From an uncultured Thermoleophilaceae bacterium (GTDB taxonomy: Bacteria > Actinomycetota > Thermoleophilia > Solirubrobacterales > JACPNS01), in assembly GCA_964597975.1 (NCBI GenBank), contig CAZRAA010000003.1, forward strand, positions 185-64,184: DNA of 64,000 bases, in the 5' to 3' direction. The notes beneath the pieces are model-generated. The model ran no database searches, was not told where the DNA came from, and saw only the letters and a program-made list of their open reading frames with translations. A program made the translations under genes and the position numbers. Of this stretch, positions 1-64,000 are shown piece after piece. The first letter of the stretch is position 1, and every line of letters begins with the position of its first letter.

Positions 1-380
1 CCTTCGCGCGCTCGTCCCGCGTTCTGAAGAACGCCAAGCTGCTCGGCGGCGACGAAGTCTCAACCAAGTCCGGCCTGATGTTGGGCCTTGGCGAGAGTAA
101 AGAAGAAGTGATCGAGACGTTCAAGCTCCTGCGCGAGAACCTCGTACAGGTGCTCACAGTCGGCCAGTACCTGCGCCCCACGCGCAATCACCTGCCAGTT
201 GTGCGCTACTGGCATCCGGACGAGTTCAAGGAACTCGAAACCGCCGCCTACGAACTTGGCTTCGAGTCGGTCGCCGCCGGCCCGCTTGTGCGCAGCAGCT
301 ACCACGCCGACGAGCACGCGCCAAAGGCACTGCGCGAGAAGCGCCAGAACCGACTGGCCGATCGGGCCCTCGCCGGCTAG
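1..380 (+). CDS. lipA: Lipoyl synthase, C-terminal part (5' end outside window; reading frame starts at base 3)
   Basis: Translation ...[86 protein letters not shown] matches the conserved LipA C-terminus (GQYL.P...HLPV.RY..P.EF; [10 protein letters not shown]). Confidence 0.85.
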
Positions 381-958
381 TCGAGATAGCTGACGAAGTC
401 TTCGGTGCCGGCGCGCTGACCAGGCTTGGGCAACACTGTCCCGGGCTTCCCCAGGTAGACGAGGCCCAGTGGCTCCTCGCCGGCGTCAATCCCGAGCGCT
501 GCAGCCCCGTCAGCCGATTGCAGCACACCCGGCGAGCGCCAGAAGCTTGCGTATCCGCGTTCTGTTGCCGCGAGCAAGAGGATGTACGTTGCGACCGAGC
601 TGCTTGAGAAGTCCTCGGTGTCGAGCTTGGGGTCGGGGTTTCGCACGCTCGTCACGGCGATCAGGGTCGGTGCTCGTTCGAGCTTTCTCACCGCGACCTC
701 CGCGATCGTCTCCGCGTCAGCACCCTCGGGTGCCGACTCGCGGGCCTGACGCTCGACGACCGCGCGCAATCGCGCCATCGCGTCCGGGCCGACAACGCGA
801 AACCGCCAGGGCTGAGTCAGCTTGTGGTTGGGTGCCCAGCGCGCCAGCTCGAAAAGCTCTTCGAGCTCCTCGCGCGTCAGCGGCGCGCCTGAGAACGATT
901 TCCAGGTTCGGCGTCCGCGGATTGCTTCGGTCACTTCCATGCGCGGCAGATTAATCAC
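377..958 (-). CDS. Nitroreductase family protein (GTG at 958; ATG at 940 giving [11 protein letters not shown]... is an equally plausible start)
   Basis: N-terminus [43 protein letters not shown] is the classic nitroreductase signature. The 4-nt overlap with the lipA stop is convergent. Confidence 0.8.
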
Positions 959-1090
959 AAAGGCCCGGCTCGCATCATGCGATCCGGGCCTGAGTCGCGT
1001 TTTACCGCGTGTGACCTGTCCCTTCGTTGAACCCCCCAGGACAAGCTTTTCGCTCGGCGGAGGGTGGGGGGTTCTGACTGCCCGGAAGAG

Positions 1091-1735
1091 TTAAGGGTTT
1101 GCGACCTCTTGCGTGTCGCGAGCTGCCCGCCCCTTGCGAAAGACGTGCTCACACGAGCCGCCGCTGTCGGTGCTGGTGGCATCGAGGATCACGTCCTTCC
1201 AGTCGAGCACAGCAGTGTCCTCGCCGGGGCCGCAGTCGATCACATCGCGCTCGCCGTCCCGCGTGCGAAATGTGTCGTCGCCATCTCCACCATGCAGCGT
1301 GTCGCCGCGGTGGTCGTGTCTGCTGTGAACGTCGCCGCGCGCCAGGGCCCAGAGCGTGTCGTTTCCTTCGTCGCCCCAGGATTCATCGCGCCCGCGGTTG
1401 GCGTAGATCGTGTCGTTGCCTGCCCCGCCACGCTGGACGTCGTCGCCGAACCCGCCGTGGAGCAGGTCGTCGTCGGCGCCGCCGCTCACTGAGTCAGGTC
1501 CGCGACCGGCAAATACCCGGTCGGCACCGTCGCCGGCATCGACCGTGTCCGCGCCACGTTTGGCGTTGATCTTGTCATCGCCGCCGTTGCCGTTGATCGT
1601 GTCGGCCGAGTTCGTGCCCTTCAGAAAGTGGCCGATGTCGTCGTCGACGATCGTGGCGGCGGTCGCGGCCGCCGCGAAGGCAAGCATCGCGACAATCGCG
1701 GTCAGAGCTGTGGTTAGTGTCTTTCGCATCATCAT
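1091..1735 (-). CDS. Secreted calcium-binding protein with hemolysin-type (RTX-like) GGxGxD repeats
   Basis: Signal peptide MMMRKTLTTALTAIVAMLAFAAAATAA, then repeated G.G.D motifs (GNGGDDKINA, GDGADRVFAG, GGADDDLLHGGFGDDVQRGGAGNDTIYA, GGDGDDTF). Confidence 0.75.
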   Translation of the reverse strand: MMMRKTLTTALTAIVAMLAFAAAATAATIVDDDIGHFLKGTNSADTINGNGGDDKINAKRGADTVDAGDGADRVFAGRGPDSVSGGADDDLLHGGFGDDVQRGGAGNDTIYANRGRDESWGDEGNDTLWALARGDVHSRHDHRGDTLHGGDGDDTFRTRDGERDVIDCGPGEDTAVLDWKDVILDATSTDSGGSCEHVFRKGRAARDTQEVANP

Positions 1736-1803
1736 TGAACGACCCCCCTGTCGTTCGGGGTTGATGCTGCAATAACCATCCGCACTCTCGCGAGTTGCGG
1801 TGA

Positions 1804-2184
1804 TCAGACTTTGGTCAGTCGCAAAATCTGATCGAGGTCGCTTCGTCGCGGCTCGAAGTGATGGAACTCGCGCAACACCGTGCCGGCGGGGTCGACCACG
1901 GCGATCCGCGGAGTGCTCTTGATTTTGTAGCGCGCGGCGGCATCGGGACGCTTCGAGATGTCGATCGCCGAGGTGCTGACTTCGTCACGTTCCAGCGCCG
2001 CCAGCCATTGGCTGCAACCGTGGCAGTAGGGGCTAGTGAAGACGACGACACGAGCGCCTTGCTCGAGATCCGCCGGGTCAATGTTTTCGAGGTGATGCCG
2101 CTTGCGCAGCCAAGCGTTGGCGGCCGCGCCGACCAGCGCGGCGACCGCGACGATGATCGCGAGTACAAGCAGGCGCTCGGACAT
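1804..2184 (-). CDS. Membrane-anchored thioredoxin-like protein (CxxC)
   Basis: N-terminal TM helix (LLVLAIIVAVAALVGAAANAW). Active-site-like YCHGCSQW preceded by VVVFTSP. Thioredoxin-fold spacing with TPRIAVVD (cis-Pro region). Confidence 0.7.
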   Translation of the reverse strand: MSERLLVLAIIVAVAALVGAAANAWLRKRHHLENIDPADLEQGARVVVFTSPYCHGCSQWLAALERDEVSTSAIDISKRPDAAARYKIKSTPRIAVVDPAGTVLREFHHFEPRRSDLDQILRLTKV

Positions 2185-2190
2185 CGATCC

Positions 2191-2667
2191 TCAGTGCGCG
2201 AGCGCGATGCCGCGCGCGCGAGCCCAGGCGGCGTACATCTCGCAGCCGACGCAGATCCCGCTGATCGCAGCGAGCGATGCCAGCGCGGTGACCATCAACG
2301 TGACCGTCCAGCCGGCCGTCGCGAATCCGAGCAGAAAAAGCAATGAAGCGGCACTCATGAAAACGGCCCCGAGGATGTTGGCAAAGCGCGGGACGCGCGA
2401 GTCTTCGATGCGGCCTTCGCCGATGCGCGGCTGCAGCACTTCAAACCAGAAGACGCACGGTAGGCACCACCGACGCCCTAGCGAGAGGCCGATGATCAAT
2501 TGGAGGGCCATCAGCGCGACTAGCCATGGGGCATTGAAGACCCATGCGGTCGCGGTCACGATGGCGACGGTCGCCTGCAGTGTGCGCGGGGCACGTGCAT
2601 CGACGACATCGGTGTCCTCGTAGGGATCGACCGATGCGGAGTAGCGCTTCTCAAAATACTGGACCAT
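2191..2667 (-). CDS. DUF4395-like integral membrane protein with conserved Cys pairs (ATG at 2667; the ORF extends to a TTG at 2706)
   Basis: Several TM helices plus the motifs RRWCLPCVFWF and GICVGCEMY, as I recall for DUF4395. Lies 6 nt upstream of the thioredoxin-like gene on the same strand. Confidence 0.6.
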   Translation of the reverse strand: MVQYFEKRYSASVDPYEDTDVVDARAPRTLQATVAIVTATAWVFNAPWLVALMALQLIIGLSLGRRWCLPCVFWFEVLQPRIGEGRIEDSRVPRFANILGAVFMSAASLLFLLGFATAGWTVTLMVTALASLAAISGICVGCEMYAAWARARGIALAH

Positions 2668-2721
2668 TCGTATCCATTTTACACCGACTCGGCACCGCCG
2701 CGCCAAAGATAAGCTGGCGCC

Positions 2722-3069
2722 GTGGAGAATCCTTCAGATCAGGCGCGCGAGAGCGAGGAGGCAGACCGCGTCGCCGACCGGGAACCGACCGTCATCGAGT
2801 TGATGAACGGTCCCAAGCGTCCAACCGAACGGCGGCGCAAGACGGTGCTCTGGATCGCCCTGGCATTCGCGACGGCGATGCTTGCAATGACATTCGCCGT
2901 GATCGCCCTCTACGGGCTTGACTTCTTGACGCTCACCACGGCGGCCGTGCTGGTCGTCGTCGTGGCCGCGATGGCGGGGGCACTCCGCTACAAAGGCGAG
3001 GATCCGATGGCCCAGTTCGAGCCGCACGATGACCTGCGGCCGCGGCCTTTCAAACGACGGCGCAGATAG
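2722..3069 (+). CDS. Hypothetical membrane protein (two predicted TM helices, basic C-terminus)
   Basis: ORF with TM-like segments VLWIALAFATAMLAMTFAVIALYGL and LTTAAVLVVVVAAMAGAL. No recognisable family. Confidence 0.45.
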   Translation: MENPSDQARESEEADRVADREPTVIELMNGPKRPTERRRKTVLWIALAFATAMLAMTFAVIALYGLDFLTLTTAAVLVVVVAAMAGALRYKGEDPMAQFEPHDDLRPRPFKRRRR

Positions 3070-3082
3070 TTAGTATCGCCGC

Positions 3083-3541
3083 ATGACCGCATATGAGCTG
3101 CTCGTCGCTGGGCACGTGGCAGGCGCTATCTGCTGGGTTGGCAGCGACACCTACCTGCAGATATCGAGCCACCGAATCCTCGCCCGCAAAAACGGAGACG
3201 AAATTGGTGGTTTCGTTTCCGACCTTGTATTTCTCGGCCCTCGCTGGCTGATTCCGGTCAGTCTGCTGACGGTCATCTTCGGCGTTGGCGCAGTACTCGA
3301 CGGTCCGTGGAGCTTCGGCGATCCCTGGGTGTCGGCAGGCATGACGATGTTCGTCATCTCATTCCTGATCGGGCTGCTTTATCTGACGCCGGGTCTCGAG
3401 AAGCTTGACGGGATCGGCGAGCAAGAGGGCACCGCTTCGGCCGCCTTCGCGACCCAGCTCGGCAAGATTCTCTTCGCCAGTCGCATCGAACTGGTGCTGC
3501 TTTGGGCGACCGTCCTCGTGATGGTTCTAAAGCCCGGGTAA
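3083..3541 (+). CDS. Small integral membrane protein (DUF2269-like, four TM helices)
   Basis: 152 aa and hydrophobic throughout; the family assignment is from memory only. Confidence 0.55.
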   Translation: MTAYELLVAGHVAGAICWVGSDTYLQISSHRILARKNGDEIGGFVSDLVFLGPRWLIPVSLLTVIFGVGAVLDGPWSFGDPWVSAGMTMFVISFLIGLLYLTPGLEKLDGIGEQEGTASAAFATQLGKILFASRIELVLLWATVLVMVLKPG

Positions 3542-3572
3542 GCGAATCGCAACATCCGCCAGAATTGCAGCG

Positions 3573-4334
3573 ATGCCACAGTTCATCGCCGCATTCGCAT
3601 TGGTCATCTCGCTGGCTCTTGCCACGAGCAGCCAGTCAGCGCAGACCTCCGCTGCCGGAGAGCCTCTCGCAGCACTCGACGGCGCGACGATCGCGGTCGA
3701 TCCGGGTCACAACGGTGGCAACGCTTCCCATCTCGCCCAGATCAATCGGCTTGTACCTGCCGGTGGCTTTCGCAAAGAATGCGACACGACCGGTACCGCG
3801 ACAGCCGATCAGCGCTTGACCGAACCCGCCTTCACCTGGGACCTCGCCAAGCGGCTGAAGCGACTGCTCGAGCAGAAGGGGGCAAAGGTCGTGCTCACTC
3901 GGAAGAACAACTCCGGGGTTGGTCCCTGCATCAACGAGCGGGCGCGCATCGGAAACCACGCCGGCGCTGATGTCGCAATCTCGATTCACGGCGATGGCAA
4001 CGGCGCGACCGGGCGCGGCTTCCACGTGATCCGGCCCGGACTCGTTCGCGGCTACACCGATCCGATCGTGCGACCGTCACTCGCACTGGCGCTCGATCTG
4101 CGGGCCGCGCTCGATCAGGCCGGGCTCGCGCGATCGAATTACCGAGGGCGCGCCGGCCTTGATCGCCGTACGGACCTGGGTGGCCTCAATCTCTCGAAGG
4201 TTCCCAAGGTCCTGGTTGAGCTGGGAAACATGGAGAACGCCGCAGATGGGCGGCGAATGAAGCGGGCCAAGTGGCGTCAGCATGTCGCTCGCGCGCTGAG
4301 GTCGGGTCTCGCCGAGTACTTGGCCCAGCGGTAA
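3573..4334 (+). CDS. N-acetylmuramoyl-L-alanine amidase (Amidase_3 type), secreted
   Basis: Signal peptide. Zn-ligand context IAVDPGHNGGN ... DVAISIHGDG ... VLVELGNMEN is typical of AmiA/CwlM-type amidases. Confidence 0.85.
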   Translation: MPQFIAAFALVISLALATSSQSAQTSAAGEPLAALDGATIAVDPGHNGGNASHLAQINRLVPAGGFRKECDTTGTATADQRLTEPAFTWDLAKRLKRLLEQKGAKVVLTRKNNSGVGPCINERARIGNHAGADVAISIHGDGNGATGRGFHVIRPGLVRGYTDPIVRPSLALALDLRAALDQAGLARSNYRGRAGLDRRTDLGGLNLSKVPKVLVELGNMENAADGRRMKRAKWRQHVARALRSGLAEYLAQR

Positions 4335-4350
4335 ACCGGTCCAAGAAATG

Positions 4351-4381
4351 AAAAAGGCGGCGCTCCAGTTGGAACGCCGCC
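4351..4381 (-). terminator. Rho-independent terminator for cspA (possibly bidirectional, also after the amidase gene)
   Basis: GGCGGCG (4356-4362) pairs with CGCCGCC (4375-4381). On the minus strand the stem is followed by TTTTT (complement of aaaaa, 4351-4355). Confidence 0.7.
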
Positions 4382-4414
4382 TGATTCGCGACAGAATCTG
4401 TCTGTCGTCGAAAC

Positions 4415-4618
4415 CTAGATCTTCTTGATTCCGACAGCCTTGGGACCCTTGTCCCCGGGCTCAACCTCGAACTCCACGCGGTCACCCTCGCCGAGTGAGC
4501 GGAAGCCATCCGCGAGGATCTCCGTGTGGTGGGCGAAGACGTCCTTGGAACCGTCTTCCGGCGCGATGAAGCCGAAGCCCTTGTCGTCGTTGAACCACTT
4601 GACTGTGCCAGTGGGCAT
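4415..4618 (-). CDS. cspA: Cold-shock protein CspA family (67 aa)
   Basis: [34 protein letters not shown]... contains the RNP1 (KGFGFI) and RNP2 (VFAHH) motifs. AGGAG sits 6 nt upstream of the ATG at 4618. The 168-aa ORF in the track is an upstream extension. 4619-4811 is probably a long csp 5' UTR plus a divergent promoter region. Confidence 0.95.
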
Positions 4619-4811
4619 TGATTTCTCCTGTGTCTTGCTTACGTCGCGAACCTGGAAATCGATACGAACCCCCGGCCAGAAGCGACTGTCTTGAATCGAC
4701 GCGACGGCCTGAACCGTTTGCGCCTTCTGCCAAAGGTAGTAGGGATCGCGGCCGACTCGTGAAATCAATGTTTTCTGCGCAAACGTACTGCTTGGTACAT
4801 AGACTGAACTC

Positions 4812-5477
4812 ATGCCCAAGAGTCCGGTGAAGAAACCCGCAGCCAAGACGTTTGAGCGACTGCCTCGCGGTCGACACAATCTCACCCGCGAAGAAGTTGA
4901 GTCGTCGCAGCGCGAGCGCATGATGCGAGCGATGTCCGAGGCGGTGGGCGAGCTTGGCTACAACAAGGCGACCGTCGCGGAGGTGCTCAAGCGCGCCGGC
5001 GTCTCGCGCGAGACCTTCTACGCGCAATTCACCGACAAGCACGACTGCTTTATGGCTTCGTTTGAGCAGGCGGCCGATGAGATGGTGCGACGCATCACCT
5101 CAGCGGTCGAGCAGGTTGAATCGACGGGCGGGTCTCGGGAAGAACAGATTTCGATGATCCTGGCGAGCTTCCTCGGGCTCGTGGCCGACGAGCCGGCGAT
5201 CGCGCGCACCTTCTACGTCGAGGTCTACGCCGCCGGACAAGACGCGATCGAGCACCGCGTCGAGATCCAGATGCGAACGGTTGAGCTGATCATGGGGCTG
5301 CTCGAAGTGCGACCGCAAGATCGCTTCGCGATCCAGGCGACGCTGGCGGCGATCGGCGCGATCATCACCCAGGTCGTGAGCTTGGGTCAGGCGGAGAACG
5401 CCTTACACCTTCAGCCAGAGCTGCTGAAGTTCGTTCTCGCCGCCCTGCGCGGGATCGATTCCGACCTCGTGGGTTGA
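4812..5477 (+). CDS. TetR family transcriptional regulator
   Basis: N-terminal [50 protein letters not shown] is the TetR_N signature. Confidence 0.85.
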
Positions 5478-5550
5478 TGGAGCCAGACGGGTTCGAACCG
5501 ACGACCTCCTGCTTGCAAAGCAGGCGCTCTACCAACTGAGCTATGGCCCC
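5478..5550 (-). tRNA. tRNA-Ala (anticodon TGC)
   Basis: Reverse complement GGGGCCATAGCTCAGTTGGTAGAGCGCCTGCTTTGCAAGCAGGAGGTCGTCGGTTCGAACCCGTCTGGCTCCA. Cloverleaf with G3:U70, anticodon loop TTTGCAA, T-loop GGTTCGAA. CCA is not encoded. Confidence 0.95.
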
Positions 5551-5614
5551 TTGCAGACGTTGAGTCTAGATCGGCGCGATCCGGACGCGTGGTCGCCGCG
5601 CGTAACATCGGCGA

Positions 5615-5932
5615 ATGGATCCAGAACAGGCCGAGATCGAAGCCGTCGTTGAGGAGCTGAGCAAGGAAGCGGGATTCGACGCCGTGGAGGAGCGCCTCGC
5701 GCAGATTGCGCCGCAGCTGCAGAATCTGCTCGACGACGCGCTGCGCGCCGGGGGATGGTTTGACGACGCGCACGAGTCGATGGTCTTGAAGACTGCGACG
5801 CTGCCGGACCCGGATCAGCGGATCACCGACCTGCGCAATTTCGTGCTTGAGCAGACCCGTCTTGGAATGCTCGTCGGAGTAGCTGTCGGATGGGAAATGG
5901 CGGAGCGCCTGGAGTCCAGGCGCTCCAGTTGA
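5615..5932 (+). CDS. Hypothetical acidic protein
   Basis: ORF with coding-like composition; no recognisable motif. Confidence 0.4.
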   Translation: MDPEQAEIEAVVEELSKEAGFDAVEERLAQIAPQLQNLLDDALRAGGWFDDAHESMVLKTATLPDPDQRITDLRNFVLEQTRLGMLVGVAVGWEMAERLESRRSS

Positions 5933-5957
5933 TGAGCGAGTCGCGGAGGCGTTCTGT

Positions 5958-6104
5958 CTAGCTGTGAATCCAGTCGGCGCGGTCTTTCCAGTCATGCGCC
6001 ATCAAGAGACCGCCGGCGACGGCGAGCACAATGCCCGTCAGGCCGTGGTGAAGGCGCCAGCCTGCCACCCAAACCCGCTGCTGCTGTCTGTCCCACTTGA
6101 TCAT
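5958..6104 (-). CDS. Small (48 aa) single-TM protein, below the ORF-track size cutoff
   Basis: I translated MIKWDRQQQRVWVAGWRLHHGLTGIVLAVAGGLLMAHDWKDRADWIHS. A strong SD AGGAGGA lies 8 nt upstream of the ATG (6102-6104), and there is one central TM helix. Confidence 0.5.
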   Translation of the reverse strand: MIKWDRQQQRVWVAGWRLHHGLTGIVLAVAGGLLMAHDWKDRADWIHS

Positions 6105-6198
6105 GTCCCCATCCTCCTGATGCCCTGCGTCCATTCCGGTTCTGCCCGGACGCGAAGCCTGTGATGATGCCTATGTATCGGCATCCGAAACGCATTCG

Positions 6199-6699
6199 AT
6201 GAGTACTTCACAAGCCCACAAAAAGTGTTTTGCAGCGCTCGCCGTGGCGCTCGTCCTGGCGCTGTCTGGCTGCGGCAGCAATGCAGCCGAACCGAGCCAG
6301 GCGGGCGGCGCAGGAGACCTCTCCGGGGCGCTCTCGCCAACAGAGCGTGCCGCCGAGACGCCGCCGGTCAGGCCCGGCGATGACGAGCCGACACCAGCGC
6401 CGGAATCGACCGACTTCGCGCCGGTCGATATCGACCTCACCGACGGATCTTTCGCCAAAGGCACTCCGAAGACGATTCACGTGCCGTCAGATTTCATCGT
6501 GATCGTCACGGCGCGAGCCGATTCAAACGGTCCCTACCGGCTCAGCGTGCTCTCGCCGTCCGTCGCTCAGACTTTCAAAGTCCCAGCCGGAGGGGGGAAG
6601 AAGATCACTCTCGATTCGATGCGTGAGGGTCAGTCGGCAAAGCTGATGATCGGCAAATCGACCGTCAGAGTCGCCGCCGATGCAGAACCTGGCCCCTGA
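6199..6699 (+). CDS. Hypothetical lipoprotein
   Basis: Lipobox ALVLALSGCGS after a basic n-region; the rest has beta-rich character with no known motif. Confidence 0.6.
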   Translation: MSTSQAHKKCFAALAVALVLALSGCGSNAAEPSQAGGAGDLSGALSPTERAAETPPVRPGDDEPTPAPESTDFAPVDIDLTDGSFAKGTPKTIHVPSDFIVIVTARADSNGPYRLSVLSPSVAQTFKVPAGGGKKITLDSMREGQSAKLMIGKSTVRVAADAEPGP

Positions 6700-6720
6700 T
6701 CGGCGAGGCGCAGCTGCCGA

Positions 6721-8199
6721 CTAGGGAGTCGGGCCGCCGGTCGCGCCGCCGCCCGTTGACGGGCCGGGCGAGACCATGCTCCCGGTCTGACCAATATTCC
6801 CGCTGGCTGGCGGTGTCGGCTGAGTGATCGACTCGCCGGGGAGTCCTGGGGTTTCGCGGTCATGCGAAACCGGCGCTTCGGTTGCGGGACGCTCAGTCTC
6901 GTAGACAGTCGTGCTGTCCTTCTCAACCACCGGCTTGCTCGGCGCGGCGGGCGGCTGCTCGACCGCGACGGGCGTTGTCGCCGGTGCGGCGGTCTCACCG
7001 GATCCGGTCGCGCCGGTGCTCTCAGTTGCGCCGGCGCTGGCGGCCTTCGACTCGGATGCGAGAGCGGCGGGGGCTCCGCCGCTGGCTGCGGCGGCGGCGG
7101 CCGGAGGCGCAACGCGAGAGACGACGGGCTTCTGGTTGATGTTTGCGGTGGAGATGTCGTGGCGCGCCACCTGCGCGACGCCGCCGGTGACGATTGCTGC
7201 GGCGACAAGGCCCGTGCCGACCTTCGCGGCGACTGCGCCTATGCCGGCTGCGGCGACGCCGGAACTGGCGGCACCGGCCGTGGCGACTGACGCTGCGGCG
7301 GAACCAGCGGCTGCGGTGCCGCCAGCACCAGAACCTGCGACAGCGGCTGCCGAGCCGCCCGCCGAACTGGCTGCTGCGCCGCCGAAGAACTTGAGTCCGA
7401 CAAATGCCTTCAATGCCGCGAAGGCGCCGACCGGTGCGATCATCGCGAGGCGGCGGTTGGTGTTGGTGAGTTCCTTTTTGAAGGTGCGACAACGCTCGCA
7501 ATCGGCGACGTGCTTGCGCGCCGGCGGCGTGATCTTCTGTAGACCTTCGGCGACTGCCCCGAGCTCGAGGCGGACCTCTTCGCACGAGAGGCGGCGCGAC
7601 TCGGCGGCCTCGGCCAGCGAGACACGAGCGCGCACGAGCAACGACTTGACGCTCGGGATCGTCGTGTCCATCGTCTCGGCGATCTGGTCGTAAGAAAGGT
7701 CACCCATCTCGCGCAGCATCAATGCGGTGCGCTGAGTTTCGGGGAGGCGCTTGACGTCCTCCACGAGATCCTCGAGGTCGAGCTTGTCGTGGACGCGGTC
7801 TGCCGTGGCGACCGACGCCCCGCCTTCAAAGATGTCCATCGAGTCGACGCCGGTCGGGCGCGGGCGGCGAAGGTGGTTCAAAGAGCGGTTGCGGGCGATG
7901 CGGTAGAGCCACGGGCGAACGTTCAGTTCGCGGTCGTCGGCGAGCATCGCGCGGTAGGCCGAAACGAAGACTTCCTGGAGAATGTCCTCGGCGTCTTCCG
8001 TCGAGCCGACCATGTGGCGGCAGAAGGCGAGGAGGCGCGTGCGGTAGCGCGCGATCAGCGTCTCAAATGCGGCATCGTTGCCGCGTCGAGTGAGCGATAC
8101 GAGGCGTTCGTCAGACTGCAGGCGAAGGAACCGCGCGCGCGGATCTTGCAGCAATGCTGCCGAGGACGAGCCGGATTCACTTAGAACGGAAGCTTCCAT
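6721..8199 (-). CDS. ECF (sigma-70 family) sigma factor fused to a zf-HC2 anti-sigma-like domain, an Ala/Gly-rich TM segment and a Pro/Ala-rich extracytoplasmic tail
   Basis: Region 2 (DAEDILQEVFVSAYRAM...RPWLYRIARNRSLNHLRR) and region 4 (LPETQRTALMLREMGDLSYDQIAETMDTTIPSVKSLLVRAR). Then C-x(27)-H-x3-C-x2-C (SCEEVRLELG...HVADCERCRTF), a hydrophobic stretch, and a low-complexity tail. Confidence 0.8.
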   Translation of the reverse strand: MEASVLSESGSSSAALLQDPRARFLRLQSDERLVSLTRRGNDAAFETLIARYRTRLLAFCRHMVGSTEDAEDILQEVFVSAYRAMLADDRELNVRPWLYRIARNRSLNHLRRPRPTGVDSMDIFEGGASVATADRVHDKLDLEDLVEDVKRLPETQRTALMLREMGDLSYDQIAETMDTTIPSVKSLLVRARVSLAEAAESRRLSCEEVRLELGAVAEGLQKITPPARKHVADCERCRTFKKELTNTNRRLAMIAPVGAFAALKAFVGLKFFGGAAASSAGGSAAAVAGSGAGGTAAAGSAAASVATAGAASSGVAAAGIGAVAAKVGTGLVAAAIVTGGVAQVARHDISTANINQKPVVSRVAPPAAAAAASGGAPAALASESKAASAGATESTGATGSGETAAPATTPVAVEQPPAAPSKPVVEKDSTTVYETERPATEAPVSHDRETPGLPGESITQPTPPASGNIGQTGSMVSPGPSTGGGATGGPTP

Positions 8200-8338
8200 G
8201 TATTTACTATCGACAGAAACCCGCTATCCGTAACAGAGTTGCGGTTTTGACCATCAGAACTCACACTACGCCAAATCTCCGATTAACAATCGAATTGACG
8301 TGACTTCGCGGTTATTTGCGGGCACGTAGAGCCTCCCT

Positions 8339-8422
8339 GCCCGGGTGGCGGAATCGGTAGACGCGGCTGACTTAAAATCGGCTGCCCGAAAGGGCTTGTG
8401 GGTTCAAGTCCCACCCCGGGCA
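8339..8422 (+). tRNA. tRNA-Leu (anticodon TAA), long variable arm
   Basis: GCCCGGGTGGCGGAATCGGTAGACGCGGCTGACTTAAAATCGGCTGCCCGAAAGGGCTTGTGGGTTCAAGTCCCACCCCGGGCA. Acceptor GCCCGGG/CCCGGGC, anticodon loop CTTAAAA, variable arm GCCC-GAAA-GGGC. Confidence 0.95.
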
Positions 8423-8430
8423 CTCCCCAG

Positions 8431-10344
8431 ATGACAACCCTCAAGCGAATTCTTTGCGTCCTAGGGGCGCTGGCGATGATCGCCGCCGGCGTGGTGGTTT
8501 TCGACGCTGTCCTGCACCACGACCCGCAGGCGCGGACGTACACCAACGGCGATACGGACAAGTCGATGTTCATCCAGCGTGTGGACACTCGGCTAAGCGT
8601 CCACGACGATGGAGCACTCACCGTCTCTGAGGTGATTCAGTTCGATCTCGGCAGCGTCGCTTGGCGCGGGCTCTACCAGGACATCATCTTGGCCAACGGC
8701 GAGAGAGTTCGCGACGTGCGCGTCGCGCGGCTTGACCCCGGCGCGGCTGGCGAGCTTGAGCCTGGCAGCGGAATCGTGCTCGGCGTCGGCGGCGCGTATG
8801 GAACCTACGGATACGGATTGATCAATGACCCGGACCGACGGCTCCGCATCGTCTGGAACGTGCGCGACTCGGGGGTCCACACGTTCCGTGTGCGCTACAC
8901 GCTTGGCGGGGCGGTGAAGAACTACCGCGACGCGTCGTCACTGCTCTGGGACGTGTGGGGTACGGGATGGGAATCCGGCGTGGGCGAACTCAACGTCACC
9001 GTTGTTTTCCCGGGGGTCATCAAGCTCTTCCACCCCAGGGCCGGCGAACTGCAGGCGCGTGTTCGCGACGTTGTTCAGCGGGGTCGCGGAGGGCGCTTCA
9101 CTGTTGTCAACCTCCCGTCTCGTCGCCAGGTTCAAGTGCAGGCCGCCGGCGCGCCGCTGGCGGGCGTCCCCAAACGTGACAAACGGATCCTTCCCGAGCT
9201 GCGTGCGGAACAGGCGGCGATTGACGAAGAGAATGCAGAGCAGGCAGAGCGCAGCGCGCAGCTGCGCCAGAAGTCGTACCTGGAGTGGTTCCTCGAATCG
9301 ATGATCGGAGCAATCATCGCGGCCCTCTCGGTTGCGCTGCTCTGGCTCTGGCTCGGACGCGACACAACCAAACGGATCTCCGCCGGCGGCAGCTACCAGT
9401 ACCCGCCCGAAGCGATCCCGCCGCCAGTGATCGCCAAAGCACTAGGTGGTGCCGAGACGAGGAACCTCGTCTCTTCGACGTTGCTCGGCTTCCTTCAGCG
9501 TGACGTCTTCCGCGTGTTGCCATCGGTTGAGAAGAAGGAAGACGTTTCGATCCGCAATCTTGTGGGACAGACGAGTTTCGATCGCTCAAAAGTCGAGAAC
9601 TACGAAATGCCGATCGCCGAGTTGCTCCAGTCTGCGATCGACAAGCACCCTGAGCACTCGCCCGACTTCGCCAAGCTGAAGAAGTATCTCGACGCGTCGG
9701 TTGCTGAATCGAAGATCTCGGCCTACGAGAAGAACCTCAAGGCAGAGTTCGCAAGCCACGACCTGAAGTCGACCTACCGGGGGCGCGTTCGCCGTTGGTT
9801 CATCGGTGTCTTCGCGCTCCTGGTCTATGTGCTGGGGCTGCTGATTTGCGTGACCGCGAGCGATGGTGGGAATGCCGCGGTGCGCTTTGACTCGATGCAC
9901 TTCGCGCTCTACATGATCGGCTTTGGTCCCGTACTTCTATGGGCGGCGATCGAGGGCAACGCCTTCTACGTGCTCAGGAGCGATCAGGCAGAGAGGGTGC
10001 GGCAATGGGAGACCTACCAGGACTTCTTCCAGAAGATGGATCTCAGCCGCGAATACCCGCTCACAGTCGAGATCTGGGACCAGGCACTGCTCTACGCGGC
10101 CGCCTTCGGATTTGCCAAGAAGGTGATCACGAACATGCCGCGCACCGACGCTCAGGGCAATGCACTGACGAGCACCGACACGGCCGGACTCGGCTGGATG
10201 GCGGGCAACTCTGCTGCGCTTGGCAGCTTTGGCAGCATCAGCTCAGGGATTAGCGGGGTGACCGGAATGGCCAGCTCGTCATCTTCGGGCGGCGGTGGAT
10301 TCAGCGGCGGTGGCTCCGGTGGCGGCGGTGGCGGCGGCTGGTAG
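8431..10344 (+). CDS. DUF2207-like membrane protein with a Gly-rich C-terminus
   Basis: Start trimmed to ATG 8431 because the track ORF start (8398) overlaps the tRNA-Leu. N-terminal TM, large extracytoplasmic domain, central and C-terminal TM helices, ending SSSSGGGGFSGGGSGGGGGGGW as is typical of DUF2207 proteins. Confidence 0.7.
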   Translation: MTTLKRILCVLGALAMIAAGVVVFDAVLHHDPQARTYTNGDTDKSMFIQRVDTRLSVHDDGALTVSEVIQFDLGSVAWRGLYQDIILANGERVRDVRVARLDPGAAGELEPGSGIVLGVGGAYGTYGYGLINDPDRRLRIVWNVRDSGVHTFRVRYTLGGAVKNYRDASSLLWDVWGTGWESGVGELNVTVVFPGVIKLFHPRAGELQARVRDVVQRGRGGRFTVVNLPSRRQVQVQAAGAPLAGVPKRDKRILPELRAEQAAIDEENAEQAERSAQLRQKSYLEWFLESMIGAIIAALSVALLWLWLGRDTTKRISAGGSYQYPPEAIPPPVIAKALGGAETRNLVSSTLLGFLQRDVFRVLPSVEKKEDVSIRNLVGQTSFDRSKVENYEMPIAELLQSAIDKHPEHSPDFAKLKKYLDASVAESKISAYEKNLKAEFASHDLKSTYRGRVRRWFIGVFALLVYVLGLLICVTASDGGNAAVRFDSMHFALYMIGFGPVLLWAAIEGNAFYVLRSDQAERVRQWETYQDFFQKMDLSREYPLTVEIWDQALLYAAAFGFAKKVITNMPRTDAQGNALTSTDTAGLGWMAGNSAALGSFGSISSGISGVTGMASSSSSGGGGFSGGGSGGGGGGGW

Positions 10345-10347
10345 CGG

Positions 10348-10376
10348 TTGACACCGCGGCCGAACGGTGTCATGAT
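10348..10376 (+). promoter_or_regulatory. Candidate sigma-A-type promoter (-35 TTGACA, 17-nt spacer, -10 CATGAT) implying a leaderless or near-leaderless mRNA
   Basis: TTGACA at 10348-10353 and CATGAT at 10371-10376. The predicted TSS around 10383-10386 coincides with the ATGs at 10380 and 10386. No SD is present. Confidence 0.35.
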
Positions 10377-10379
10377 CTG

Positions 10380-11690
10380 ATGACAATGACGCCGATCCCC
10401 CTCACCACCGCAGACAAGCCCGCTATCGCCGCCGATCAGATCGACTACGTCGATCTCTACCAACGTTGGGAGGCCGGCAACTGGTCGGCGATGGAGCTCG
10501 ACTTCAGTCAGGATCTGGTCGACTGGAATGAGAAGTTCGATGACTTCATGCGCAAGGCCGCGCGATGGAACTACTCGCTGTTCTTCTTTGGCGAGGATGA
10601 AGTGGCCGACCAGCTCTCGCCGTTCATCGACGCGGCGCCGCTGGAGGAACAGAAGTACTTCCTCACTACGCAGCAGGTCGACGAGGCGCGGCACGCGATC
10701 TTCTTCTCGCGTTTCTTCAAGGAAGTGATCGGCGTGGCGGGCGACAGTTACGCCGCCAGGTTGAAGGCTGCCGACGGCGACCTCACCTACGGCATAAAGC
10801 GGGTCTTCGGGACGCTCGACGATGTCTCCAACCGCATTCGCCGGGGCGACCACTCGCGCACGACACTCGCGCAGGCGGTGACGCTCTACCACTTCGTCAT
10901 CGAGGGCACGCTTGCGCAGACCGGGCAGCACTTCATCGCCGACTACCTCGAGCGGATGGACGTGCTTCCGGGATTTCGCGCTGGGATGGTCAACGTTGAG
11001 AAGGACGAACAGCGCCACATCGCCTTCGGCGTCAAGCTACTTGCCGATCTGAACCGCCAGGACCCCGAGGTTCGCCTCGCCGTGCGTGAGATTCTCGGCG
11101 AGGTCATGCCATATACGGTCGGAGTCTTCCGCCCACCTGGAGACGATGAGCGCTACGTCGAGGTATTCGGCGAAACCATGATCGGCGTCGCGGTCACTGG
11201 TTCGCGGCAGCTCGAGATGCGACTGACCGCCGCAGGCCTTGAGCCCTACGGCCCCGACGGCGTGCTTCCTTTTCTCGACCCCGAGATCGACCACGCCGAG
11301 CGTGCAGCACGCGCGTTCACCATGCAGCGCGCCGGCTTCTTCAGCGGCGGAACCGAGCCGGTGCGAAACGACGCGGAAGCGCTTGCTTATTACTTCGACC
11401 TGGTGGCGGCATCGGTTTCGCCGGAGAACAAGCTCAAGGGTCCGACGACGATCGCATGGGAATTCTCCGATGCGAGTCCGTGGCACGTGAGGATCGAAAA
11501 TGGCGCGGCGACGGCTGCTCAGGGCGCGGCGCCAGCGGCCGACGTCACGTTCCGCACGGATCTCTCGACCTGGGTCGGAGTCTCAAGTGGCTGGATCAAC
11601 CCCGGTCGAGCGCTGCTTACTCGGAAGCTCAAGCTCAAGGGAAGCCCGATGACGATCGCGAAGCTGCCGACCGTCTTCGACGCAGGCTGA
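10380..11690 (+). CDS. Ferritin-like di-iron carboxylate protein (ribonucleotide reductase R2-like) with a C-terminal SCP2 sterol-carrier-like domain
   Basis: Two E...ExxH-type motifs (EDEVADQ...VDEARHAIFF; VIEGTLAQ...EKDEQRHIAFG). The C-terminus WINPGRALLTRKLKLKGSPMTIAKLPTVF resembles SCP2. Confidence 0.7.
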   Translation: MTMTPIPLTTADKPAIAADQIDYVDLYQRWEAGNWSAMELDFSQDLVDWNEKFDDFMRKAARWNYSLFFFGEDEVADQLSPFIDAAPLEEQKYFLTTQQVDEARHAIFFSRFFKEVIGVAGDSYAARLKAADGDLTYGIKRVFGTLDDVSNRIRRGDHSRTTLAQAVTLYHFVIEGTLAQTGQHFIADYLERMDVLPGFRAGMVNVEKDEQRHIAFGVKLLADLNRQDPEVRLAVREILGEVMPYTVGVFRPPGDDERYVEVFGETMIGVAVTGSRQLEMRLTAAGLEPYGPDGVLPFLDPEIDHAERAARAFTMQRAGFFSGGTEPVRNDAEALAYYFDLVAASVSPENKLKGPTTIAWEFSDASPWHVRIENGAATAAQGAAPAADVTFRTDLSTWVGVSSGWINPGRALLTRKLKLKGSPMTIAKLPTVFDAG

Positions 11691-11757
11691 GCCCGCCGCA
11701 ACACCGGGCGCGGGCGGTGGTTAACGTATTGCGCTGACCGTCTTCCTGCGCTTCGCT

Positions 11758-13206
11758 TTGCCTTACCTCCTCGACAACGACTCCGCGCGGATCCTCCGCA
11801 CTTCGCTGGCAGCACTGCTGGCGCTTGTCTTCCTGCTCCTTGCCCCGGCCACGAGCAGGGCGCTTGACATCCAGTGGGAGGCGGCGCCAATCGCGGTCTC
11901 CCAGCCTGGGGCGATCGCGACTGACGGCGCCGGGCGGATCTATGTCCCACTGCGTGGACAGGGACTTGTGAACATCTACGACAACGCGCGCGGCGGCAAC
12001 AAGCTGCTCGCGAGCATCGGGCAGGGCCAGCTTGTCGACCCGATCTCGGTGGCGATCGATGTGCGCAACTACATCTACGTCGCCGACGCCTCGCGCGGCG
12101 CGGTGATCGCCTACTCGCCCTATTACCTGGGCGCGCCCTACCTGGGCACGAGCGGCAAGCCGGGGCAGGCGCTCGGCCAGTTCGGGGGGCTGAGGCAGAT
12201 CGCAATCGACTTCGAACCGCGGGTTTACGCTGCCGAGGCCGATAACGGTCGCGTGCAGTCTTTGGATGCGGCGCGTGGCGTGCTCACGCCGATGTTCGGC
12301 TTCGGGGTGACAGACCCAGGCGCCTGGGGGCCGGTCAGCGGGCTCGCGCTCGACTCAGCGCAGCGAGCGGTGGTCTCCAGTTCGAGCGCGTCTGATCCGC
12401 TGCGACTCTTCGCCGCCAACGGGACGCTCATTGGAGATGTCGTCGGTGCCGGCAGCGGACCGGGCCAGGTGTCTGCGCCGCAGGCGATGAGTTTTGACTC
12501 CGTCGACCGGTTGCTCGTCGCCGACACAGGAAATGATCGTGTTCAAGTCTTCTCGAGTGTCGCCAACGGCATTTCGCCGCAGGGGGCGTTCGGTTCGTCG
12601 GGCAGCGGCGTTGGCCAGCTCGACCAGCCGGGATCGATCGCTGCTGCACCGGGTGCGCTGCTCTACGTGGCCGATTTCGGTAACAACCGTGTCGTGCGGC
12701 TGCGCTACGACGACGCCGACGGGGATGGCTCGCTTGATGCGGTGGACAACTGCCTGGCGCTTTCGAACGGGTCCCAGGGCGATGTCGACTCTGACCGCAT
12801 CGGCGATGCTTGCGACACCGATATCGACGCCGACGGGATTGCCAATCAGACGGATGCCTGCCCGCTCGTCAAACCGTTCGTGGATCAGAACAAGGACGGT
12901 TGCCAGGACCCGTTTTCGACGCTCAGCCAACTGCTCAAAGGCTGGGGCAAGACCGCGAGCATTCGCATCAGCGGCCGCGCGAGTGGCGGATCGCTCGGCG
13001 TCGCAAGGGTTGAGGTTGCGATTGCTCGGACCGGCACCAAGCCCAGGTATGTGCGTGCCCGCGGCACGAGCAGATGGAGCTATGCGGTGCGCCGCAAGAA
13101 TCTCAAGGCCGGCCGTTACCGGGTGTACGTGCGGGCGGTGCAAAAGCACACCGGGGCGCGGGAGTTGCGCGTCTCGGCGCGGACGAGCTTTCGAATCTCA
13201 CGCTGA
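11758..13206 (+). CDS. Secreted NHL-repeat beta-propeller protein with thrombospondin type-3 Ca-binding repeats and a C-terminal Ig-like domain
   Basis: Signal-like N-terminus. NHL-like repeats (YVADASRGAVIAY, LLVADTGNDRVQVF, LYVADFGNNRVVRL). TSP3 motif DADGDGSLDAVDNC...DVDSDRIGDACDTDIDADGIANQTDACP. Ends ...AGRYRVYVRAV...SFRISR. TTG start. Confidence 0.75.
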   Translation: MPYLLDNDSARILRTSLAALLALVFLLLAPATSRALDIQWEAAPIAVSQPGAIATDGAGRIYVPLRGQGLVNIYDNARGGNKLLASIGQGQLVDPISVAIDVRNYIYVADASRGAVIAYSPYYLGAPYLGTSGKPGQALGQFGGLRQIAIDFEPRVYAAEADNGRVQSLDAARGVLTPMFGFGVTDPGAWGPVSGLALDSAQRAVVSSSSASDPLRLFAANGTLIGDVVGAGSGPGQVSAPQAMSFDSVDRLLVADTGNDRVQVFSSVANGISPQGAFGSSGSGVGQLDQPGSIAAAPGALLYVADFGNNRVVRLRYDDADGDGSLDAVDNCLALSNGSQGDVDSDRIGDACDTDIDADGIANQTDACPLVKPFVDQNKDGCQDPFSTLSQLLKGWGKTASIRISGRASGGSLGVARVEVAIARTGTKPRYVRARGTSRWSYAVRRKNLKAGRYRVYVRAVQKHTGARELRVSARTSFRISR

Positions 13207-13274
13207 GGCTCTGTGAGCGCCGTCACGCAACGGCGCTTGCACCGATATGTATACTCGCCGCGAACTTGCCGCCG

Positions 13275-13445
13275 AGCTTGTCGCATCCCTGATGCGGTGA
13301 GGCGGGGGAACCACTGCCCGGGTGCATCAGACCAGATGTTCGCGGGCCGGGGCGAATCGGCCCAGCACGATTGGAACGTGCACCGGCCGTAGCGCAGCTC
13401 TTTCAGCGCGAGCCCTTCAGCTAACCCCGTAGGCCCGTTCGAAAG
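13275..13445 (+). promoter_or_regulatory. Cyclic-di-AMP riboswitch (ydaO/yuaA class); boundaries approximate
   Basis: The conserved blocks appear in order: GGCGGGGGAACCAC (13301-), CGGGGCGAATCGG (13349-), CAGCTAACCCCGTAGGCC (13418-). It lies in the 5' leader of a cell-wall (RlpA-like) gene. A -10-like TATACT sits at 13250-13255. Confidence 0.65.
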
Positions 13446-13466
13446 AGAAACAAGTCTTCAACACGA

Positions 13467-14153
13467 TTGACAATGCCTGCGCTGCGCGCTGACATCACCG
13501 CTATTCGCATACTTGCGACCGCATTCGCGGCGGGGATCCTCTGCGTGCTCTGCGGCGCCTCGACGGCTGATGCAGACGCTGGCGCCAGCGGCGGCGCAGG
13601 GTTTGTTCAGCAGCCGATTGCCGCGCCGAAGGGTGCGTTCGCGGGTCGTCAAACGACGGTCAACGGTCACATCGACGACTACACCGGCAGCGTCTCGATC
13701 ACTGCGCGCCGCGGCGGCAAGGGCGACTTCCTCCCGCTTGGCACCGCACGGGCCGATGCTCAGGGAGACTTCACCTTCACCTGGAAGCCGGGCAAGTCCG
13801 GCCTCTACAGCCTGCGCCTGACACCGACCGGTAGCGCGGCAACGTCCGTTGCGCCTGCGAGCGCATCGCTTTCGGTCTACCGCCGCCAGAAGGCGACTTG
13901 GTACGGACCCGGCTTCTACGGCACGCGCACGGCGTGCGGTCAGAAGCTCACCAAACGGACCCTTGGCGTTGCGCACAAGACACTTCCCTGTGGCACGAAG
14001 GTCGAGTTCTTCCTCCGCGGCAAGCGCATCACGGTGCCCGTGATCGACCGCGGGCCCTACGCCAATGCCGCGGTCTGGGACCTGACGCTCACCGCGATGC
14101 GCCGCTTGGGCAGCTCAAGCACCGAGTTCGTCGGGGCGCTCCCGCTCGGCTAG
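13467..14153 (+). CDS. Secreted RlpA-like double-psi beta-barrel (DPBB) protein with an N-terminal Ig-like domain
   Basis: Signal peptide. The C-terminal ATWYGPGFYGTRTACGQKLTKRTLGVAHKTLPCGTKVEF...VPVIDRGPYANAAVWDLT is the RlpA/DPBB_1 pattern. Start is TTG 13467 or ATG 13473. Confidence 0.8.
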   Translation: MTMPALRADITAIRILATAFAAGILCVLCGASTADADAGASGGAGFVQQPIAAPKGAFAGRQTTVNGHIDDYTGSVSITARRGGKGDFLPLGTARADAQGDFTFTWKPGKSGLYSLRLTPTGSAATSVAPASASLSVYRRQKATWYGPGFYGTRTACGQKLTKRTLGVAHKTLPCGTKVEFFLRGKRITVPVIDRGPYANAAVWDLTLTAMRRLGSSSTEFVGALPLG

Positions 14154-14250
14154 CTGGGGCATAGTCGGCAAATTGTCCGGCTGACTTTTCGCTACCAGCG
14201 GGTAACCTCTGTTGGTCCCTGAACACCTAGCCCCGGGATCGCGACACCCA

Positions 14251-14877
14251 ATGGCCCCAAAACTTAAGTTTCTGATCGTTGACGATCACCCAGTCCTGCG
14301 CCAAGGCATCTCCACGGTACTGCGTACTCAGTATCCCGATGCCGAGGTGACTGAAGCCGAAAACTACGACTCCGCCGCTCAGCTCGGCGGCGATTTGCGC
14401 CCGGACGCGCTGATCGTCGACCCGAACATTGCCGGCGCCGACGCGACCGCAACGGTCACCCGCCTGCGCCGCGCAGTCGGGTCTCCGATAGTGGTTTTCG
14501 CCGAGAATGGCGACATGCGCGTGCTCGCGCAGTCATTGAAGGCTGGCGCCCGCGCCTGCGTGCGCAAGGATTCTCGCGCGGAAGTCCTCTCACGGGCGAT
14601 CGACGCGGCGCGCGGAGGCGAGTTCTTCATCGACCCGGCGCTGGGAGACGGCGGTGTTGTACACGGCGGCGAAGATGGCGAGCTCACGCTCACTGATCGC
14701 CAGCGTGAGATCCTTCAGATGTACGCCGACGGTGTGCACACGGAGAAGGTCGCCGAGGTGCTTGGTCTTTCGACCGAGACCGTGCGCACGCACACCAAGC
14801 GAATCCTCGCCAAGCTCGGAGCCAACACACGCACGCACGCGGTGGCAATAGCCGTCCGCGCCCAAATCCTCGACTAG
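14251..14877 (+). CDS. LuxR/NarL-family response regulator (orphan; slightly atypical receiver)
   Basis: Receiver KFLIVDDHPVLRQG...ALIVDPNIAG...CVRKDS. C-terminal LuxR HTH LTDRQREILQMYADGVHTEKVAEVLGLSTETVRTHTKRILAKLG. Start trimmed to ATG 14251. Confidence 0.85.
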   Translation: MAPKLKFLIVDDHPVLRQGISTVLRTQYPDAEVTEAENYDSAAQLGGDLRPDALIVDPNIAGADATATVTRLRRAVGSPIVVFAENGDMRVLAQSLKAGARACVRKDSRAEVLSRAIDAARGGEFFIDPALGDGGVVHGGEDGELTLTDRQREILQMYADGVHTEKVAEVLGLSTETVRTHTKRILAKLGANTRTHAVAIAVRAQILD

Positions 14878-14882
14878 CGCCA

Positions 14883-14932
14883 TACGTCAAAGATGCACCT
14901 TTGTCGTACGACAAAGGTGCATCTTTGACGTA
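14883..14932. repeat. Perfect 50-bp palindrome filling the gap between two convergent stop codons; likely a bidirectional terminator and/or protein-binding site
   Basis: TACGTCAAAGATGCACCTTTGTCGTACGACAAAGGTGCATCTTTGACGTA is its own reverse complement. It lies between the stop at 14875-14877 and the glpX stop at 14933-14935. Confidence 0.9.
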
Positions 14933-15940
14933 CTAGCCGTAGCGCTCGCCGGTTATTGCGCGGAGTTTTTCGCGGTTGTGCGTTGCTAGGACGCGGCGGA
15001 CGGTTCCGCTGCGCGAGCGCATGATCAGCGACTCGGTGGTCGCCTTGCGGCGCGGGTAGCGAACGCCCTGGAGCATGTCGCCGTCGGTCACACCCGTGGC
15101 GGCAAAGAAGACGTCTTCGCCCTGCACGAGGTCCTCGTGCGTGAGGATCTTCTCAAGGTCGTAGTTCCCATCGATTGCCTGCTGGCGTTCGTCGTCGTTG
15201 CGCGGCCAGAGGCGTCCGATCAGCTTGCCGCCCATGCAGTGGATGGCCGCTGCGGAGATAACGCCTTCCGGAGTGCCGCCGATCCCCCAGAGCAGGTCGA
15301 CCGGTGATCGCTCAGAGACGGCCATCAGGGCGCCGGAGACGTCGCCGTCGGTGATGAAGCGGATGCGCGCGCCGGCCTTGCGGATCTCGTCGGCCATCGG
15401 CATGTGGCGCTCGCGGTCGAGCATGATCACGAGCACGTCAGAGACTGTCTTGCTCTTTCTCGCCGCCACCAGTTCGAGCGTTTCCGCGATCGGCCTGTCG
15501 AGGTCCAGGAGATCCGCGATCTCGTCGGTACCGGCCATCTTCTCCATGTAGACGCATGGGCCGGGATCGAACATCGTGCCGCGCTCGGAGAGCGCGATCA
15601 CAGAAAGCGCACTCGGAAAACCTTTGGCAGTGAGCGTCGTGCCCTCAAGCGGGTCGACGGCGATGTCGACCTCCGGCGGGGAACCGTCGCCGATCTGCTC
15701 GCCGTTGTAGAGCATCGGCGCTTCATCCTTCTCGCCCTCGCCGATCACGACGACGCCGTTCATCGGGACGGAGTCGAGCACGAAGCGCATTGCGTCGACG
15801 GCGGCTTGATCGGCGGCGATCTTGTCACCGTGTCCGACCCAACGGGCCGCGGCGAGCGCGGCGGCCTCGGTGACGCGGACGAGCTCGAGCGCGAGGTTGC
15901 GGTCGGGGTGGCCTTCTGCTGCGTGAGGCATACCGTTCAT
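14933..15940 (-). CDS. glpX: Fructose-1,6-bisphosphatase class II
   Basis: LALELVRVTEAAALAAARWVGHGDK..ADQAAVDAMR...VVIGEGEKDEAPMLY...DIAVDPLEGTT and the C-terminal GGTPEGV are GlpX hallmarks. Confidence 0.9.
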   Translation of the reverse strand: MNGMPHAAEGHPDRNLALELVRVTEAAALAAARWVGHGDKIAADQAAVDAMRFVLDSVPMNGVVVIGEGEKDEAPMLYNGEQIGDGSPPEVDIAVDPLEGTTLTAKGFPSALSVIALSERGTMFDPGPCVYMEKMAGTDEIADLLDLDRPIAETLELVAARKSKTVSDVLVIMLDRERHMPMADEIRKAGARIRFITDGDVSGALMAVSERSPVDLLWGIGGTPEGVISAAAIHCMGGKLIGRLWPRNDDERQQAIDGNYDLEKILTHEDLVQGEDVFFAATGVTDGDMLQGVRYPRRKATTESLIMRSRSGTVRRVLATHNREKLRAITGERYG

Positions 15941-16002
15941 ACGCGGGCGAACGATAGCGCGGCCCCTGCGCGCCGCTGGTCCAATCGCTTTATGATCGGC
16001 CC

Positions 16003-16395
16003 ATGACTTGGATGATCGTCGCCTTCGACGATGACACGCTGGCTGCGGTGCTCGACGACGCTCGCGTGCGCTCGCTCGATGAAGACCGTGGCTTCGTGCT
16101 CGTTACGCCGCGATCGGACCGTTGGGGCAACGAACGATCCAACGGCAGCGAGTATCTGACCGAACTGGGCGAGCGCGTTAACGCCCTGCGGGACGAAGGC
16201 GTTGAGATCGAACACGAGTGGGTGCCGGGTGAAGATCTCGATTCCGAGATCGTCGAAGTCGGCAGGGCGCACGAGGTGGACGGCGTGGTGATCGCACACC
16301 ACAACCCGGGTGAATCGATCCCGGACCCCGAGGCCTTCGATGACATGATTCGCGAGGCGCTCGGCCTCCCGTTGGACGTAATCTCCCTCGAGTGA
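16003..16395 (+). CDS. Hypothetical protein (weak universal-stress-protein-like C-terminus)
   Basis: 130-aa acidic ORF whose stop overlaps the next gene's start (GTGA), supporting translation. Confidence 0.5.
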   Translation: MTWMIVAFDDDTLAAVLDDARVRSLDEDRGFVLVTPRSDRWGNERSNGSEYLTELGERVNALRDEGVEIEHEWVPGEDLDSEIVEVGRAHEVDGVVIAHHNPGESIPDPEAFDDMIREALGLPLDVISLE

Positions 16396-17057
16396 AACTG
16401 CTTCTCGTCCGTCACGGCGAGAGCGAATGGAATGCCGCCGGCAGACTGCAGGGCCAGGCCGATCCGCCGCTCTCAAAACTCGGCCGCCGTCAGGCGGCGC
16501 ACGTCGCCGCGCGCCTGGTCGACGAAGGCGTAGACGCGATCGTCAGCTCTGACCTTGAGCGCGCCGTCGACACAGCTGCTGCGCTGGCCGGCAGTGTCGG
16601 CCTCGAAGTCGCACGACGCGAGGATCTGCGCGAGGTCGATCTTGGCTCGTGGACCGGGATTTCGCGCACGGAAGTTGAGCGGGACGCGCCCGAGTTGTGG
16701 CGGCGCTGGCGGATCGAAGGAATCGAGGGCTGGGACGGCGGGGAGAAATACGCCGACGCGATGGTCCGCATCAGCGGCGCAATCTCGGCACTGGCGGCCG
16801 AACACGAGGGGCAAACCGTCGTCGCGGTCTCGCACGGCGGGTCGATCCGGTTGGCCACCTGCCACCTGCTAGGCATGCCGGCGACCGAACTTGGGCGGAT
16901 CATGTCCATCGGGAATGCGTCGATCACGGAGTTCTTGGTCGAACCGGACGGAACCGGTCGCTTGGTGCGCCTCAACGACAACGCGCACCTGGTCGAGGAG
17001 ACGGCGGCCGACGACCTTGAGCCGATGGGCACGACCGAGTTTGAAAGCGTGCAGTAG
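16392..17057 (+). CDS. Histidine phosphatase family protein (phosphoglycerate-mutase-like)
   Basis: N-terminal LLLVRHGESEWNAAGRLQGQADPPLSKLGRRQA (RHGE motif) and a later VSHGG motif. Confidence 0.85.
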   Translation: MKLLLVRHGESEWNAAGRLQGQADPPLSKLGRRQAAHVAARLVDEGVDAIVSSDLERAVDTAAALAGSVGLEVARREDLREVDLGSWTGISRTEVERDAPELWRRWRIEGIEGWDGGEKYADAMVRISGAISALAAEHEGQTVVAVSHGGSIRLATCHLLGMPATELGRIMSIGNASITEFLVEPDGTGRLVRLNDNAHLVEETAADDLEPMGTTEFESVQ

Positions 17058-17944
17058 TGGCGCCGCGGCTGCGCTCCCGGGCCGACGCGGCGCTTGAGCG
17101 CCATTTCCAGAGCGGTCGTCATTTCACGGCCGCCGGCGTTCAGAGTTTCGTCCTCGATCGCGGTGAAGGAGACCCGGTCGTGCTGATGCACGGCGTTCCG
17201 GCGTCTTCCTTTTTGTATCGAAAGGTCGCGCCGGCAATCGCAGAGCGGGGTCTGAGGGCGGTCTCCTTCGACCTGCCTGGCCTCGGCTTCGCGGATCGCC
17301 CAGAGGACTTTGATTACAGCTGGAGCGGACTCGGGCGCTTCGCCGCCAGCGCGGTCGATGCGCTTGAACTTGACCGATTCCACCTGGTGGTGCACGACAT
17401 CGGCGGGCCCGTCGGTTTTGAACTCGCCGTCGCGCACCCGGATCGCGTCAGATCGATCACGATCCTAAATACGTTGATCGACGTCGATGGCTTTCGAAAG
17501 CCGTGGGTGATGCGGCCGTTCGGCGTGCGCGGTCTTGGAGAGGCGTGGCTCGCGTCGATGAACGCCTATTCGATCGTGCCGCTGATGTGGGCGGTTGGCG
17601 TCTCTGGACCTTCGGCGGTTCCGAGCGCGGAGCTTGCCGCCTACGCGGTCCAGCTGAAAATCGGCGATCGAGGTCGCGCGTTCCTGAAGATCATGCGGGG
17701 GTTCGAGCCGACGAAGGAGAAGGCGCGACAATACTCGGCGGTTGTCGCCCGCGATGACCTTCCGATCGAGATTGTGTGGGGCGAGAAAGATCCAGCGCTC
17801 CCGGCCAGGCGATTTGGCGAGGCCGCACGCAAGCTCGCTCCAACCGCAAACTTCACGGCTGTCCCAGGGCGCCACTTTCTCCAAGAGGAATACCCGGTCG
17901 AGGTGGCTGAACGCGTCGCCGTCGCGGCTGAGCGCGCAGACTGA
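17057..17944 (+). CDS. Alpha/beta-fold hydrolase (haloalkane-dehalogenase/epoxide-hydrolase-like)
   Basis: VVLMHGVPASSFLYRKV (HG oxyanion motif), nucleophile elbow VVHDIGG, C-terminal GRHFLQEE (catalytic His). Confidence 0.85.
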   Translation: MAPRLRSRADAALERHFQSGRHFTAAGVQSFVLDRGEGDPVVLMHGVPASSFLYRKVAPAIAERGLRAVSFDLPGLGFADRPEDFDYSWSGLGRFAASAVDALELDRFHLVVHDIGGPVGFELAVAHPDRVRSITILNTLIDVDGFRKPWVMRPFGVRGLGEAWLASMNAYSIVPLMWAVGVSGPSAVPSAELAAYAVQLKIGDRGRAFLKIMRGFEPTKEKARQYSAVVARDDLPIEIVWGEKDPALPARRFGEAARKLAPTANFTAVPGRHFLQEEYPVEVAERVAVAAERAD

Positions 17945-17989
17945 CGCTGCGCACTCGCGTTCGGCGCCTGCGACCTGTAGTTTCGGGCG

Positions 17990-18382
17990 ATGCGGACACT
18001 CACTCGTTCATTTCTAACCGTGGCAATCTCGCTGATGCTCGCGCTGATCGTCGCCGAGCCGGCCGCCGCCAAGAATTGTCCGGATTTCACCGTTGGGGAA
18101 GCCAATAGCTCTTCCTACCCCGACGGAAAGCTGCCGGCCAAGAAGGTCAGTGCAAAGCACGTCAAGTGCAAGCGGGTGCGCGCTCTGGCCCGCGCCTTCC
18201 ACAAGGGAGACGTGAAGATTCCCGACGACGCCCGCGGCTATGGCGAGTGGGGCGATCGTTTCGAGATCAAGTACGGCGGTCTCAAGTGGCGCTGCAGGCT
18301 CTGGTGGATCGGTGGCTCCGGCCCGTCATACAAATTCCGCTGCTCGTACAACTCGCGCTCGGCCCGTTGGTCGGTCGGCTGA
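17990..18382 (+). CDS. Secreted hypothetical protein
   Basis: Signal peptide MRTLTRSFLTVAISLMLALIVAEPAAA. Four Cys; no known motif. Confidence 0.55.
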   Translation: MRTLTRSFLTVAISLMLALIVAEPAAAKNCPDFTVGEANSSSYPDGKLPAKKVSAKHVKCKRVRALARAFHKGDVKIPDDARGYGEWGDRFEIKYGGLKWRCRLWWIGGSGPSYKFRCSYNSRSARWSVG

Positions 18383-18416
18383 ACCGAGCGGTTCGCAAAC
18401 GCCTAGACTGCGCCCC

Positions 18417-19661
18417 ATGGACTTGCGAGACACGCCTGGGGAGGCGAAGCTCCGCGAAGAGATCCGTGGCTGGCTCGAGGCCAACCACCGGCCGGGCATC
18501 AGCCAAACAGAATGGTTCAAGGTGCTCGCCGACTCCGGCTGGGCGGCGCCGCTCTGGCCAGAGCAGTACGGCGGGCGAGGCGCGAGCCCGAGCGAAGCGA
18601 TCATCTTCAATCAGGAGCGCCAGAAGATCGGCGCAGATCCGCCGCCGCGCGGAATCGGCGTGCCGATGGCCGGTCCGACGATCATCACCCACGGCACGGA
18701 AGAGCAGAAGGCGCGCTTCCTCGGACCGATGCTGCGTGGCGAAGAGATCTGGTGTCAGCTTTTTTCCGAGCCGGGCGCCGGTAGCGATCTAGCCGCGATC
18801 TCGACGCGCGCCGAGCTCAAGGGCGACACTTGGCATGTCACGGGACAGAAGGTCTGGACGACGCACGCCCAACTAGCTCGCTGGGGCATCCTGATGGCGC
18901 GTCACGACCCCGGCCTGCCCAAGCACGCGGGCATCACGTATTTCATCTGCGACATGCAGGCGCCGGGGGTGGAGATCTTTCCGCTCAAAGAGATGACCGG
19001 CGAAGCGGTCTTCAACGAGGTCTTTCTCAGCGACGTAGAGATCCCCGACGATCTGCGCGTCGGCGCCGTCGGCGAGGGCTGGAAGGTCTCGATGACGACG
19101 CTTGCCAACGAGCGCATGGCGCTCGGTCTCGGGGGCCTTGGCGGCGCCGCGGAAGATGCGCCGATCGACCTTGAGGAAGCCGACGCCGAGTCTTCGCTTG
19201 AGACGATGGGCAAGTTCATCGCGCGCGGGCCACGCGCGCTGATCGAGCTGACCGAGCGCGCCGGTGTGATCGACGACCCACTCGTGCGCGACGAGCTTGC
19301 GCGTGTCTACACGATGTACGAGGTCAATCGCTTCACCGGCTACCGCGTCACGTCGGCGCTGATGAAGGGACAGAACCCCGGGGTCGAGGCCTCGACCGGA
19401 AAGCTTGCCTACAACCTGCTGGTGCGCGCCGTCGCCGACTACATGATCACGATCGCCGGAGTTGGCGCGCTTGGCGCCCCGGAGGACGACAAGCTGATCA
19501 AGGTGGCCGAGCGGCTCAATCTGGTGGTCCCGGCGACCTCGATCTACGGCGGCACGGATCAGATCCAGCGCAACATCATCAGTGAGCGCGTGCTGGGGAT
19601 GCCCAAGGAACCACGCACCGACGCCGAGCAGCCGTTTTCCGAGATCAAGAAGGGCGGCTGA
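18417..19661 (+). CDS. Acyl-CoA dehydrogenase family protein
   Basis: Start trimmed to ATG 18417 (MDLRDTPGEAKLREEIRGWL). ACAD middle and C-terminal domains present, e.g. IYGGTDQIQRNIISERVLGMP. Confidence 0.85.
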   Translation: MDLRDTPGEAKLREEIRGWLEANHRPGISQTEWFKVLADSGWAAPLWPEQYGGRGASPSEAIIFNQERQKIGADPPPRGIGVPMAGPTIITHGTEEQKARFLGPMLRGEEIWCQLFSEPGAGSDLAAISTRAELKGDTWHVTGQKVWTTHAQLARWGILMARHDPGLPKHAGITYFICDMQAPGVEIFPLKEMTGEAVFNEVFLSDVEIPDDLRVGAVGEGWKVSMTTLANERMALGLGGLGGAAEDAPIDLEEADAESSLETMGKFIARGPRALIELTERAGVIDDPLVRDELARVYTMYEVNRFTGYRVTSALMKGQNPGVEASTGKLAYNLLVRAVADYMITIAGVGALGAPEDDKLIKVAERLNLVVPATSIYGGTDQIQRNIISERVLGMPKEPRTDAEQPFSEIKKGG

Positions 19662-19662
19662 A

Positions 19663-20805
19663 TTGGACTTCTCGTTCAACGACACGCAGCGCGAGATCCA
19701 GGAGGGCGCCAAGCGGTTGCTTGAGGAGACCGCCGCGCTCGACCAGGTGGTTGCGCTGACCGAGACCGAGCGCGGCTGGGATCCGGACGCTTACAAGCAG
19801 ATCGCCGAACTGGGCTGGACCGGTCTGCACATTCCGGAGGAGCTAGGCGGCATCGGCCTGTCCTATGTCGAGCTGATCGTCGTGCTCGAGCAGATGGGTC
19901 AGGTGCTCTATCCCTCGCCGTTCTTCTCCAGCGTTTGCCTGGCCGCCAACGCGCTTGTCGAAGGCGCGTCGGCCGCGCCGCTCGCTGAGGAGAACTTGGC
20001 GTTGCTCGCTGGGATCGCGTCGGGCGAGCAGACCGCGACGCTGGCCTACACCGAACCCGGCGGCCGCTACCGCCCTTCGGATGTTCGGCTCCAGGCACGC
20101 CGCGACGGCGATGACTACCTGCTCTCGGGAACGAAAAACTATGTGGTCGACGGACACACCGCAGATGCGATCGTGACCGTCGCGCGAGACGGGGATGACG
20201 AAGGCAATGTCGTGCTCCTGACCGTGCCGGGAGACGCAGCCGGGCTACACCGCGAGCAGGCGCACGCGGTCGATCCGACGCGGCGCCTGGCAACGTTGCG
20301 CTTTGAAGACGTTCGCGTGCCGAGTTCGGCCGTGGTTGGAGACCCGGGGGATGGCATGGCCACCCTGCGGCCGACGATGCAGCTCGCTGCCGTCGCGCTC
20401 GCGGCCGAATCGCTCGGCGCGGCGCAGCACTGCTTTGACACAGCGCTCAGCTACACGAAGGATCGCTACCAGTTCGGGCGTCCGATCGCGTCATTCCAGG
20501 CTGTCAAGCACATCTGTGCTGACCTGCTGATGGCCGTAGAGGCGGCGCGCAGCGCGTCCTACTACGCCGGATGGGTCGCCGCCGAGCAGCGCGAGGAGCT
20601 CGCACAGGTGGCTCCGCTGGCCAAAGCGCAGGCGTCGGAGAGTTTTTGGGAGCTCGCCCGCGCGAACATCCAGCTCCACGGCGGAATCGGCTTTACGTAC
20701 GAGCACGAAGCGCACTACTACTACCGGCGCGCGACATCGTCGCGGGCTCTGCTGGGTGGCACAGCCGAGCATCGCGAGTTGCTGCTTCAGGCGCTGGGCG
20801 CCTGA
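19663..20805 (+). CDS. Acyl-CoA dehydrogenase family protein (likely partner subunit of the upstream ACAD)
   Basis: TTG start at 19663, 1 nt after the upstream stop (LDFSFNDTQREIQEGAKRLLEE). ACAD C-terminal pattern QLHGGIGFTYEHEAHYYYRRA. Confidence 0.85.
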   Translation: MDFSFNDTQREIQEGAKRLLEETAALDQVVALTETERGWDPDAYKQIAELGWTGLHIPEELGGIGLSYVELIVVLEQMGQVLYPSPFFSSVCLAANALVEGASAAPLAEENLALLAGIASGEQTATLAYTEPGGRYRPSDVRLQARRDGDDYLLSGTKNYVVDGHTADAIVTVARDGDDEGNVVLLTVPGDAAGLHREQAHAVDPTRRLATLRFEDVRVPSSAVVGDPGDGMATLRPTMQLAAVALAAESLGAAQHCFDTALSYTKDRYQFGRPIASFQAVKHICADLLMAVEAARSASYYAGWVAAEQREELAQVAPLAKAQASESFWELARANIQLHGGIGFTYEHEAHYYYRRATSSRALLGGTAEHRELLLQALGA

Positions 20806-20808
20806 AGC

Positions 20809-23800
20809 TCACCGCACGATGCGGAAGCTCCGCCCGACCACGCTCGGCTCGGCGTCGCCGACAATCATCCGGACGCGGTAGCGGCCAGGGGTCAACGCCC
20901 GTCCGCGCGCCCTTCCGGTGATGTAGATCGTCGAACGACCGCCCGGCAACTCGAATCTTTGCCAGTTCGACACCCGCGATGAGCTGTGACCGCGGCTCAG
21001 GCGTTCGATGCTCAAGCGCACGACCCCGCGGGACCCGAGCGTGACATCGAACTTAGCGGCAGAGCGCTGCTTGCTCTTGGAGAACACCGAGCCCCTGCGT
21101 AGCGGCCGCAACCGACCTGGGGTGAGTCCCGTGATCGCGGCGGCTGCTGCATCGACACGATCGCCTGACTCGGAGTAGTTGACGATCAGCGCGTCGGCAC
21201 CAACGCTGCCGTATGCGTCGGTGCACCGCACCTCGATTGCGTTGACTCCAGGCGCGAGCGCGACGATGACGCCGGAGGTGGAGCCGGTTGGCGCACCGTC
21301 CACGCTGCAGCCGGTGCCGGCGGGAATCGCTGCCGAACCATCAACAAGGAAGCTGACCGCCACGGACGGCAGTTCGCTCACAGTGCCGCTCGCGGGGGAG
21401 ACAATCGCCACCGTAGGAGCCGGCACTCGCGTGACGGATACCGATTCTGTGCTCTTGCCGAACTCGTTTGCGCAGGCGACCGTGATTGGGTTGGCCCCTG
21501 GCGAAAGCGCCACTTCGATGTCATCCGTGGCCGAAGCGGGTACGCCGTCGACGCCGCAGGTCGTGCCGAGGGGAATTGTCGTTGAACCGTCGACCGAGAA
21601 GCTGATCGACGCCATCGCCAGCGAAGTGGTCGAGTTGTCTTCCGGAGCGGTGATCGCGAGGAGCGGCGCGCTTCCGCGCTCCACGGTTATCGCAGCGGAG
21701 TCGGCGCCGAATGTATTGGTGCAGTTGACCATTATTGGGTTGCTGCCCGACTCGAGTGCGACGTTGTTCGCACTTGCTCCAGGCGAAGGCGCGCCGTTGA
21801 CGGTGCAGCTGGTGCCGATCGGAATCGCCGATCCGCCGTCAACGGTGTAGTTGATGTCGATCGACTCTGCGACGGTCTTCAGACCATCGACTGGAGTCAC
21901 GATCGCCACGTTTGGCGGTGACCCGCGTTCAACGTTCACCGTCATCGCGCCGGTGCCGAACGCATTCGCGCAACTGACCGTCAATTGATTGACACCGAAA
22001 CTCAAAGAAACGACGTTGGCTGTCGTGCTCGTCGAAGGACTTCCGGCCACGCTGCAGCTGGTGCCGTCGGGGATCGCCGCCGAGTCGCCCACCGTGTAGG
22101 CGACGTTTATCGACGCGGCGGTGGTGACCCCGCTGCCTCCTGGCGCAACGATCGTCACGACTGGACTATTGCCGCGATTGACCACCACGCTCGCCGGGGA
22201 TCCCGCGCCGAAGGCATTCGAGCAGCCGACGGTGATCGTGTTGGCACCGACATTCAGACTGACCGCGTTGGTTGTCGCGCTCGACGTGCCGGTGCCATTC
22301 ACCGTACAGCTCGTGCCTGCCGGGATCGTGGCGCCACCGTCAACGGTGAAAGCGGCGTTGGTACTGCTTGCGGTCGTGTTCGTGTTGCTCACGGGCGACG
22401 CGACCGCAACCACCGGGACTGCGCCGCGGTTGACGTTGACCACAGCAGCCAAGCCAGGGCCGAAAGCGTTGGTGCACGCGACAACGATGGCGTTTGCGCC
22501 GCTGTTCAGTCCGACCGAGTTGACCGCTGTATTCGTCGAGCTTGCGCCATTGACTGTGCAGGTCGTCCCTGCCGGAATTGAGCTTCCGCCGCCCACGGAG
22601 TAGCTGACGTTGGTCGAGGAAGCGGTCGTGTTCGTATCGGCGGCCGGCGAGGTGATGGCGACCACCGGGACGGCGCCTCGGTTCACCGTGACCGACGCGG
22701 GAGTACTCGCGCCGAACGCGTTGGTGCAGGTGACGGTGATCGTGTTGGCGCCGCTGTTCAGGCTGACCGAGTTGACGGTTGTGCTCGTCGAGCTTGCGCC
22801 ATTGATCGTGCAGGCGGTTCCTGCCGGGATCGAACTTCCGCCGCCCACCGCGTAGGTCACGTCTATAGAAGCGGCCGTGGTGTTTGTGCCGTCGGCCGGC
22901 GCCGTGATCGCGACCGTCGGCACACTGCCTCGGTTGACCGTGATCGGCCCCGCAGCGCCGCTGCCGAATGCGCTCACGCAAGCCACCGAGATCGAGTTGG
23001 CGCCGCTGATCAGGCTGACCGAGTTGGTCGCGCCGGACGTTGAAGTGCCGCCGGCCACCGTGCAGACCGTGCCTGCCGGGATCGCGGTGGATCCGTCGAC
23101 CGTGTAGGCGACATTGATCGAACTTGCGGTGGTGTTCGAGTTGTTTGCTGGAGATGTCAGCACCACGGTCGGCGCGGTGCCTCGGTTGACAGTGACCGAT
23201 TTGCTGTCACTCCCGAACGCGTTGCTGCAGCTGACTGTGATCGTGTTGGCGCCGTTAGTGAGGCTCACCGAGTTGGATCCCGTGCTGGTCGAGTTCGCGC
23301 CATTGACGGTGCAGGTTGTGCCCGCAGGGATCGAACTTCCGCCGCCCACGGTGTAGGTGGTGTTGACCGAAGCGGCCGTGGTGTTTGTGCCGTCAGCCGG
23401 AGCGACGATCACGACTGCGGGGCCGTTGCCGTAGTTCACGTTCACGGCGCTACTACCGGGGCCATAGGCGTTGGTGCAAACGACGGTGATCGGATTGGCA
23501 CCGGGTGTGAGCGCAACAGAGTTGGCAGACGTGCTGGTCGAGTTTGCGCCGTTGACAGTGCAGGTCGTTCCCGCCGGGATCGAGCTTCCGCCGCCCACTG
23601 TGTAAGTCACATTGACGGGTGTCGCCGCGCTGTTCGTGTTGTTGGCCGGCGACGTGATTGCTACAGCCGGCACCGAACCGCGATTGACCGTGATGGCGCT
23701 CGAACCGCTGCCGAAGGCGTTGGAACAGGCAACAGTGATCGTGTTCTGACCGTTGGCCAAGCTGACCGAGTTGGACCCCGTGCTGGTCGATCCCGCGCCG

Positions 23801-26604
23801 CCTACGGTGCAGGTGGTGCCGATCGCTATCGACGAAGAGCCGTTCACGGAGTACGAAACGTTGATCGTCGAGAAGGTGGTGTTGGCGCCGTCGATTGGCG
23901 AAGTGATTGCCACCACAGGCACGCTGCCGCGGTTCACAGTGATCGATGCGGGGGCACTCGCACCGAAGGCATTGCTGCAGTTCACAGTGATCGTGTTGGC
24001 GCCGCTTGTCAGGCCGATCGAGTTGGCCCCCGTGCTGGTCGAGCTCGCGCCATTGACCGTGCAGGTGGTTCCTGCCGGGATCGTGTCCCCGCCGCCCACC
24101 GAGTAGGCGACGTTCGTCGCCTCACTGGTCGTGTTGCTGTTGTTGGCGGGAGCGGTGATCGCGACGACCGGCGCGTCCCCGCGGTTGACGGTCACGGCTT
24201 TGCTGTCGTTGCCATAGGTGTTCGAACACGCGACGGTGATCGTGTTGGCGCCGACGCTCAGGCCGACGGAGTTGGTCGTCGCACTCGCGGTACCAGCGCC
24301 GCCAACCGTGCAGGTCGTGCCTGGGTTGATCGCGCTACCGCCGTTGACGGTGAACGCAACGTTGGTGGTGGCGGAGGTCGTGTTTGAGTTGTTCGCCGGC
24401 GCGCTGATCGCAACCACCGGGGCGACTCCGTAGTTGACGGTGACGGATTTCGTTGCCGGACCGAATGCATTGGCGCAGGCCACGGTGATTGTGTTGGCGC
24501 CGCTGGTCAGGTTGACCGAGTTGGCCGCAGTGCTGGTCGAGTTTGCGCCATTGACGGTGCAGGCGGTTCCTGCTGGGATCGAGCTTCCGCCACCCACCGT
24601 GTAAGAGACGTTGACCGAGCCGCTCGTCGTGTTCAGGCCGCTTGAGGGCGAAGTGATTGCCACCGTCGGCACAGCACCTAGGTTGACCGTGACCGATGCG
24701 CTGGCCGAGCCGAAGGCGTTGCTGCAGGCAACCGTCAGGGTGTTGGCGCCGGACGCCAAGGTCACGGGGTTGGTCGACGTGCTCGTGGTGGCCCCTCCGC
24801 CAACGGTGCACGTGGTGCCTGCCGGGATCGATCCGTCGCCGTTCACCGTGAAGCTGACGTTGGCCGATGCGCTCGTCGTGTTGCTGTTGTTCGCCGGCGC
24901 GCTGATATTGACGATCGGCGCAGAGCCGCGATTCACATTGATGGCGCTTGAACTACTGCCGAACAAGTTGGAGCACGAAACGGTGATCGAGTTTGCGCCG
25001 CTGGCCAGGCTGACAGAGTTGACCCCGGTGCTGGTCGAGCTTGCGCCGCCCACGGTGCAGGTGGTTCCTGCCGGGATCGTGGCACCACCGCTCACCGTGT
25101 AGGCGACGTTGATCGAGCTGGCGGTCGTGTTGGTGTTGTTCGCAGGTGATGAAATGGCGACCACCGGAGGCGTCCCGCGGTACACGGTGACCGAGGATGC
25201 GGCAGCGCGGCCGACCGAGTCGGTGCAGGAGACGGTGAGCGTGTTCGCGCCGGTGCTGAGGGCGATCGTCGACCCGCTGGCGGGCGTGCAGTTCGGACTG
25301 CCGACATCATCGGTCGCCGTGTAATTGAGCTGGGTCGTGGACTGCGTGGTTCCGGAGCCGTTGGCCGGAGATGAGATTGCGATGGTCGGCGGCGCGGCGT
25401 CACGCCAAACGGTGATGCTGTCCGAACCGGCATTGCCCGCATGGTCGAAACAGGTGACGACGACCGTGTTTGCACCGGGGCTCAGCGCAACGCTGGCTCC
25501 GCTCGCAAGCGTGCAGCTCGCAAGTCCGACGTTGTCCGTCGCTGAGTAGTTGACTGCAATCGTCGCGCTGGTCGTGACGAGCCCGGAGGCGGGCGACGAG
25601 ATCGAAACCACTGGGGCGGCGGGGACCGCGCCGGTATCGAACCCGAAACTGTGAATCGCATCGACGATCGCGTTGGCGGTCACACTCGCGCCGAGCGGCG
25701 TGTTGTGCAGCGCTATGCCGGGGTACTGGAGACCCTGCTGGTACGTATGCGGGTTCATCCAGCGGGCACTCCAGCTCGTCTCGCAGGCAGTATGCGCGGT
25801 GCCAGAGATCCCCTGCATGTCGACGAACTTCGCGTAGTTGCCGCCAACGGAGGCGTTGAAGGCATTCACATCCTCGATCATCGCCTGCCGCACGCCCTCT
25901 TCCCAGGTTGCGTAGAGCGGCGCATCGGCTGCGGTCAGCCAGAACTCGCTGCTAAAGCACTGCGAACCGGAGGGCTCAGCGATTCGCGGCGTGCCCATCA
26001 GGAGAATCTTCGCGTTCGGCGAGATCTGGTGAATTCGGGTGAGCGCGGACGCGATCTTTGTCTTTGAGATCGCGACGTAGCTGGGAATCTGATTGACCCC
26101 GTTGACCAGATAAGTGTCGCTGCAGTGGTTGGGGATCGGCCAGGGCGCCTGTTGCGGGAAGTCGCGGTTGTGGAAGAACGCGTCGATCGCCGGCTGATAG
26201 CCAGTGCAGTCGTAGGCGATCTTGCCGAAAAACGCCTCGTTGCTGCCCGAGCCCACGATCACGATGTCTTCGCTGCCGTTGAGCGAGTTGTACTGCGGCG
26301 GGATCGCAGCGCCGCTGGGACCGGTCCAGCCATACTGGAAGTTATCTGCGGTCGTGCCGTTGCAGGTTGCGTTCTTCCACGTGCCGTGCGCGACCCGCGC
26401 CATCGCGAGTTCCGGATAGCCGCCCGTCGACTGGCCGCAATCGGCGATTGACCCGGGAACCTGCGGACCGAGCCACTGGCCCGAGGCAAGTGAATCACCC
26501 ATAGCGACGACGCGCCCGAGCGGGGCGGCGGAGGCCGTCGCAGAGAGCGACAGCAGCGCCGCCAGCAGGGCGGCCAGAAATGCGGTCCTTATATGAGTGT
26601 GCAT
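20809..26604 (-). CDS. Giant secreted protein (1931 aa): signal peptide + SEST-like SGNH/GDSL hydrolase + 18 tandem Cys-pair Ig-like repeats + conserved C-terminal module
   Basis: Signal MHTHIRTAFLAALLAALLSLSATASA. SGNH block I VVAMGDSLASG, block III GSGSNEAFF, block V GIALHNTPLGA. 18 repeats of ~82 aa (aa ~331-1812). 119-aa tail ending GRYRVRMIVGDAEPSVVGRSFRIVR. Confidence 0.9.
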   Translation of the reverse strand: MHTHIRTAFLAALLAALLSLSATASAAPLGRVVAMGDSLASGQWLGPQVPGSIADCGQSTGGYPELAMARVAHGTWKNATCNGTTADNFQYGWTGPSGAAIPPQYNSLNGSEDIVIVGSGSNEAFFGKIAYDCTGYQPAIDAFFHNRDFPQQAPWPIPNHCSDTYLVNGVNQIPSYVAISKTKIASALTRIHQISPNAKILLMGTPRIAEPSGSQCFSSEFWLTAADAPLYATWEEGVRQAMIEDVNAFNASVGGNYAKFVDMQGISGTAHTACETSWSARWMNPHTYQQGLQYPGIALHNTPLGASVTANAIVDAIHSFGFDTGAVPAAPVVSISSPASGLVTTSATIAVNYSATDNVGLASCTLASGASVALSPGANTVVVTCFDHAGNAGSDSITVWRDAAPPTIAISSPANGSGTTQSTTQLNYTATDDVGSPNCTPASGSTIALSTGANTLTVSCTDSVGRAAASSVTVYRGTPPVVAISSPANNTNTTASSINVAYTVSGGATIPAGTTCTVGGASSTSTGVNSVSLASGANSITVSCSNLFGSSSSAINVNRGSAPIVNISAPANNSNTTSASANVSFTVNGDGSIPAGTTCTVGGGATTSTSTNPVTLASGANTLTVACSNAFGSASASVTVNLGAVPTVAITSPSSGLNTTSGSVNVSYTVGGGSSIPAGTACTVNGANSTSTAANSVNLTSGANTITVACANAFGPATKSVTVNYGVAPVVAISAPANNSNTTSATTNVAFTVNGGSAINPGTTCTVGGAGTASATTNSVGLSVGANTITVACSNTYGNDSKAVTVNRGDAPVVAITAPANNSNTTSEATNVAYSVGGGDTIPAGTTCTVNGASSTSTGANSIGLTSGANTITVNCSNAFGASAPASITVNRGSVPVVAITSPIDGANTTFSTINVSYSVNGSSSIAIGTTCTVGGAGSTSTGSNSVSLANGQNTITVACSNAFGSGSSAITVNRGSVPAVAITSPANNTNSAATPVNVTYTVGGGSSIPAGTTCTVNGANSTSTSANSVALTPGANPITVVCTNAYGPGSSAVNVNYGNGPAVVIVAPADGTNTTAASVNTTYTVGGGSSIPAGTTCTVNGANSTSTGSNSVSLTNGANTITVSCSNAFGSDSKSVTVNRGTAPTVVLTSPANNSNTTASSINVAYTVDGSTAIPAGTVCTVAGGTSTSGATNSVSLISGANSISVACVSAFGSGAAGPITVNRGSVPTVAITAPADGTNTTAASIDVTYAVGGGSSIPAGTACTINGASSTSTTVNSVSLNSGANTITVTCTNAFGASTPASVTVNRGAVPVVAITSPAADTNTTASSTNVSYSVGGGSSIPAGTTCTVNGASSTNTAVNSVGLNSGANAIVVACTNAFGPGLAAVVNVNRGAVPVVAVASPVSNTNTTASSTNAAFTVDGGATIPAGTSCTVNGTGTSSATTNAVSLNVGANTITVGCSNAFGAGSPASVVVNRGNSPVVTIVAPGGSGVTTAASINVAYTVGDSAAIPDGTSCSVAGSPSTSTTANVVSLSFGVNQLTVSCANAFGTGAMTVNVERGSPPNVAIVTPVDGLKTVAESIDINYTVDGGSAIPIGTSCTVNGAPSPGASANNVALESGSNPIMVNCTNTFGADSAAITVERGSAPLLAITAPEDNSTTSLAMASISFSVDGSTTIPLGTTCGVDGVPASATDDIEVALSPGANPITVACANEFGKSTESVSVTRVPAPTVAIVSPASGTVSELPSVAVSFLVDGSAAIPAGTGCSVDGAPTGSTSGVIVALAPGVNAIEVRCTDAYGSVGADALIVNYSESGDRVDAAAAAITGLTPGRLRPLRRGSVFSKSKQRSAAKFDVTLGSRGVVRLSIERLSRGHSSSRVSNWQRFELPGGRSTIYITGRARGRALTPGRYRVRMIVGDAEPSVVGRSFRIVR
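21169..25614 (-). repeat. Coding tandem repeat array, 18 units of ~246-252 bp
   Basis: I aligned the units by eye. Consensus: (A/V)P.VAI(T/S)(A/S)PA..(S/T)NTT(A/S)S..NV.(Y/F)(T/S)V.GG..IPAGT.C(T/S)V.G..(S/T)(S/T)...N.V.L..GAN.I.V.C.NAFG......V.VNRG. The DNA motif GATCGTGTTGGCGCCG recurs every ~250 bp (e.g. near 22740, 23240, 23990, 24240, 24490). Confidence 0.9.
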
Positions 26605-26739
26605 GACGTTGGTGCGTCCGAGTCCCCTGCCGAGGGGGGTCTGGACGAGACTACAGCCGCGGCGTCATCTTGGCCACTCGATGGCACGCGGATGCCGACC
26701 CCGCTAGACCCGAACAGAGGCGCCTGCGCCTGAATCCTC

Positions 26740-29700
26740 TCAGCGCGTCACTCGAAACACTTTGCTCACCGCGCGCAGCTTCGTGCCGCGCACGCTGACC
26801 ACCACGCGATAACGCCCAGCGACGAGCGCGCGCTTGTCCGTCCGGCCGGAGAGCCGGGCCGTAGATGTTCCGGGCTTCAGCGCGAGCGTGCCGCGCCCGG
26901 CCAGCTTGACCTTCGCCGGACCGCTGGCGCTGAGGCGCTCTATACGAACGTCGACATCTGCCTCCGCGTCGAGCTTGATCTGCAGCTTGAGACCGCCACG
27001 CGCGCTGCTCTTCAGGAACATTCCGCCGCGCTTGAGGGGTTTTAGCTTTGCCGGGGCACCGAGCTTCACCGAGATGCTCTTCGGCCCGAGGTTGGGAGCG
27101 GGATCCGGCGGATCCACCGGCGGCGCCGGCGGCGTCGGTGGCGGCGTGTACGCGACGTAGACGCTCGCAAAGCCGACCCCGAAGGCGCTGGTGCAAACAA
27201 CAGTCACCGTGTTCAGCCCGACGGCCAGCTCGATCGGGTTGTGATCCGGGTCGGTCGAGGGCATCCCATTGATCGTGCAACTGGTGCCATCAGGCACTCC
27301 CTCGAGACTGTCAACCGAGAACTTCGCCTCGACGAACTTCGCGGGCGTTTCGGTGTACGCGTCGGCGTGGATGTAGACGAGCGGCAACGTCCCGCGATTG
27401 ACGGTTATCGCCTTGGTGTCCGACCCGAAGGCACTGGTGCAAGAAACGGAAACCGTGTTGGTGCCCGGGCTGAGCTCGATCGTCAGCGGACTCTCGGCCT
27501 GGTTGCCGTTGACCGTGCAGGTTGCTGCGGCGCTGCCGCCGGCACTGAATGAAACGCTCACGGAGCTGCCGAGCGTGTTTAGCCCGTCAGCGGGGCTGGT
27601 GATTGCGACGCTCGGGGCGGTGCCGCGTTCGACCGTCACGAACTTTGTGTCTTCGCCCAGCGAGTTGGCGCATTTCACGCCGATCACGTTCGACCCGATT
27701 GTCAGCGGGAACGAATTCGTTGAAGTGCTGGCCGATGCCTGCCCGCCGACGGTGCAGTTGGTGCCGGCCGGGATCGTGCTCGAGCTGTTGACGGTGAAGA
27801 CGACGTTGGTCTGCGTCGCGGTTGTTTGTGCGCCGTTGGCCGGTGCCGTGATCGCGACGATCGGACCGTTGCCGCGCGTGACGCTGACCGAACCGCTCCC
27901 GCTGCCGAAGACGCTGTTGCATGAGACCGTGATCGCGTTGGCTCCAACCGCCAGCGAAACCGTGTTGGTGGTCGCGCTGCTGGTACCCGACCCGGCGACC
28001 GTGCAACTCGTGCCCGCGGGGATCGAGCCTGCGCCATCGACCGTGAAGGCGACGTTCACCGAGGTCGAGGAGGTCACCGTGCCGTCAAGCGGCGCGAGCA
28101 CCGCGACGACCGGCGGGTTGCCGCGGTTGACCGTCACCGAGACCGGAGCGCTGACGCCGTAGGCATTCTCACAGGAAACGAAGATCGTGTTTCCGCCGAT
28201 TGCCAGCGGCACGGAGTTGGCGCCGGGGGTGGTGGAGGCGACCCCGCCGACGCTGCAAGTTGTTCCACCCGGGATCGAGCCACTCCCGCCGACCGTGTAG
28301 GTGAGGTTGATCGAGCTTGCAGTCGTGTTCGTGTTGTTAGACGGCGCCGTGATCGAAACTACGGGCACAGCTCCGCGATTCACTGTGATGCTCGCCGGCG
28401 AGCTCGATCCGAAGGCATTGGTGCAGACCACCGTGATCGTGTTGCTTCCAATCGACAGTGCGACTGAGTTGGTGGTCGTGCTCGAGCTGCCCGCGCCGTT
28501 TACGCTGCAGGTGGTGCCTTCAGGGATCGAGCTTTCGCCGCCGACGGTGTAGATCACGTTCGTCGACGCGCTCGAGGTGTTCGAGCTAGCTGCCGGCGAA
28601 GTAACCGCTACGACGGGAACGGCGCCCCGATTGACCGTGACCGCCGTCGGGGCGCTCGCTCCGAAGGCGTTCGAGCAGGACACCGAGATCGTGTTGCTGC
28701 CGGTTGCGAGTGCGACGCCGTTGACGGAGGTGCTGTTCGAAGCGATGCCGCCCACGCTGCACGTGGTGCCGCCCGGGATCGAGCTGCCGCCGCCGACGGT
28801 GTAGGCGACGTTGATCGAGCTTGCCGTCGTGTTTGTGTTGTTTGCCGGTGCCGTGATCGCGACTTCCGGGACGCTGCCGCGCGTGACGTTCACGCTCGCC
28901 GGTGTGCCCGTGCCGAACTGATTGGTGCAGCTCACCGTGAGCGTGTTGGAGCCGACGCTCAGTGGGGTGCTGTTGGTGGTCGCGCTGGAAGAAGCAGCCC
29001 CGGCCACGGTGCAGCCTGTTCCCGCCGGAATCGAAGCAGCGCCGCCAACCGTGTAGGCGACGTTGATCGACGAGGCGGCAGTGCTCGCGCCGTTGGCCGG
29101 CGTGGTGATTGCGACGCTCGGAGGGTTGCCGCGATTGACGGTGACGGTCGCGCTCTTTGGGCCGAAGGCTCCGACGCAGTTGACCGTGATCGTGTTCGTC
29201 CCGATGCTGAGTGCGGCCGAGTTGCTCGCAGTGCTGCTCGAAGCCGTTCCGTTGACCGTGCAGTTTGTGCCGCCCGGAATCGAGCTCGACCCGTTGACCA
29301 GGTAGGTCACGTTGATCGAAGCGGCGGTCGTGTTCGTGCCGTCGGCGGGCGCCGTGATCGCCACCTCCGACGGCGGACTCCCGGTTACGTTGACGGTCGA
29401 CGGATTGCTGCTGCCGAACTGGTTGGTGCAGACGACCGAGATCGTGTTTGCTCCCTCCGCGAGAATCACGCTGTTCGAACTCGTGCTGCTCGTCGCATTA
29501 CCGTTGACCGTGCAGCTCGTGCTCGCCGGGATCGATGCGCCGCCCCCGACGGTGAAGGTCACGTTGATGGTTGCGGCGGTTGACTGGAGCCCGCTGGCAG
29601 GTGAGGTGATCGCAACGACCGGGACGCTTCCGCGGTTGACGGTGACCGCCGCCGTCGCTGCGTTGCCCGCGGTGTCGGTGCAGTTCACGGTCAGCGTGTT

Positions 29701-31140
29701 GGCGCCGACGCTGAGCGCGACGCTCGATCCGTTTGCCGGCGTGCAGTTGGGCGAGCCGAGGTTGTCGCTCGCGGTGTAGCTGAGCGTCGTCGAGGATGCA
29801 GTGGTGTTGCTGTTGTCTGCCGGGCTGTTGATCGTGACCGACGGCGGGGTGCTGTCGCGAGTCACCGTGACCGATGCGGTGCCGTGGTTTCCGGCGTGGT
29901 CCTGGCAGTCGACGGTGATCGTGTTGGAACCGGGATTCAGGTTCACCGAGGAACCGCTTGCCGGCGTGCAGCTGGCGACGGCCACGTTGTCGCTCGCGGT
30001 GTAGCTGATCGTGGTGGTGGCGTTCTTTGTCAGCGAGTTGTTCGCCGGTGCGCTGATGGTCACCACGGGATCGGTTGCGTTGGTTGCCTGCGAGCCGGTG
30101 TCGAGGCCGGCGGCGCGCATCGCGTCGATGATCGCGTTGGCCATCGCGTTGGCACCGGCCGGTGTGTTGTGCAGCGCGATTCCCGGGTAGGTGACACCGG
30201 GTTCAACGCTCCACGGGTTGATCCACTTCTGACTCCACGACGCGGCGCACATCGTGTGGGACGTGCCGGAAATCTCTTGGACATCGACAAACCGTGCCCA
30301 CGAACTGCGCGCCGCGACCACACGCTTCATCGCCAGGCGCAGCTGGTCCTCCCAAACCGCATAGACCGGCGCGTCGGCAGGTGTGAGGATCGGGTTGGGC
30401 ATGCAGCCGGCGCCGTCGGGCGTGGCCAGGCGCGGGATGCCGACCAGGAAGACCTTGGCGTTGGGTGACTTCTGGTGGATCTGGTCGAGCGCAGGACCAA
30501 CGAGCGACTCTGAGTTGTTGATCTTGGAAAGCAGGCCACTTCCGTTGGCGCCGTAGGTCCTCAGGCAGTTGTTCCAGTAGTCGACGTTCTGACCCTGGAG
30601 CTTGGCGGCGTACACGTTGAGGTCTGGCTGGTAACCGAGGCAGGCGAATGCGACCTCCCCGAAGTAGGCCTCGTTACCCCCGGTGCCGACGATCACTGCC
30701 TGCTCGGAGCCGATCAGCGCATTGAACTGCGGCGGGATCGTCACACCGTTGTTTTCGGGAATGTTCAATCCCGGGTTCGTGCTGCTGAAGACGCCTGTGT
30801 GGCCGCCGTTACAGGTGACGTCCGCGAAAGCACTGGCGCTGAGTCGCGCCTTTGCCAGCTGCGGATAGCTGCCGGTGGTGCGACCGCAGGCAGGGTTGGG
30901 ATTGGACTCACTGACGGGAAATGTCGGACCGAGGCCCATCCCTGAGGCCATCGAGTCGCCGATCGCCACGACGCGCCCGAGCGCCGCATCGGACGCCGCT
31001 GGAAGCGCGCAGAGGGCGGCGGTCGCCGCGATCACGGCAACGATCGATCTAGACACTCGCTTGGTCGATTCAGTCAAGGGATTCAGTTGCTTGGCGCCGT
31101 CCTGCCGAGACGCATGCGCGCCGGCGTTGCTTCCAAGCAC
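26740..31140 (-). CDS. Giant secreted protein (1466 aa): SEST-like SGNH hydrolase + 12 tandem Cys-pair Ig-like repeats + Pro-rich linker + conserved C-terminal module
   Basis: VVAIGDSMASG, GTGGNEAYF, GIALHNTPAGA. 12 repeats (aa ~357-1331), linker TPPPTPPAPPVDPPDPAPN, 116-aa tail ending GRYRVVVSVRGTKLRAVSKVFRVTR. GTG start at 31140; an alternative GTG at 31056 gives VSRSIVAVIAATAALCALPAASDA. Confidence 0.9.
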   Translation of the reverse strand: MLGSNAGAHASRQDGAKQLNPLTESTKRVSRSIVAVIAATAALCALPAASDAALGRVVAIGDSMASGMGLGPTFPVSESNPNPACGRTTGSYPQLAKARLSASAFADVTCNGGHTGVFSSTNPGLNIPENNGVTIPPQFNALIGSEQAVIVGTGGNEAYFGEVAFACLGYQPDLNVYAAKLQGQNVDYWNNCLRTYGANGSGLLSKINNSESLVGPALDQIHQKSPNAKVFLVGIPRLATPDGAGCMPNPILTPADAPVYAVWEDQLRLAMKRVVAARSSWARFVDVQEISGTSHTMCAASWSQKWINPWSVEPGVTYPGIALHNTPAGANAMANAIIDAMRAAGLDTGSQATNATDPVVTISAPANNSLTKNATTTISYTASDNVAVASCTPASGSSVNLNPGSNTITVDCQDHAGNHGTASVTVTRDSTPPSVTINSPADNSNTTASSTTLSYTASDNLGSPNCTPANGSSVALSVGANTLTVNCTDTAGNAATAAVTVNRGSVPVVAITSPASGLQSTAATINVTFTVGGGASIPASTSCTVNGNATSSTSSNSVILAEGANTISVVCTNQFGSSNPSTVNVTGSPPSEVAITAPADGTNTTAASINVTYLVNGSSSIPGGTNCTVNGTASSSTASNSAALSIGTNTITVNCVGAFGPKSATVTVNRGNPPSVAITTPANGASTAASSINVAYTVGGAASIPAGTGCTVAGAASSSATTNSTPLSVGSNTLTVSCTNQFGTGTPASVNVTRGSVPEVAITAPANNTNTTASSINVAYTVGGGSSIPGGTTCSVGGIASNSTSVNGVALATGSNTISVSCSNAFGASAPTAVTVNRGAVPVVAVTSPAASSNTSSASTNVIYTVGGESSIPEGTTCSVNGAGSSSTTTNSVALSIGSNTITVVCTNAFGSSSPASITVNRGAVPVVSITAPSNNTNTTASSINLTYTVGGSGSIPGGTTCSVGGVASTTPGANSVPLAIGGNTIFVSCENAYGVSAPVSVTVNRGNPPVVAVLAPLDGTVTSSTSVNVAFTVDGAGSIPAGTSCTVAGSGTSSATTNTVSLAVGANAITVSCNSVFGSGSGSVSVTRGNGPIVAITAPANGAQTTATQTNVVFTVNSSSTIPAGTNCTVGGQASASTSTNSFPLTIGSNVIGVKCANSLGEDTKFVTVERGTAPSVAITSPADGLNTLGSSVSVSFSAGGSAAATCTVNGNQAESPLTIELSPGTNTVSVSCTSAFGSDTKAITVNRGTLPLVYIHADAYTETPAKFVEAKFSVDSLEGVPDGTSCTINGMPSTDPDHNPIELAVGLNTVTVVCTSAFGVGFASVYVAYTPPPTPPAPPVDPPDPAPNLGPKSISVKLGAPAKLKPLKRGGMFLKSSARGGLKLQIKLDAEADVDVRIERLSASGPAKVKLAGRGTLALKPGTSTARLSGRTDKRALVAGRYRVVVSVRGTKLRAVSKVFRVTR
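27148..30072 (-). repeat. Coding tandem repeat array, 12 units of ~243-252 bp, same family as 21169-25614
   Basis: Same consensus as the array in the upstream paralog. The first two units are of the distinct S(A/Y)T(A/D)(S/T)DN(V/L)G..(S/N)CTP type in both genes. Confidence 0.9.
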
Positions 31141-31195
31141 GCCGAATCAGCTTATTGCGGAATGTGCACGTTCGCAAGCAGTCGAAAGCGCCCGT

Positions 31196-32869
<1,674 letters not shown>

Positions 32870-34231
32870 TTACTTGACGGTCTTGAACGAATCCGTGGTC
32901 GGAGTGGCGACGTGCAGTGACTCGCTGCGCAGGCGTATCCGAAACCTGCCAGGAGTGAGCCGCCGTCCTGCCGCCCGGCCGGTGACGTAGATCTTTGTTG
33001 CGCCCTTGGGCAGGTACGCGTTCCACCATCCGCCGCGCGATGCGACGCGTGAGCAGTGCTTTGCCGACCGGTTGCTGCGACTTATCGCGCGGCACTTGCC
33101 GTTGACCAGCCTGCCGGACCTCACGCTCTCCAACTTGAGGCCGACGGTTGCCACCTCGTCGAGCGTGAGCGTGACGGCCGCGCCGCCGCGCAGCGGAGCA
33201 TTACGCGAGAAGACCGAGCCGCTGGGGGCAGGACGCAGCTTTGCGAACTTGAGGTCTTCGATCCGCGCTTCGGATCCCAGATAGAGGCCGGCGCCGCGCA
33301 TCGCCTCGGTAACCATGTTTGCGACCGCATCGGCCCCGGCAGCGCTCGGATGCAAACCAATACCGGTGCTCCCGCCGACGACCGGGTTGGTCCAGCGCTG
33401 GGCGGCCGGGGACGCGCAACCGGTGTGGGAGCCCGACTGTGAGTACGCGTCGACGAAATAGGCGCCGTGGGATGCTGCGGTCTCGCGAAGCGTGTCGTTG
33501 ACGGCGACCTCCCACTGCTCAAAAACAGGCGCGTCGGTCTGGGTCAGCCACATCAACCCCGAACAGCCGCCGACGTTCGTCGGCGCTATGTCGAGGTAGC
33601 CGACGACGAAGACTTTGGCCTTCTTGGATTTGTTCTTGATTGCGTCGATCGATTTCCCGACGTTGGTGGCGATCGACTGGCCGCGGGCGATCAGGCTGTT
33701 GACGCCGCCGCTGACGTAGGTCTGGGTGCAGACATTCGCGTTTGATCCGCCGTGGTAGAGGCAGTTGTTGGTCACTTCGCCAAAGCCCGCGTCGTTATCG
33801 CCGACCGAGAGCAGCACGGCCCGTTCGGTGCCATTGAGCGCGTCGAGCTGCGCGCGGGCACGGTCGCCGCTGCCGGGGAAGGTGAAGCCCGAAAACAAGC
33901 TCGAGGTCGTCGCGCCGCTGCAGGTTTCATTGACGAACTCGCCGTAGACGATGCGTTGCGCCACAAGCGCGGGGTAGCCGCCGCTCGTGCGCTCGCACTC
34001 AGAAGGCGATCCCGGGTACTTGGGGCCCAGGCTTGGACCGCTGGCCGAGGAGTCGCCGAGCGCCACGACGCGCCCGAGACTTGCCGCGGCATCGCCGGTG
34101 GTTGCGCAGGCGGCAACGGCGAACGCGCAGGAAACCGCCAGCGCAAAGGCGATCATCCGGATCGCGTTCGAATAGAGAGGCTTGTCGTGCTTCATCGAGG
34201 GGTCTGGAACCACAAACGCCGCCGGGCGCAA
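32870..34231 (-). CDS. Secreted SEST-like SGNH hydrolase fused directly to the conserved C-terminal module (453 aa; no stalk)
   Basis: [30 protein letters not shown]. Tail with a Cys-pair insert (NGKCRAISRSNRSAKHC) ending PGRFRIRLRSESLHVATPTTDSFKTVK. An alternative ATG at 34195 gives MKHDKPLYSNAIRMIAFALAV... Confidence 0.85.
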   Translation of the reverse strand: MRPAAFVVPDPSMKHDKPLYSNAIRMIAFALAVSCAFAVAACATTGDAAASLGRVVALGDSSASGPSLGPKYPGSPSECERTSGGYPALVAQRIVYGEFVNETCSGATTSSLFSGFTFPGSGDRARAQLDALNGTERAVLLSVGDNDAGFGEVTNNCLYHGGSNANVCTQTYVSGGVNSLIARGQSIATNVGKSIDAIKNKSKKAKVFVVGYLDIAPTNVGGCSGLMWLTQTDAPVFEQWEVAVNDTLRETAASHGAYFVDAYSQSGSHTGCASPAAQRWTNPVVGGSTGIGLHPSAAGADAVANMVTEAMRGAGLYLGSEARIEDLKFAKLRPAPSGSVFSRNAPLRGGAAVTLTLDEVATVGLKLESVRSGRLVNGKCRAISRSNRSAKHCSRVASRGGWWNAYLPKGATKIYVTGRAAGRRLTPGRFRIRLRSESLHVATPTTDSFKTVK

Positions 34232-34400
34232 GAAGTTTCGAGAATCAGCCTATTTGCCGGCTTCGCGTCCTGCCACCGAATCGTGACCGAACGATCGTGC
34301 GGTAATCTTCAGATATCGCTTTATCCCCGCCCGGGCGATTCGGAAAACCCCGGCGCAAACCCTCCCTCCACCTCATCAATCTTCACCAAGGAGCACATCA

Positions 34401-35558
34401 ATGCCTGATGCAGTGATCGTCGACGTCGTCCGCACCCCGATCGGACGCGCCTTCAAGGGGTCGCTCGCCGGTGAGCGTGCCGAAGACCTCGCCGCGTTCG
34501 CGATCAAGACACTCGTCGAGAAGCACAAGGACGCCGTCGCGCCCGAGGACTACGACGAAGTGATCCTGGGCGTCGGCTTCCCCGACAACGAGCAGGGCTA
34601 CAACGTCGCTCGCAACGCCTGGCTGCTGGCCGGATACCCCGAGTCGGTTCCCGGTCACATCGTCTCGCGCTTTTGCGCCTCGTCGGTGCAGAGCATCCGT
34701 GCGGCCGCGAATGCGATCAAGGCCGGCGACGGCGAGATCTACCTGGCCGGCGGCCTCGAGGCCTCCAGCCGCGCCGGTTCGAGCCCCGACTTCACGATGC
34801 ACCCCAAGCTCGACGGCTCGGAGGGTTCGCTCTGGAACGTCTACATCCCGATGGGCCTGACGGCAGAGAACGTCGCCGAGCGCTACGGCGTCTCGCGCGA
34901 GGCGCAGGACGAGTTCGCCGCCCGCAGCCAGCAGCTTGCGGTTGAAGGTCAGGAGAACGGCTTCTGGGACCGCGAGATCACGCCGTACACGACCGCCGAC
35001 GGCACGGTTGTCTCCAAGGACGACGGCCCGCGCGCGGGCACCACGGTCGAAAAGCTCGCTGGTCTGGCACCCGTCTTCAAGCCGGAGGGCGGCACGGTCA
35101 CGGCCGGCAACGCCTGTCCGCTCAACGACGGTGCCGCCGCTGCGCTGATCATGAGCGCCGACAAGGCTGCAGAACTGGGCCTCACGCCGCGCGCAAAGAT
35201 CATCGCCTCCGTTGCCGGTGGAGTCGAGCCCGAGTACATGGGCGTCGGCCCGATCCCGGCGGTTGAGACGTTGCTCAAGCGCACCGGCATGAGCGTCAGC
35301 GACATCGACCTCTTCGAGATCAACGAGGCGTTCGCGGCGCAGGTTCTCCCCAGCGCCGAGAAGCTGAACATCCCGATTGAGAAGATCAACGTCCAGGGCG
35401 GCGCGATCGCCGTCGGCCACCCGTTCGGCATGACAGGGACGCGGATCATGGGCACGCTGCTCAACAACCTCGAGACCAACGACAAGCAATTCGGTCTCGA
35501 GACGATGTGCGTTGCCGGTGGTCAGGGCATGGCGATCATCGTCGAGCGCCTCAACTAG
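34401..35558 (+). CDS. Acetyl-CoA C-acyltransferase (thiolase)
   Basis: AAGGAG SD upstream of the ATG. Catalytic motifs RFCASSVQS, NACPLNDGAAA, GHPFGMTG, CVAGGQG. Confidence 0.9.
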   Translation: MPDAVIVDVVRTPIGRAFKGSLAGERAEDLAAFAIKTLVEKHKDAVAPEDYDEVILGVGFPDNEQGYNVARNAWLLAGYPESVPGHIVSRFCASSVQSIRAAANAIKAGDGEIYLAGGLEASSRAGSSPDFTMHPKLDGSEGSLWNVYIPMGLTAENVAERYGVSREAQDEFAARSQQLAVEGQENGFWDREITPYTTADGTVVSKDDGPRAGTTVEKLAGLAPVFKPEGGTVTAGNACPLNDGAAAALIMSADKAAELGLTPRAKIIASVAGGVEPEYMGVGPIPAVETLLKRTGMSVSDIDLFEINEAFAAQVLPSAEKLNIPIEKINVQGGAIAVGHPFGMTGTRIMGTLLNNLETNDKQFGLETMCVAGGQGMAIIVERLN

Positions 35559-35702
35559 CCTCGCCGAATCAACTCGGCGCCTGAAAGCATCGTCAGCGAA
35601 GGCCGGCCCTCCGAAGGAGGGTCGGTCACTCGCTGGCTCGAAAACCTGACCGACCTGCTCGACCGTCGCAAGGTCGAGTACGGCCTCTTCCTCGGCCTCT
35701 TC

Positions 35703-37124
35703 GTGGTGCTTGTCGCATTCACGGTCTACCGGCCGATGTTCCCCAACTACGACACGTACTACGCGTTGATCTGGGGCAACGAGATGTGGGATCTCCAGCT
35801 CCCGGACTACTACGTCTTCAAAACGCCGACGCCGCACCCGCTGTTCAATCTCTACACGATGCTCCTCTCGCCGCTGGGCAGCGCGGCGATCCCGGTGCTC
35901 ACGGTGTTCTCGCTGGCGATGTACGTCGGGCTGCTTTACGGCGTCTACCGCCTGGTGAAGCTGCAGGTCGGCACGCTGGTGGCCTTCGTGACGACGCTGA
36001 TCCTTTTGACCCGCACCGATCTGATGGCCTTTGCTTTTCGCTCGATGCTCGACGTGCCGTTCCTCCTGATGATCGTCTGGGCGGCGGTGCTCGAGGTTCA
36101 GAAACCGCGCCGCGGGTTTAGCCCCCTGATCCTGCTCTCGTTGGCTGGCCTGCTGCGCCCCGAGGCGTGGCTGATGGCCGGTCTCTACTGGCTTTGGCTC
36201 GCCTACGGATGGGTGCGCGACGATCGCGCGTTGCCGGGCACTCGACCGTCGTTGCCTGCGCTGGTCGGATTTGGATTTCTGGTCATCTCCGCGCCGGTGG
36301 TCTGGCTCGCCTGGGACTTGATCGTGACCGGCGATGCGCTCTATTCCGTCCATTCGACGAGCGAGGTCGCCAAGGAGGTCAATCGGCAGAAGTCGCTGCC
36401 CGAGGCGATCGCGGCGCTCCCGGGGTTCATCGGCGGCAGCGAGCAGTGGGTCAACGCAATCGCCGGCGTCGGCGGTTTTTCGCTGGCGTTATGGGCCTAC
36501 CGCAAGCACATGCTGATGCTCGCGGCGCTCGTCGCCGTGGGGATCGTGACTTACCTCCTGATTGCGATCGCCGGGCTTTCCGTGATCCCGCGCTACCTAG
36601 TGGTGCCGTCGCTGGTGATGTGCTTTGGCGTGGCGTTCTCGCTCGTCGGCTGGGAACGCCTGAAGGGCACGCCGCGCCGGATTGGGATCTGGCTGGCGTG
36701 CTTGACGCTGCTGCTGATGCTCGTGCGAGCGCCGGCGTACCTCGATCAGCTGCGCGGCCTGAACACGAGCACCGATCAGATTTCGGTCAGCTACAGCCGG
36801 GTGATCGACATCCTCAACAAGCCGAAGGTGGCCGCTGAGATCGAGAGCTGCGCCCCGATCCTCGCGTTCACCCACGAGTCGGTGCCGATCATCCGCTACG
36901 AGCTGCGCGCCGCCAAGGACGAGGTGATCGCGACCACGCAGCTCACGGCGCCGCCCACAGAAGGCGTCCAACTGCTTCAAACCAGCGCGCTCGATCCGCT
37001 TCAGATGACCGTGGTCACGCGCACGACGCGTAAGCCGTGGACCGGCTTCCGCCAGCCTGGGTTCGCGTTTGTCGGCGAGAACCGTGCCTGGATCGCCTAT
37101 TCAAGCTGCAAGGAGTCCAAGTGA
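35703..37124 (+). CDS. Polytopic membrane protein, probable GT-C-fold glycosyltransferase (start uncertain; the frame is open from 35559 and an upstream CTG is possible)
   Basis: About 11 predicted TM helices followed by a ~120-aa soluble C-terminal domain, which is a GT-C-like topology. The family call is topology-based only. Its stop overlaps the next gene's start (GTGA). Confidence 0.55.
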   Translation: MVLVAFTVYRPMFPNYDTYYALIWGNEMWDLQLPDYYVFKTPTPHPLFNLYTMLLSPLGSAAIPVLTVFSLAMYVGLLYGVYRLVKLQVGTLVAFVTTLILLTRTDLMAFAFRSMLDVPFLLMIVWAAVLEVQKPRRGFSPLILLSLAGLLRPEAWLMAGLYWLWLAYGWVRDDRALPGTRPSLPALVGFGFLVISAPVVWLAWDLIVTGDALYSVHSTSEVAKEVNRQKSLPEAIAALPGFIGGSEQWVNAIAGVGGFSLALWAYRKHMLMLAALVAVGIVTYLLIAIAGLSVIPRYLVVPSLVMCFGVAFSLVGWERLKGTPRRIGIWLACLTLLLMLVRAPAYLDQLRGLNTSTDQISVSYSRVIDILNKPKVAAEIESCAPILAFTHESVPIIRYELRAAKDEVIATTQLTAPPTEGVQLLQTSALDPLQMTVVTRTTRKPWTGFRQPGFAFVGENRAWIAYSSCKESK

Positions 37125-38209
37125 GAACGCGCGCTCTCGCCGCAGTTCTTTGTCTTGCCGCGCTCGTGGCGCTCGCCGGTTGCGGAGACGAGAAGCAGGT
37201 CAAGCGCAATGACGCCGGCGTCCTGGTCGCGCCGTTCGACGGCCAGACCACAAAGGTCCCGCGCCGCCCGATCGCGGTCGCGGCCGGCGGCGGTTCGGTG
37301 TGGGTGACGAGCATGGCCGGCGGAGTGCTGTCTCGGATCGACCCCGAGAGCGGCAAGAAGATCGGCAAGCCGGTCACGATCGACGACGCGCCCTACCAGC
37401 TGCTCTACGCGTTCGACAAGGTTTGGGTCGCGGCGTTCCAGAACGACAAGCTCTTCCAGGTCGATCCAGAGACCGGCAAGGTGATCGATTTCACCAAGGT
37501 CGACAACCGACCGTTTGGCATGGCGGCGGGCTTTGGCTCGCTCTGGGTCACCAGCATTCGCAGCGAGACGATCAGGCGAATCGACCCGGATACGGGCAAA
37601 CCTGATGGGCCACCAATTGCGCTGAGCGGCGTGCCCTACAAGGTGGCCGCCGGCTTCGGTTCGATCTGGGTGACGGACTTGCGAGACGGTCTGGTCGATC
37701 GAATCGATCCAAGAACGAACAAAGTCGTCGAGAGGATCCGGATTGGTAGGCGCACCTGCAACGCTGCAGCCCAGGAGCGCACCGGCGATGAGGTCAACGA
37801 CGTGGTCGTTGATTGTGGGGCGCCGGCGGCGATAGTTGCTGCCGGAAAGTACATCTGGGTCAGCAATCTTCGCGGCCCGGCCGTGAAGTCTGGCGAGGCT
37901 ACGGATGTGCAGGTTCGCCAAGGGATCCCCAACGGTCAGGTCTGGAGAATCGATCCGAGGACCAACAAAGTCGTTGGCGGGCCGATCCCAGTGCCAGTGC
38001 GCCCGCTGGCGATGGCGGGCGACGGCGTATCGGTCTGGGTGATCGGCGTCGAGACCGACACGCTCACGCGGATTGACACCAACACCGCAAAGCGAGACGA
38101 GTTGCCGATCGCGATCGGGAATGCTCCGACTGACGTGGCGCTTGGCTACGGCAAAGTCTGGGTGCCGATCTCCAGAGACGACAGACTTGCTTCGCTCAGC
38201 TCGCGCTGA
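37121..38209 (+). CDS. Beta-propeller repeat lipoprotein (YncE/Vgb/NHL-like)
   Basis: GTG 37121 preceded by AAGGAG. Lipobox LVALAGCGD. Roughly 40-aa units recur (GSVWVTS...RIDPESGK; KVWVAAF...QVDPETGK; GSLWVTS...RIDPDTGK; GSIWVTD...RIDPRTNK; YIWVSN...RIDPRTNK; SVWVIG...RIDTNTAK; KVWVP). Confidence 0.75.
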   Translation: MRTRALAAVLCLAALVALAGCGDEKQVKRNDAGVLVAPFDGQTTKVPRRPIAVAAGGGSVWVTSMAGGVLSRIDPESGKKIGKPVTIDDAPYQLLYAFDKVWVAAFQNDKLFQVDPETGKVIDFTKVDNRPFGMAAGFGSLWVTSIRSETIRRIDPDTGKPDGPPIALSGVPYKVAAGFGSIWVTDLRDGLVDRIDPRTNKVVERIRIGRRTCNAAAQERTGDEVNDVVVDCGAPAAIVAAGKYIWVSNLRGPAVKSGEATDVQVRQGIPNGQVWRIDPRTNKVVGGPIPVPVRPLAMAGDGVSVWVIGVETDTLTRIDTNTAKRDELPIAIGNAPTDVALGYGKVWVPISRDDRLASLSSR

Positions 38210-38218
38210 GCGGCCCGA

Positions 38219-39676
38219 TCACTTGGGTCCGAGGTAACGCAGGTAGACCTGGTTGGCCTCGCCGCCGAGGTTGCGAATCAGGCGGTCGATCGCGGGAGCT
38301 GTGCTCTGGAAGACGACGTAGTTGCCGCGCAGGCTGGTCGACGGATTCTCGGACGGCCCGTCGACGTACTTGTTGGCGTAGTTGCGCGATTCGACTGAGA
38401 CGTGGCGCGTCGGCTTGTTCCAGAGCATCATGTTCTGGTGGCCGTTGCGCGTGAAGCGAATGTCGCGAGAGGGGCGCAGGTTGGTCGCCAGGGAGTCGAA
38501 CAGCACGAACTCACCACCGCCGGTGATCGTCGGGTCGCCCGAGGCGCCGTTGGCCGGACCGTCGATCGACTTGCTGACCCACATGTTGCGGCGCTGGATC
38601 AGGTCGGTCTGCACGATGTCGCGCAGGCGATTGTTGTCGCCCGGAAGCAGGTTGGAGGCGTCGGTCTGGTAGGCGACGTACTGGCCGTACTCGTTGATCG
38701 CCGGGTGGCTGGAAGGTCCGTTGCCGCGGCGGCCGCGTTTCTGGGAGACGAGGCGGGTCTTGAACTTGAGTTTGCTGCCCTTCTTGAATCCGCGAACGTA
38801 GACGTCCTCTCCGCTGTCGCGATCGGCTGAGGAGAGGTTGGTCGACTCTGAGGTGAAGGCGACGAAGTTGCCGTAGCGCGCGAATGAGACCTGGTAGCTG
38901 TCGCCGTTGCCTGCGCGGCGAGCATTGTTGGCCGATGCGATGAACGTGAGCCTGGCGAAGCGTCCCGAGCGGATGTGTACGTAGACCTGGCTGTCGCCGC
39001 TTGTTCCGCCACTTGTGCGCGCGGTGCTCCAGCGCGACTTGCCGCCGCCCTCGTATCCGAGGTTGGTGGCGGAGGAGACAAATGCGACGCGGCCGCAGTT
39101 GGCGTTGACCGCGACCTCGGTGGTCGGCCCGTTGGCCTGTTGGCCCGAACTTGAGACCGATACGCGCGTGATGCGCCCGTTCTTGAAGTTGTAGACAAAT
39201 GCGTCGGCGACGTCGTTGGTGTCATTGGGGACGAGGTTGCTGGCCTCGGAGACGAAGGCGATGCACTTGGGCGTGTTCCACGTGGAGCCTGCGACTGCCG
39301 GCTTGTAGGACGGGCCGTTTGCTTCCTTGCCGCCCATGCCGACGGAAATTCGCTTGGTCTTGCCGATGTGCCAGGGCGTGCCGTTCCAGCGCCAGGGCCG
39401 TGCCCGCTTGACCATGAAGACATCGGTCACACCATTGTCGTCGCCGCGCACGATGTTGCTGGCGTCCGACTCGTAGGCCGCTACGCGGGCGATTCGCTGG
39501 TCGCGTGAGATCGACGCGTTCCGGGACTCGCCGTTCGGGATTCCTCCGTTGTAGGAACGCGAGAGCAGGAAGGTCGTTCGAGCCGAGGCTTCTGCGTCAG
39601 CCGCTGCAACTGCGACGACGCTGCAAAAGCAAACGAGTGCCGCAAGAGCGGCCCATGTCATCCGTGACTTGGACAC
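38219..39676 (-). CDS. Secreted TolB/PD40-like beta-propeller repeat protein
   Basis: Signal peptide MSKSRMTWAALAALVCFCSVVAVAAADA. Recurrent (V/I)AF.S.A(S/T)NL...D.N...D(V/A)(F/Y)V units (AYESDASNIVRGDDNGVTDVFM; AFVSEASNLVPNDTNDVADAFVY; AFVSSATNL; AFTSESTNLSSADRDSGEDVYV; AYQTDASNLLPGDNNRLRDIV; LFDSLATNL). Confidence 0.7.
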   Translation of the reverse strand: MSKSRMTWAALAALVCFCSVVAVAAADAEASARTTFLLSRSYNGGIPNGESRNASISRDQRIARVAAYESDASNIVRGDDNGVTDVFMVKRARPWRWNGTPWHIGKTKRISVGMGGKEANGPSYKPAVAGSTWNTPKCIAFVSEASNLVPNDTNDVADAFVYNFKNGRITRVSVSSSGQQANGPTTEVAVNANCGRVAFVSSATNLGYEGGGKSRWSTARTSGGTSGDSQVYVHIRSGRFARLTFIASANNARRAGNGDSYQVSFARYGNFVAFTSESTNLSSADRDSGEDVYVRGFKKGSKLKFKTRLVSQKRGRRGNGPSSHPAINEYGQYVAYQTDASNLLPGDNNRLRDIVQTDLIQRRNMWVSKSIDGPANGASGDPTITGGGEFVLFDSLATNLRPSRDIRFTRNGHQNMMLWNKPTRHVSVESRNYANKYVDGPSENPSTSLRGNYVVFQSTAPAIDRLIRNLGGEANQVYLRYLGPK

Positions 39677-39716
39677 GACTCACCTATCGGCGGTCTTGTC
39701 CAGAAGGTTTAGCCCC

Positions 39717-41423
39717 TCAGGTTTGTGATTTTTTTGGTGCGCACTTCCCGCCGCTCAGGCGGTAGATGTCGATCTGCGGGCCGGGCCGGTAGTAGGCCAG
39801 GGGGAAGTAGTTGTAGGAGATGTCGAAGTTGAATTGCGGGACGCTCTTGCCAGGTTTCATTGGACTGAACGCGGCGACCTTCTCGCCCCGCTTCTCGAGC
39901 GCCGAGTAGTAGGCGGCAGCTCCGGGGGCCTTTGACGGGTCCTTCGTCACGCGGCCCTTCTGGATGCTGGCCGAGACGACCCAGCAGTAGCCGTCTCGCT
40001 CGAAGCTATCGAGCACGGCCGGCGAGAGATTCTGCGCGTACTTCTCGATCTCTGTTCCTCGCGGAAGCGGGCGGATCGTGAACGCCGGATCGCCGGAAGC
40101 GGCGTCGTTCTGCTTGTAATACGGGGGCGGGCCCACGAGATCGAACGCGATCTTGTCCTGCCGCGGCACATTCTCAAGGACCCACTCCTTGGCAAGTTGC
40201 CGTGTGTCGGTCCGCGCCAGTACCCGGTCGTTATGGACCGCATGAACAAGCGGCCCGACAAGCGCCACAGCCATAACCGCCACCACCGCATACGTCAAAG
40301 ATGCATCTTTGACGTACTTGTCGAACTTCGGGGCTAGCCATTTGGCGGCTTCGATTGCGAAGTAGCCGGCAAAGAGGGCGAGCACTGGATAGATCGGCAT
40401 CATCCAGCGCGCGTAGAAGCGCAGCTGTTTGCCCATGAAGAGGAAGACAATCAGCGCGAAGAGGACGAACGGCAGTGAGCGCCGCCAGTCCTTCTTCAGA
40501 GCGAGGCCGGCCCCCGCGATCGCCATCAGCAGCGGGACAATCCCAAATCCCCAGGTGAGCGTCCAGGCGTAGTAGGCCCACCCGCTGGTGTCGTCGGTGC
40601 CGAGCTTGGCCACACCGGCCGAGAGATCTTGCTGGCGGCGCATGTCATAGACGAACTTGTGCGGGTCGAGCACCGCGAAGGGGTTGACGATCACGAACGC
40701 CGCCAACGAGACGCCCGCGGCGAGTACGAGATACAGGAACTCTCGTTTGCCGCGCTCGCGGTCTTCGAAAAAGCGGATAAGCCAAGCCGCGAAGATCGAC
40801 ACGCTGAGCGCCGCCGCCGTGTACTTGGTGCCGGTCGCAAGGCCGAGTCCCAGTCCGGCGATCCCATAGTCGAGTGCGCGTCCCTGCTGGATCACGCCGG
40901 CTAGTCCGAACAGCCCGAGCGCGAGCGGAAGCAGCGTCGGGACATCGTTCAGCGCGAAGTGGCTGTAGTGGATGGGCAGGAACGTGAAGGTGAGGAAGGC
41001 AGCAGCAGTAAGAGCAACGCCCGTCCCCCAGAGCCTGCGGCCGGCGAAGTAGAGCACCCAGGCAGCACCGACGCCCATCAGCGCCGCGGTCACGCGGGCG
41101 ATGGTGTAGATCGTCGTGGGATCGGTCGTGAAGGCCTGCTGGATGCTGCTGCCGACCGATCCGACCGGCGGCGTGAGGTAGGCGATGGCCAGGATCACCT
41201 GCAGCAGATAGGTGAAGGCCGGCGGATTCTGGAAGTAGTTCGGGTTGTGGCCGCCACCGAACATCTTCACCGCCGAAACCGTGAAGTGCGCGTACTCGTC
41301 GAGGTTGAAGGCGACCGGCAGGCCGCTCCTGATGCCCCAGAGGCGCAGAGCCAGCCCAACCGTGAGGATGCCCGCGAGCGTCCATGCGGCGGCGCGCCCG
41401 CGGCGTTTGGTCTGCTCGCTCAC
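39717..41423 (-). CDS. GT39/PMT_2-family (ArnT / protein O-mannosyltransferase-like) GT-C glycosyltransferase
   Basis: First-loop acidic motif AFNLDEYAHF, many TM helices (YSHFALNDVP...) and a soluble C-terminal domain. Typical length and topology for the family. Confidence 0.8.
   Translation of the reverse strand: MSEQTKRRGRAAAWTLAGILTVGLALRLWGIRSGLPVAFNLDEYAHFTVSAVKMFGGGHNPNYFQNPPAFTYLLQVILAIAYLTPPVGSVGSSIQQAFTTDPTTIYTIARVTAALMGVGAAWVLYFAGRRLWGTGVALTAAAFLTFTFLPIHYSHFALNDVPTLLPLALGLFGLAGVIQQGRALDYGIAGLGLGLATGTKYTAAALSVSIFAAWLIRFFEDRERGKREFLYLVLAAGVSLAAFVIVNPFAVLDPHKFVYDMRRQQDLSAGVAKLGTDDTSGWAYYAWTLTWGFGIVPLLMAIAGAGLALKKDWRRSLPFVLFALIVFLFMGKQLRFYARWMMPIYPVLALFAGYFAIEAAKWLAPKFDKYVKDASLTYAVVAVMAVALVGPLVHAVHNDRVLARTDTRQLAKEWVLENVPRQDKIAFDLVGPPPYYKQNDAASGDPAFTIRPLPRGTEIEKYAQNLSPAVLDSFERDGYCWVVSASIQKGRVTKDPSKAPGAAAYYSALEKRGEKVAAFSPMKPGKSVPQFNFDISYNYFPLAYYRPGPQIDIYRLSGGKCAPKKSQT
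40291..40316. repeat. Perfect 26-bp palindrome inside the GT39 CDS, same motif as 14883-14932
   Basis: TACGTCAAAGATGCATCTTTGACGTA equals its own reverse complement. On the minus strand it encodes ...KYVKDASLTYA... Confidence 0.9.
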
Positions 41424-41488
41424 GGCGGGAACCTTACCGCCAGAGCTGCCCGCCGCCGCCTTCTTGCCAGATCGGTTACGCTATGTGA

Positions 41489-43120
41489 ATGGGGATTCAC
41501 ATTGAACAGACTGCCGAGCCGGCGACGCGCGCGACCCATCAGGTCGAAAACCAGGCCTCGCCGCTTGAGCCGATCAACCACTTCACCGCCGACCTTGCGC
41601 TGCAGGAGGCGATCATCCGCGAGGGCGGTGCCTGGGGAGAGGACCGCCTGACCGAGATCGGGGAGCTTGCCGGCCTCCCTGAGCAGCGCGAGCACTGTTG
41701 GCGCGCCGAGCACAACCTTCCGCGCCTGGTCACGCACGATCGCTACGGCAACCGCGTCGACCAGGTGGAACTCGACCCGTCGTGGCATCACCTGCTGGGG
41801 GCGGCGATCGAACGCCAATGCCACTCGCTCCCCTGGCGCGACCCTCAGCCAGGGGCGCACGTCGTGCGCGCCGGTCTCTTCATGCTCTGGGGCAACACGA
41901 ACGGCGGCGTGATGTGCCCAGTGTCGATGACCCATGCGGTGATTCCGCCGCTGCGTAACCACGCGCCCGAGATCGCCGCCGAGTGGGAGGACCGCCTGAC
42001 GATGCCCGACTACCAGCGCGGCGCAATCGCCGGGATGGCGATGACCGAGAAGCAGGGCGGATCCGACGTCCGCGCCAACACGACGCAGGCCGTGCCGATC
42101 GGTGGCGACGAATACGAGCTGACCGGCCACAAGTGGTTCTGCTCGTATCCGCCGTGTGACGTGTTCCTCGTGCTCGCGCAGGCACCGGGCGGTCTGTCCT
42201 GCTTCTTCGTCGAGCGCGGCGAAGGCATGGAGTTCCAGCGTCTCAAGGACAAGCTCGGCACCCACTCGCTGGCCTCGAGTGAGGTCGAGTTTCGCGCGGC
42301 GCGCGCACGCCTCGTCGGCGAAGAAGGCCGCGGTGTCCCGACCATCATCCAGATGGTCAACCACACGCGTCTCGACTGCATGATCGGTTCGGCGACCTCG
42401 ATCCGCCGAGGTGTGCTTGAGGCGACCAATCACGCACGCGGCCGCAAGGCCTTCGGAGCGCTGCTGATCGACCAGCCGGCAATGCAGAACGTGCTCGCCG
42501 ACCTTGCGATCGAGTCCGAGGCGACGACCGCCGCGGTCTTCCGAATTGCGCGGGCGTTTGATGAGAACGACGACGCGCTGCGGCGCTTTGGCACAGCGGT
42601 GATGAAGTACTGGATCTGCAAGCGCGCGGCGGGCCACGCCAACGAGTCGCTCGAGTGTTTCGGCGGCAACGGCTACGTCGAAGAGTCGGGGATGCCCCTG
42701 ATCTACCGCGACGCACCGCTGATGTCGATCTGGGAGGGCTCGGGTAACGTCGCCGCGCTTGACGTGCTGCGTGCGATGGCCAAGGAACCCGAAGGGCTTC
42801 CGGCCTTCCTTGGCGAATGCGAGCTTGCGCGCGGGGCCGACGCGCGCTTTGACGCGCACCTGGACTCAATCGGCCAGCGGCTCGCCGGTCTTTCGACCGG
42901 CGACATCGACGCCGACGTGATTGCCGCGCAGTTCTCTGCCAGGCGCATCGTCGAAGACCTCGGCGTCGCCTTCCAGGGCTCACTCTTGCTGCGCAACGGA
43001 CCAGAGCCGGTGGCCGACGCCTTCTGCGCCGGGCGCCTGGGTGATGGTGGCCGCGCCTACGGCACGCTCCCGAGGGGCGTTGACGCCAAGGCGATCGTCG
43101 ATCGTGTGATCGCGGACTGA
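41489..43120 (+). CDS. AidB-like acyl-CoA dehydrogenase
   Basis: 543 aa. AidB-type N-terminal extension (NQASPLEPINHFTADLALQEAIIREGG), ACAD core (MTEKQGGSDV) and a C-terminal extension. Confidence 0.85.
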   Translation: MGIHIEQTAEPATRATHQVENQASPLEPINHFTADLALQEAIIREGGAWGEDRLTEIGELAGLPEQREHCWRAEHNLPRLVTHDRYGNRVDQVELDPSWHHLLGAAIERQCHSLPWRDPQPGAHVVRAGLFMLWGNTNGGVMCPVSMTHAVIPPLRNHAPEIAAEWEDRLTMPDYQRGAIAGMAMTEKQGGSDVRANTTQAVPIGGDEYELTGHKWFCSYPPCDVFLVLAQAPGGLSCFFVERGEGMEFQRLKDKLGTHSLASSEVEFRAARARLVGEEGRGVPTIIQMVNHTRLDCMIGSATSIRRGVLEATNHARGRKAFGALLIDQPAMQNVLADLAIESEATTAAVFRIARAFDENDDALRRFGTAVMKYWICKRAAGHANESLECFGGNGYVEESGMPLIYRDAPLMSIWEGSGNVAALDVLRAMAKEPEGLPAFLGECELARGADARFDAHLDSIGQRLAGLSTGDIDADVIAAQFSARRIVEDLGVAFQGSLLLRNGPEPVADAFCAGRLGDGGRAYGTLPRGVDAKAIVDRVIAD

Positions 43121-44025
43121 TGGCCGCCGTCGAATACAGCGTCGACGATCGAATCGCACGCATCACACTCAACCGGCCCGAGCGAGGCAATGGGATAACG
43201 CGTCAATTGTTGCGCGAGCTCGGCGAGTGCGTCGAGCGGGCGGACCTGGATCCAAATGTCCACGTGATGCTGCTGGCGGGCAGCGGCACGGGCTTTTGCG
43301 GCGGCTACGACCTCGTCGATTCCGCCGAGGGAGCAGGCGCGGCCCAAACGGCTGAAGGCGACGAGAAGGGCTCGCCGCTGGACCCGATGGTGATCGGGAT
43401 GAATCACAACCCAGACGAGACCTGGGACCCGATGATCGACTACGCCATGATGCGCCGTAACGTCCGCACGTTCATGACGCTCTACGAGGCCGGCAAGCCG
43501 GTGATCTGCAAGATCCACGGCTTCTGCGTCGCCGGCGGCACCGACATGGCGCTCTGCTCGGACCTCGTGATTGCGGCGAGCGACGCGAAGATCGGCTATC
43601 CGCCGGCACGCGTCTGGGGATCGCCCACGACCTCGCTTTGGGCTCATCGAATCGGCGTACAGCGGGCAAAACGCCTGCTGCTGACCGGCGATTCGATTTC
43701 TGGGGCGGAGGCCGCCGAGTGGGGACTCGCCTGCGAGGCACCGACGCCAGACGATCTGGACGAGCGAACCGAGATTCTCGCCGCACGCGTCGCGCGGATG
43801 CCGCTGAACCAGCTGATGATGATGAAGCTGCTCACCAACCAGACGATCGAGGCGCAGGGCCTGCGCCAGACGCAGGTGCTGGGCACGGTCTTTGACGGCA
43901 TCACGCGCCACACGAAGGAGGGCTACGACTTCCAGATGCGGGCGCTCTCGGGAGGCTTTCGCGAGGCGGTGCGCGAGCGCGACGAGCCGTTCGGAGATCA
44001 CGGACTCTCTACCTTCAAGGGATGA
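43120..44025 (+). CDS. Enoyl-CoA hydratase/isomerase (crotonase) family protein
   Basis: ARITLNRPERGNGIT...VMLLAGSGTGFCGGYDL...ICKIHGFCVAGGTDMALCSD. ATG overlaps the upstream stop (TGATG). Confidence 0.85.
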   Translation: MAAVEYSVDDRIARITLNRPERGNGITRQLLRELGECVERADLDPNVHVMLLAGSGTGFCGGYDLVDSAEGAGAAQTAEGDEKGSPLDPMVIGMNHNPDETWDPMIDYAMMRRNVRTFMTLYEAGKPVICKIHGFCVAGGTDMALCSDLVIAASDAKIGYPPARVWGSPTTSLWAHRIGVQRAKRLLLTGDSISGAEAAEWGLACEAPTPDDLDERTEILAARVARMPLNQLMMMKLLTNQTIEAQGLRQTQVLGTVFDGITRHTKEGYDFQMRALSGGFREAVRERDEPFGDHGLSTFKG

Positions 44026-44609
44026 CGACGCGCCCAGCGGCGACTTCCACCAGAGAACGGCTGATCGCTGCGACGCTCGAATTGCTGGCCGAAGGCGGCT
44101 ATGCGGCGGCCAGCGTCGCCGCCATCACGTCCCGCGCCGGCGTAGCCTCGGGCACGCTCTACCGCCACTTCAGCTCGAAGGAAGAGCTGTTTGTCGAGCT
44201 CTTTCGGGAAATGTGTGGCCGTGAGATTGAGGCAATGCGTACCGGCGCCGAGGAGATGGATCGCCCGCTTGAGAAGCTGGACGCGGCGCTTGAGACATTT
44301 GCCCGGCGCGCGCTCGTGCAGCCGCGTGTCTCCTGGGCGCTACTTGCGGAGCCAGTCGACGCCCTGGTGGAAGAAGAGCGATTGGCGTATCGCCGGCGCT
44401 ATCGCGACCTCGTCGCGCAGATCCTCGACGCGGCGGTCGCGACCGGCGACATCCCGCCATCGGACACGCGCACACTGGCAGCCGCGATCGTCGGTGGCGT
44501 CGGCGAAGCCCTGGTCGGCCCGCTCTCGGCCGACGAGGGGTCCAGCGATTCGCGCGAAGAGCTCGTCGAGACGATCAGAGCGTTCGCGCGGCGCGCAGCG
44601 GCCGGGTGA
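44022..44609 (+). CDS. TetR family transcriptional regulator
   Basis: TRERLIAATLELLAEGGYAAASVAAITSRAGVASGTLYRHFSSKEELF. Overlaps the upstream stop (ATGA). Confidence 0.85.
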   Translation: MTTRPAATSTRERLIAATLELLAEGGYAAASVAAITSRAGVASGTLYRHFSSKEELFVELFREMCGREIEAMRTGAEEMDRPLEKLDAALETFARRALVQPRVSWALLAEPVDALVEEERLAYRRRYRDLVAQILDAAVATGDIPPSDTRTLAAAIVGGVGEALVGPLSADEGSSDSREELVETIRAFARRAAAG

Positions 44610-44672
44610 AGGCGGCGCCGGTTACTATCGGCGCCCTGTCTAACTGGGGGCATCGATTGATCGGAGAGCCGG

Positions 44673-45749
44673 ATGACTGAATTGACGATGCATGGCGAGG
44701 CCGCGCGCTTTGCCGGGGGCTGGCACGAGATCGAGAAGCAGACCTGGGCCTACCTGCAACCAAATGGCGGCCTCGGCGAATCAAACGCCGGCATGGTCTT
44801 CGACGGCGACCACGTCTTCTTTGTCGATTCGCTGTGGGATCTGAAGCTCACCGCAACGATGCTCGCGGGGGCGCGCAAGATCGTCGACGCCCCGGTCGAG
44901 ACGCTCTTCAACACGCACTCTGACGGCGACCACGTCTGGGGCAACGAGCTTTTTGAGGGTGCGCGAATCGTCTCCACCACAAAGGCCAAGCAACTGATGA
45001 CGCTCGATCCACCCAAGGCGATGCGGGCGATGCAGCGCGGCGGCAGCCTGCTCGGCGTCCTGGGGCGCGCGCCGCTGCCGTTTATCGGGCCGCGCGACTT
45101 CGGCAACCTGCCCCGGCTGCCGCTCAAGGAAATGGGCCACGAGATGGCGCCGTTCGACTGGACGGACATCAACCTGACACTCCCTGAAGAGACTTTCGAG
45201 GGGCGCATGCAGATCTCGGTCGGCTCGCGCGAGGTGGAGTTGATCGAGGTCGGCCCCGCGCACACCGAAGGCGACGCGGTCGCCTGGGTGCCGGATGCCA
45301 AGGTCTGCTTCGCCGCAGACATCCTCTTCATCGGCGGCACTCCGATCATGTGGGCGGGTCCCGTGTCGAGCTGGCGCGCCGCACTCGACACGATCTCGGG
45401 ACTCGGTGCTCAGACGTTTGTCCCCGGCCACGGCCCGATCTGTGGTCAGGCCGAAGTCGATCTGCTGCGCGACTACTTCGCCTGGGTCGCCGAAGAGGGC
45501 GTCAAGCAGGTGCAGAGCGGAGTGGCGCCGATGAAGGCGGGCCAGCGGATGCTGCTCTCCGACGAGTTCGAGAGCGCACCGTGGGGCAAGTGGGACGACC
45601 CGGCTCGCCTGATCCCGATCCTTTGCACGGAGAAGTTTCGCCTCGACGGCGGGAAAGGTCAGCTCGGCGGCGCTGGACGATCCCGGGCGATTACGCAGAT
45701 GCAACTGGTCAAGACGAAGCTCGCTCGCAAGCGGGCGAAGGGGGCATGA
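44673..45749 (+). CDS. MBL-fold metallo-hydrolase
   Basis: HxHxDH-type motif NTHSDGDHVWGN, later PAHTEGD and PGHGP. Confidence 0.8.
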   Translation: MTELTMHGEAARFAGGWHEIEKQTWAYLQPNGGLGESNAGMVFDGDHVFFVDSLWDLKLTATMLAGARKIVDAPVETLFNTHSDGDHVWGNELFEGARIVSTTKAKQLMTLDPPKAMRAMQRGGSLLGVLGRAPLPFIGPRDFGNLPRLPLKEMGHEMAPFDWTDINLTLPEETFEGRMQISVGSREVELIEVGPAHTEGDAVAWVPDAKVCFAADILFIGGTPIMWAGPVSSWRAALDTISGLGAQTFVPGHGPICGQAEVDLLRDYFAWVAEEGVKQVQSGVAPMKAGQRMLLSDEFESAPWGKWDDPARLIPILCTEKFRLDGGKGQLGGAGRSRAITQMQLVKTKLARKRAKGA

Positions 45750-46327
45750 CGGTGGGAGAGCAAACGAGCGCAAACTGGCTGGTCACCGCTGATCGCACGG
45801 ACGACCGAGAGATCAGGCGTGGCCTGATTCCAAGGTTGGTCACAAGCGTCGCAGCGCGCGTGACGAAGGGTCGAAGCTTCAATTTCATGCGCGTGCTCTC
45901 GATCGACGGTCGACTTTTCGTTCCGTATCTCCTATGGAACTCTCGCCTGATGCCTCGGGGCAAGTTGCCGCGCAAGCAGACCGAGGCGGTGATCCTCCGT
46001 ACAGCCTGGCTTTGCCGCTCGGAGTATGAGTGGACCCAGCATCGCGCGATCGGCCTGAGCGTAGGTCTGACCAATGAACAGGTCGCCGCGGCGGGCCCGG
46101 AGCCGGAGAGCGAGTTGTTCGATGAGCAGACGCGAGCGCTTCTGCTCGGAGTCTCCGAACTGCTTGGCGAGCATCGGCTGTCGGATGAGACGTACGAGTC
46201 GCTGCGTGATTCGATGCCGCCGAAACGGATTCTTGAGTACGTGATGCTGGTCGGGACCTACTCCGCGCTTGCAGGCGCGCTCAATACGTTTGGGGTGCAA
46301 CTCGAACCCGCTTGGCGCGGCCGCTGA
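45746..46327 (+). CDS. Carboxymuconolactone decarboxylase (AhpD-like) family protein
   Basis: Start trimmed to ATG 45746 (ATGA overlap with the MBL gene). The motif CRSEYEWTQHRAIG is typical of the CMD family. Confidence 0.75.
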   Translation: MTVGEQTSANWLVTADRTDDREIRRGLIPRLVTSVAARVTKGRSFNFMRVLSIDGRLFVPYLLWNSRLMPRGKLPRKQTEAVILRTAWLCRSEYEWTQHRAIGLSVGLTNEQVAAAGPEPESELFDEQTRALLLGVSELLGEHRLSDETYESLRDSMPPKRILEYVMLVGTYSALAGALNTFGVQLEPAWRGR

Positions 46328-46401
46328 TCTAGCCCCAGCAGATACATACCATCCGGTACGTTTACAACAGGAGGGCTATCCACGATCCAACGGAGGCTCC
46401 T

Positions 46402-47496
46402 GTGGCGGACCAAAGTACATCGCGGGTCAGAAAGATCGGCGAGGCCTACGCGGAGCTTCCGGCGCGCGGCGTGATCGCCGTCGCCGCGGTGCTGATTGCG
46501 CTCGTCTTCGGCATCCGCACGATGAACGACAGCCCGGCGGACGGGGTACATCTCTTCTACATCATCCCGGCAATTCTTCTTGCTCTGCGATTCGGGGTGC
46601 GCGGGGGCCTGGTCGGCGCGCTGGTCGCGATCATTCTGTTTGCCGGCTGGAGTCTGCTGGTTGACGAGGAGATCGACTACGCCACTTGGATCAGTCCGGC
46701 GATCACGATTTTGGTCGTCGGTGCACTGGTCGGATACCTCGCACAGACGCTCTACGAGAGCGTGCACCGCTTTCGCACCGCGGCGGAGAACCTGCTGGAG
46801 CCTTTCGCGCTCTACTCGGCGGTGCGCGACGACGATGGTGCGATCGTGGATTTCCGCAATGAGTTCATCAACCGTCCCGGCGCGGCGTCGGTCGGAATGA
46901 CCGCTGAGCAGATGCAGGGGCGGTTGCTCTCCGATCTCTTCCCCGGGCGGCTCGAGAGCGGCTTGCTGCGTGACTACGCGCGTGTGGTGGAAACCGGTCG
47001 GCCGATCTTCCGCGAGGCGATCGACTACGTGAACGTGCTCGGCGAGGAGACGCTGGTTCGGGCGTTCGACATTCGCGTCTCGAAGCTCGAAGACGGGGTT
47101 GAGATCACATGGCGGGACATCACCGATCGCGTGCTCGCCGAGCGTGAGCGCGACTGGCTGGTGTCGATCGTCGAACAGTCCAGCGAGGCGGTGCTGAGCG
47201 TCGATCTCGACAAACGCATAGTCAGTTGGAGTGAAAGCGCCGAGCGACTCTATGGCTACACGCGCGATGAAGCGATCGGACAGAAATTCACGTTTCTGTT
47301 TGACTCGGAATTTGCTGAAGAGCGAACCGCCTATCTCGAGCGGGTGCTCGCAGGTGAGCGTCCAGGCCCGATCCGCGCCGTCGAGCGCTGCAAGGAAGGC
47401 AAAGAGATCGCGGTCAGCTTCGTCGGCTGGCCGATATTCGACAAGCAGGGCAGCGTGATCGGCGCCGCGCGCATCGTGCGCGAAGTGGTTGACTGA
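46402..47496 (+). CDS. Membrane-anchored tandem-PAS sensor protein with no recognisable output domain
   Basis: N-terminal ~4 TM helices, then two PAS-like modules (FALYSAVRDDDGAIVDFRNEFIN...; IVEQSSEAVLSVDLDKRIVSWSESAERLYGYTRDEAIGQKF). The protein ends right after PAS2. Confidence 0.7.
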   Translation: MADQSTSRVRKIGEAYAELPARGVIAVAAVLIALVFGIRTMNDSPADGVHLFYIIPAILLALRFGVRGGLVGALVAIILFAGWSLLVDEEIDYATWISPAITILVVGALVGYLAQTLYESVHRFRTAAENLLEPFALYSAVRDDDGAIVDFRNEFINRPGAASVGMTAEQMQGRLLSDLFPGRLESGLLRDYARVVETGRPIFREAIDYVNVLGEETLVRAFDIRVSKLEDGVEITWRDITDRVLAERERDWLVSIVEQSSEAVLSVDLDKRIVSWSESAERLYGYTRDEAIGQKFTFLFDSEFAEERTAYLERVLAGERPGPIRAVERCKEGKEIAVSFVGWPIFDKQGSVIGAARIVREVVD

Positions 47497-47503
47497 CCGG
47501 CGA

Positions 47504-47890
47504 TCAGCCGCGTTCGATCAGTTCGATCCGATAGTCGTCCGGGTCGCGCACAAAGCAGATCCGCGAGCCGCCTTCGCGCACCGAATACGGCGGCCGCTCC
47601 GGCTCGATGCCTGCCGAGGCAAGTTGCTCGAGTGTCGCATCCAGATTCTCGACGGTGAGCGCGATGTGGCCGTAGCCAGTGCCGATCTCGTATGAGTCGA
47701 CGCCGAAGTTGTAGGTCAATTCAAGCCGATCCCCGTCGCCCGGCAGTCCCATGAAGACGTTGATCGCCTCCTCTCGGATCGGCATCCGGCGCCGCTCTTC
47801 GAAACCGAGCTTCTCGTAGAACGCGACCGAGGCGTCGATGTCGGTGATTCGGTAACAGGTGTGGATCAGCTCACTCATAGCCGGCCACAC
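47504..47890 (-). CDS. gloA: Lactoylglutathione lyase / VOC (glyoxalase I) family protein
   Basis: HTCYRITDIDASVAFYEKLGFE...LELTYNFG...GYGHIALTV...ICFVRDPDDYRIELIE matches the glyoxalase I pattern. Confidence 0.8.
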   Translation of the reverse strand: MWPAMSELIHTCYRITDIDASVAFYEKLGFEERRRMPIREEAINVFMGLPGDGDRLELTYNFGVDSYEIGTGYGHIALTVENLDATLEQLASAGIEPERPPYSVREGGSRICFVRDPDDYRIELIERG

Positions 47891-47904
47891 TATCGGCGCG
47901 GGGG

Positions 47905-49545
47905 TTACTCAGAGCCGACGAGCTCGGGGTGCTCCTGCAAGTTGCGCTTGAGGATCTTGCCTGTGGCGTTGCGTGGGAGCTCGGTGAGGAAGAAGACGCT
48001 GCGCGGCACCTTGAAGTTGGCGAGGTGGGTCTTCACGTGGCCCTTGATCTCGTCTTCCTCGAGGTCTGAACCCTCGTTGGGCACGACAAACGCCACCAGG
48101 CGCGCGCCGAAGTCCTCGTCGTCGACACCGATCACCGCGACTTCGTAGACGCCCTCGTGGATCGCGATCGTGTCCTCGACTTCGATCGGGTAGACGTTCT
48201 CGCCGCCGGAGACGATCATCTCGTCGATTCGGCCGTCGATGAACAGGCGGCCGGCTTCATCGAGGTGGCCGACGTCACCGGTTCCGGCGAGATTGCCGAG
48301 CGCGTTGCGCTGCTCGCCGCCGGTGTAGCCCTCGAAGATCATTTCGTGCTGGACGAAGATCTGCCCGGTCTCGCCGGTCGGCACGTCTTCGCCGTTCTCG
48401 TCGAGGATCCGCAGCGTCGTACCGGTCGGCGCGCAACCGGCGGTGCCGGGGGCGGCGCGCATGTCTGCGGGGCTGGCGATCGCCGCCCAAGCGACTTCAG
48501 TCGAGCCGTAAAGGTTGTAGAGAACGTCGCCAAAGGTGTCCATGAACTTGATCGAGAGGTCGCCTTGCAGCGCCGAACCGCTGGCGCATACGGCGCGCAA
48601 CGAAGTGACGTTGTACTTGTGCGGATGCTCCTCGGCGACGTCGAGCATCCGCTGGAGCATCACCGGGACGACGATCTGCATGTCGATCTGCTCACGCTCG
48701 ATCGTCTGCAGCGCTTCCTCCGGATCGAAGCGCCGGCGCAGCACCGTGGTGCCGTTGAACATCACGTTGGCGGAGAAGTTGGAGAAGCCCCAGGCATGAA
48801 ACAGCGGAGCAGACACCAGCATGCGGTCACCGCGCCGGTAAGGAATCGTCGAGACGACCGCAAGCAGGTCCTTGAGACCCTTCGGTTCGGCGCGAGCAGC
48901 GCCCTTGGGCTTGCCGGTGGTCCCAGAGGTGAGAATGATCGTGCGACCGGTTCGCTCCGGGGCTTCCGGTTCAGTCGTCGGCTGGCCCTCGCGGAGCTGG
49001 TCGAGCGTGGCCAGCGGCGTGTTCGCGGCATCGTCATACCAGCCGATGAACGCCGGTCGGTCGCCAATACCGTCCTTCAGCAGTTCGTAGTACTCCTCGT
49101 CCATGATGACTGCGTCTGCGTTCTGGTCCTCGATCACCTGCACGAGCTGCGGGCCGGCGAACGCCGTGTTCAGCAGCAGGCCGTCGGCGCCGAGCTTGAG
49201 GGTTGAGACGAAGGCTTCGATGAAGTAGCGGCTGTTGCGGCAGAGGATCGCAACCCGGCTGCCCTCGCCCACGCCTGCCGCGGCGAGTCCGTGCGCAATC
49301 TGATTCGTGTGCTCGTGAACCTCGCGCTGGGTCAGTTCACCCTTCTCGTCGATGATCGCGATCTCATCGGGGACCACCTTGGCGTTGATCTTGTACCCGG
49401 CCGGCTGAGTTGGGCCGTACTTGTCCAGCGCACGCTTGATTTCAAGCAGCGCTGACGGTGGGAGCAAACGCACCATCTTGGTGTTGGCGACCGTCTTGGC
49501 AAGCTCCAGATAGCGCTTGCCGAAGGATCCTTTTGAGCCGCTCAA
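47905..49545 (-). CDS. AMP-dependent acyl-CoA synthetase/ligase
   Basis: AMP-binding motifs ILTSGTTGKPKGA, YGSTE, GDVGHLDEAGRLFIDGRIDEMI and the C-terminal PRNATGKILKR. TTG start overlaps the upstream stop. Confidence 0.85.
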   Translation of the reverse strand: MSGSKGSFGKRYLELAKTVANTKMVRLLPPSALLEIKRALDKYGPTQPAGYKINAKVVPDEIAIIDEKGELTQREVHEHTNQIAHGLAAAGVGEGSRVAILCRNSRYFIEAFVSTLKLGADGLLLNTAFAGPQLVQVIEDQNADAVIMDEEYYELLKDGIGDRPAFIGWYDDAANTPLATLDQLREGQPTTEPEAPERTGRTIILTSGTTGKPKGAARAEPKGLKDLLAVVSTIPYRRGDRMLVSAPLFHAWGFSNFSANVMFNGTTVLRRRFDPEEALQTIEREQIDMQIVVPVMLQRMLDVAEEHPHKYNVTSLRAVCASGSALQGDLSIKFMDTFGDVLYNLYGSTEVAWAAIASPADMRAAPGTAGCAPTGTTLRILDENGEDVPTGETGQIFVQHEMIFEGYTGGEQRNALGNLAGTGDVGHLDEAGRLFIDGRIDEMIVSGGENVYPIEVEDTIAIHEGVYEVAVIGVDDEDFGARLVAFVVPNEGSDLEEDEIKGHVKTHLANFKVPRSVFFLTELPRNATGKILKRNLQEHPELVGSE

Positions 49546-51233
49546 GACTTGCTCACCGTTGCCGCTGCTGCGGCAGCTTCGGCGCTCTCGGCCCGGATCG
49601 CAAAGCCACCGCTTGCCGTGGTGGCTTCGACTTTGGGCGGGACGGCGGTCATCGCGTGCTCAGTGATCGCCGTGATCGTGAGGCTGGGGTTCACCCCGGG
49701 GTTGGCCGGCATCGCCGAACCATCGCAGATCAAGAGATTGTCGTACCCGAAAGCGCGGTTGAAGTGATCGACCACGCCGGTGTTGGCGTCCCGGCCGATC
49801 ACCGCGCCGCCGAGAAAGTGAGCCGTCGTCGGGACGTTGGCGAGCACCTCTGTGAGACCGCTCTGGGGCACACCGCCCATGCGCTTGGCCGCGAGTTCGG
49901 CGGCCTTGTTGGCGGCCGGGATGAAACGCGGATTGGGGTTGTCGGCGTCTTCCTCCGTGGTCAGGCGCCAGCCGCCGAACGGGTTCTTCTTCGGCTTGAG
50001 CGAGAGCGAGTTGTCGAGAGTCTGCATCACGAGGAGAATCACCGTACGGCGCGACCAATGGTAGGCGCCGAGCAGACGCAGGGCCTGGAGCGGGTGGCGG
50101 AAGAGTACGCCGAAGAAGCGCAGTGGACGCGTCAGCTTGTTGCCCTCGCCCGTCAGCAGGGTGAAGTTGCGGCCCATCCAGTCGCCGCCGTCGCCGTAGG
50201 TGACGTTCTCGATATGCGTGTTCTCATCAGGGAAGAAGCTGGAGCTGATGGCGACCGATGTGCCGTAGTGCACGTCGTCGTCCTTGGCGGTGACGGCGAG
50301 AATCGCTTCGCTGTTGGTGCGAACCAGCTCGCCGAGACGATGCGAGAGGCGCGGAAGCGAGCCGCCCAGCTTGCAGTTGAAGAGCAGCTTGTTGGTGCCG
50401 TAGGTTCCCGAGGAGACGACGACCCCCCGCGCACGCTCGGTGCGCCGGCCCTTGAAGAGCCATGCGCCTGTCTTGACTGTCGTCACCTCGTAACCGGCCG
50501 ATCCGTCGCGGCGGCCTGCTTCCCCGCGGATCGGCTTGATGTCGACGACGGTGCGCATCGGTTCGATCTTCACCCCCAGCTTCTCAGCAAACCAGAGGTA
50601 GTTCTTCACCAGCGTGTTCTTGGCGTTGTGGCGGCAGCCGATCATGCATGCGCCGCAGGCGCGGCACGCGGCACGCGGGGGTCCTTCGCCGCCGAAGTAG
50701 GGATCGGGAACGGTTTCTCCGACGCGGTCGCGATCGCCGAAGTAGACACCTACGCGGGTCTTCTTGTAGGTGTCGGCGACGCCGAAGTCTTCTGAGAGAC
50801 CCTTGATGATGTCGTCGGCAGGCTGCGAGAGCGGCACCTCGTTGACCCCGAGCATGTACTCGGCGGTGTCGTAATGCGGCTGGAGGACGTCTTCCCAGTC
50901 TTCGATTCCGGCCCACTGCCGGTCGGCGAAGAAGCGAGGGCGCGCGCGATACAGCGTGTTGGCGTAACCGAGGCTGCCGCCGCCGACCCCGCTGCCCGAG
51001 AGCACGGTCACGTCCTTGAAGAACGTCATGCGGAAGATGCCGTACATCTTCATCGTCGGGCGCCAGAAGTACTTGTGCGGCTGCTTGGCGACGCTTTCGG
51101 CGAAGTCGCTGTCCTCAAAACGACGCCCGCACTCAAGGATCTTGACGTCGTAGCCCTTCTCGGCGAGGCGGAGCGCGGAGACGCTGCCGCCGAAGCCTGA
51201 GCCGACGATGATCCAGTCGTGGTCGTATTTCAT
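49542..51233 (-). CDS. GMC-family FAD oxidoreductase (cholesterol-oxidase-like)
   Basis: Start trimmed to ATG 51233. MKYDHDWIIVGSGFGGSVSALRLAEKGYDVKILECG is the GxGxxG FAD fold. The C-terminal HFLGGAVIG...NLLICDGSAMPANPGVNPSLTI is the GMC signature. Confidence 0.85.
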   Translation of the reverse strand: MKYDHDWIIVGSGFGGSVSALRLAEKGYDVKILECGRRFEDSDFAESVAKQPHKYFWRPTMKMYGIFRMTFFKDVTVLSGSGVGGGSLGYANTLYRARPRFFADRQWAGIEDWEDVLQPHYDTAEYMLGVNEVPLSQPADDIIKGLSEDFGVADTYKKTRVGVYFGDRDRVGETVPDPYFGGEGPPRAACRACGACMIGCRHNAKNTLVKNYLWFAEKLGVKIEPMRTVVDIKPIRGEAGRRDGSAGYEVTTVKTGAWLFKGRRTERARGVVVSSGTYGTNKLLFNCKLGGSLPRLSHRLGELVRTNSEAILAVTAKDDDVHYGTSVAISSSFFPDENTHIENVTYGDGGDWMGRNFTLLTGEGNKLTRPLRFFGVLFRHPLQALRLLGAYHWSRRTVILLVMQTLDNSLSLKPKKNPFGGWRLTTEEDADNPNPRFIPAANKAAELAAKRMGGVPQSGLTEVLANVPTTAHFLGGAVIGRDANTGVVDHFNRAFGYDNLLICDGSAMPANPGVNPSLTITAITEHAMTAVPPKVEATTASGGFAIRAESAEAAAAAATVSKS

Positions 51234-51382
51234 CGTTGTGAGGGAATTACCGCGGAGATGATTCGGATCCGGCTGCGCAAAACGGACTTCACGCGCCGTC
51301 CGAACTCGCAAGATTCTACCCCCGGGGAGCGCATTACGCCACTCGGCGGTAACAAACACTCACTTTGAGGTATTCCGGTGAA

Positions 51383-52894
51383 TCAGCGGCCGCTGCGCGC
51401 GAACGGGCGCCCGGCGGAAGCCAGCAGCACGTAGCTGTAGAGCATCAGAGATTGGTGCTTCAGGTAGAAGAGATCGCTCGAGAACTCCTCCGCCGGGCCG
51501 TCCTCGTGGTGGATCTGCGCCCAGCCCGTGAGGCCCGGGCGGAGCATCTGCCGGCGGCCGTAGAAGGGGATCTCCTGCTCGCGCTCGGCGAGGTCGCGTG
51601 GGTGGATCGGTCGCGGGCCGACGAGCGTCACGTCTCCGCGCAGCAGGTTGATCAGCACCGGAAGCCGTTCGATTCCCGAGCGTCTGAGCACTCGGCCAAA
51701 GCCGACGGCAGGCGCATCTTCTTCGGGCGGAGCTCCGGTGACCTCTCGCCGGGCGACGCGGAAGCGCCAGAGGCCAATTGCTCGACCGCGCTCGCCTACC
51801 CGGCGACGCGAGACGAGCACGGGGCGTCCGAAGAAGATGCGCATGAACAGCGCGGTGGGCGCCCAGAGCGGGAGTGTCAGCAGGCCGACCGAAATCGCCA
51901 AGGCGATGTCGACTGCGCGGGTGACGATGCGCGGCGCCGGGCGGAAGCGCGGGTGCATGATGTGCTGAAACCAGGCGACGTTCAAGTGGTCGAGCGGAAC
52001 GCGGCGAAAGACGGTCTCCTCGTAGGCAGTCAGGGAGAGCAGGCGGGTGCGGTAGCGCTCGGTGCAGACCGCAGCACGCTCGAAGTACTTCATGCGGTCG
52101 TCGTGCGCCGCCATCAGCAACAGGTCGATGTCGTTGCGCGCGACGATGTGCGAGAGGTCCGAGAGCAGGCCCAGGCGGCGCACCTTGAACGAGACGTGGC
52201 TGAGATCCCGCAGATTGTCGCGCTCGGACGTGCGGGTCACGTAGCCGACAATCGTGAAGCGCCGCTGTCCCGAGGCCGAGAGCTGCCAGGCGAGGTCATG
52301 CGCGATAGCGGCGTCGCCTAGGACAGCGATCCGCGTGTGCACAAAACGATCGACAATCAGGCGCAACAGCAGCGCGGCGGCGGCACCCGCGGCGAGCGCG
52401 ACGAGTCCGGCGGAAATCGCGTGAATACTCGAGGTCGGCAATACAGCGTAGGTCAGGGCGGTTGCTCCGATCGCTGCGGCAAGCGGCGAGATCGCGCTGA
52501 TCTCAGTGTCGGTGAGCGCGCTGCGGCGCCCCTGCGCGCGGATCAGCAGAACGAGCAGCGCCGTGCCGATGAAGACCGCAAGACTCCCCGCGAAGGCGGC
52601 AGCGGCGACTGGCCCGACCATCGCGGCGGCGAAGTCGCCGAGCGTCGACGCGGTCGTCGGGTCGATCGTGACGCCGCCGTCGCGCTCTTCCTCGTCACCG
52701 TCGCCGTCGACGACGGTGAAGGCGTGCTCGGGGACCGCGGCGGCCATCGCTTCGGCGTCGGCGAATGCCTGGGAGCGCCGAGTTCCGGGCGCGCGCACTA
52801 TCGGCGCTCCGGCGATCGACTCACTGGAGCCGGCGATCGAGCGCCGGGTCTTGTCAATTGTCGCGTTGGCGTCTGAGCCGTCAGACGATGGCAT
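51383..52894 (-). CDS. Polyprenyl-phosphate sugar phosphotransferase (WbaP/EpsB-like exopolysaccharide priming enzyme)
   Basis: C-terminal bacterial sugar-transferase domain (RPVLVSRRRVGERGRAIGLWRFR...INLLRGDVTLVGPRP...RQMLRPGLTGWAQI). The N-terminus is trimmed to ATG 52894 because the long ORF (to 53074) would overlap the tRNA-Pro; the start is uncertain. Confidence 0.8.
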   Translation of the reverse strand: MPSSDGSDANATIDKTRRSIAGSSESIAGAPIVRAPGTRRSQAFADAEAMAAAVPEHAFTVVDGDGDEEERDGGVTIDPTTASTLGDFAAAMVGPVAAAAFAGSLAVFIGTALLVLLIRAQGRRSALTDTEISAISPLAAAIGATALTYAVLPTSSIHAISAGLVALAAGAAAALLLRLIVDRFVHTRIAVLGDAAIAHDLAWQLSASGQRRFTIVGYVTRTSERDNLRDLSHVSFKVRRLGLLSDLSHIVARNDIDLLLMAAHDDRMKYFERAAVCTERYRTRLLSLTAYEETVFRRVPLDHLNVAWFQHIMHPRFRPAPRIVTRAVDIALAISVGLLTLPLWAPTALFMRIFFGRPVLVSRRRVGERGRAIGLWRFRVARREVTGAPPEEDAPAVGFGRVLRRSGIERLPVLINLLRGDVTLVGPRPIHPRDLAEREQEIPFYGRRQMLRPGLTGWAQIHHEDGPAEEFSSDLFYLKHQSLMLYSYVLLASAGRPFARSGR

Positions 52895-53046
52895 TGCAGT
52901 TCCAGACTTGAAGATTTCTGACCAGCGAGCAACTACCGAGTTTGCTGCCTTGGCTCCAACGTACCACGGGGTAACGGATTCAGCAAATGCGCGAAATGCG
53001 GAAATTGCGGTGTCGCCGGACGCGCGGCGTAAGATCGGTGCAACGT

Positions 53047-53120
<74 letters not shown>

Positions 53121-53146
53121 TTCGTTTTGGCTGGGGTTGAGCCGGT

Positions 53147-53194
53147 GAAGTTCTCTCGTCCTCGGCGCTTTGCGCCTGCGGGCGAGAGAGCTTC
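53147..53194 (+). terminator. Long interrupted hairpin (15 bp + 5 bp) downstream of tRNA-Pro; possible U-tail-less terminator or processing structure
   Basis: GAAGTTCTCTCGTCC (53147-61) pairs with GGGCGAGAGAGCTTC (53180-94), including two T:G pairs that work only as G:U in a plus-strand RNA. Inner stem GGCGC-TTT-GCGCC. Confidence 0.35.
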
Positions 53195-53284
53195 CCCGAC
53201 TCTCTACGGCGCTGGGGTGGGGTGGCTGGGATTGCTTCAGCTCTCGGGAGAGAGTTTTCTTCGGTTGCTGGCTAGGTTCGGGGA

Positions 53285-54214
53285 GTGCACTCTTTGTTGA
53301 CTGCTGTTGAGATGGGGTCTGTCTCGCCGCCGATGTTGGTTGTACTTGCGCTCGTGACTTACGGGTACTTCCGGCGCGTCGCTTTGCTTGCGCCTGACCC
53401 GCGGCGGCGAGTGTCGGGTTGGCGGCAGTTTTCTTTTGGTTGTTCGATCTTCATTCTTGTGGTGGAGCCGATCTCGCCCTTGGGGGCTTGGGATGACCGG
53501 TCGTTCACGGTTCACATGATCGAGCACTTGACGATCGGGGACCTGGCTTCGCTGCTGATGGTGCTCGGACTCACGGGTCCGCTGATCCAGCCGTTGATGC
53601 GCAACCCCGTCGTTCATTTCATTCGCCCGCTGACCGAACCGATCCCGGCATTCGTGCTCTGGGTGGGCAACCTCTACTTCTGGCATCTTCCGTTCGCGAT
53701 GGACGCCGCCGTCGGCAGCGACTACCTGCATGTGCTGCAGCACATCTGTTTCTTCTCGGTCGGCTTCAACGTCTGGATGGCGCTGTTTGGTCCGCTGCCC
53801 AAGCCCGAGTGGTTCGGCAACATTGCCAAGCTCGTCTACATCGTGCTGCTGCGCATGAGTTCGATGGCGCTTGGCAACTTCTTGATCTTCAGCGGCTCGC
53901 TCTTCTACTCGTCGTATCGGTTTGCCGAGAATCCGCTGGGCATGGCGCCAGTTGCCGACCAGAGCATCGCCGGCGCGGTGATGATGGCCGAGGGCTCGAT
54001 CGTCACCTTCATTCTCGCCTCGGTCCTCTTCTTTAGAGCGGCCAGTGAAGGGGAGGAGAGCCAGCAGTTGATCGAACACGCCGAGGAGCACGGAGTCGAG
54101 CTCTCACAATCAAGGAGCGATCGCGCGGCCGCGGCCGGCACGGGCGAATTCTTGCGTGAACGCATTTCTGCCGGCGGGACCCTTGACAAGGACCCCCCGC
54201 CCGACGTATCCTGA
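53285..54214 (+). CDS. Cytochrome c oxidase assembly factor CtaG-like membrane protein (Caa3_CtaG family)
   Basis: Polytopic membrane protein with FTVHMIEHLTIGDLASLLMVLG, WHLP, LQHICFFSVGFNVWM and DQSIAGAVMM, as in Bacillus-type CtaG. GTG start. Confidence 0.7.
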   Translation: MHSLLTAVEMGSVSPPMLVVLALVTYGYFRRVALLAPDPRRRVSGWRQFSFGCSIFILVVEPISPLGAWDDRSFTVHMIEHLTIGDLASLLMVLGLTGPLIQPLMRNPVVHFIRPLTEPIPAFVLWVGNLYFWHLPFAMDAAVGSDYLHVLQHICFFSVGFNVWMALFGPLPKPEWFGNIAKLVYIVLLRMSSMALGNFLIFSGSLFYSSYRFAENPLGMAPVADQSIAGAVMMAEGSIVTFILASVLFFRAASEGEESQQLIEHAEEHGVELSQSRSDRAAAAGTGEFLRERISAGGTLDKDPPPDVS

Positions 54215-54294
54215 CGCAAGCTTGAAATGGCCGCTCGGTCCTCGCGAGAAGCGCGGATGGCCCCAAGCGCTTCGAACAAAGGACTGGACCCACG

Positions 54295-54711
54295 GTGGCC
54301 GCAATCTCGGCTAATTCGCGCGCACTCGGCGCGCTTCTCACAACTCTCGCCTGTGCCCTGCTGCTGGTTGCGGCTCCGGTTTCCCACGCCGAAGCGACCG
54401 CCCCGGCGGCAGAACCTGCCGGAAGCGTTGAGCAGCTCGGTGCCGACCCGACTGTCCGCATCACCCGGCACCGGCACTGCGTGAGCACCAAGGCCAGCTT
54501 CCGCCCGCGTTACACCGGCGGCGGCGGACTCGTTGCCACCTACCTCTTTGTCAACGGGGCAAAAGTCGCCGAGCGACGTTCGGCCGGCTCGATCCGTATC
54601 TCGGCCGGTCGCCTTGCGCGTGGTGCCAACAGCTTCGAGCTGATCAGCGAGTTCGCCGACGGCCGCGCCGCAAGCGTCGTTGGCAACCTGCGCCGCTGCG
54701 GACGCCACTGA
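54295..54711 (+). CDS. Secreted hypothetical protein (Ig-like beta-sandwich character)
   Basis: Signal peptide ...LLTTLACALLLVAAPVSHA; small and beta-rich; no known motif. Confidence 0.5.
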   Translation: MAAISANSRALGALLTTLACALLLVAAPVSHAEATAPAAEPAGSVEQLGADPTVRITRHRHCVSTKASFRPRYTGGGGLVATYLFVNGAKVAERRSAGSIRISAGRLARGANSFELISEFADGRAASVVGNLRRCGRH

Positions 54712-54717
54712 GAGATC

Positions 54718-55830
54718 TCAGCGCCAAGCGGCGTCGGCCAGTCGCACGACTTGGCCAGCGCGTTCTTCGAGCGGCTGATTGCGGCCGTCAAAATCGACGA
54801 CGTTGACATGGCCGAGCTTGCGGCCCGCGCGCGGCTCCTTGTCGTATAGGTGCACGTGCGCGCCGCGCACTTCGAGCAGCTCGCCGAGCGGCGGCATCTC
54901 GCCGACGAGGTTGACCATCACGGTCGGAACGATCGGGGCGGCGGCGCCGACCGGCAGGCCGAGCACCGCCCGCACGTGATTCTCGAATTGCGATGTGCCG
55001 GCGCCGTCGAGCGTCCAGTGGCCGCTGTTGTGGACACGCGGCGCGATCTCATTCACAATCAGCTGATCTGACGCCACGAAGTACTCGACCGCGAGCGTGC
55101 CGACGTGCTCGAGTTCCTCGGCGATCGCCAGGGCATGTTCGACTGCCTGATCGCAGATCGGCTGAGCCACATTCGCCGCCGGCGCTGTGCTGGTGTGCAG
55201 GATTCCAGAGCGGTGGACGTTCTCGGCCGGCGGGTATGCCATCGCCGTGCCATCGGCCGAGCGCACGACGATCGCCGAGATCTCAAGGTCGAAGTCGACG
55301 ACCCCTTCCACGATTGACGGCGCGTCCTCCATCGATTTCCAGGCGTGCGTGGCATCGTCCGGGCTCTGGATCCGGGCCTGACCCTTTCCGTCGTAGCCGA
55401 AGCGACGGGTCTTGACGATCGCTGGAGTGCCAAGGGCGGCCAGCGCCTCCTCGAGCTCGGCCAGCGACCCGACGGATCGGTACGGCGCCACCATCAGGTC
55501 CAGTGCCTCAAATGTGCGCTTCTCGAGCAGCCGGTCCTGACTGACCTCGAGCGATCGCGGGGACGGTGCGAGCGACGCATGCTGGGCGATCGCCTCCAGT
55601 GCGGGCGCTGGGACGTTCTCAAATTCAAACGTGACGACATCACTCCACTGGGCAAGCGCGGTGAGCGCGTCGAGGTCGTCGTAGGCGGCGACCACCTGCT
55701 CTGCGGCCACCTGGGCGCCGGCGTCCGCGGCGGGGTCGATGAACCGGCAGCTGACGCCGAGCGGCGCGGCTGCCAGCGCCAGCATCCGACCGAGCTGACC
55801 GCCGCCGACGATGCCGAGGCGAGCGCTCAT
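54718..55830 (-). CDS. purK: 5-(carboxyamino)imidazole ribonucleotide synthase
   Basis: LGIVGGGQLGRMLALAA...ATP-grasp core PAIVKTRRFGYDGKGQ...NEIAPRVHNSGHWT...GRKLGHV. Lies immediately downstream of purE. Confidence 0.9.
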   Translation of the reverse strand: MSARLGIVGGGQLGRMLALAAAPLGVSCRFIDPAADAGAQVAAEQVVAAYDDLDALTALAQWSDVVTFEFENVPAPALEAIAQHASLAPSPRSLEVSQDRLLEKRTFEALDLMVAPYRSVGSLAELEEALAALGTPAIVKTRRFGYDGKGQARIQSPDDATHAWKSMEDAPSIVEGVVDFDLEISAIVVRSADGTAMAYPPAENVHRSGILHTSTAPAANVAQPICDQAVEHALAIAEELEHVGTLAVEYFVASDQLIVNEIAPRVHNSGHWTLDGAGTSQFENHVRAVLGLPVGAAAPIVPTVMVNLVGEMPPLGELLEVRGAHVHLYDKEPRAGRKLGHVNVVDFDGRNQPLEERAGQVVRLADAAWR

Positions 55831-55837
55831 GCGCTAA

Positions 55838-56371
55838 TCAGCCCCGATCCGGCTCTTGGGCGACGCTTGCCGTGGCTTGCGCGCGGCGCGCCTCAAGAGC
55901 CGCGAGCAATTCCGGGCGTGACCCGGCAACGATCGCGGCCGCCAGCAGCGCGGCGTTGGTCGCTCCGGCTTCACCGATCGCGAGGGTCCCGACCGGAACG
56001 CCGGCAGGCATCTGGGCGATCGAGAGCAGGGAGTCAATCCCGCTCAGCGCACGAGACTGGACTGGCACGCCGAGCACCGGCACAGAAGTCTTCGCCGCTG
56101 CCATCCCGGGCAGGTGGGCCGCACCGCCGGCACCGGCGATGATCACCTCGATGCCGCGTTCACGTGCGGCCGACGCGTACTCGAACAAGCGGTCGGGCGT
56201 GCGGTGCGCGGAGACGATCTTGACCTCGTGCGGGACGCCGAGCTCCTCGAGCACGGCGGCCGCCAGAGACATGGTCTGCCAGTCGGACTGGGAGCCCATG
56301 ATCACGCCGACGATCGGCGCCTTGGCGTTGTCCTGTGGAGTCTGCACGGGCTCGCTCACGACTGGCCGCAA
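55838..56371 (-). CDS. purE: 5-(carboxyamino)imidazole ribonucleotide mutase
   Basis: [14 protein letters not shown]...[10 protein letters not shown]...[23 protein letters not shown] are PurE signatures. Confidence 0.9.
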
Positions 56372-56441
56372 GATAACATGAGCGGCCCATCCGTCCTTGC
56401 CAATCGTCCCGCGCGTTGCGCCATCCGAGGTGGTTCACGAA

Positions 56442-56939
56442 ATGAAGTCCAAGTCCGTCATGTTGCTCGCCCTGGCCGCACTTGCGCTGTCGATCTTCGC
56501 CGGCTGCGCGCAGGACAGCACCAACACCACTGACGACAACCCGGCGATGCAGGAAGAAGTGGCCAAGGAGAAGGCGGGCGAGCCGACGGGCCCGGCGAGC
56601 ACCAATCCGACGCGTGAGGGGAAGGCCGGCGCTTCCGGAGGCACCAAGGGCACCAAGCTTTCGCTCGCAGCAGATCCCAGCGGCGCGCTCAAGTTCAACA
56701 CCAAGAAGCTGGCCGCCAACGCCGGCGCGATCACGATCGCGTTGACCAATGAGTCCGCCGTGCCGCACGACGTGTCGGTCCGCGACTCGGGCGACAAGGT
56801 CCTCGGCGAGAGCAAAGAGGTCACCAAGGGCAGCACCGATCTCGTGATCAAGGACGTCGGCGCGGGCACCTACACGTTCTTCTGCACCGTCCCCGGCCAC
56901 GAGCAGGCCGGGATGGTCGGCACCCTCACCGTCCGGTGA
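56442..56939 (+). CDS. Cupredoxin (plastocyanin/azurin-like) type-1 copper lipoprotein
   Basis: Start trimmed to ATG 56442. Lipobox LSIFAGCAQ. Cu ligands VPHDV ... FFCTVPGHEQAGMVG (C-x2-H-x4-M). Confidence 0.8.
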   Translation: MKSKSVMLLALAALALSIFAGCAQDSTNTTDDNPAMQEEVAKEKAGEPTGPASTNPTREGKAGASGGTKGTKLSLAADPSGALKFNTKKLAANAGAITIALTNESAVPHDVSVRDSGDKVLGESKEVTKGSTDLVIKDVGAGTYTFFCTVPGHEQAGMVGTLTVR

Positions 56940-57718
56940 ACCCGGCGCCGTCAGACGGCGCCCTGCTGGCCGCGTGTTACCGCGGCATCGAACCTTTCCT
57001 GCGGCTCTGCGGCGACTCCGAGGGCGGATCGCTCCACGAACACGACGGCGCGGTCTCGGCGCTCGCGCCGATGATCCCGCTGGCCTCGCTCTTCAACGCG
57101 ACGCTGCACGACCGCGATCGGCCCGAGACGCTCGCCGGCGCGCTTGATGCGATGTGGAGTGTCTACGACGAATCTCCGGTGATGCGCTGGAGTGCGTGGA
57201 TCGTCGAGGGCGACAGCGACGCCGAGGCGATCGCTCGCGGTCGCGGCATGTCGGTCGATTCGCGGCCCCTGGCGATGGGCGCAGAGCTCGACACCCTCGA
57301 TCTGGAGACGAGCACCGACTGTGTCGTTGAGCGATGGGATCTCGCCAGCGCGGCTCGGATCAACGAGCGGGCCTATGGCGTTCCCGACGGATTGTTCGGC
57401 GCTGCAGCCGCAGCCCCGCAACTCCCGGGCGCGCGTTGCTTTCTCGCGTCGGCAGAAGGCGGCGAGCCGGTTGCGGTGGTCGTCTCGCTCCCCAACGGCG
57501 AGGACTGCGGCATCTACTGGGTTGCAAGCGAGCCGGCGGCGCAGGGCGGCGGCTTTGCGAAGGCGGCGATGACGGCGGCGCTCGAGGCCGCGCGAAGCGA
57601 CGGTTTCGTCACCAGCACGTTGCAGGCGTCGGCCGCGGGGGTTCCGCTCTACACGAAGCTCGGCTACCGGGATCTTGGCGCTGCGATCAATCTCTGGCAG
57701 TACACGCGCTTCGCGTGA
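56936..57718 (+). CDS. GNAT-family N-acetyltransferase
   Basis: C-terminal acetyl-CoA binding region AAQGGGFAKAAMTAALEAARSDGFVTSTLQASAAGVPLYTKLGYR. GTGA overlap with the upstream stop. Confidence 0.7.
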   Translation: MNPAPSDGALLAACYRGIEPFLRLCGDSEGGSLHEHDGAVSALAPMIPLASLFNATLHDRDRPETLAGALDAMWSVYDESPVMRWSAWIVEGDSDAEAIARGRGMSVDSRPLAMGAELDTLDLETSTDCVVERWDLASAARINERAYGVPDGLFGAAAAAPQLPGARCFLASAEGGEPVAVVVSLPNGEDCGIYWVASEPAAQGGGFAKAAMTAALEAARSDGFVTSTLQASAAGVPLYTKLGYRDLGAAINLWQYTRFA

Positions 57719-57746
57719 ATCCGAACGTGCGCGCCGGCGGTTAAAC

Positions 57747-57777
57747 GAGAAGAGCGGCTGCTCAGGCCGCTCTTCTC
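57747..57777 (+). terminator. Rho-independent-type terminator after the GNAT gene
   Basis: Perfect 12-bp stem GAGAAGAGCGGC / GCCGCTCTTCTC with a 7-nt loop, followed by the T-rich TGCTTCTCGTT. Confidence 0.7.
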
Positions 57778-57918
57778 TGCTTCTCGTTCCCATCGCACAT
57801 GCATCGGAGGGGGGGTGATGCATATGTTGCTCGGTATGTGCAGGAGTATCGACCACAGGGATTCATTCCGCAGGTTCTGCGCATTAACGAATTGTTAGCG
57901 GCTACGTTGGTGGCCGAT

Positions 57919-58614
57919 ATGTGCGGGCGATACAAGCTGCAGGACCCAGACTGGGTCGAAGCCGACTTCTCCAACACCTTCCCGACCCTGGCGACGGCCG
58001 TTCGCAGGCCTCGCTACAACGTTTCCCCGGGACAACTTGTACTTGCGATCACACGCGGTGACGGCGGGCGCGCGCTTGAGCAGATGAAGTGGGGAATCGA
58101 GGCACCGTGGAAGGGTGGACCGGCGCAAATGATCAACGCGCGAGGCGAGAAGCTCAAGGACAGCCGCTTCTGGAAACCGATGCTCGAGAATCGGCGTTGC
58201 GCGATCCCTGCAGACGGCTTCTACGAGTGGCGCGCTCCCCAGGGATCGCAGAAGCACAAGCAGCCCTACCTGTTCACGCGCAGCGGTGGCGGCGGCTTTT
58301 GGTTTGCCGGTCTCTACTCGGAGTCGCACGCCGAAAACCCTGACGCGGAGCGCGAGTGCGTGATCGTCACGGTCGACCCCAATGAACTCGTCGAAGATGT
58401 GCACGACCGGATGCCGGCGATGCTGCACGAGTCGGAGCTCGACGACTGGCTCGGAGGGGGCACCGATCAGGCATGCCGGGTGCTCGGCCCGTACCCGTCG
58501 ACCGAGATGAGCGCGCTCGCGATCGGCCGCGCGATCGGAAACTCGTCCCTGGAGGGCCCGGAACTGATCGAGCCCGCGACCGCCGAAGGCCCGGCCCAAG
58601 GAGAACTGCTGTGA
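57919..58614 (+). CDS. SOS-response-associated peptidase (SRAP/YedK, abasic-site DNA-protein crosslink enzyme)
   Basis: Begins MCGRY (obligate Cys2 nucleophile). Also ...RYNVSPGQ...MKWG...INARGEK...RRCAIPADGFYEW...HDRMPAML. The track ORF start (57799) is an upstream extension. Confidence 0.9.
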   Translation: MCGRYKLQDPDWVEADFSNTFPTLATAVRRPRYNVSPGQLVLAITRGDGGRALEQMKWGIEAPWKGGPAQMINARGEKLKDSRFWKPMLENRRCAIPADGFYEWRAPQGSQKHKQPYLFTRSGGGGFWFAGLYSESHAENPDAERECVIVTVDPNELVEDVHDRMPAMLHESELDDWLGGGTDQACRVLGPYPSTEMSALAIGRAIGNSSLEGPELIEPATAEGPAQGELL

Positions 58615-59750
58615 GCGCCGCCGGACTTGATCCCACGACCACCGCGCTCGGCACCTGGAGCGGTGGCCGTCATATGCACTTCGGTCTTGACCTGCCGGAT
58701 GAGCGCTTGATCCCACTGCTGCGCCCGGGCGGCGGCGTTGACACATTGATCACCGCCGACGCCTATGGGGCTGGGGCGGCCGACCGGCTGGCCGGCGAAG
58801 CGATCGACGGATTGGCGCGGGAGAGTTTCTGCCTGACCGGCGCGATCGGACACGATTTCTATGAGGGTGAGCGCGAAGGCGCAAAGGGGTTCCCGCGCTT
58901 CACGGACCCGCGCCTGCGCAAATCGACCGAGTACGCCGCCTATCTACGGATGGCGACCGAGCGCAGCCTTGAGCGCATCGGCGCAAGCGCATTCGATCTG
59001 CTTCTGCTGCACAACCCCGACCGCCGAGGGTTCACCGACCCAGCGGTCTGGGAAGGGATGGCAGCGCTGCGCGAGGCAGGCTTGACGCGAATGCTCGGTG
59101 TGGCTCCCGGTCCGGCGAACGGCTTCACGCTCGACCTGATCGAATGCTTTGAGCGCTACGGCGAGGCGATCGACTGGGCGATGATCATTCTCAACCCGTT
59201 CGAGCCGTGGCCGGGCGAACTCGTGCTGCCGGCGGCGGCAAAGCACGACGTCAAGCTGATCACTCGTGTGGTCGACTACGGCGGAATCTTCCATGACGAC
59301 GTGCGCCCTGGGCATCAATTCGCCGAGCGCGACCACCGATGTTTTCGGCCGGACGGCTGGGTCGAGCAAGGGGCGGCCAAGTTGGACCGGGCACGCCCGA
59401 TCGCGCAGGCACACGGATTGACGCCGCTGCAACTTGCGGCGTGGTGGAACCTCTCGCACGAGCAAGTCTCATGCGTTGTGCCGACACTGATCGAAGAGCC
59501 GAGCTCCGGTAAGTCGGCCGAGAAGAAGCGCGCGGAGCTTGCAGCCGTGAGCGGCGCGAACCCCCTGACAGCCGATGAGATTGAGCGGCTGCGAGCGATC
59601 GGCGACAACACGAACTGCATGCGCCTGAAAGGTGCCTCGCCCGAAGCCGAAATGCCGGCGCCCGACAGTTGGCCGCTGGATCCCGGGCTGCGCGAGCTCG
59701 CCGGACGTTGGGGCATCGACCCTGATCGCCAGCTCTCAAGCGCGCACTGA
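58611..59750 (+). CDS. Aldo/keto reductase family oxidoreductase
   Basis: GTG 58611 (GTGA overlap with the SRAP stop). LITADAYGAGAADRLAGEAI...DLLLLHNPD...LGVAPGPANGF are AKR-like motifs. Confidence 0.8.
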   Translation: MSAAGLDPTTTALGTWSGGRHMHFGLDLPDERLIPLLRPGGGVDTLITADAYGAGAADRLAGEAIDGLARESFCLTGAIGHDFYEGEREGAKGFPRFTDPRLRKSTEYAAYLRMATERSLERIGASAFDLLLLHNPDRRGFTDPAVWEGMAALREAGLTRMLGVAPGPANGFTLDLIECFERYGEAIDWAMIILNPFEPWPGELVLPAAAKHDVKLITRVVDYGGIFHDDVRPGHQFAERDHRCFRPDGWVEQGAAKLDRARPIAQAHGLTPLQLAAWWNLSHEQVSCVVPTLIEEPSSGKSAEKKRAELAAVSGANPLTADEIERLRAIGDNTNCMRLKGASPEAEMPAPDSWPLDPGLRELAGRWGIDPDRQLSSAH

Positions 59751-59755
59751 CGCGC

Positions 59756-60661
59756 TCAGGCCTCGGCGGGCCGCTCCTCCTGCTGGAATCGCTGGCGGCT
59801 GAAGGCGCCGTAGCCGTACTTGCGTTTGAAGCGCGCCAGTTCGTGATCGAACTCGAGCCCGAGCAACACGGCGATGTTTGACCAGTAGAGCCAGATCAAG
59901 AAGACCGCGACTCCGGCGAGACTGCCGAAAACCTTGTTGTAGTGGCTGAAGTTGGCGACGTAGAGGCTGAAGAGCAGTGATGCGATCAACCAGAGGACGA
60001 AGGCGAGCGTGCTCCCGGCGGTTCCAAACCGAAAGCGCCGCTGCTTGAAATTCGGGCCGAGGCTGTAGAGCACTCCGAGTGCGGAGTAGAAGAGCAGCAG
60101 CAGGATCGGCCACTTGATCACGCCCCAGCCGCCGATCGCGTCAGCGTGCACTCCGGTCACCCGCGTGAACTGTTCGGCGATCGGACCGGTCAGGACGATC
60201 GCGGCAGCGGTGATGATCGCCAGCACCATCAGCACGAGAGTCAATGCGAAACGCAGCGGGATCGTGACGAAGAAGCGGCGGGTCTCCTCCACTCCAAGGA
60301 TCACCCCGGCGGCACGGATGAACGCGCCGATGTAGCTCGAGGCCGAGTAGAGCGCGACGAGCAGACCGACGACCAGTGCTGTGGTAGCCGCGCCGGTCGC
60401 GCCCTGGAGGTTCTTCATCGCGCCGAGCACGATGTCCCGTGCGGGTCCGTCGGGAAGTTCGCTGAGCGTCTCGATGATCGCGTCCTGCGTTCCGTGTCCG
60501 ACGATTCCGAGCAGTGACACCAGCGCGAGCAGCCCGGGAAATATCGAGAGCACCGAGTAGTACGTCAGCGCGGCGGCCCAGTCCGTCAAGCGGTGCTCGC
60601 CAAAGCGGGAGAAGACTATGTCCAGCTGTTCGTAGACGGCTGCGGCGCGGCGCTTGAGCAT
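59756..60661 (-). CDS. YihY/BrkB (virulence factor BrkB / former RNase BN) family membrane protein
   Basis: Start trimmed to ATG 60661 (MLKRRAAAVYEQLDIVFSRFGEHRLTDWAAALTYYSVLSIFPGLLAL). Six TM helices typical of YihY. Confidence 0.8.
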   Translation of the reverse strand: MLKRRAAAVYEQLDIVFSRFGEHRLTDWAAALTYYSVLSIFPGLLALVSLLGIVGHGTQDAIIETLSELPDGPARDIVLGAMKNLQGATGAATTALVVGLLVALYSASSYIGAFIRAAGVILGVEETRRFFVTIPLRFALTLVLMVLAIITAAAIVLTGPIAEQFTRVTGVHADAIGGWGVIKWPILLLLFYSALGVLYSLGPNFKQRRFRFGTAGSTLAFVLWLIASLLFSLYVANFSHYNKVFGSLAGVAVFLIWLYWSNIAVLLGLEFDHELARFKRKYGYGAFSRQRFQQEERPAEA

Positions 60662-60721
60662 GGGCAGATTGTTCCCGATCAGGCGGAGATACCCGTCAGG
60701 CGGCGTCCTTAGTCTGGCTCC

Positions 60722-61156
60722 ATGTACTTCTGGATCATCACGCTCCGGCAGGCCCTCAAAGAGCCCGAGGCCCGCGGTGCGTTGCGCTCGGCAATCGTTC
60801 TGCTGACGAGCGGGGTGATCTTCTACATGCTCGTCGAGCACTGGACCTTTGTCGATTCGCTCTACTTCTGCGTGACCACGCTGACCACAGTGGGGTTTGG
60901 CAACCCGGCGCCGACGACGGACCTGGGCAAGCTCTTCACGGTGCTTTTCGTGCTCAGTGGCGTCGGGATGTTCCTCGCCGTGATCAACGGCATCGGGCGT
61001 GCCGCAGTGAAGAATCAGGTCACTTCAATCGGTCGGCGCAAGGGTTTCACCAGCGACCCGAGCCGGCTGCAGGACTACGTCGACCCGACGTTGCCTGACC
61101 CCTCGGGCGAGCCGGAGCCGCCTGAGCCAGAGTCTTCCGGCTCGGACGAAGGCTGA
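60722..61156 (+). CDS. Two-TM potassium channel (Ion_trans_2) with an acidic Pro-rich tail
   Basis: The selectivity filter TLTTVGFGN is flanked by two TM helices. Confidence 0.8.
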   Translation: MYFWIITLRQALKEPEARGALRSAIVLLTSGVIFYMLVEHWTFVDSLYFCVTTLTTVGFGNPAPTTDLGKLFTVLFVLSGVGMFLAVINGIGRAAVKNQVTSIGRRKGFTSDPSRLQDYVDPTLPDPSGEPEPPEPESSGSDEG

Positions 61157-62241
61157 CCGCCGCCGGCCTCGATCGCGTGGACCTCTTGCTTGAAGTTGCC
61201 CCACTCCTGGGCGGCGATAAGTAGCGTCGCCGCGATCGGGATCGCGAGGATTGCGCCGACCACGCCCATCAGCGTGCCGCCGAAGAGCACCGCGATCAGC
61301 ACGACGAATGGCTCCAGGTTGACCGCCTCGCTCTGGATGCGCGGCTGGATCACGTAATTCTCGAACTGCTGGTAGCCGATCACGAACGCTGCCCAGACAA
61401 TCGTGTCGAGCGGGAAAGTTGCGAACAGGGTGACGATCCCGACGAACACTCCCGCGATCGTCGAACCGACCATCGGGATCACGTCGAAGACGGCGACCAC
61501 GAACGCGAGTACCAGTGGCGACGGCACTCCGAGGATCGAGAGCACGATGAACGCGGCGAGTCCGGCGATGAATGCCTGGAGTAGCGCGCCGCCGATATAG
61601 CGACTGACCGAATCGCCGATGCGCTCGAAAGTGCGGTCGAGTGCCACCCCCTCCGGGCCGTCTCTTCGGCGCACCAGCGCGTCGATCCACCCGCGGCCGC
61701 GCGCGACCATGAAGATGCTGAGGATGAAGATCGTGAACGCACCGAAGACGGAGTTGATCACCCACTCGCCGATTTTGCTCAGCGCTCCGGCCGCGTCGCC
61801 GATCCGCCCCGCGAGGTTCCTTTGCAAGTCGTTCAGCTGCTGCTGGATGTCGAAGTTCTCGTCGATCTTCTCGAACCGCTTGTCCTTTTGCAGCGTGTCC
61901 TGGAGATCGTTGATGTAGCCCGGCAGGTCGTCGATCAGCGTCACGGTCGACTTGACCAGCGGCGGAAGCAGTGCGGCGCCGAGCGCGATCGGGATCAAGA
62001 CAATCGCTATGTACACGACGGCGATCGACGCCGAACGCGGGATGTGGCGCGAGAGCAGATTGACCGGGCCGGAGACGGCGATCGCCACGAACATCGCGAT
62101 CACCAGCCACAGCAGTGGCGTGCGCAGCAAGTAGATCAGGTAGAGCGTGAGGATCACGATCACCACCGTCACAACGGTGCGGATCACTCGACGATCGAAA
62201 CTCTCGTCTCGAGAGGGGGTGTACCAGGGGGCTGCCTCCAC
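61075..62241 (-). CDS. AI-2E family transporter (PerM/YhhT, UPF0118)
   Basis: Eight TM topology with the conserved C-terminal region FDVIPMVGSTIAG...NYVIQPRIQSEAVNLEPFVVLIAVLFGGTLMGVVGAILAIPIAA. Confidence 0.85.
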   Translation of the reverse strand: MEAAPWYTPSRDESFDRRVIRTVVTVVIVILTLYLIYLLRTPLLWLVIAMFVAIAVSGPVNLLSRHIPRSASIAVVYIAIVLIPIALGAALLPPLVKSTVTLIDDLPGYINDLQDTLQKDKRFEKIDENFDIQQQLNDLQRNLAGRIGDAAGALSKIGEWVINSVFGAFTIFILSIFMVARGRGWIDALVRRRDGPEGVALDRTFERIGDSVSRYIGGALLQAFIAGLAAFIVLSILGVPSPLVLAFVVAVFDVIPMVGSTIAGVFVGIVTLFATFPLDTIVWAAFVIGYQQFENYVIQPRIQSEAVNLEPFVVLIAVLFGGTLMGVVGAILAIPIAATLLIAAQEWGNFKQEVHAIEAGGGQPSSEPEDSGSGGSGSPEGSGNVGST

Positions 62242-62404
62242 GGAAATCCATCGTATGGACGCATCCAGACGGGCAGAAATCGCCCGGAAGGGGGATTTTC
62301 TTGCACGCCGCGCCAGTAGCCGTTACAGTGTCGGCGTACCGCTTGGTACACATAGGCCGCGCTCGGAACGCGGCCGCAGAACATTCACCCTGGGGAGGGA
62401 TCAC

Positions 62405-63292
62405 TTGAATACAGAACGTCTGCGCCGGCTGCTGCCTGCGCTGCTGGCATTCGCAATCGCCGCCTGCGCATTGATGGCGACGGCGAGCCTTGCTTCCGCG
62501 CTCAATCAGGGGCGCTACGTGGCGCTGGGCGACTCGTACACCGCAGGTCCGCTTGTCGGACCGCCGACCGCTGAAGACGCGCCGCTCGGCTGCATCCAGT
62601 CGATCAACAACTACCCGCACCTGATCCGGCCGCTGACCGGACTGCGCGACTTCACCGATGTCAGCTGCAGTGGCGGCCAGACCAAGGACATGACCACCGC
62701 GCAGGGAGTCACGCCGGGGCCGGCCAAGCCGCAGTTCGATGCGCTCACAGCCGACACGAAGCTGGTGACGGTCGGCATCGGCGGCAATGACGTCGGGTTT
62801 TCGTCGATCGCCACGGACTGTCTGAACGCTTCGCCCTTCGGTACGCCGTGCAAGGACAAGTTCGTCAAGAACGGCGTCGACACTCTCGCCCAGCGGATGA
62901 TCGACAATGGGCCCAAGGTCGGGGCCGTGCTTCGCGGAATCAAGCAGCGCGCGCCGCTGGCGAAGATCTTCCTCGTCGGCTACCCGGACATCCTGCCCGA
63001 GAACGGCCAGGGCTGCTGGCCGATCCTGCCGGTCAGCAACGGCGACATCAAGTACTTGATCACCGTTGAGAAGAACCTCAATGCGATGCTCAAGACTCAG
63101 GCCGACGCCAACGGCGCGGTCTATGTCGATACGTACACGCCGAGCATCGGACACGACGCCTGTCAGGGTCCGGCCAGGCGTTGGATCGAGGCGGTCGTCC
63201 CGACGCTTCCCGGTGCACCGATCCACCCGAACACGGCCGGCGAGGCCGCGATGGCGGCGATCGTCTGGCAGGCGATTCGCGCCAACAGCTGA
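62405..63292 (+). CDS. Secreted SEST-like SGNH/GDSL hydrolase (stand-alone catalytic domain, 295 aa)
   Basis: TTG 62405. Signal LLPALLAFAIAACALMATASLASA. YVALGDSYTAG, TVGIGGNDVGF, APIHPNTAGEAAMA. The Cys pattern is that of Streptomyces-type esterases. Confidence 0.85.
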   Translation: MNTERLRRLLPALLAFAIAACALMATASLASALNQGRYVALGDSYTAGPLVGPPTAEDAPLGCIQSINNYPHLIRPLTGLRDFTDVSCSGGQTKDMTTAQGVTPGPAKPQFDALTADTKLVTVGIGGNDVGFSSIATDCLNASPFGTPCKDKFVKNGVDTLAQRMIDNGPKVGAVLRGIKQRAPLAKIFLVGYPDILPENGQGCWPILPVSNGDIKYLITVEKNLNAMLKTQADANGAVYVDTYTPSIGHDACQGPARRWIEAVVPTLPGAPIHPNTAGEAAMAAIVWQAIRANS

Positions 63293-63359
63293 GCTGATCA
63301 GTGGCGGGCGCGGCGGCCCAGTTGTCGCCGCGCCCGTACCGCTCGGTACGCTCGGCCAC

Positions 63360-64000
63360 ATGTCAAGCATCTATAGGGACGGCCTGCTGGCGGGCCAAGT
63401 GATCGTCGTCAGCGGCGGGGGCAGCGGAATCGGCCGCCAGACCGCAATCGAATTGACCGGCCTCGGCGCCGACGTGGTGATCTGCGGGCGCGACATCGAG
63501 CCGCTGCGTGAAACCGCGGACCTCTGCATGGGCGAGGGAGGCGACGGCAGCTGCAGTGCGATGCGGTGCGACATCCGCGAATCGGACCAGGTCGAAGCAC
63601 TGGTCGATGCGACGCTCGAGACCCACGGGAGGATTGACACGCTGGTCAACAACGCCGGTGGTCAGTTCCTCGCTCCGGCCGAGTCGATCACGGAAAAGGG
63701 CTTTGACACGGTGATCCGGCTGAATGTGCATGGCACATGGCTGATGACGCACACCGTCGCGACCAAGTGGATGATCGAGAACGGTGGCGGCAAGGTGATC
63801 AGCGTGACGCTCTCGCCGCACAACGGGATGCCGGGGATGGTCCACAGCGGCGCCGCGCGTGCAGGCGTCGAGAACATGATGCGCACGCTCGCCGTCGAGT
63901 GGGCGCGTTTTGACATCAAGCTGAACGCCCTGGCGATCGGCCAGATCGCCACCGAGACGCTGCTGACCAAGTACCCGAGCGTTGTCGTCGAGAACCTTGA
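63360..64000 (+). CDS. Short-chain dehydrogenase/reductase (SDR), N-terminal part (3' end outside window)
   Basis: My own translation from ATG 63360 is MSSIYRDGLLAGQVIVVSGGGSGIGRQTAIELTGLGADVVICGRD...IDTLVNNAGGQF. The ORF is open to the window edge, so it is absent from the ORF track. Confidence 0.85.
   Translation, partial: MSSIYRDGLLAGQVIVVSGGGSGIGRQTAIELTGLGADVVICGRDIEPLRETADLCMGEGGDGSCSAMRCDIRESDQVEALVDATLETHGRIDTLVNNAGGQFLAPAESITEKGFDTVIRLNVHGTWLMTHTVATKWMIENGGGKVISVTLSPHNGMPGMVHSGAARAGVENMMRTLAVEWARFDIKLNALAIGQIATETLLTKYPSVVVENL

Follow-up and report, generated by a model that had tools for sequence, protein, structure and literature searches.

A predicted secreted esterase on a stalk of 18 Ig-like domains and its paralog cluster in an uncultured soil-type actinobacterium

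It was found that a long array of Ig-like repeats forms the stalk of a predicted secreted esterase. The repeat region (positions 21169-25614) lies inside a single minus-strand ORF, gene A, of the window, which here means the whole stretch of 64,000 nucleotides of DNA that was analysed. Its translation corresponds to amino acids 331-1812 of gene A. The gene A product is predicted to be a secreted esterase with a long 18-domain stalk and belongs to a familiar protein class. The source is an uncultured soil-type actinobacterium, and all sequences compared in this study are metagenome assemblies. In the model that I consider rather likely, the stalk is a passive spacer of a secreted esterase that probably stays attached to the cell surface. 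Behind a Sec export signal, the protein consists of an SsEst-like head, two Big_7-type and sixteen Glucodextran_B/Cadherin-like domains, and a basic Ig-like tail of about 110 residues. The stalk would fix the distance between the head and the tail. The tail would most likely attach the protein to the envelope, which is anionic, and the esterase would therefore act at a set distance from the cell. The features are listed in Table 1. A previous sequence-only reading had described the repeats and overlooked their flanks, the esterase head on one side and the conserved tail on the other.

Table 1. Features of genes A to D in the window. Spacer lengths are estimates, calculated with about 4 nm for each Ig domain and 0.29 nm for each collagen residue.
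Feature	Positions	Strand	Description	Estimated spacer length
Gene A	20809..26604	(-)	1931-aa ORF: signal peptide, SGNH esterase head (predicted), 2 + 16 Ig-like units, basic tail	~70 nm
Gene A signal peptide, Sec-type (predicted)	26527..26604	(-)	aa 1-26, MHTHIRTAFLAALLAALLSLSATASA, followed by APLG	
Gene A head, SGNH/GDSL, SsEst-like (predicted)	25615..26526	(-)	6 Cys; Pfam and PDB 1esc match	
Gene A stalk units 1-2	25174..25614	(-)	aa 331-477, short Big_7-type Ig domains	
Gene A stalk units 3-18	21175..25173	(-)	aa 478-1810, sixteen Ig-like domains, C-x27-C each	
Gene A tail domain	20812..21153	(-)	aa 1818-1931, Ig-like beta-sandwich, net charge +18, ends FRIVR	
Gene B	26740..31140	(-)	1466 aa, head and tail as in gene A, 2 + 10 units	~48 nm
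Gene C	31196..32806	(-)	536 aa, shared head and tail, collagen-like spacer	~23 nm
Gene D	32870..34231	(-)	up to 453 aa (start codon uncertain), head fused straight to tail	0 nm

In the translation, the putative signal peptide of gene A has a basic n-region, a hydrophobic core, and an A-x-A site, and a lipobox Cys is absent from it. The cysteine positions and the extraction of each unit confirmed the 18 tandem two-cysteine units that had been proposed, as two plus sixteen. Units 1-2 are 72-75 residues long, and their cysteine pairs (364/385 and 439/460) have a spacing of 21. Units 3-18, the main units, have a period of 83 or 84 residues (249 or 252 bp) and a Cys-Cys spacing of 28. Thus, the periodicity of about 250 bp claimed before was right, while the unit length of about 82 residues was slightly too short and the cysteines are closer together than the supposed 35 residues. 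Tandem Repeats Finder reported periods of 252 (score 644) and 249 (score 565) in the DNA, and a repeat search detected 20-25 in-register copies at 249/252-nt spacing across genes A and B, far above chance. The main units abut without linkers (…VNRG-xxP-VVAI…). The per-unit alignment gave the consensus vtVnrG..P.Vait.Pa...ntta.s.nv.ytV.g...Ip.GT.CtV.G..s.st..nsv.L..G.NtitV.C.nafG, which reproduces the one previously noted for units 3-18. The count of 30 units over two genes was also correct (2 + 16 in gene A, 2 + 10 in gene B). In the repeat region, 77% of the residues are T, S, A, V, G, or N, 4.2% are D, E, K, or R, and 2.7% are F, Y, or W, in agreement with the biased composition seen before. 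The loop motifs N-T-T, I-P-x-G-T, and G-A-N-T-I are highly conserved and present in each unit. N-x-S/T sequons for N-glycosylation are not enriched over composition (35 observed and 36.4 +/- 4.9 in shuffles), and the glycosylation considered before would be conjectural. A promoter and terminator scan of positions 20500-34600 gave counts at shuffle level and was thus uninformative on operon structure.

What fold do the units have? AlphaFold2 modelled three consecutive main units as an all-beta structure with 7-8 strands per unit (pLDDT 96.5, pTM 0.78). A Foldseek search with this three-unit model gave 369 PDB matches at E<=1e-3 with tandem Ig rods foremost; the matched rods include GhpA, titin I67-I69, sidekick, and PTP-delta (E 1e-8 to 1e-6). 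These predictions bear out the Ig-like sandwiches that had been expected. On the scale of the whole protein, Glucodextran_B (PF09136) matched gene A with 131.4 bits in 8 stretches and gene B with 98.5 bits (cutoff 27). Cadherin-like (PF12733) matched them with 87.7 and 62.6 bits, respectively (cutoff 24.2), and these matches overlap the same stretches as the Glucodextran_B matches. One isolated main unit scored 20.9 bits against Glucodextran_B, which is below the threshold. A literature search on the function of glucodextranase domain B found nothing useful.

Units 1-2 share 53% of their residues with one another and about 40% with the main units, and they score 31 bits with the main-unit HMM versus more than 100 bits for the main units. 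They matched Big_7 (PF17957) with 37 bits in 2 stretches (aa 331-471; cutoff 24.1) and also exceeded the cutoff of Glucodextran_B with 39 bits. Thus, they had been correctly set apart as a separate subtype, which is shorter and diverged, but the HYR-like label was rejected (HYR, PF02494: 10.5 bits, E=0.82, cutoff 21.7). The loci L003-L005 (Saccharibacteria, Woesearchaeota) match the Big_7-type units only.

The two cysteines are invariant in 26/26 main units. Among 605 homologous domains, 426 have both cysteines, 141 have neither, and 38 have a single one; that is, the cysteines occur both-or-neither in 567 of them (94%). This covariation supports the previous suggestion of one disulfide per domain, and each stalk domain is probably locked by one disulfide. 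The units may be joined head-to-tail into an extended rod, whose rigidity and length I extrapolated from the three-domain model and from textbook domain sizes.

The head scanned alone matched Lipase_GDSL_2 with 37 bits, whereas the whole gene A protein scored 32.3 bits, marginally under the cutoff of 32.9. PDB 1esc (chain of 306 aa) matched the head with E=8e-6, and the GDS and GxN blocks of the two coincide in the alignment. The blocks of the GDS serine, the GxN oxyanion, and the LH(N/P) histidine are kept in all four paralogs A-D. By its profile, its blocks, and the 1esc match, the head is predicted to be an SGNH esterase of the SsEst type, and any substrate named for this esterase would be conjectural. 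No part of gene A is under stronger constraint than the head, whose dN/dS is 0.09 compared with 0.27 for the stalk. The literature was also searched for SGNH enzymes carried by Ig-like stalks, and nothing relevant was found.

The AlphaFold2 model of the tail domain has a pLDDT of 92.5, and a structure search with it gave generic V-set Ig matches only (TM about 0.5). The tail has no match in Pfam or NCBIfam, anchor domains included, and its profile found nothing below E=0.38 among PDB sequences. The net charge of the tail is +12 to +22 per 115 residues, while the remainder of each protein is acidic. The tail profile matched 2782 cluster representatives (50% identity clusters), almost all of them at the extreme C-terminus, and the domain keeps this position in hundreds of different architectures. 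It is also carried by M4 peptidase, RTX, FG-GAP, PKD, and beta-propeller proteins. The protein library contains proteins with a GDSL head and this tail that are 441, 542, 667, 785, and 1054 aa long, and the number of their stalk domains is intermediate. An LPXTG-like motif is absent from genes A-D, whose sequences also show no hydrophobic anchor at the C-terminus. The tail is most likely an anchor on the anionic cell envelope; binding of a substrate or a role as a sorting signal would be equally conceivable. It is a candidate for the "missing anchors" of fibrillar adhesin surveys.

Genes A-D are adjacent to each other and have the head and the tail in common, with 18 Ig-like domains, 12 Ig-like domains, a collagen-like spacer, and no spacer between them, respectively. 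The gene B product is identical to the database protein P0013, and its true start is probably near position 31056, downstream of the ORF start. The spacer of gene C consists of 27 unbroken G-x-y triplets (aa 309-389, window positions 31640-31882). Gene C matched Lipase_GDSL_2 (4e-18), Collagen (2e-9; 37.5 bits, cutoff 27.2), and the tail HMM (4e-27); gene D matched Lipase_GDSL_2 (5e-18) and the tail HMM (3e-29) with nothing between them. In NCBIfam, genes A and D were unmatched, and gene C had sub-threshold collagen-adhesin matches only. The four-gene cluster is syntenic in three related loci (L001, L002, and L006), and one paralog of L002 has a Big_13/Big_6 stalk instead. Since the spacer is essentially the sole difference between the paralogs, it is argued that the arrays set a distance and are not binding modules. 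The earlier preference for a rod over a binding domain is thus supported indirectly, by paralogs that swap the array for nothing, for collagen-like triplets, or for Big_13. The cluster may be regarded as a natural experiment on spacers.

Is the array a recent product? Protein identity between units ranges from 33 to 72% (mean 52.5%; adjacent units average 57%), and DNA identity ranges from 45 to 76% (mean 60%). The longest exact DNA match between units is 27 nt and the median is 11 nt; the match is at least 20 nt in 11 of the 325 pairs. Gene A orthologues are 76-86% identical. When gene A was compared unit by unit with L001, DNA identity was 80-89% on the diagonal and about 60% off the diagonal. 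Concerted evolution of the units was rejected by this clear unit-by-unit orthology. The dS value is uniform along gene A (about 0.33), and dN/dS is 0.09-0.34 across its length; the stalk value of 0.27 (0.27-0.34 for units 3-18) indicates purifying selection. Thus, the amplification is not recent, as had been thought from the letters. The short identical DNA blocks, which had been suggested to permit unequal recombination, are little beyond what 60-75% identity would yield. With a longest exact match of 27 nt, recombination via identical blocks between units is weakly founded.

Gene A orthologues carry 9-18 units, and the heads of the relatives that carry them are 76-96% identical; gene B orthologues carry 12 units in every case. 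The indels among gene A orthologues are exact multiples of the unit, 83 aa (one unit) or 166 aa (two units), and their junctions are too dissimilar for assembly collapse. These alignments indicate that the array is old and not homogenised and that its length shifts solely when, on rare occasions, one or two whole units are gained or lost in register. The fixed number in gene B, against 9-18 in gene A, suggests that stalk length is selectable.

The enzyme might instead be freely released, with the basic tail as a substrate-targeting module, the Ig array as a very long linker, and no surface display. Such an enzyme would need no LPXTG, other recognised anchor, or C-terminal hydrophobic anchor, none of which is visible here, and the generic Ig-like matches of the tail would suit it too. 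Many secreted hydrolases (M4 peptidase, GDSL) carry the tail, a pattern shared by substrate-binding modules, and Glucodextran_B and Cadherin-like domains typically occur as accessory domains in secreted enzymes that act on glycans. However, it is unusual for a free enzyme to have a linker of 12-18 folded domains, and non-enzymatic RTX, FG-GAP, and PKD proteins have the same tail. That the tail keeps strictly to the extreme C-terminus in so many architectures is more typical of anchoring or sorting modules, and its strong positive charge suits anionic cell-wall polymers. Free release is unlikely on balance. It is still more improbable that the repeats are ligand-binding units of a multivalent adhesin or lectin array, to which the esterase is accessory. 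The conserved NTT and IPAGT surface motifs might serve in binding and not just form structural loops. The conservation of the three loop motifs throughout the units, the purifying selection on the units (dN/dS 0.27), the constant 12 units of the gene B type across distant orthologues, and the occurrence of related folds (cadherin-like and Big domains) in adhesins would agree with binding. On the other hand, the low shares of aromatic (2.7%) and charged (4.2%) residues leave few of the residues typical of glycan- or protein-binding faces. The paralogs keep the head and the tail while the array gives way to nothing, to collagen-like triplets, or to an unrelated Big_13 stalk. The unit number of gene A orthologues is not constant (9-18), and it is the head that is most constrained (dN/dS 0.09).

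A Periscope-type protein, whose repeat number changes fast in populations via near-identical DNA repeats and thereby tunes display, would share with gene A the arrangement in which many folded domains in tandem separate a functional N-terminal domain from the C-terminus, as well as the variation in unit number among relatives (9-18). Units 10 and 12 of L001 have an 84-nt exact tract in common, and P0002 is two units shorter than P0001 due to a 501-nt deletion whose junction lies inside this 84-nt repeat. However, the P0002 contig has zero mismatches with L001 over 16 kb apart from the deletion, and the P0001 and P0002 contigs come from different assemblers (megahit k127 versus SPAdes at 6.5x coverage). 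Because of these features and the position of the junction, assembly collapse across the repeat is the simpler and probable explanation, and P0002 was rejected as an unreliable case of within-strain copy-number variation. Moreover, the repeat identities (33-72% in protein, 45-76% in DNA) are well under the defining 80%, exact matches between units in the window do not exceed 27 nt, and the units are positionally orthologous at a dS of about 0.33 with no homogenisation. A Periscope-type protein in this sense is highly improbable. The passive-spacer model may also be extended to the whole cluster. The four genes might form a "molecular ruler" set with one head, one new basic envelope anchor, and spacers of about 0, 23, 48, and 70 nm for layered deployment. 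In such a set, gene B would be held at 12 units by selection and gene A would be free to vary from 9 to 18, and the tail would represent a new, widespread anchoring or sorting family in Thermoleophilia-like Actinomycetota. This extension is tentative, and I regard it as doubtful. If it is true, the cell would place the same chemistry in concentric layers, which might extend through a thick capsule or sheath or into a polymeric ester such as plant cuticle. The tail family would then comprise about 2800 clusters at 50% identity.

Giant secreted proteins of bacteria with tandem Ig-stalk arrays are well known, and the units described here belong to existing Pfam families. The novelty is confined to the paralog set and the tail domain, and it is moderate. 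The main units pass the Pfam gathering thresholds of both Glucodextran_B and Cadherin-like at the whole-protein level, while the conserved C-x27-C and the 16-fold linker-less tandem are features of the subfamily in the window. The best structural matches, GhpA of Aureispira (PDB 9flx, 9flv, 9g8b) and the titin I-band (2rik), are also extended chains of small Ig domains. However, the sequence identity is just 11-17%, the TM-scores are 0.45-0.51 over three domains, and the contexts, a contractile predation apparatus and muscle, are unrelated.

SsEst is a free secreted esterase of one domain. Streptomyces scabies SsEst (1esc) and the gene A head both have the GDS and GxN blocks, a C-terminal histidine, and several conserved cysteines, but the heads found here are fused to 0-18 stalk domains plus a C-terminal tail. 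Like gene C, the streptococcal collagen-like surface proteins Scl1 and Scl2 (NCBIfam NF038329 and NF038330) have a globular head that a stalk of G-x-y triplets separates from the C-terminus. Gene C gave partial matches to both families (E 4e-14 and 3e-12). It differs from them in its score (52 bits versus a cutoff of 325), the lack of LPXTG, and the SGNH esterase head.

The main text of Monzon et al. 2021 (PMC8286594) describes fibrillar adhesin-like proteins that likewise have an N-terminal functional domain followed by an Ig-like stalk running to the C-terminus, and nearly half of them are without a recognisable anchor. Gene A differs from them in having no known adhesive domain; its sole non-stalk Pfam domain is Lipase_GDSL_2. 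The terms "GDSL" and "Glucodextran" are absent from the main text of that paper. Periscope proteins (SasG, Rib, and the SHIRT arrays of Sgo_0707; Whelan et al. 2021, PMC8201768) likewise project an N-terminal functional domain on a rod of folded domains. They are also Gram-positive and secreted, and their domain number differs between relatives. They are defined by a repeat identity of 80% or more (PMC8201768), while the gene A repeats are 33-72% identical, positionally orthologous, and not homogenised. Thus, the stalk of gene A changes its length slowly, unlike Periscope proteins. In addition, the head of gene A is an enzyme (as predicted) and not an adhesin, and an unannotated basic domain takes the place of LPXTG. 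Nevertheless, whole-domain indels occur even at about 60% DNA identity between repeats, and the Periscope idea is thereby extended beyond high-identity repeats.

The Ig-like repeats at 21169-25614 were found to be residues 331-1812 of a single ORF, here called gene A. They form the middle of a putative enzyme, between a head and a tail that the sequence-only reading of this DNA had missed. The head alone scores 37 bits against the Pfam Lipase_GDSL_2 cutoff of 32.9 and can be aligned with 1esc, the esterase of Streptomyces scabies (E=8e-6), with the GDS and GxN blocks matched. The tail, the last ~110 residues, is a separate domain with a net charge of +18 in 115 residues, the remainder of the protein being acidic. 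AlphaFold2 predicted a beta-sandwich for it (pLDDT 92.5), whose structure matches are generic V-set Ig domains only (TM ~0.5). The gene A tail has no match in Pfam or NCBIfam, and neither an LPXTG motif nor a hydrophobic C-terminal segment is visible in the gene A sequence.

Gene B adjoins gene A on the upstream side and has the same design. In fact, four paralogs, genes A-D (20809-34231), start with a common SGNH head type and end in a common tail; none has lost the GDS, GxN, or His block or the head cysteines. A tail HMM detected the paralogs with E values of 1e-38 to 4e-27 and gave no further full match in the window. The cluster and its flanking genes are syntenic in three related contigs (L001, L002, and L006) of MAGs labelled Solirubrobacterales or Actinomycetes, and one long paralog on L002 has a Big_13/Big_6-type stalk in place of these units. 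The protein library also contains tail-bearing GDSL proteins of 441, 542, 667, 785, and 1054 aa, whose stalk-domain counts are intermediate. Since the head and the tail are constant while the middle is interchangeable, the repeats can be regarded as a spacer, and this is the strongest argument of the present analysis.

Coordinates of the four paralogs and their parts in the window
Feature	Position	Strand	Remarks
Gene A	20809-26604	minus	1931 aa; spacer of 18 Ig units
Gene B	26740-31140	minus	1466 aa; spacer of 12 Ig units (2+10)
Gene C	31196-32806	minus	536 aa; spacer of 27 uninterrupted collagen-like G-x-y triplets
Gene D	32870-34231	minus	453 aa; no spacer
Signal peptide of gene A	aa 1-26	minus	Sec-type as read from the translation; ends in an A-S-A site
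SGNH/GDSL hydrolase head of gene A	aa ~27-330	minus	Pfam Lipase_GDSL_2; 1esc alignment
Tail copies, genes A-D	20812-21153, 26743-27084, 31199-31588, 32873-33250	minus	~110-aa Ig-like; net charge +12 to +22
Triplets of gene C	aa 309-389 (31640-31882)		mostly G-E/P/A-T; the Tandem Repeats Finder arrays at 31645-31886

If its triplets form a triple helix, the gene C product would be a trimer. The signal region of gene D (around 34090-34160, AFAVAAC-ATTGD) has a lipobox-like V-A-A-C, and this spacer-less protein, whose start codon is uncertain, might be a lipoprotein. With its annotated GTG start, gene B has about 28 extra residues (31056-31140) that the orthologue P0009 (beginning MRVSRSIV) lacks, so that the true start is probably near 31056. 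Downstream neighbours kept with the cluster (14933-20805; 11050-16530 in L006) encode two acyl-CoA dehydrogenases, an alpha/beta hydrolase, a histidine phosphatase, and a glpX-type fructose-1,6-bisphosphatase. Two likely secreted beta-propeller proteins are encoded on the plus strand, at 11758-13206 (with NHL repeats and thrombospondin type-3 repeats; the tail HMM matches it weakly and in part, E=0.07) and at 37037-38209 (Vgb-lyase/SGL-like). The minus-strand ORF at 34398-36353 (651 aa, extremely R/D/E/H-rich, no Pfam match) looks like an antisense artefact of the plus-strand genes 34401-35558 and 35703-37124.

The array of gene A starts with two units whose Cys pairs (364/385 and 439/460) have a spacing of 21, followed by 16 Cys pairs with a spacing of 28 and a period of 83 or 84 residues (Cys516 to Cys1766). 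Thus, the tandem array of 18 units claimed in the sequence-only reading consists of 2 + 16 Cys-pair units in one ORF, and its count of 30 units in two genes agrees with 18 in gene A and 12 in gene B. Its Cys spacing of about 35 was wrong for the main units (units 3-18 and their equivalents in gene B), where 28 was measured. When cut at the Cys anchors, the 16 main units of gene A are 83-84 aa each (249 or 252 bp), and their alignment recovered the proposed unit consensus. The DNA periodicity, put at ~250 bp, appeared in Tandem Repeats Finder as periods of 252 (score 644) and 249 (score 565), and a DNA repeat search found up to 25 in-register copies at the 249/252-nt spacing. The repeat region is indeed dominated by T, S, A, V, G, and N (77%), with 4.2% charged and 2.7% aromatic residues. 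Identical DNA blocks do recur between units but are short, at most 27 nt with a median of 11 nt, and reach at least 20 nt in 11 of 325 unit pairs. In summary, the original observation is real and its structural reading holds in essence, apart from minor errors.

In the whole gene A protein, Pfam detected Glucodextran_B (131 bits in 8 stretches) and Cadherin-like (88 bits) domains. Scanned alone, units 1-2 matched Big_7 (37 bits) and Glucodextran_B (39 bits), both over threshold, while HYR, to which they had been likened, reached 10.5 bits against a Pfam cutoff of 21.7. These units of 72-75 aa share 53% identity with one another and ~40% with the main units. Thus, they are a genuine but related subtype, distinct as claimed but under the HYR cutoff. 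A three-unit fragment, modelled by AlphaFold2 from an alignment of 42 rows (both genes and homologues), was predicted with a pLDDT of 96.5 and a pTM of 0.78 as an all-beta structure in which each unit has 7-8 strands and adjoins the next without a linker. Foldseek matched this model to PDB chains of small Ig-like domains (E 1e-8 to 1e-6), including GhpA grappling-hook fragments, titin I67-I69, sidekick, and PTP-delta (TM at most 0.51 over three domains), in line with the expected Ig-like sandwiches. None of the 26 main units lacks either Cys. Among 605 homologous domains found with a unit HMM, 426 have both, 141 have neither, and 38 have only one. That the two Cys mostly occur together or not at all, and in a secreted protein, supports one disulfide per Ig-like domain, as had been proposed.

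Pairs of main units share 33-72% of their residues (52.5% on average); their DNA identity is 45-76% (60% on average), falling to 47% at third codon positions. The L001 orthologue of gene A shows 86% protein identity; same-position units are 80-89% identical in DNA, against ~60% off the diagonal. Between the two genes, dS is ~0.33 and uniform along gene A, and dN/dS rises from 0.09 in the head to 0.13 in units 1-2 and 0.27-0.34 in the main units, with the tail at 0.27. Judged from these divergences, the array is old, without homogenisation, and under moderate purifying selection, which bears out the view that its amplification was not recent.

The difference between the gene A and L001 proteins is exactly one unit of 83 aa (unit 16); other orthologue pairs differ by exact two-unit blocks (166 aa). 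Assembly collapse was rejected as the source of these indels, since the sequences flanking the junctions are too dissimilar (in the gene A/L001 case 43% identical, longest identical run 5 aa). A-type orthologues (n=9, heads 76-96% identical to A) have 9 to 18 units. In contrast, all 11 B-type database proteins, including gene B itself (heads 57-100% identical to B), have exactly 12. The homologues P0009, P0012-P0015, and P0017-P0021 were set against P0001-P0010 in this comparison. In a neighbour-joining tree of the units, which is weak (83 columns, without resampling), A3-A13 fall mostly within an A-only clade, suggesting that expansion of the central array may have taken place in the A lineage. 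The units nearest the tail have partners in the other gene (A14 with B9, A15 with B5, and A18 with B11). A seeming same-strain polymorphism of two units was found between the homologues P0001 and P0002, whose contigs are identical over the 16 kb compared, save for one 501-nt deletion. The deletion junction lies inside an 84-nt exact tract common to units 10 and 12 of the L001 orthologue, and the assemblies were made by megahit k127 and by SPAdes at 6.5x coverage. This length difference is probably an assembly collapse. The 84-nt tract itself is a local gene-conversion patch in the L001 orthologue, and what the second assembly lacks is exactly the 501 nt separating its two copies. The genes concerned lie at 5043-10586 in L001 and at 6001-11046 in L006.

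The tail family of genes A-D is in neither Pfam nor NCBIfam, and an additional Cys-Cys hairpin is inserted in some of its copies. Run against 1.84 billion cluster representatives, a profile built from 21 tails matched 2782 proteins at E<=1e-3. In nearly all single-match proteins, of ~100 to >2000 aa, the domain ends at the final residue. Its Pfam partners in 20 proteins are GDSL esterases, a thermolysin-like M4 peptidase, RTX repeats, FG-GAP and other beta-propellers, and PKD. Since the tail is strictly C-terminal, strongly basic, and joined to many unrelated extracellular partners, it may be a non-covalent envelope anchor or sorting domain.

On balance, I favor the reading that the array serves as a rod-like spacer, stabilised by disulfides, which sets the distance between the esterase and a tail that probably attaches the protein to the cell envelope. 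An Ig domain spans ~4 nm and a collagen residue 0.29 nm. With these textbook values assumed, paralogs D, C, B, and A would place the enzyme at ~0, 23, 48, and 70 nm. It is less likely that the enzyme is freely released and that its tail binds the substrate. That the repeats themselves bind ligands is improbable; the scarcity of charged and aromatic residues, the exchange of the array for other spacers in the paralogs, and the variable unit number all speak against it. Fast length variation of the Periscope type seems the least probable of all, because the repeat identity is far under the 80% criterion for Periscope proteins (PMC8201768) and the units are positionally orthologous.

By their sequences, the stalk domains fall in existing Pfam families, and one homologue is named 'GDSL-type esterase/lipase family protein' at NCBI; a literature search found no description of SGNH esterases on such stalks. 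Moderately novel, and outside the repeat coordinates, are the four-paralog spacer series, the contrast between a fixed-length (B-type) and a variable-length (A-type) paralog, and the unannotated yet widespread C-terminal tail domain. Unlike Periscope proteins, gene A has no repeats of high identity; unlike fibrillar adhesins, it has no known adhesive domain, and unlike both it has no known anchor. What it has in common with Periscope proteins and fibrillar adhesins is a functional head carried by a stalk in which Ig-like domains follow one another in tandem.
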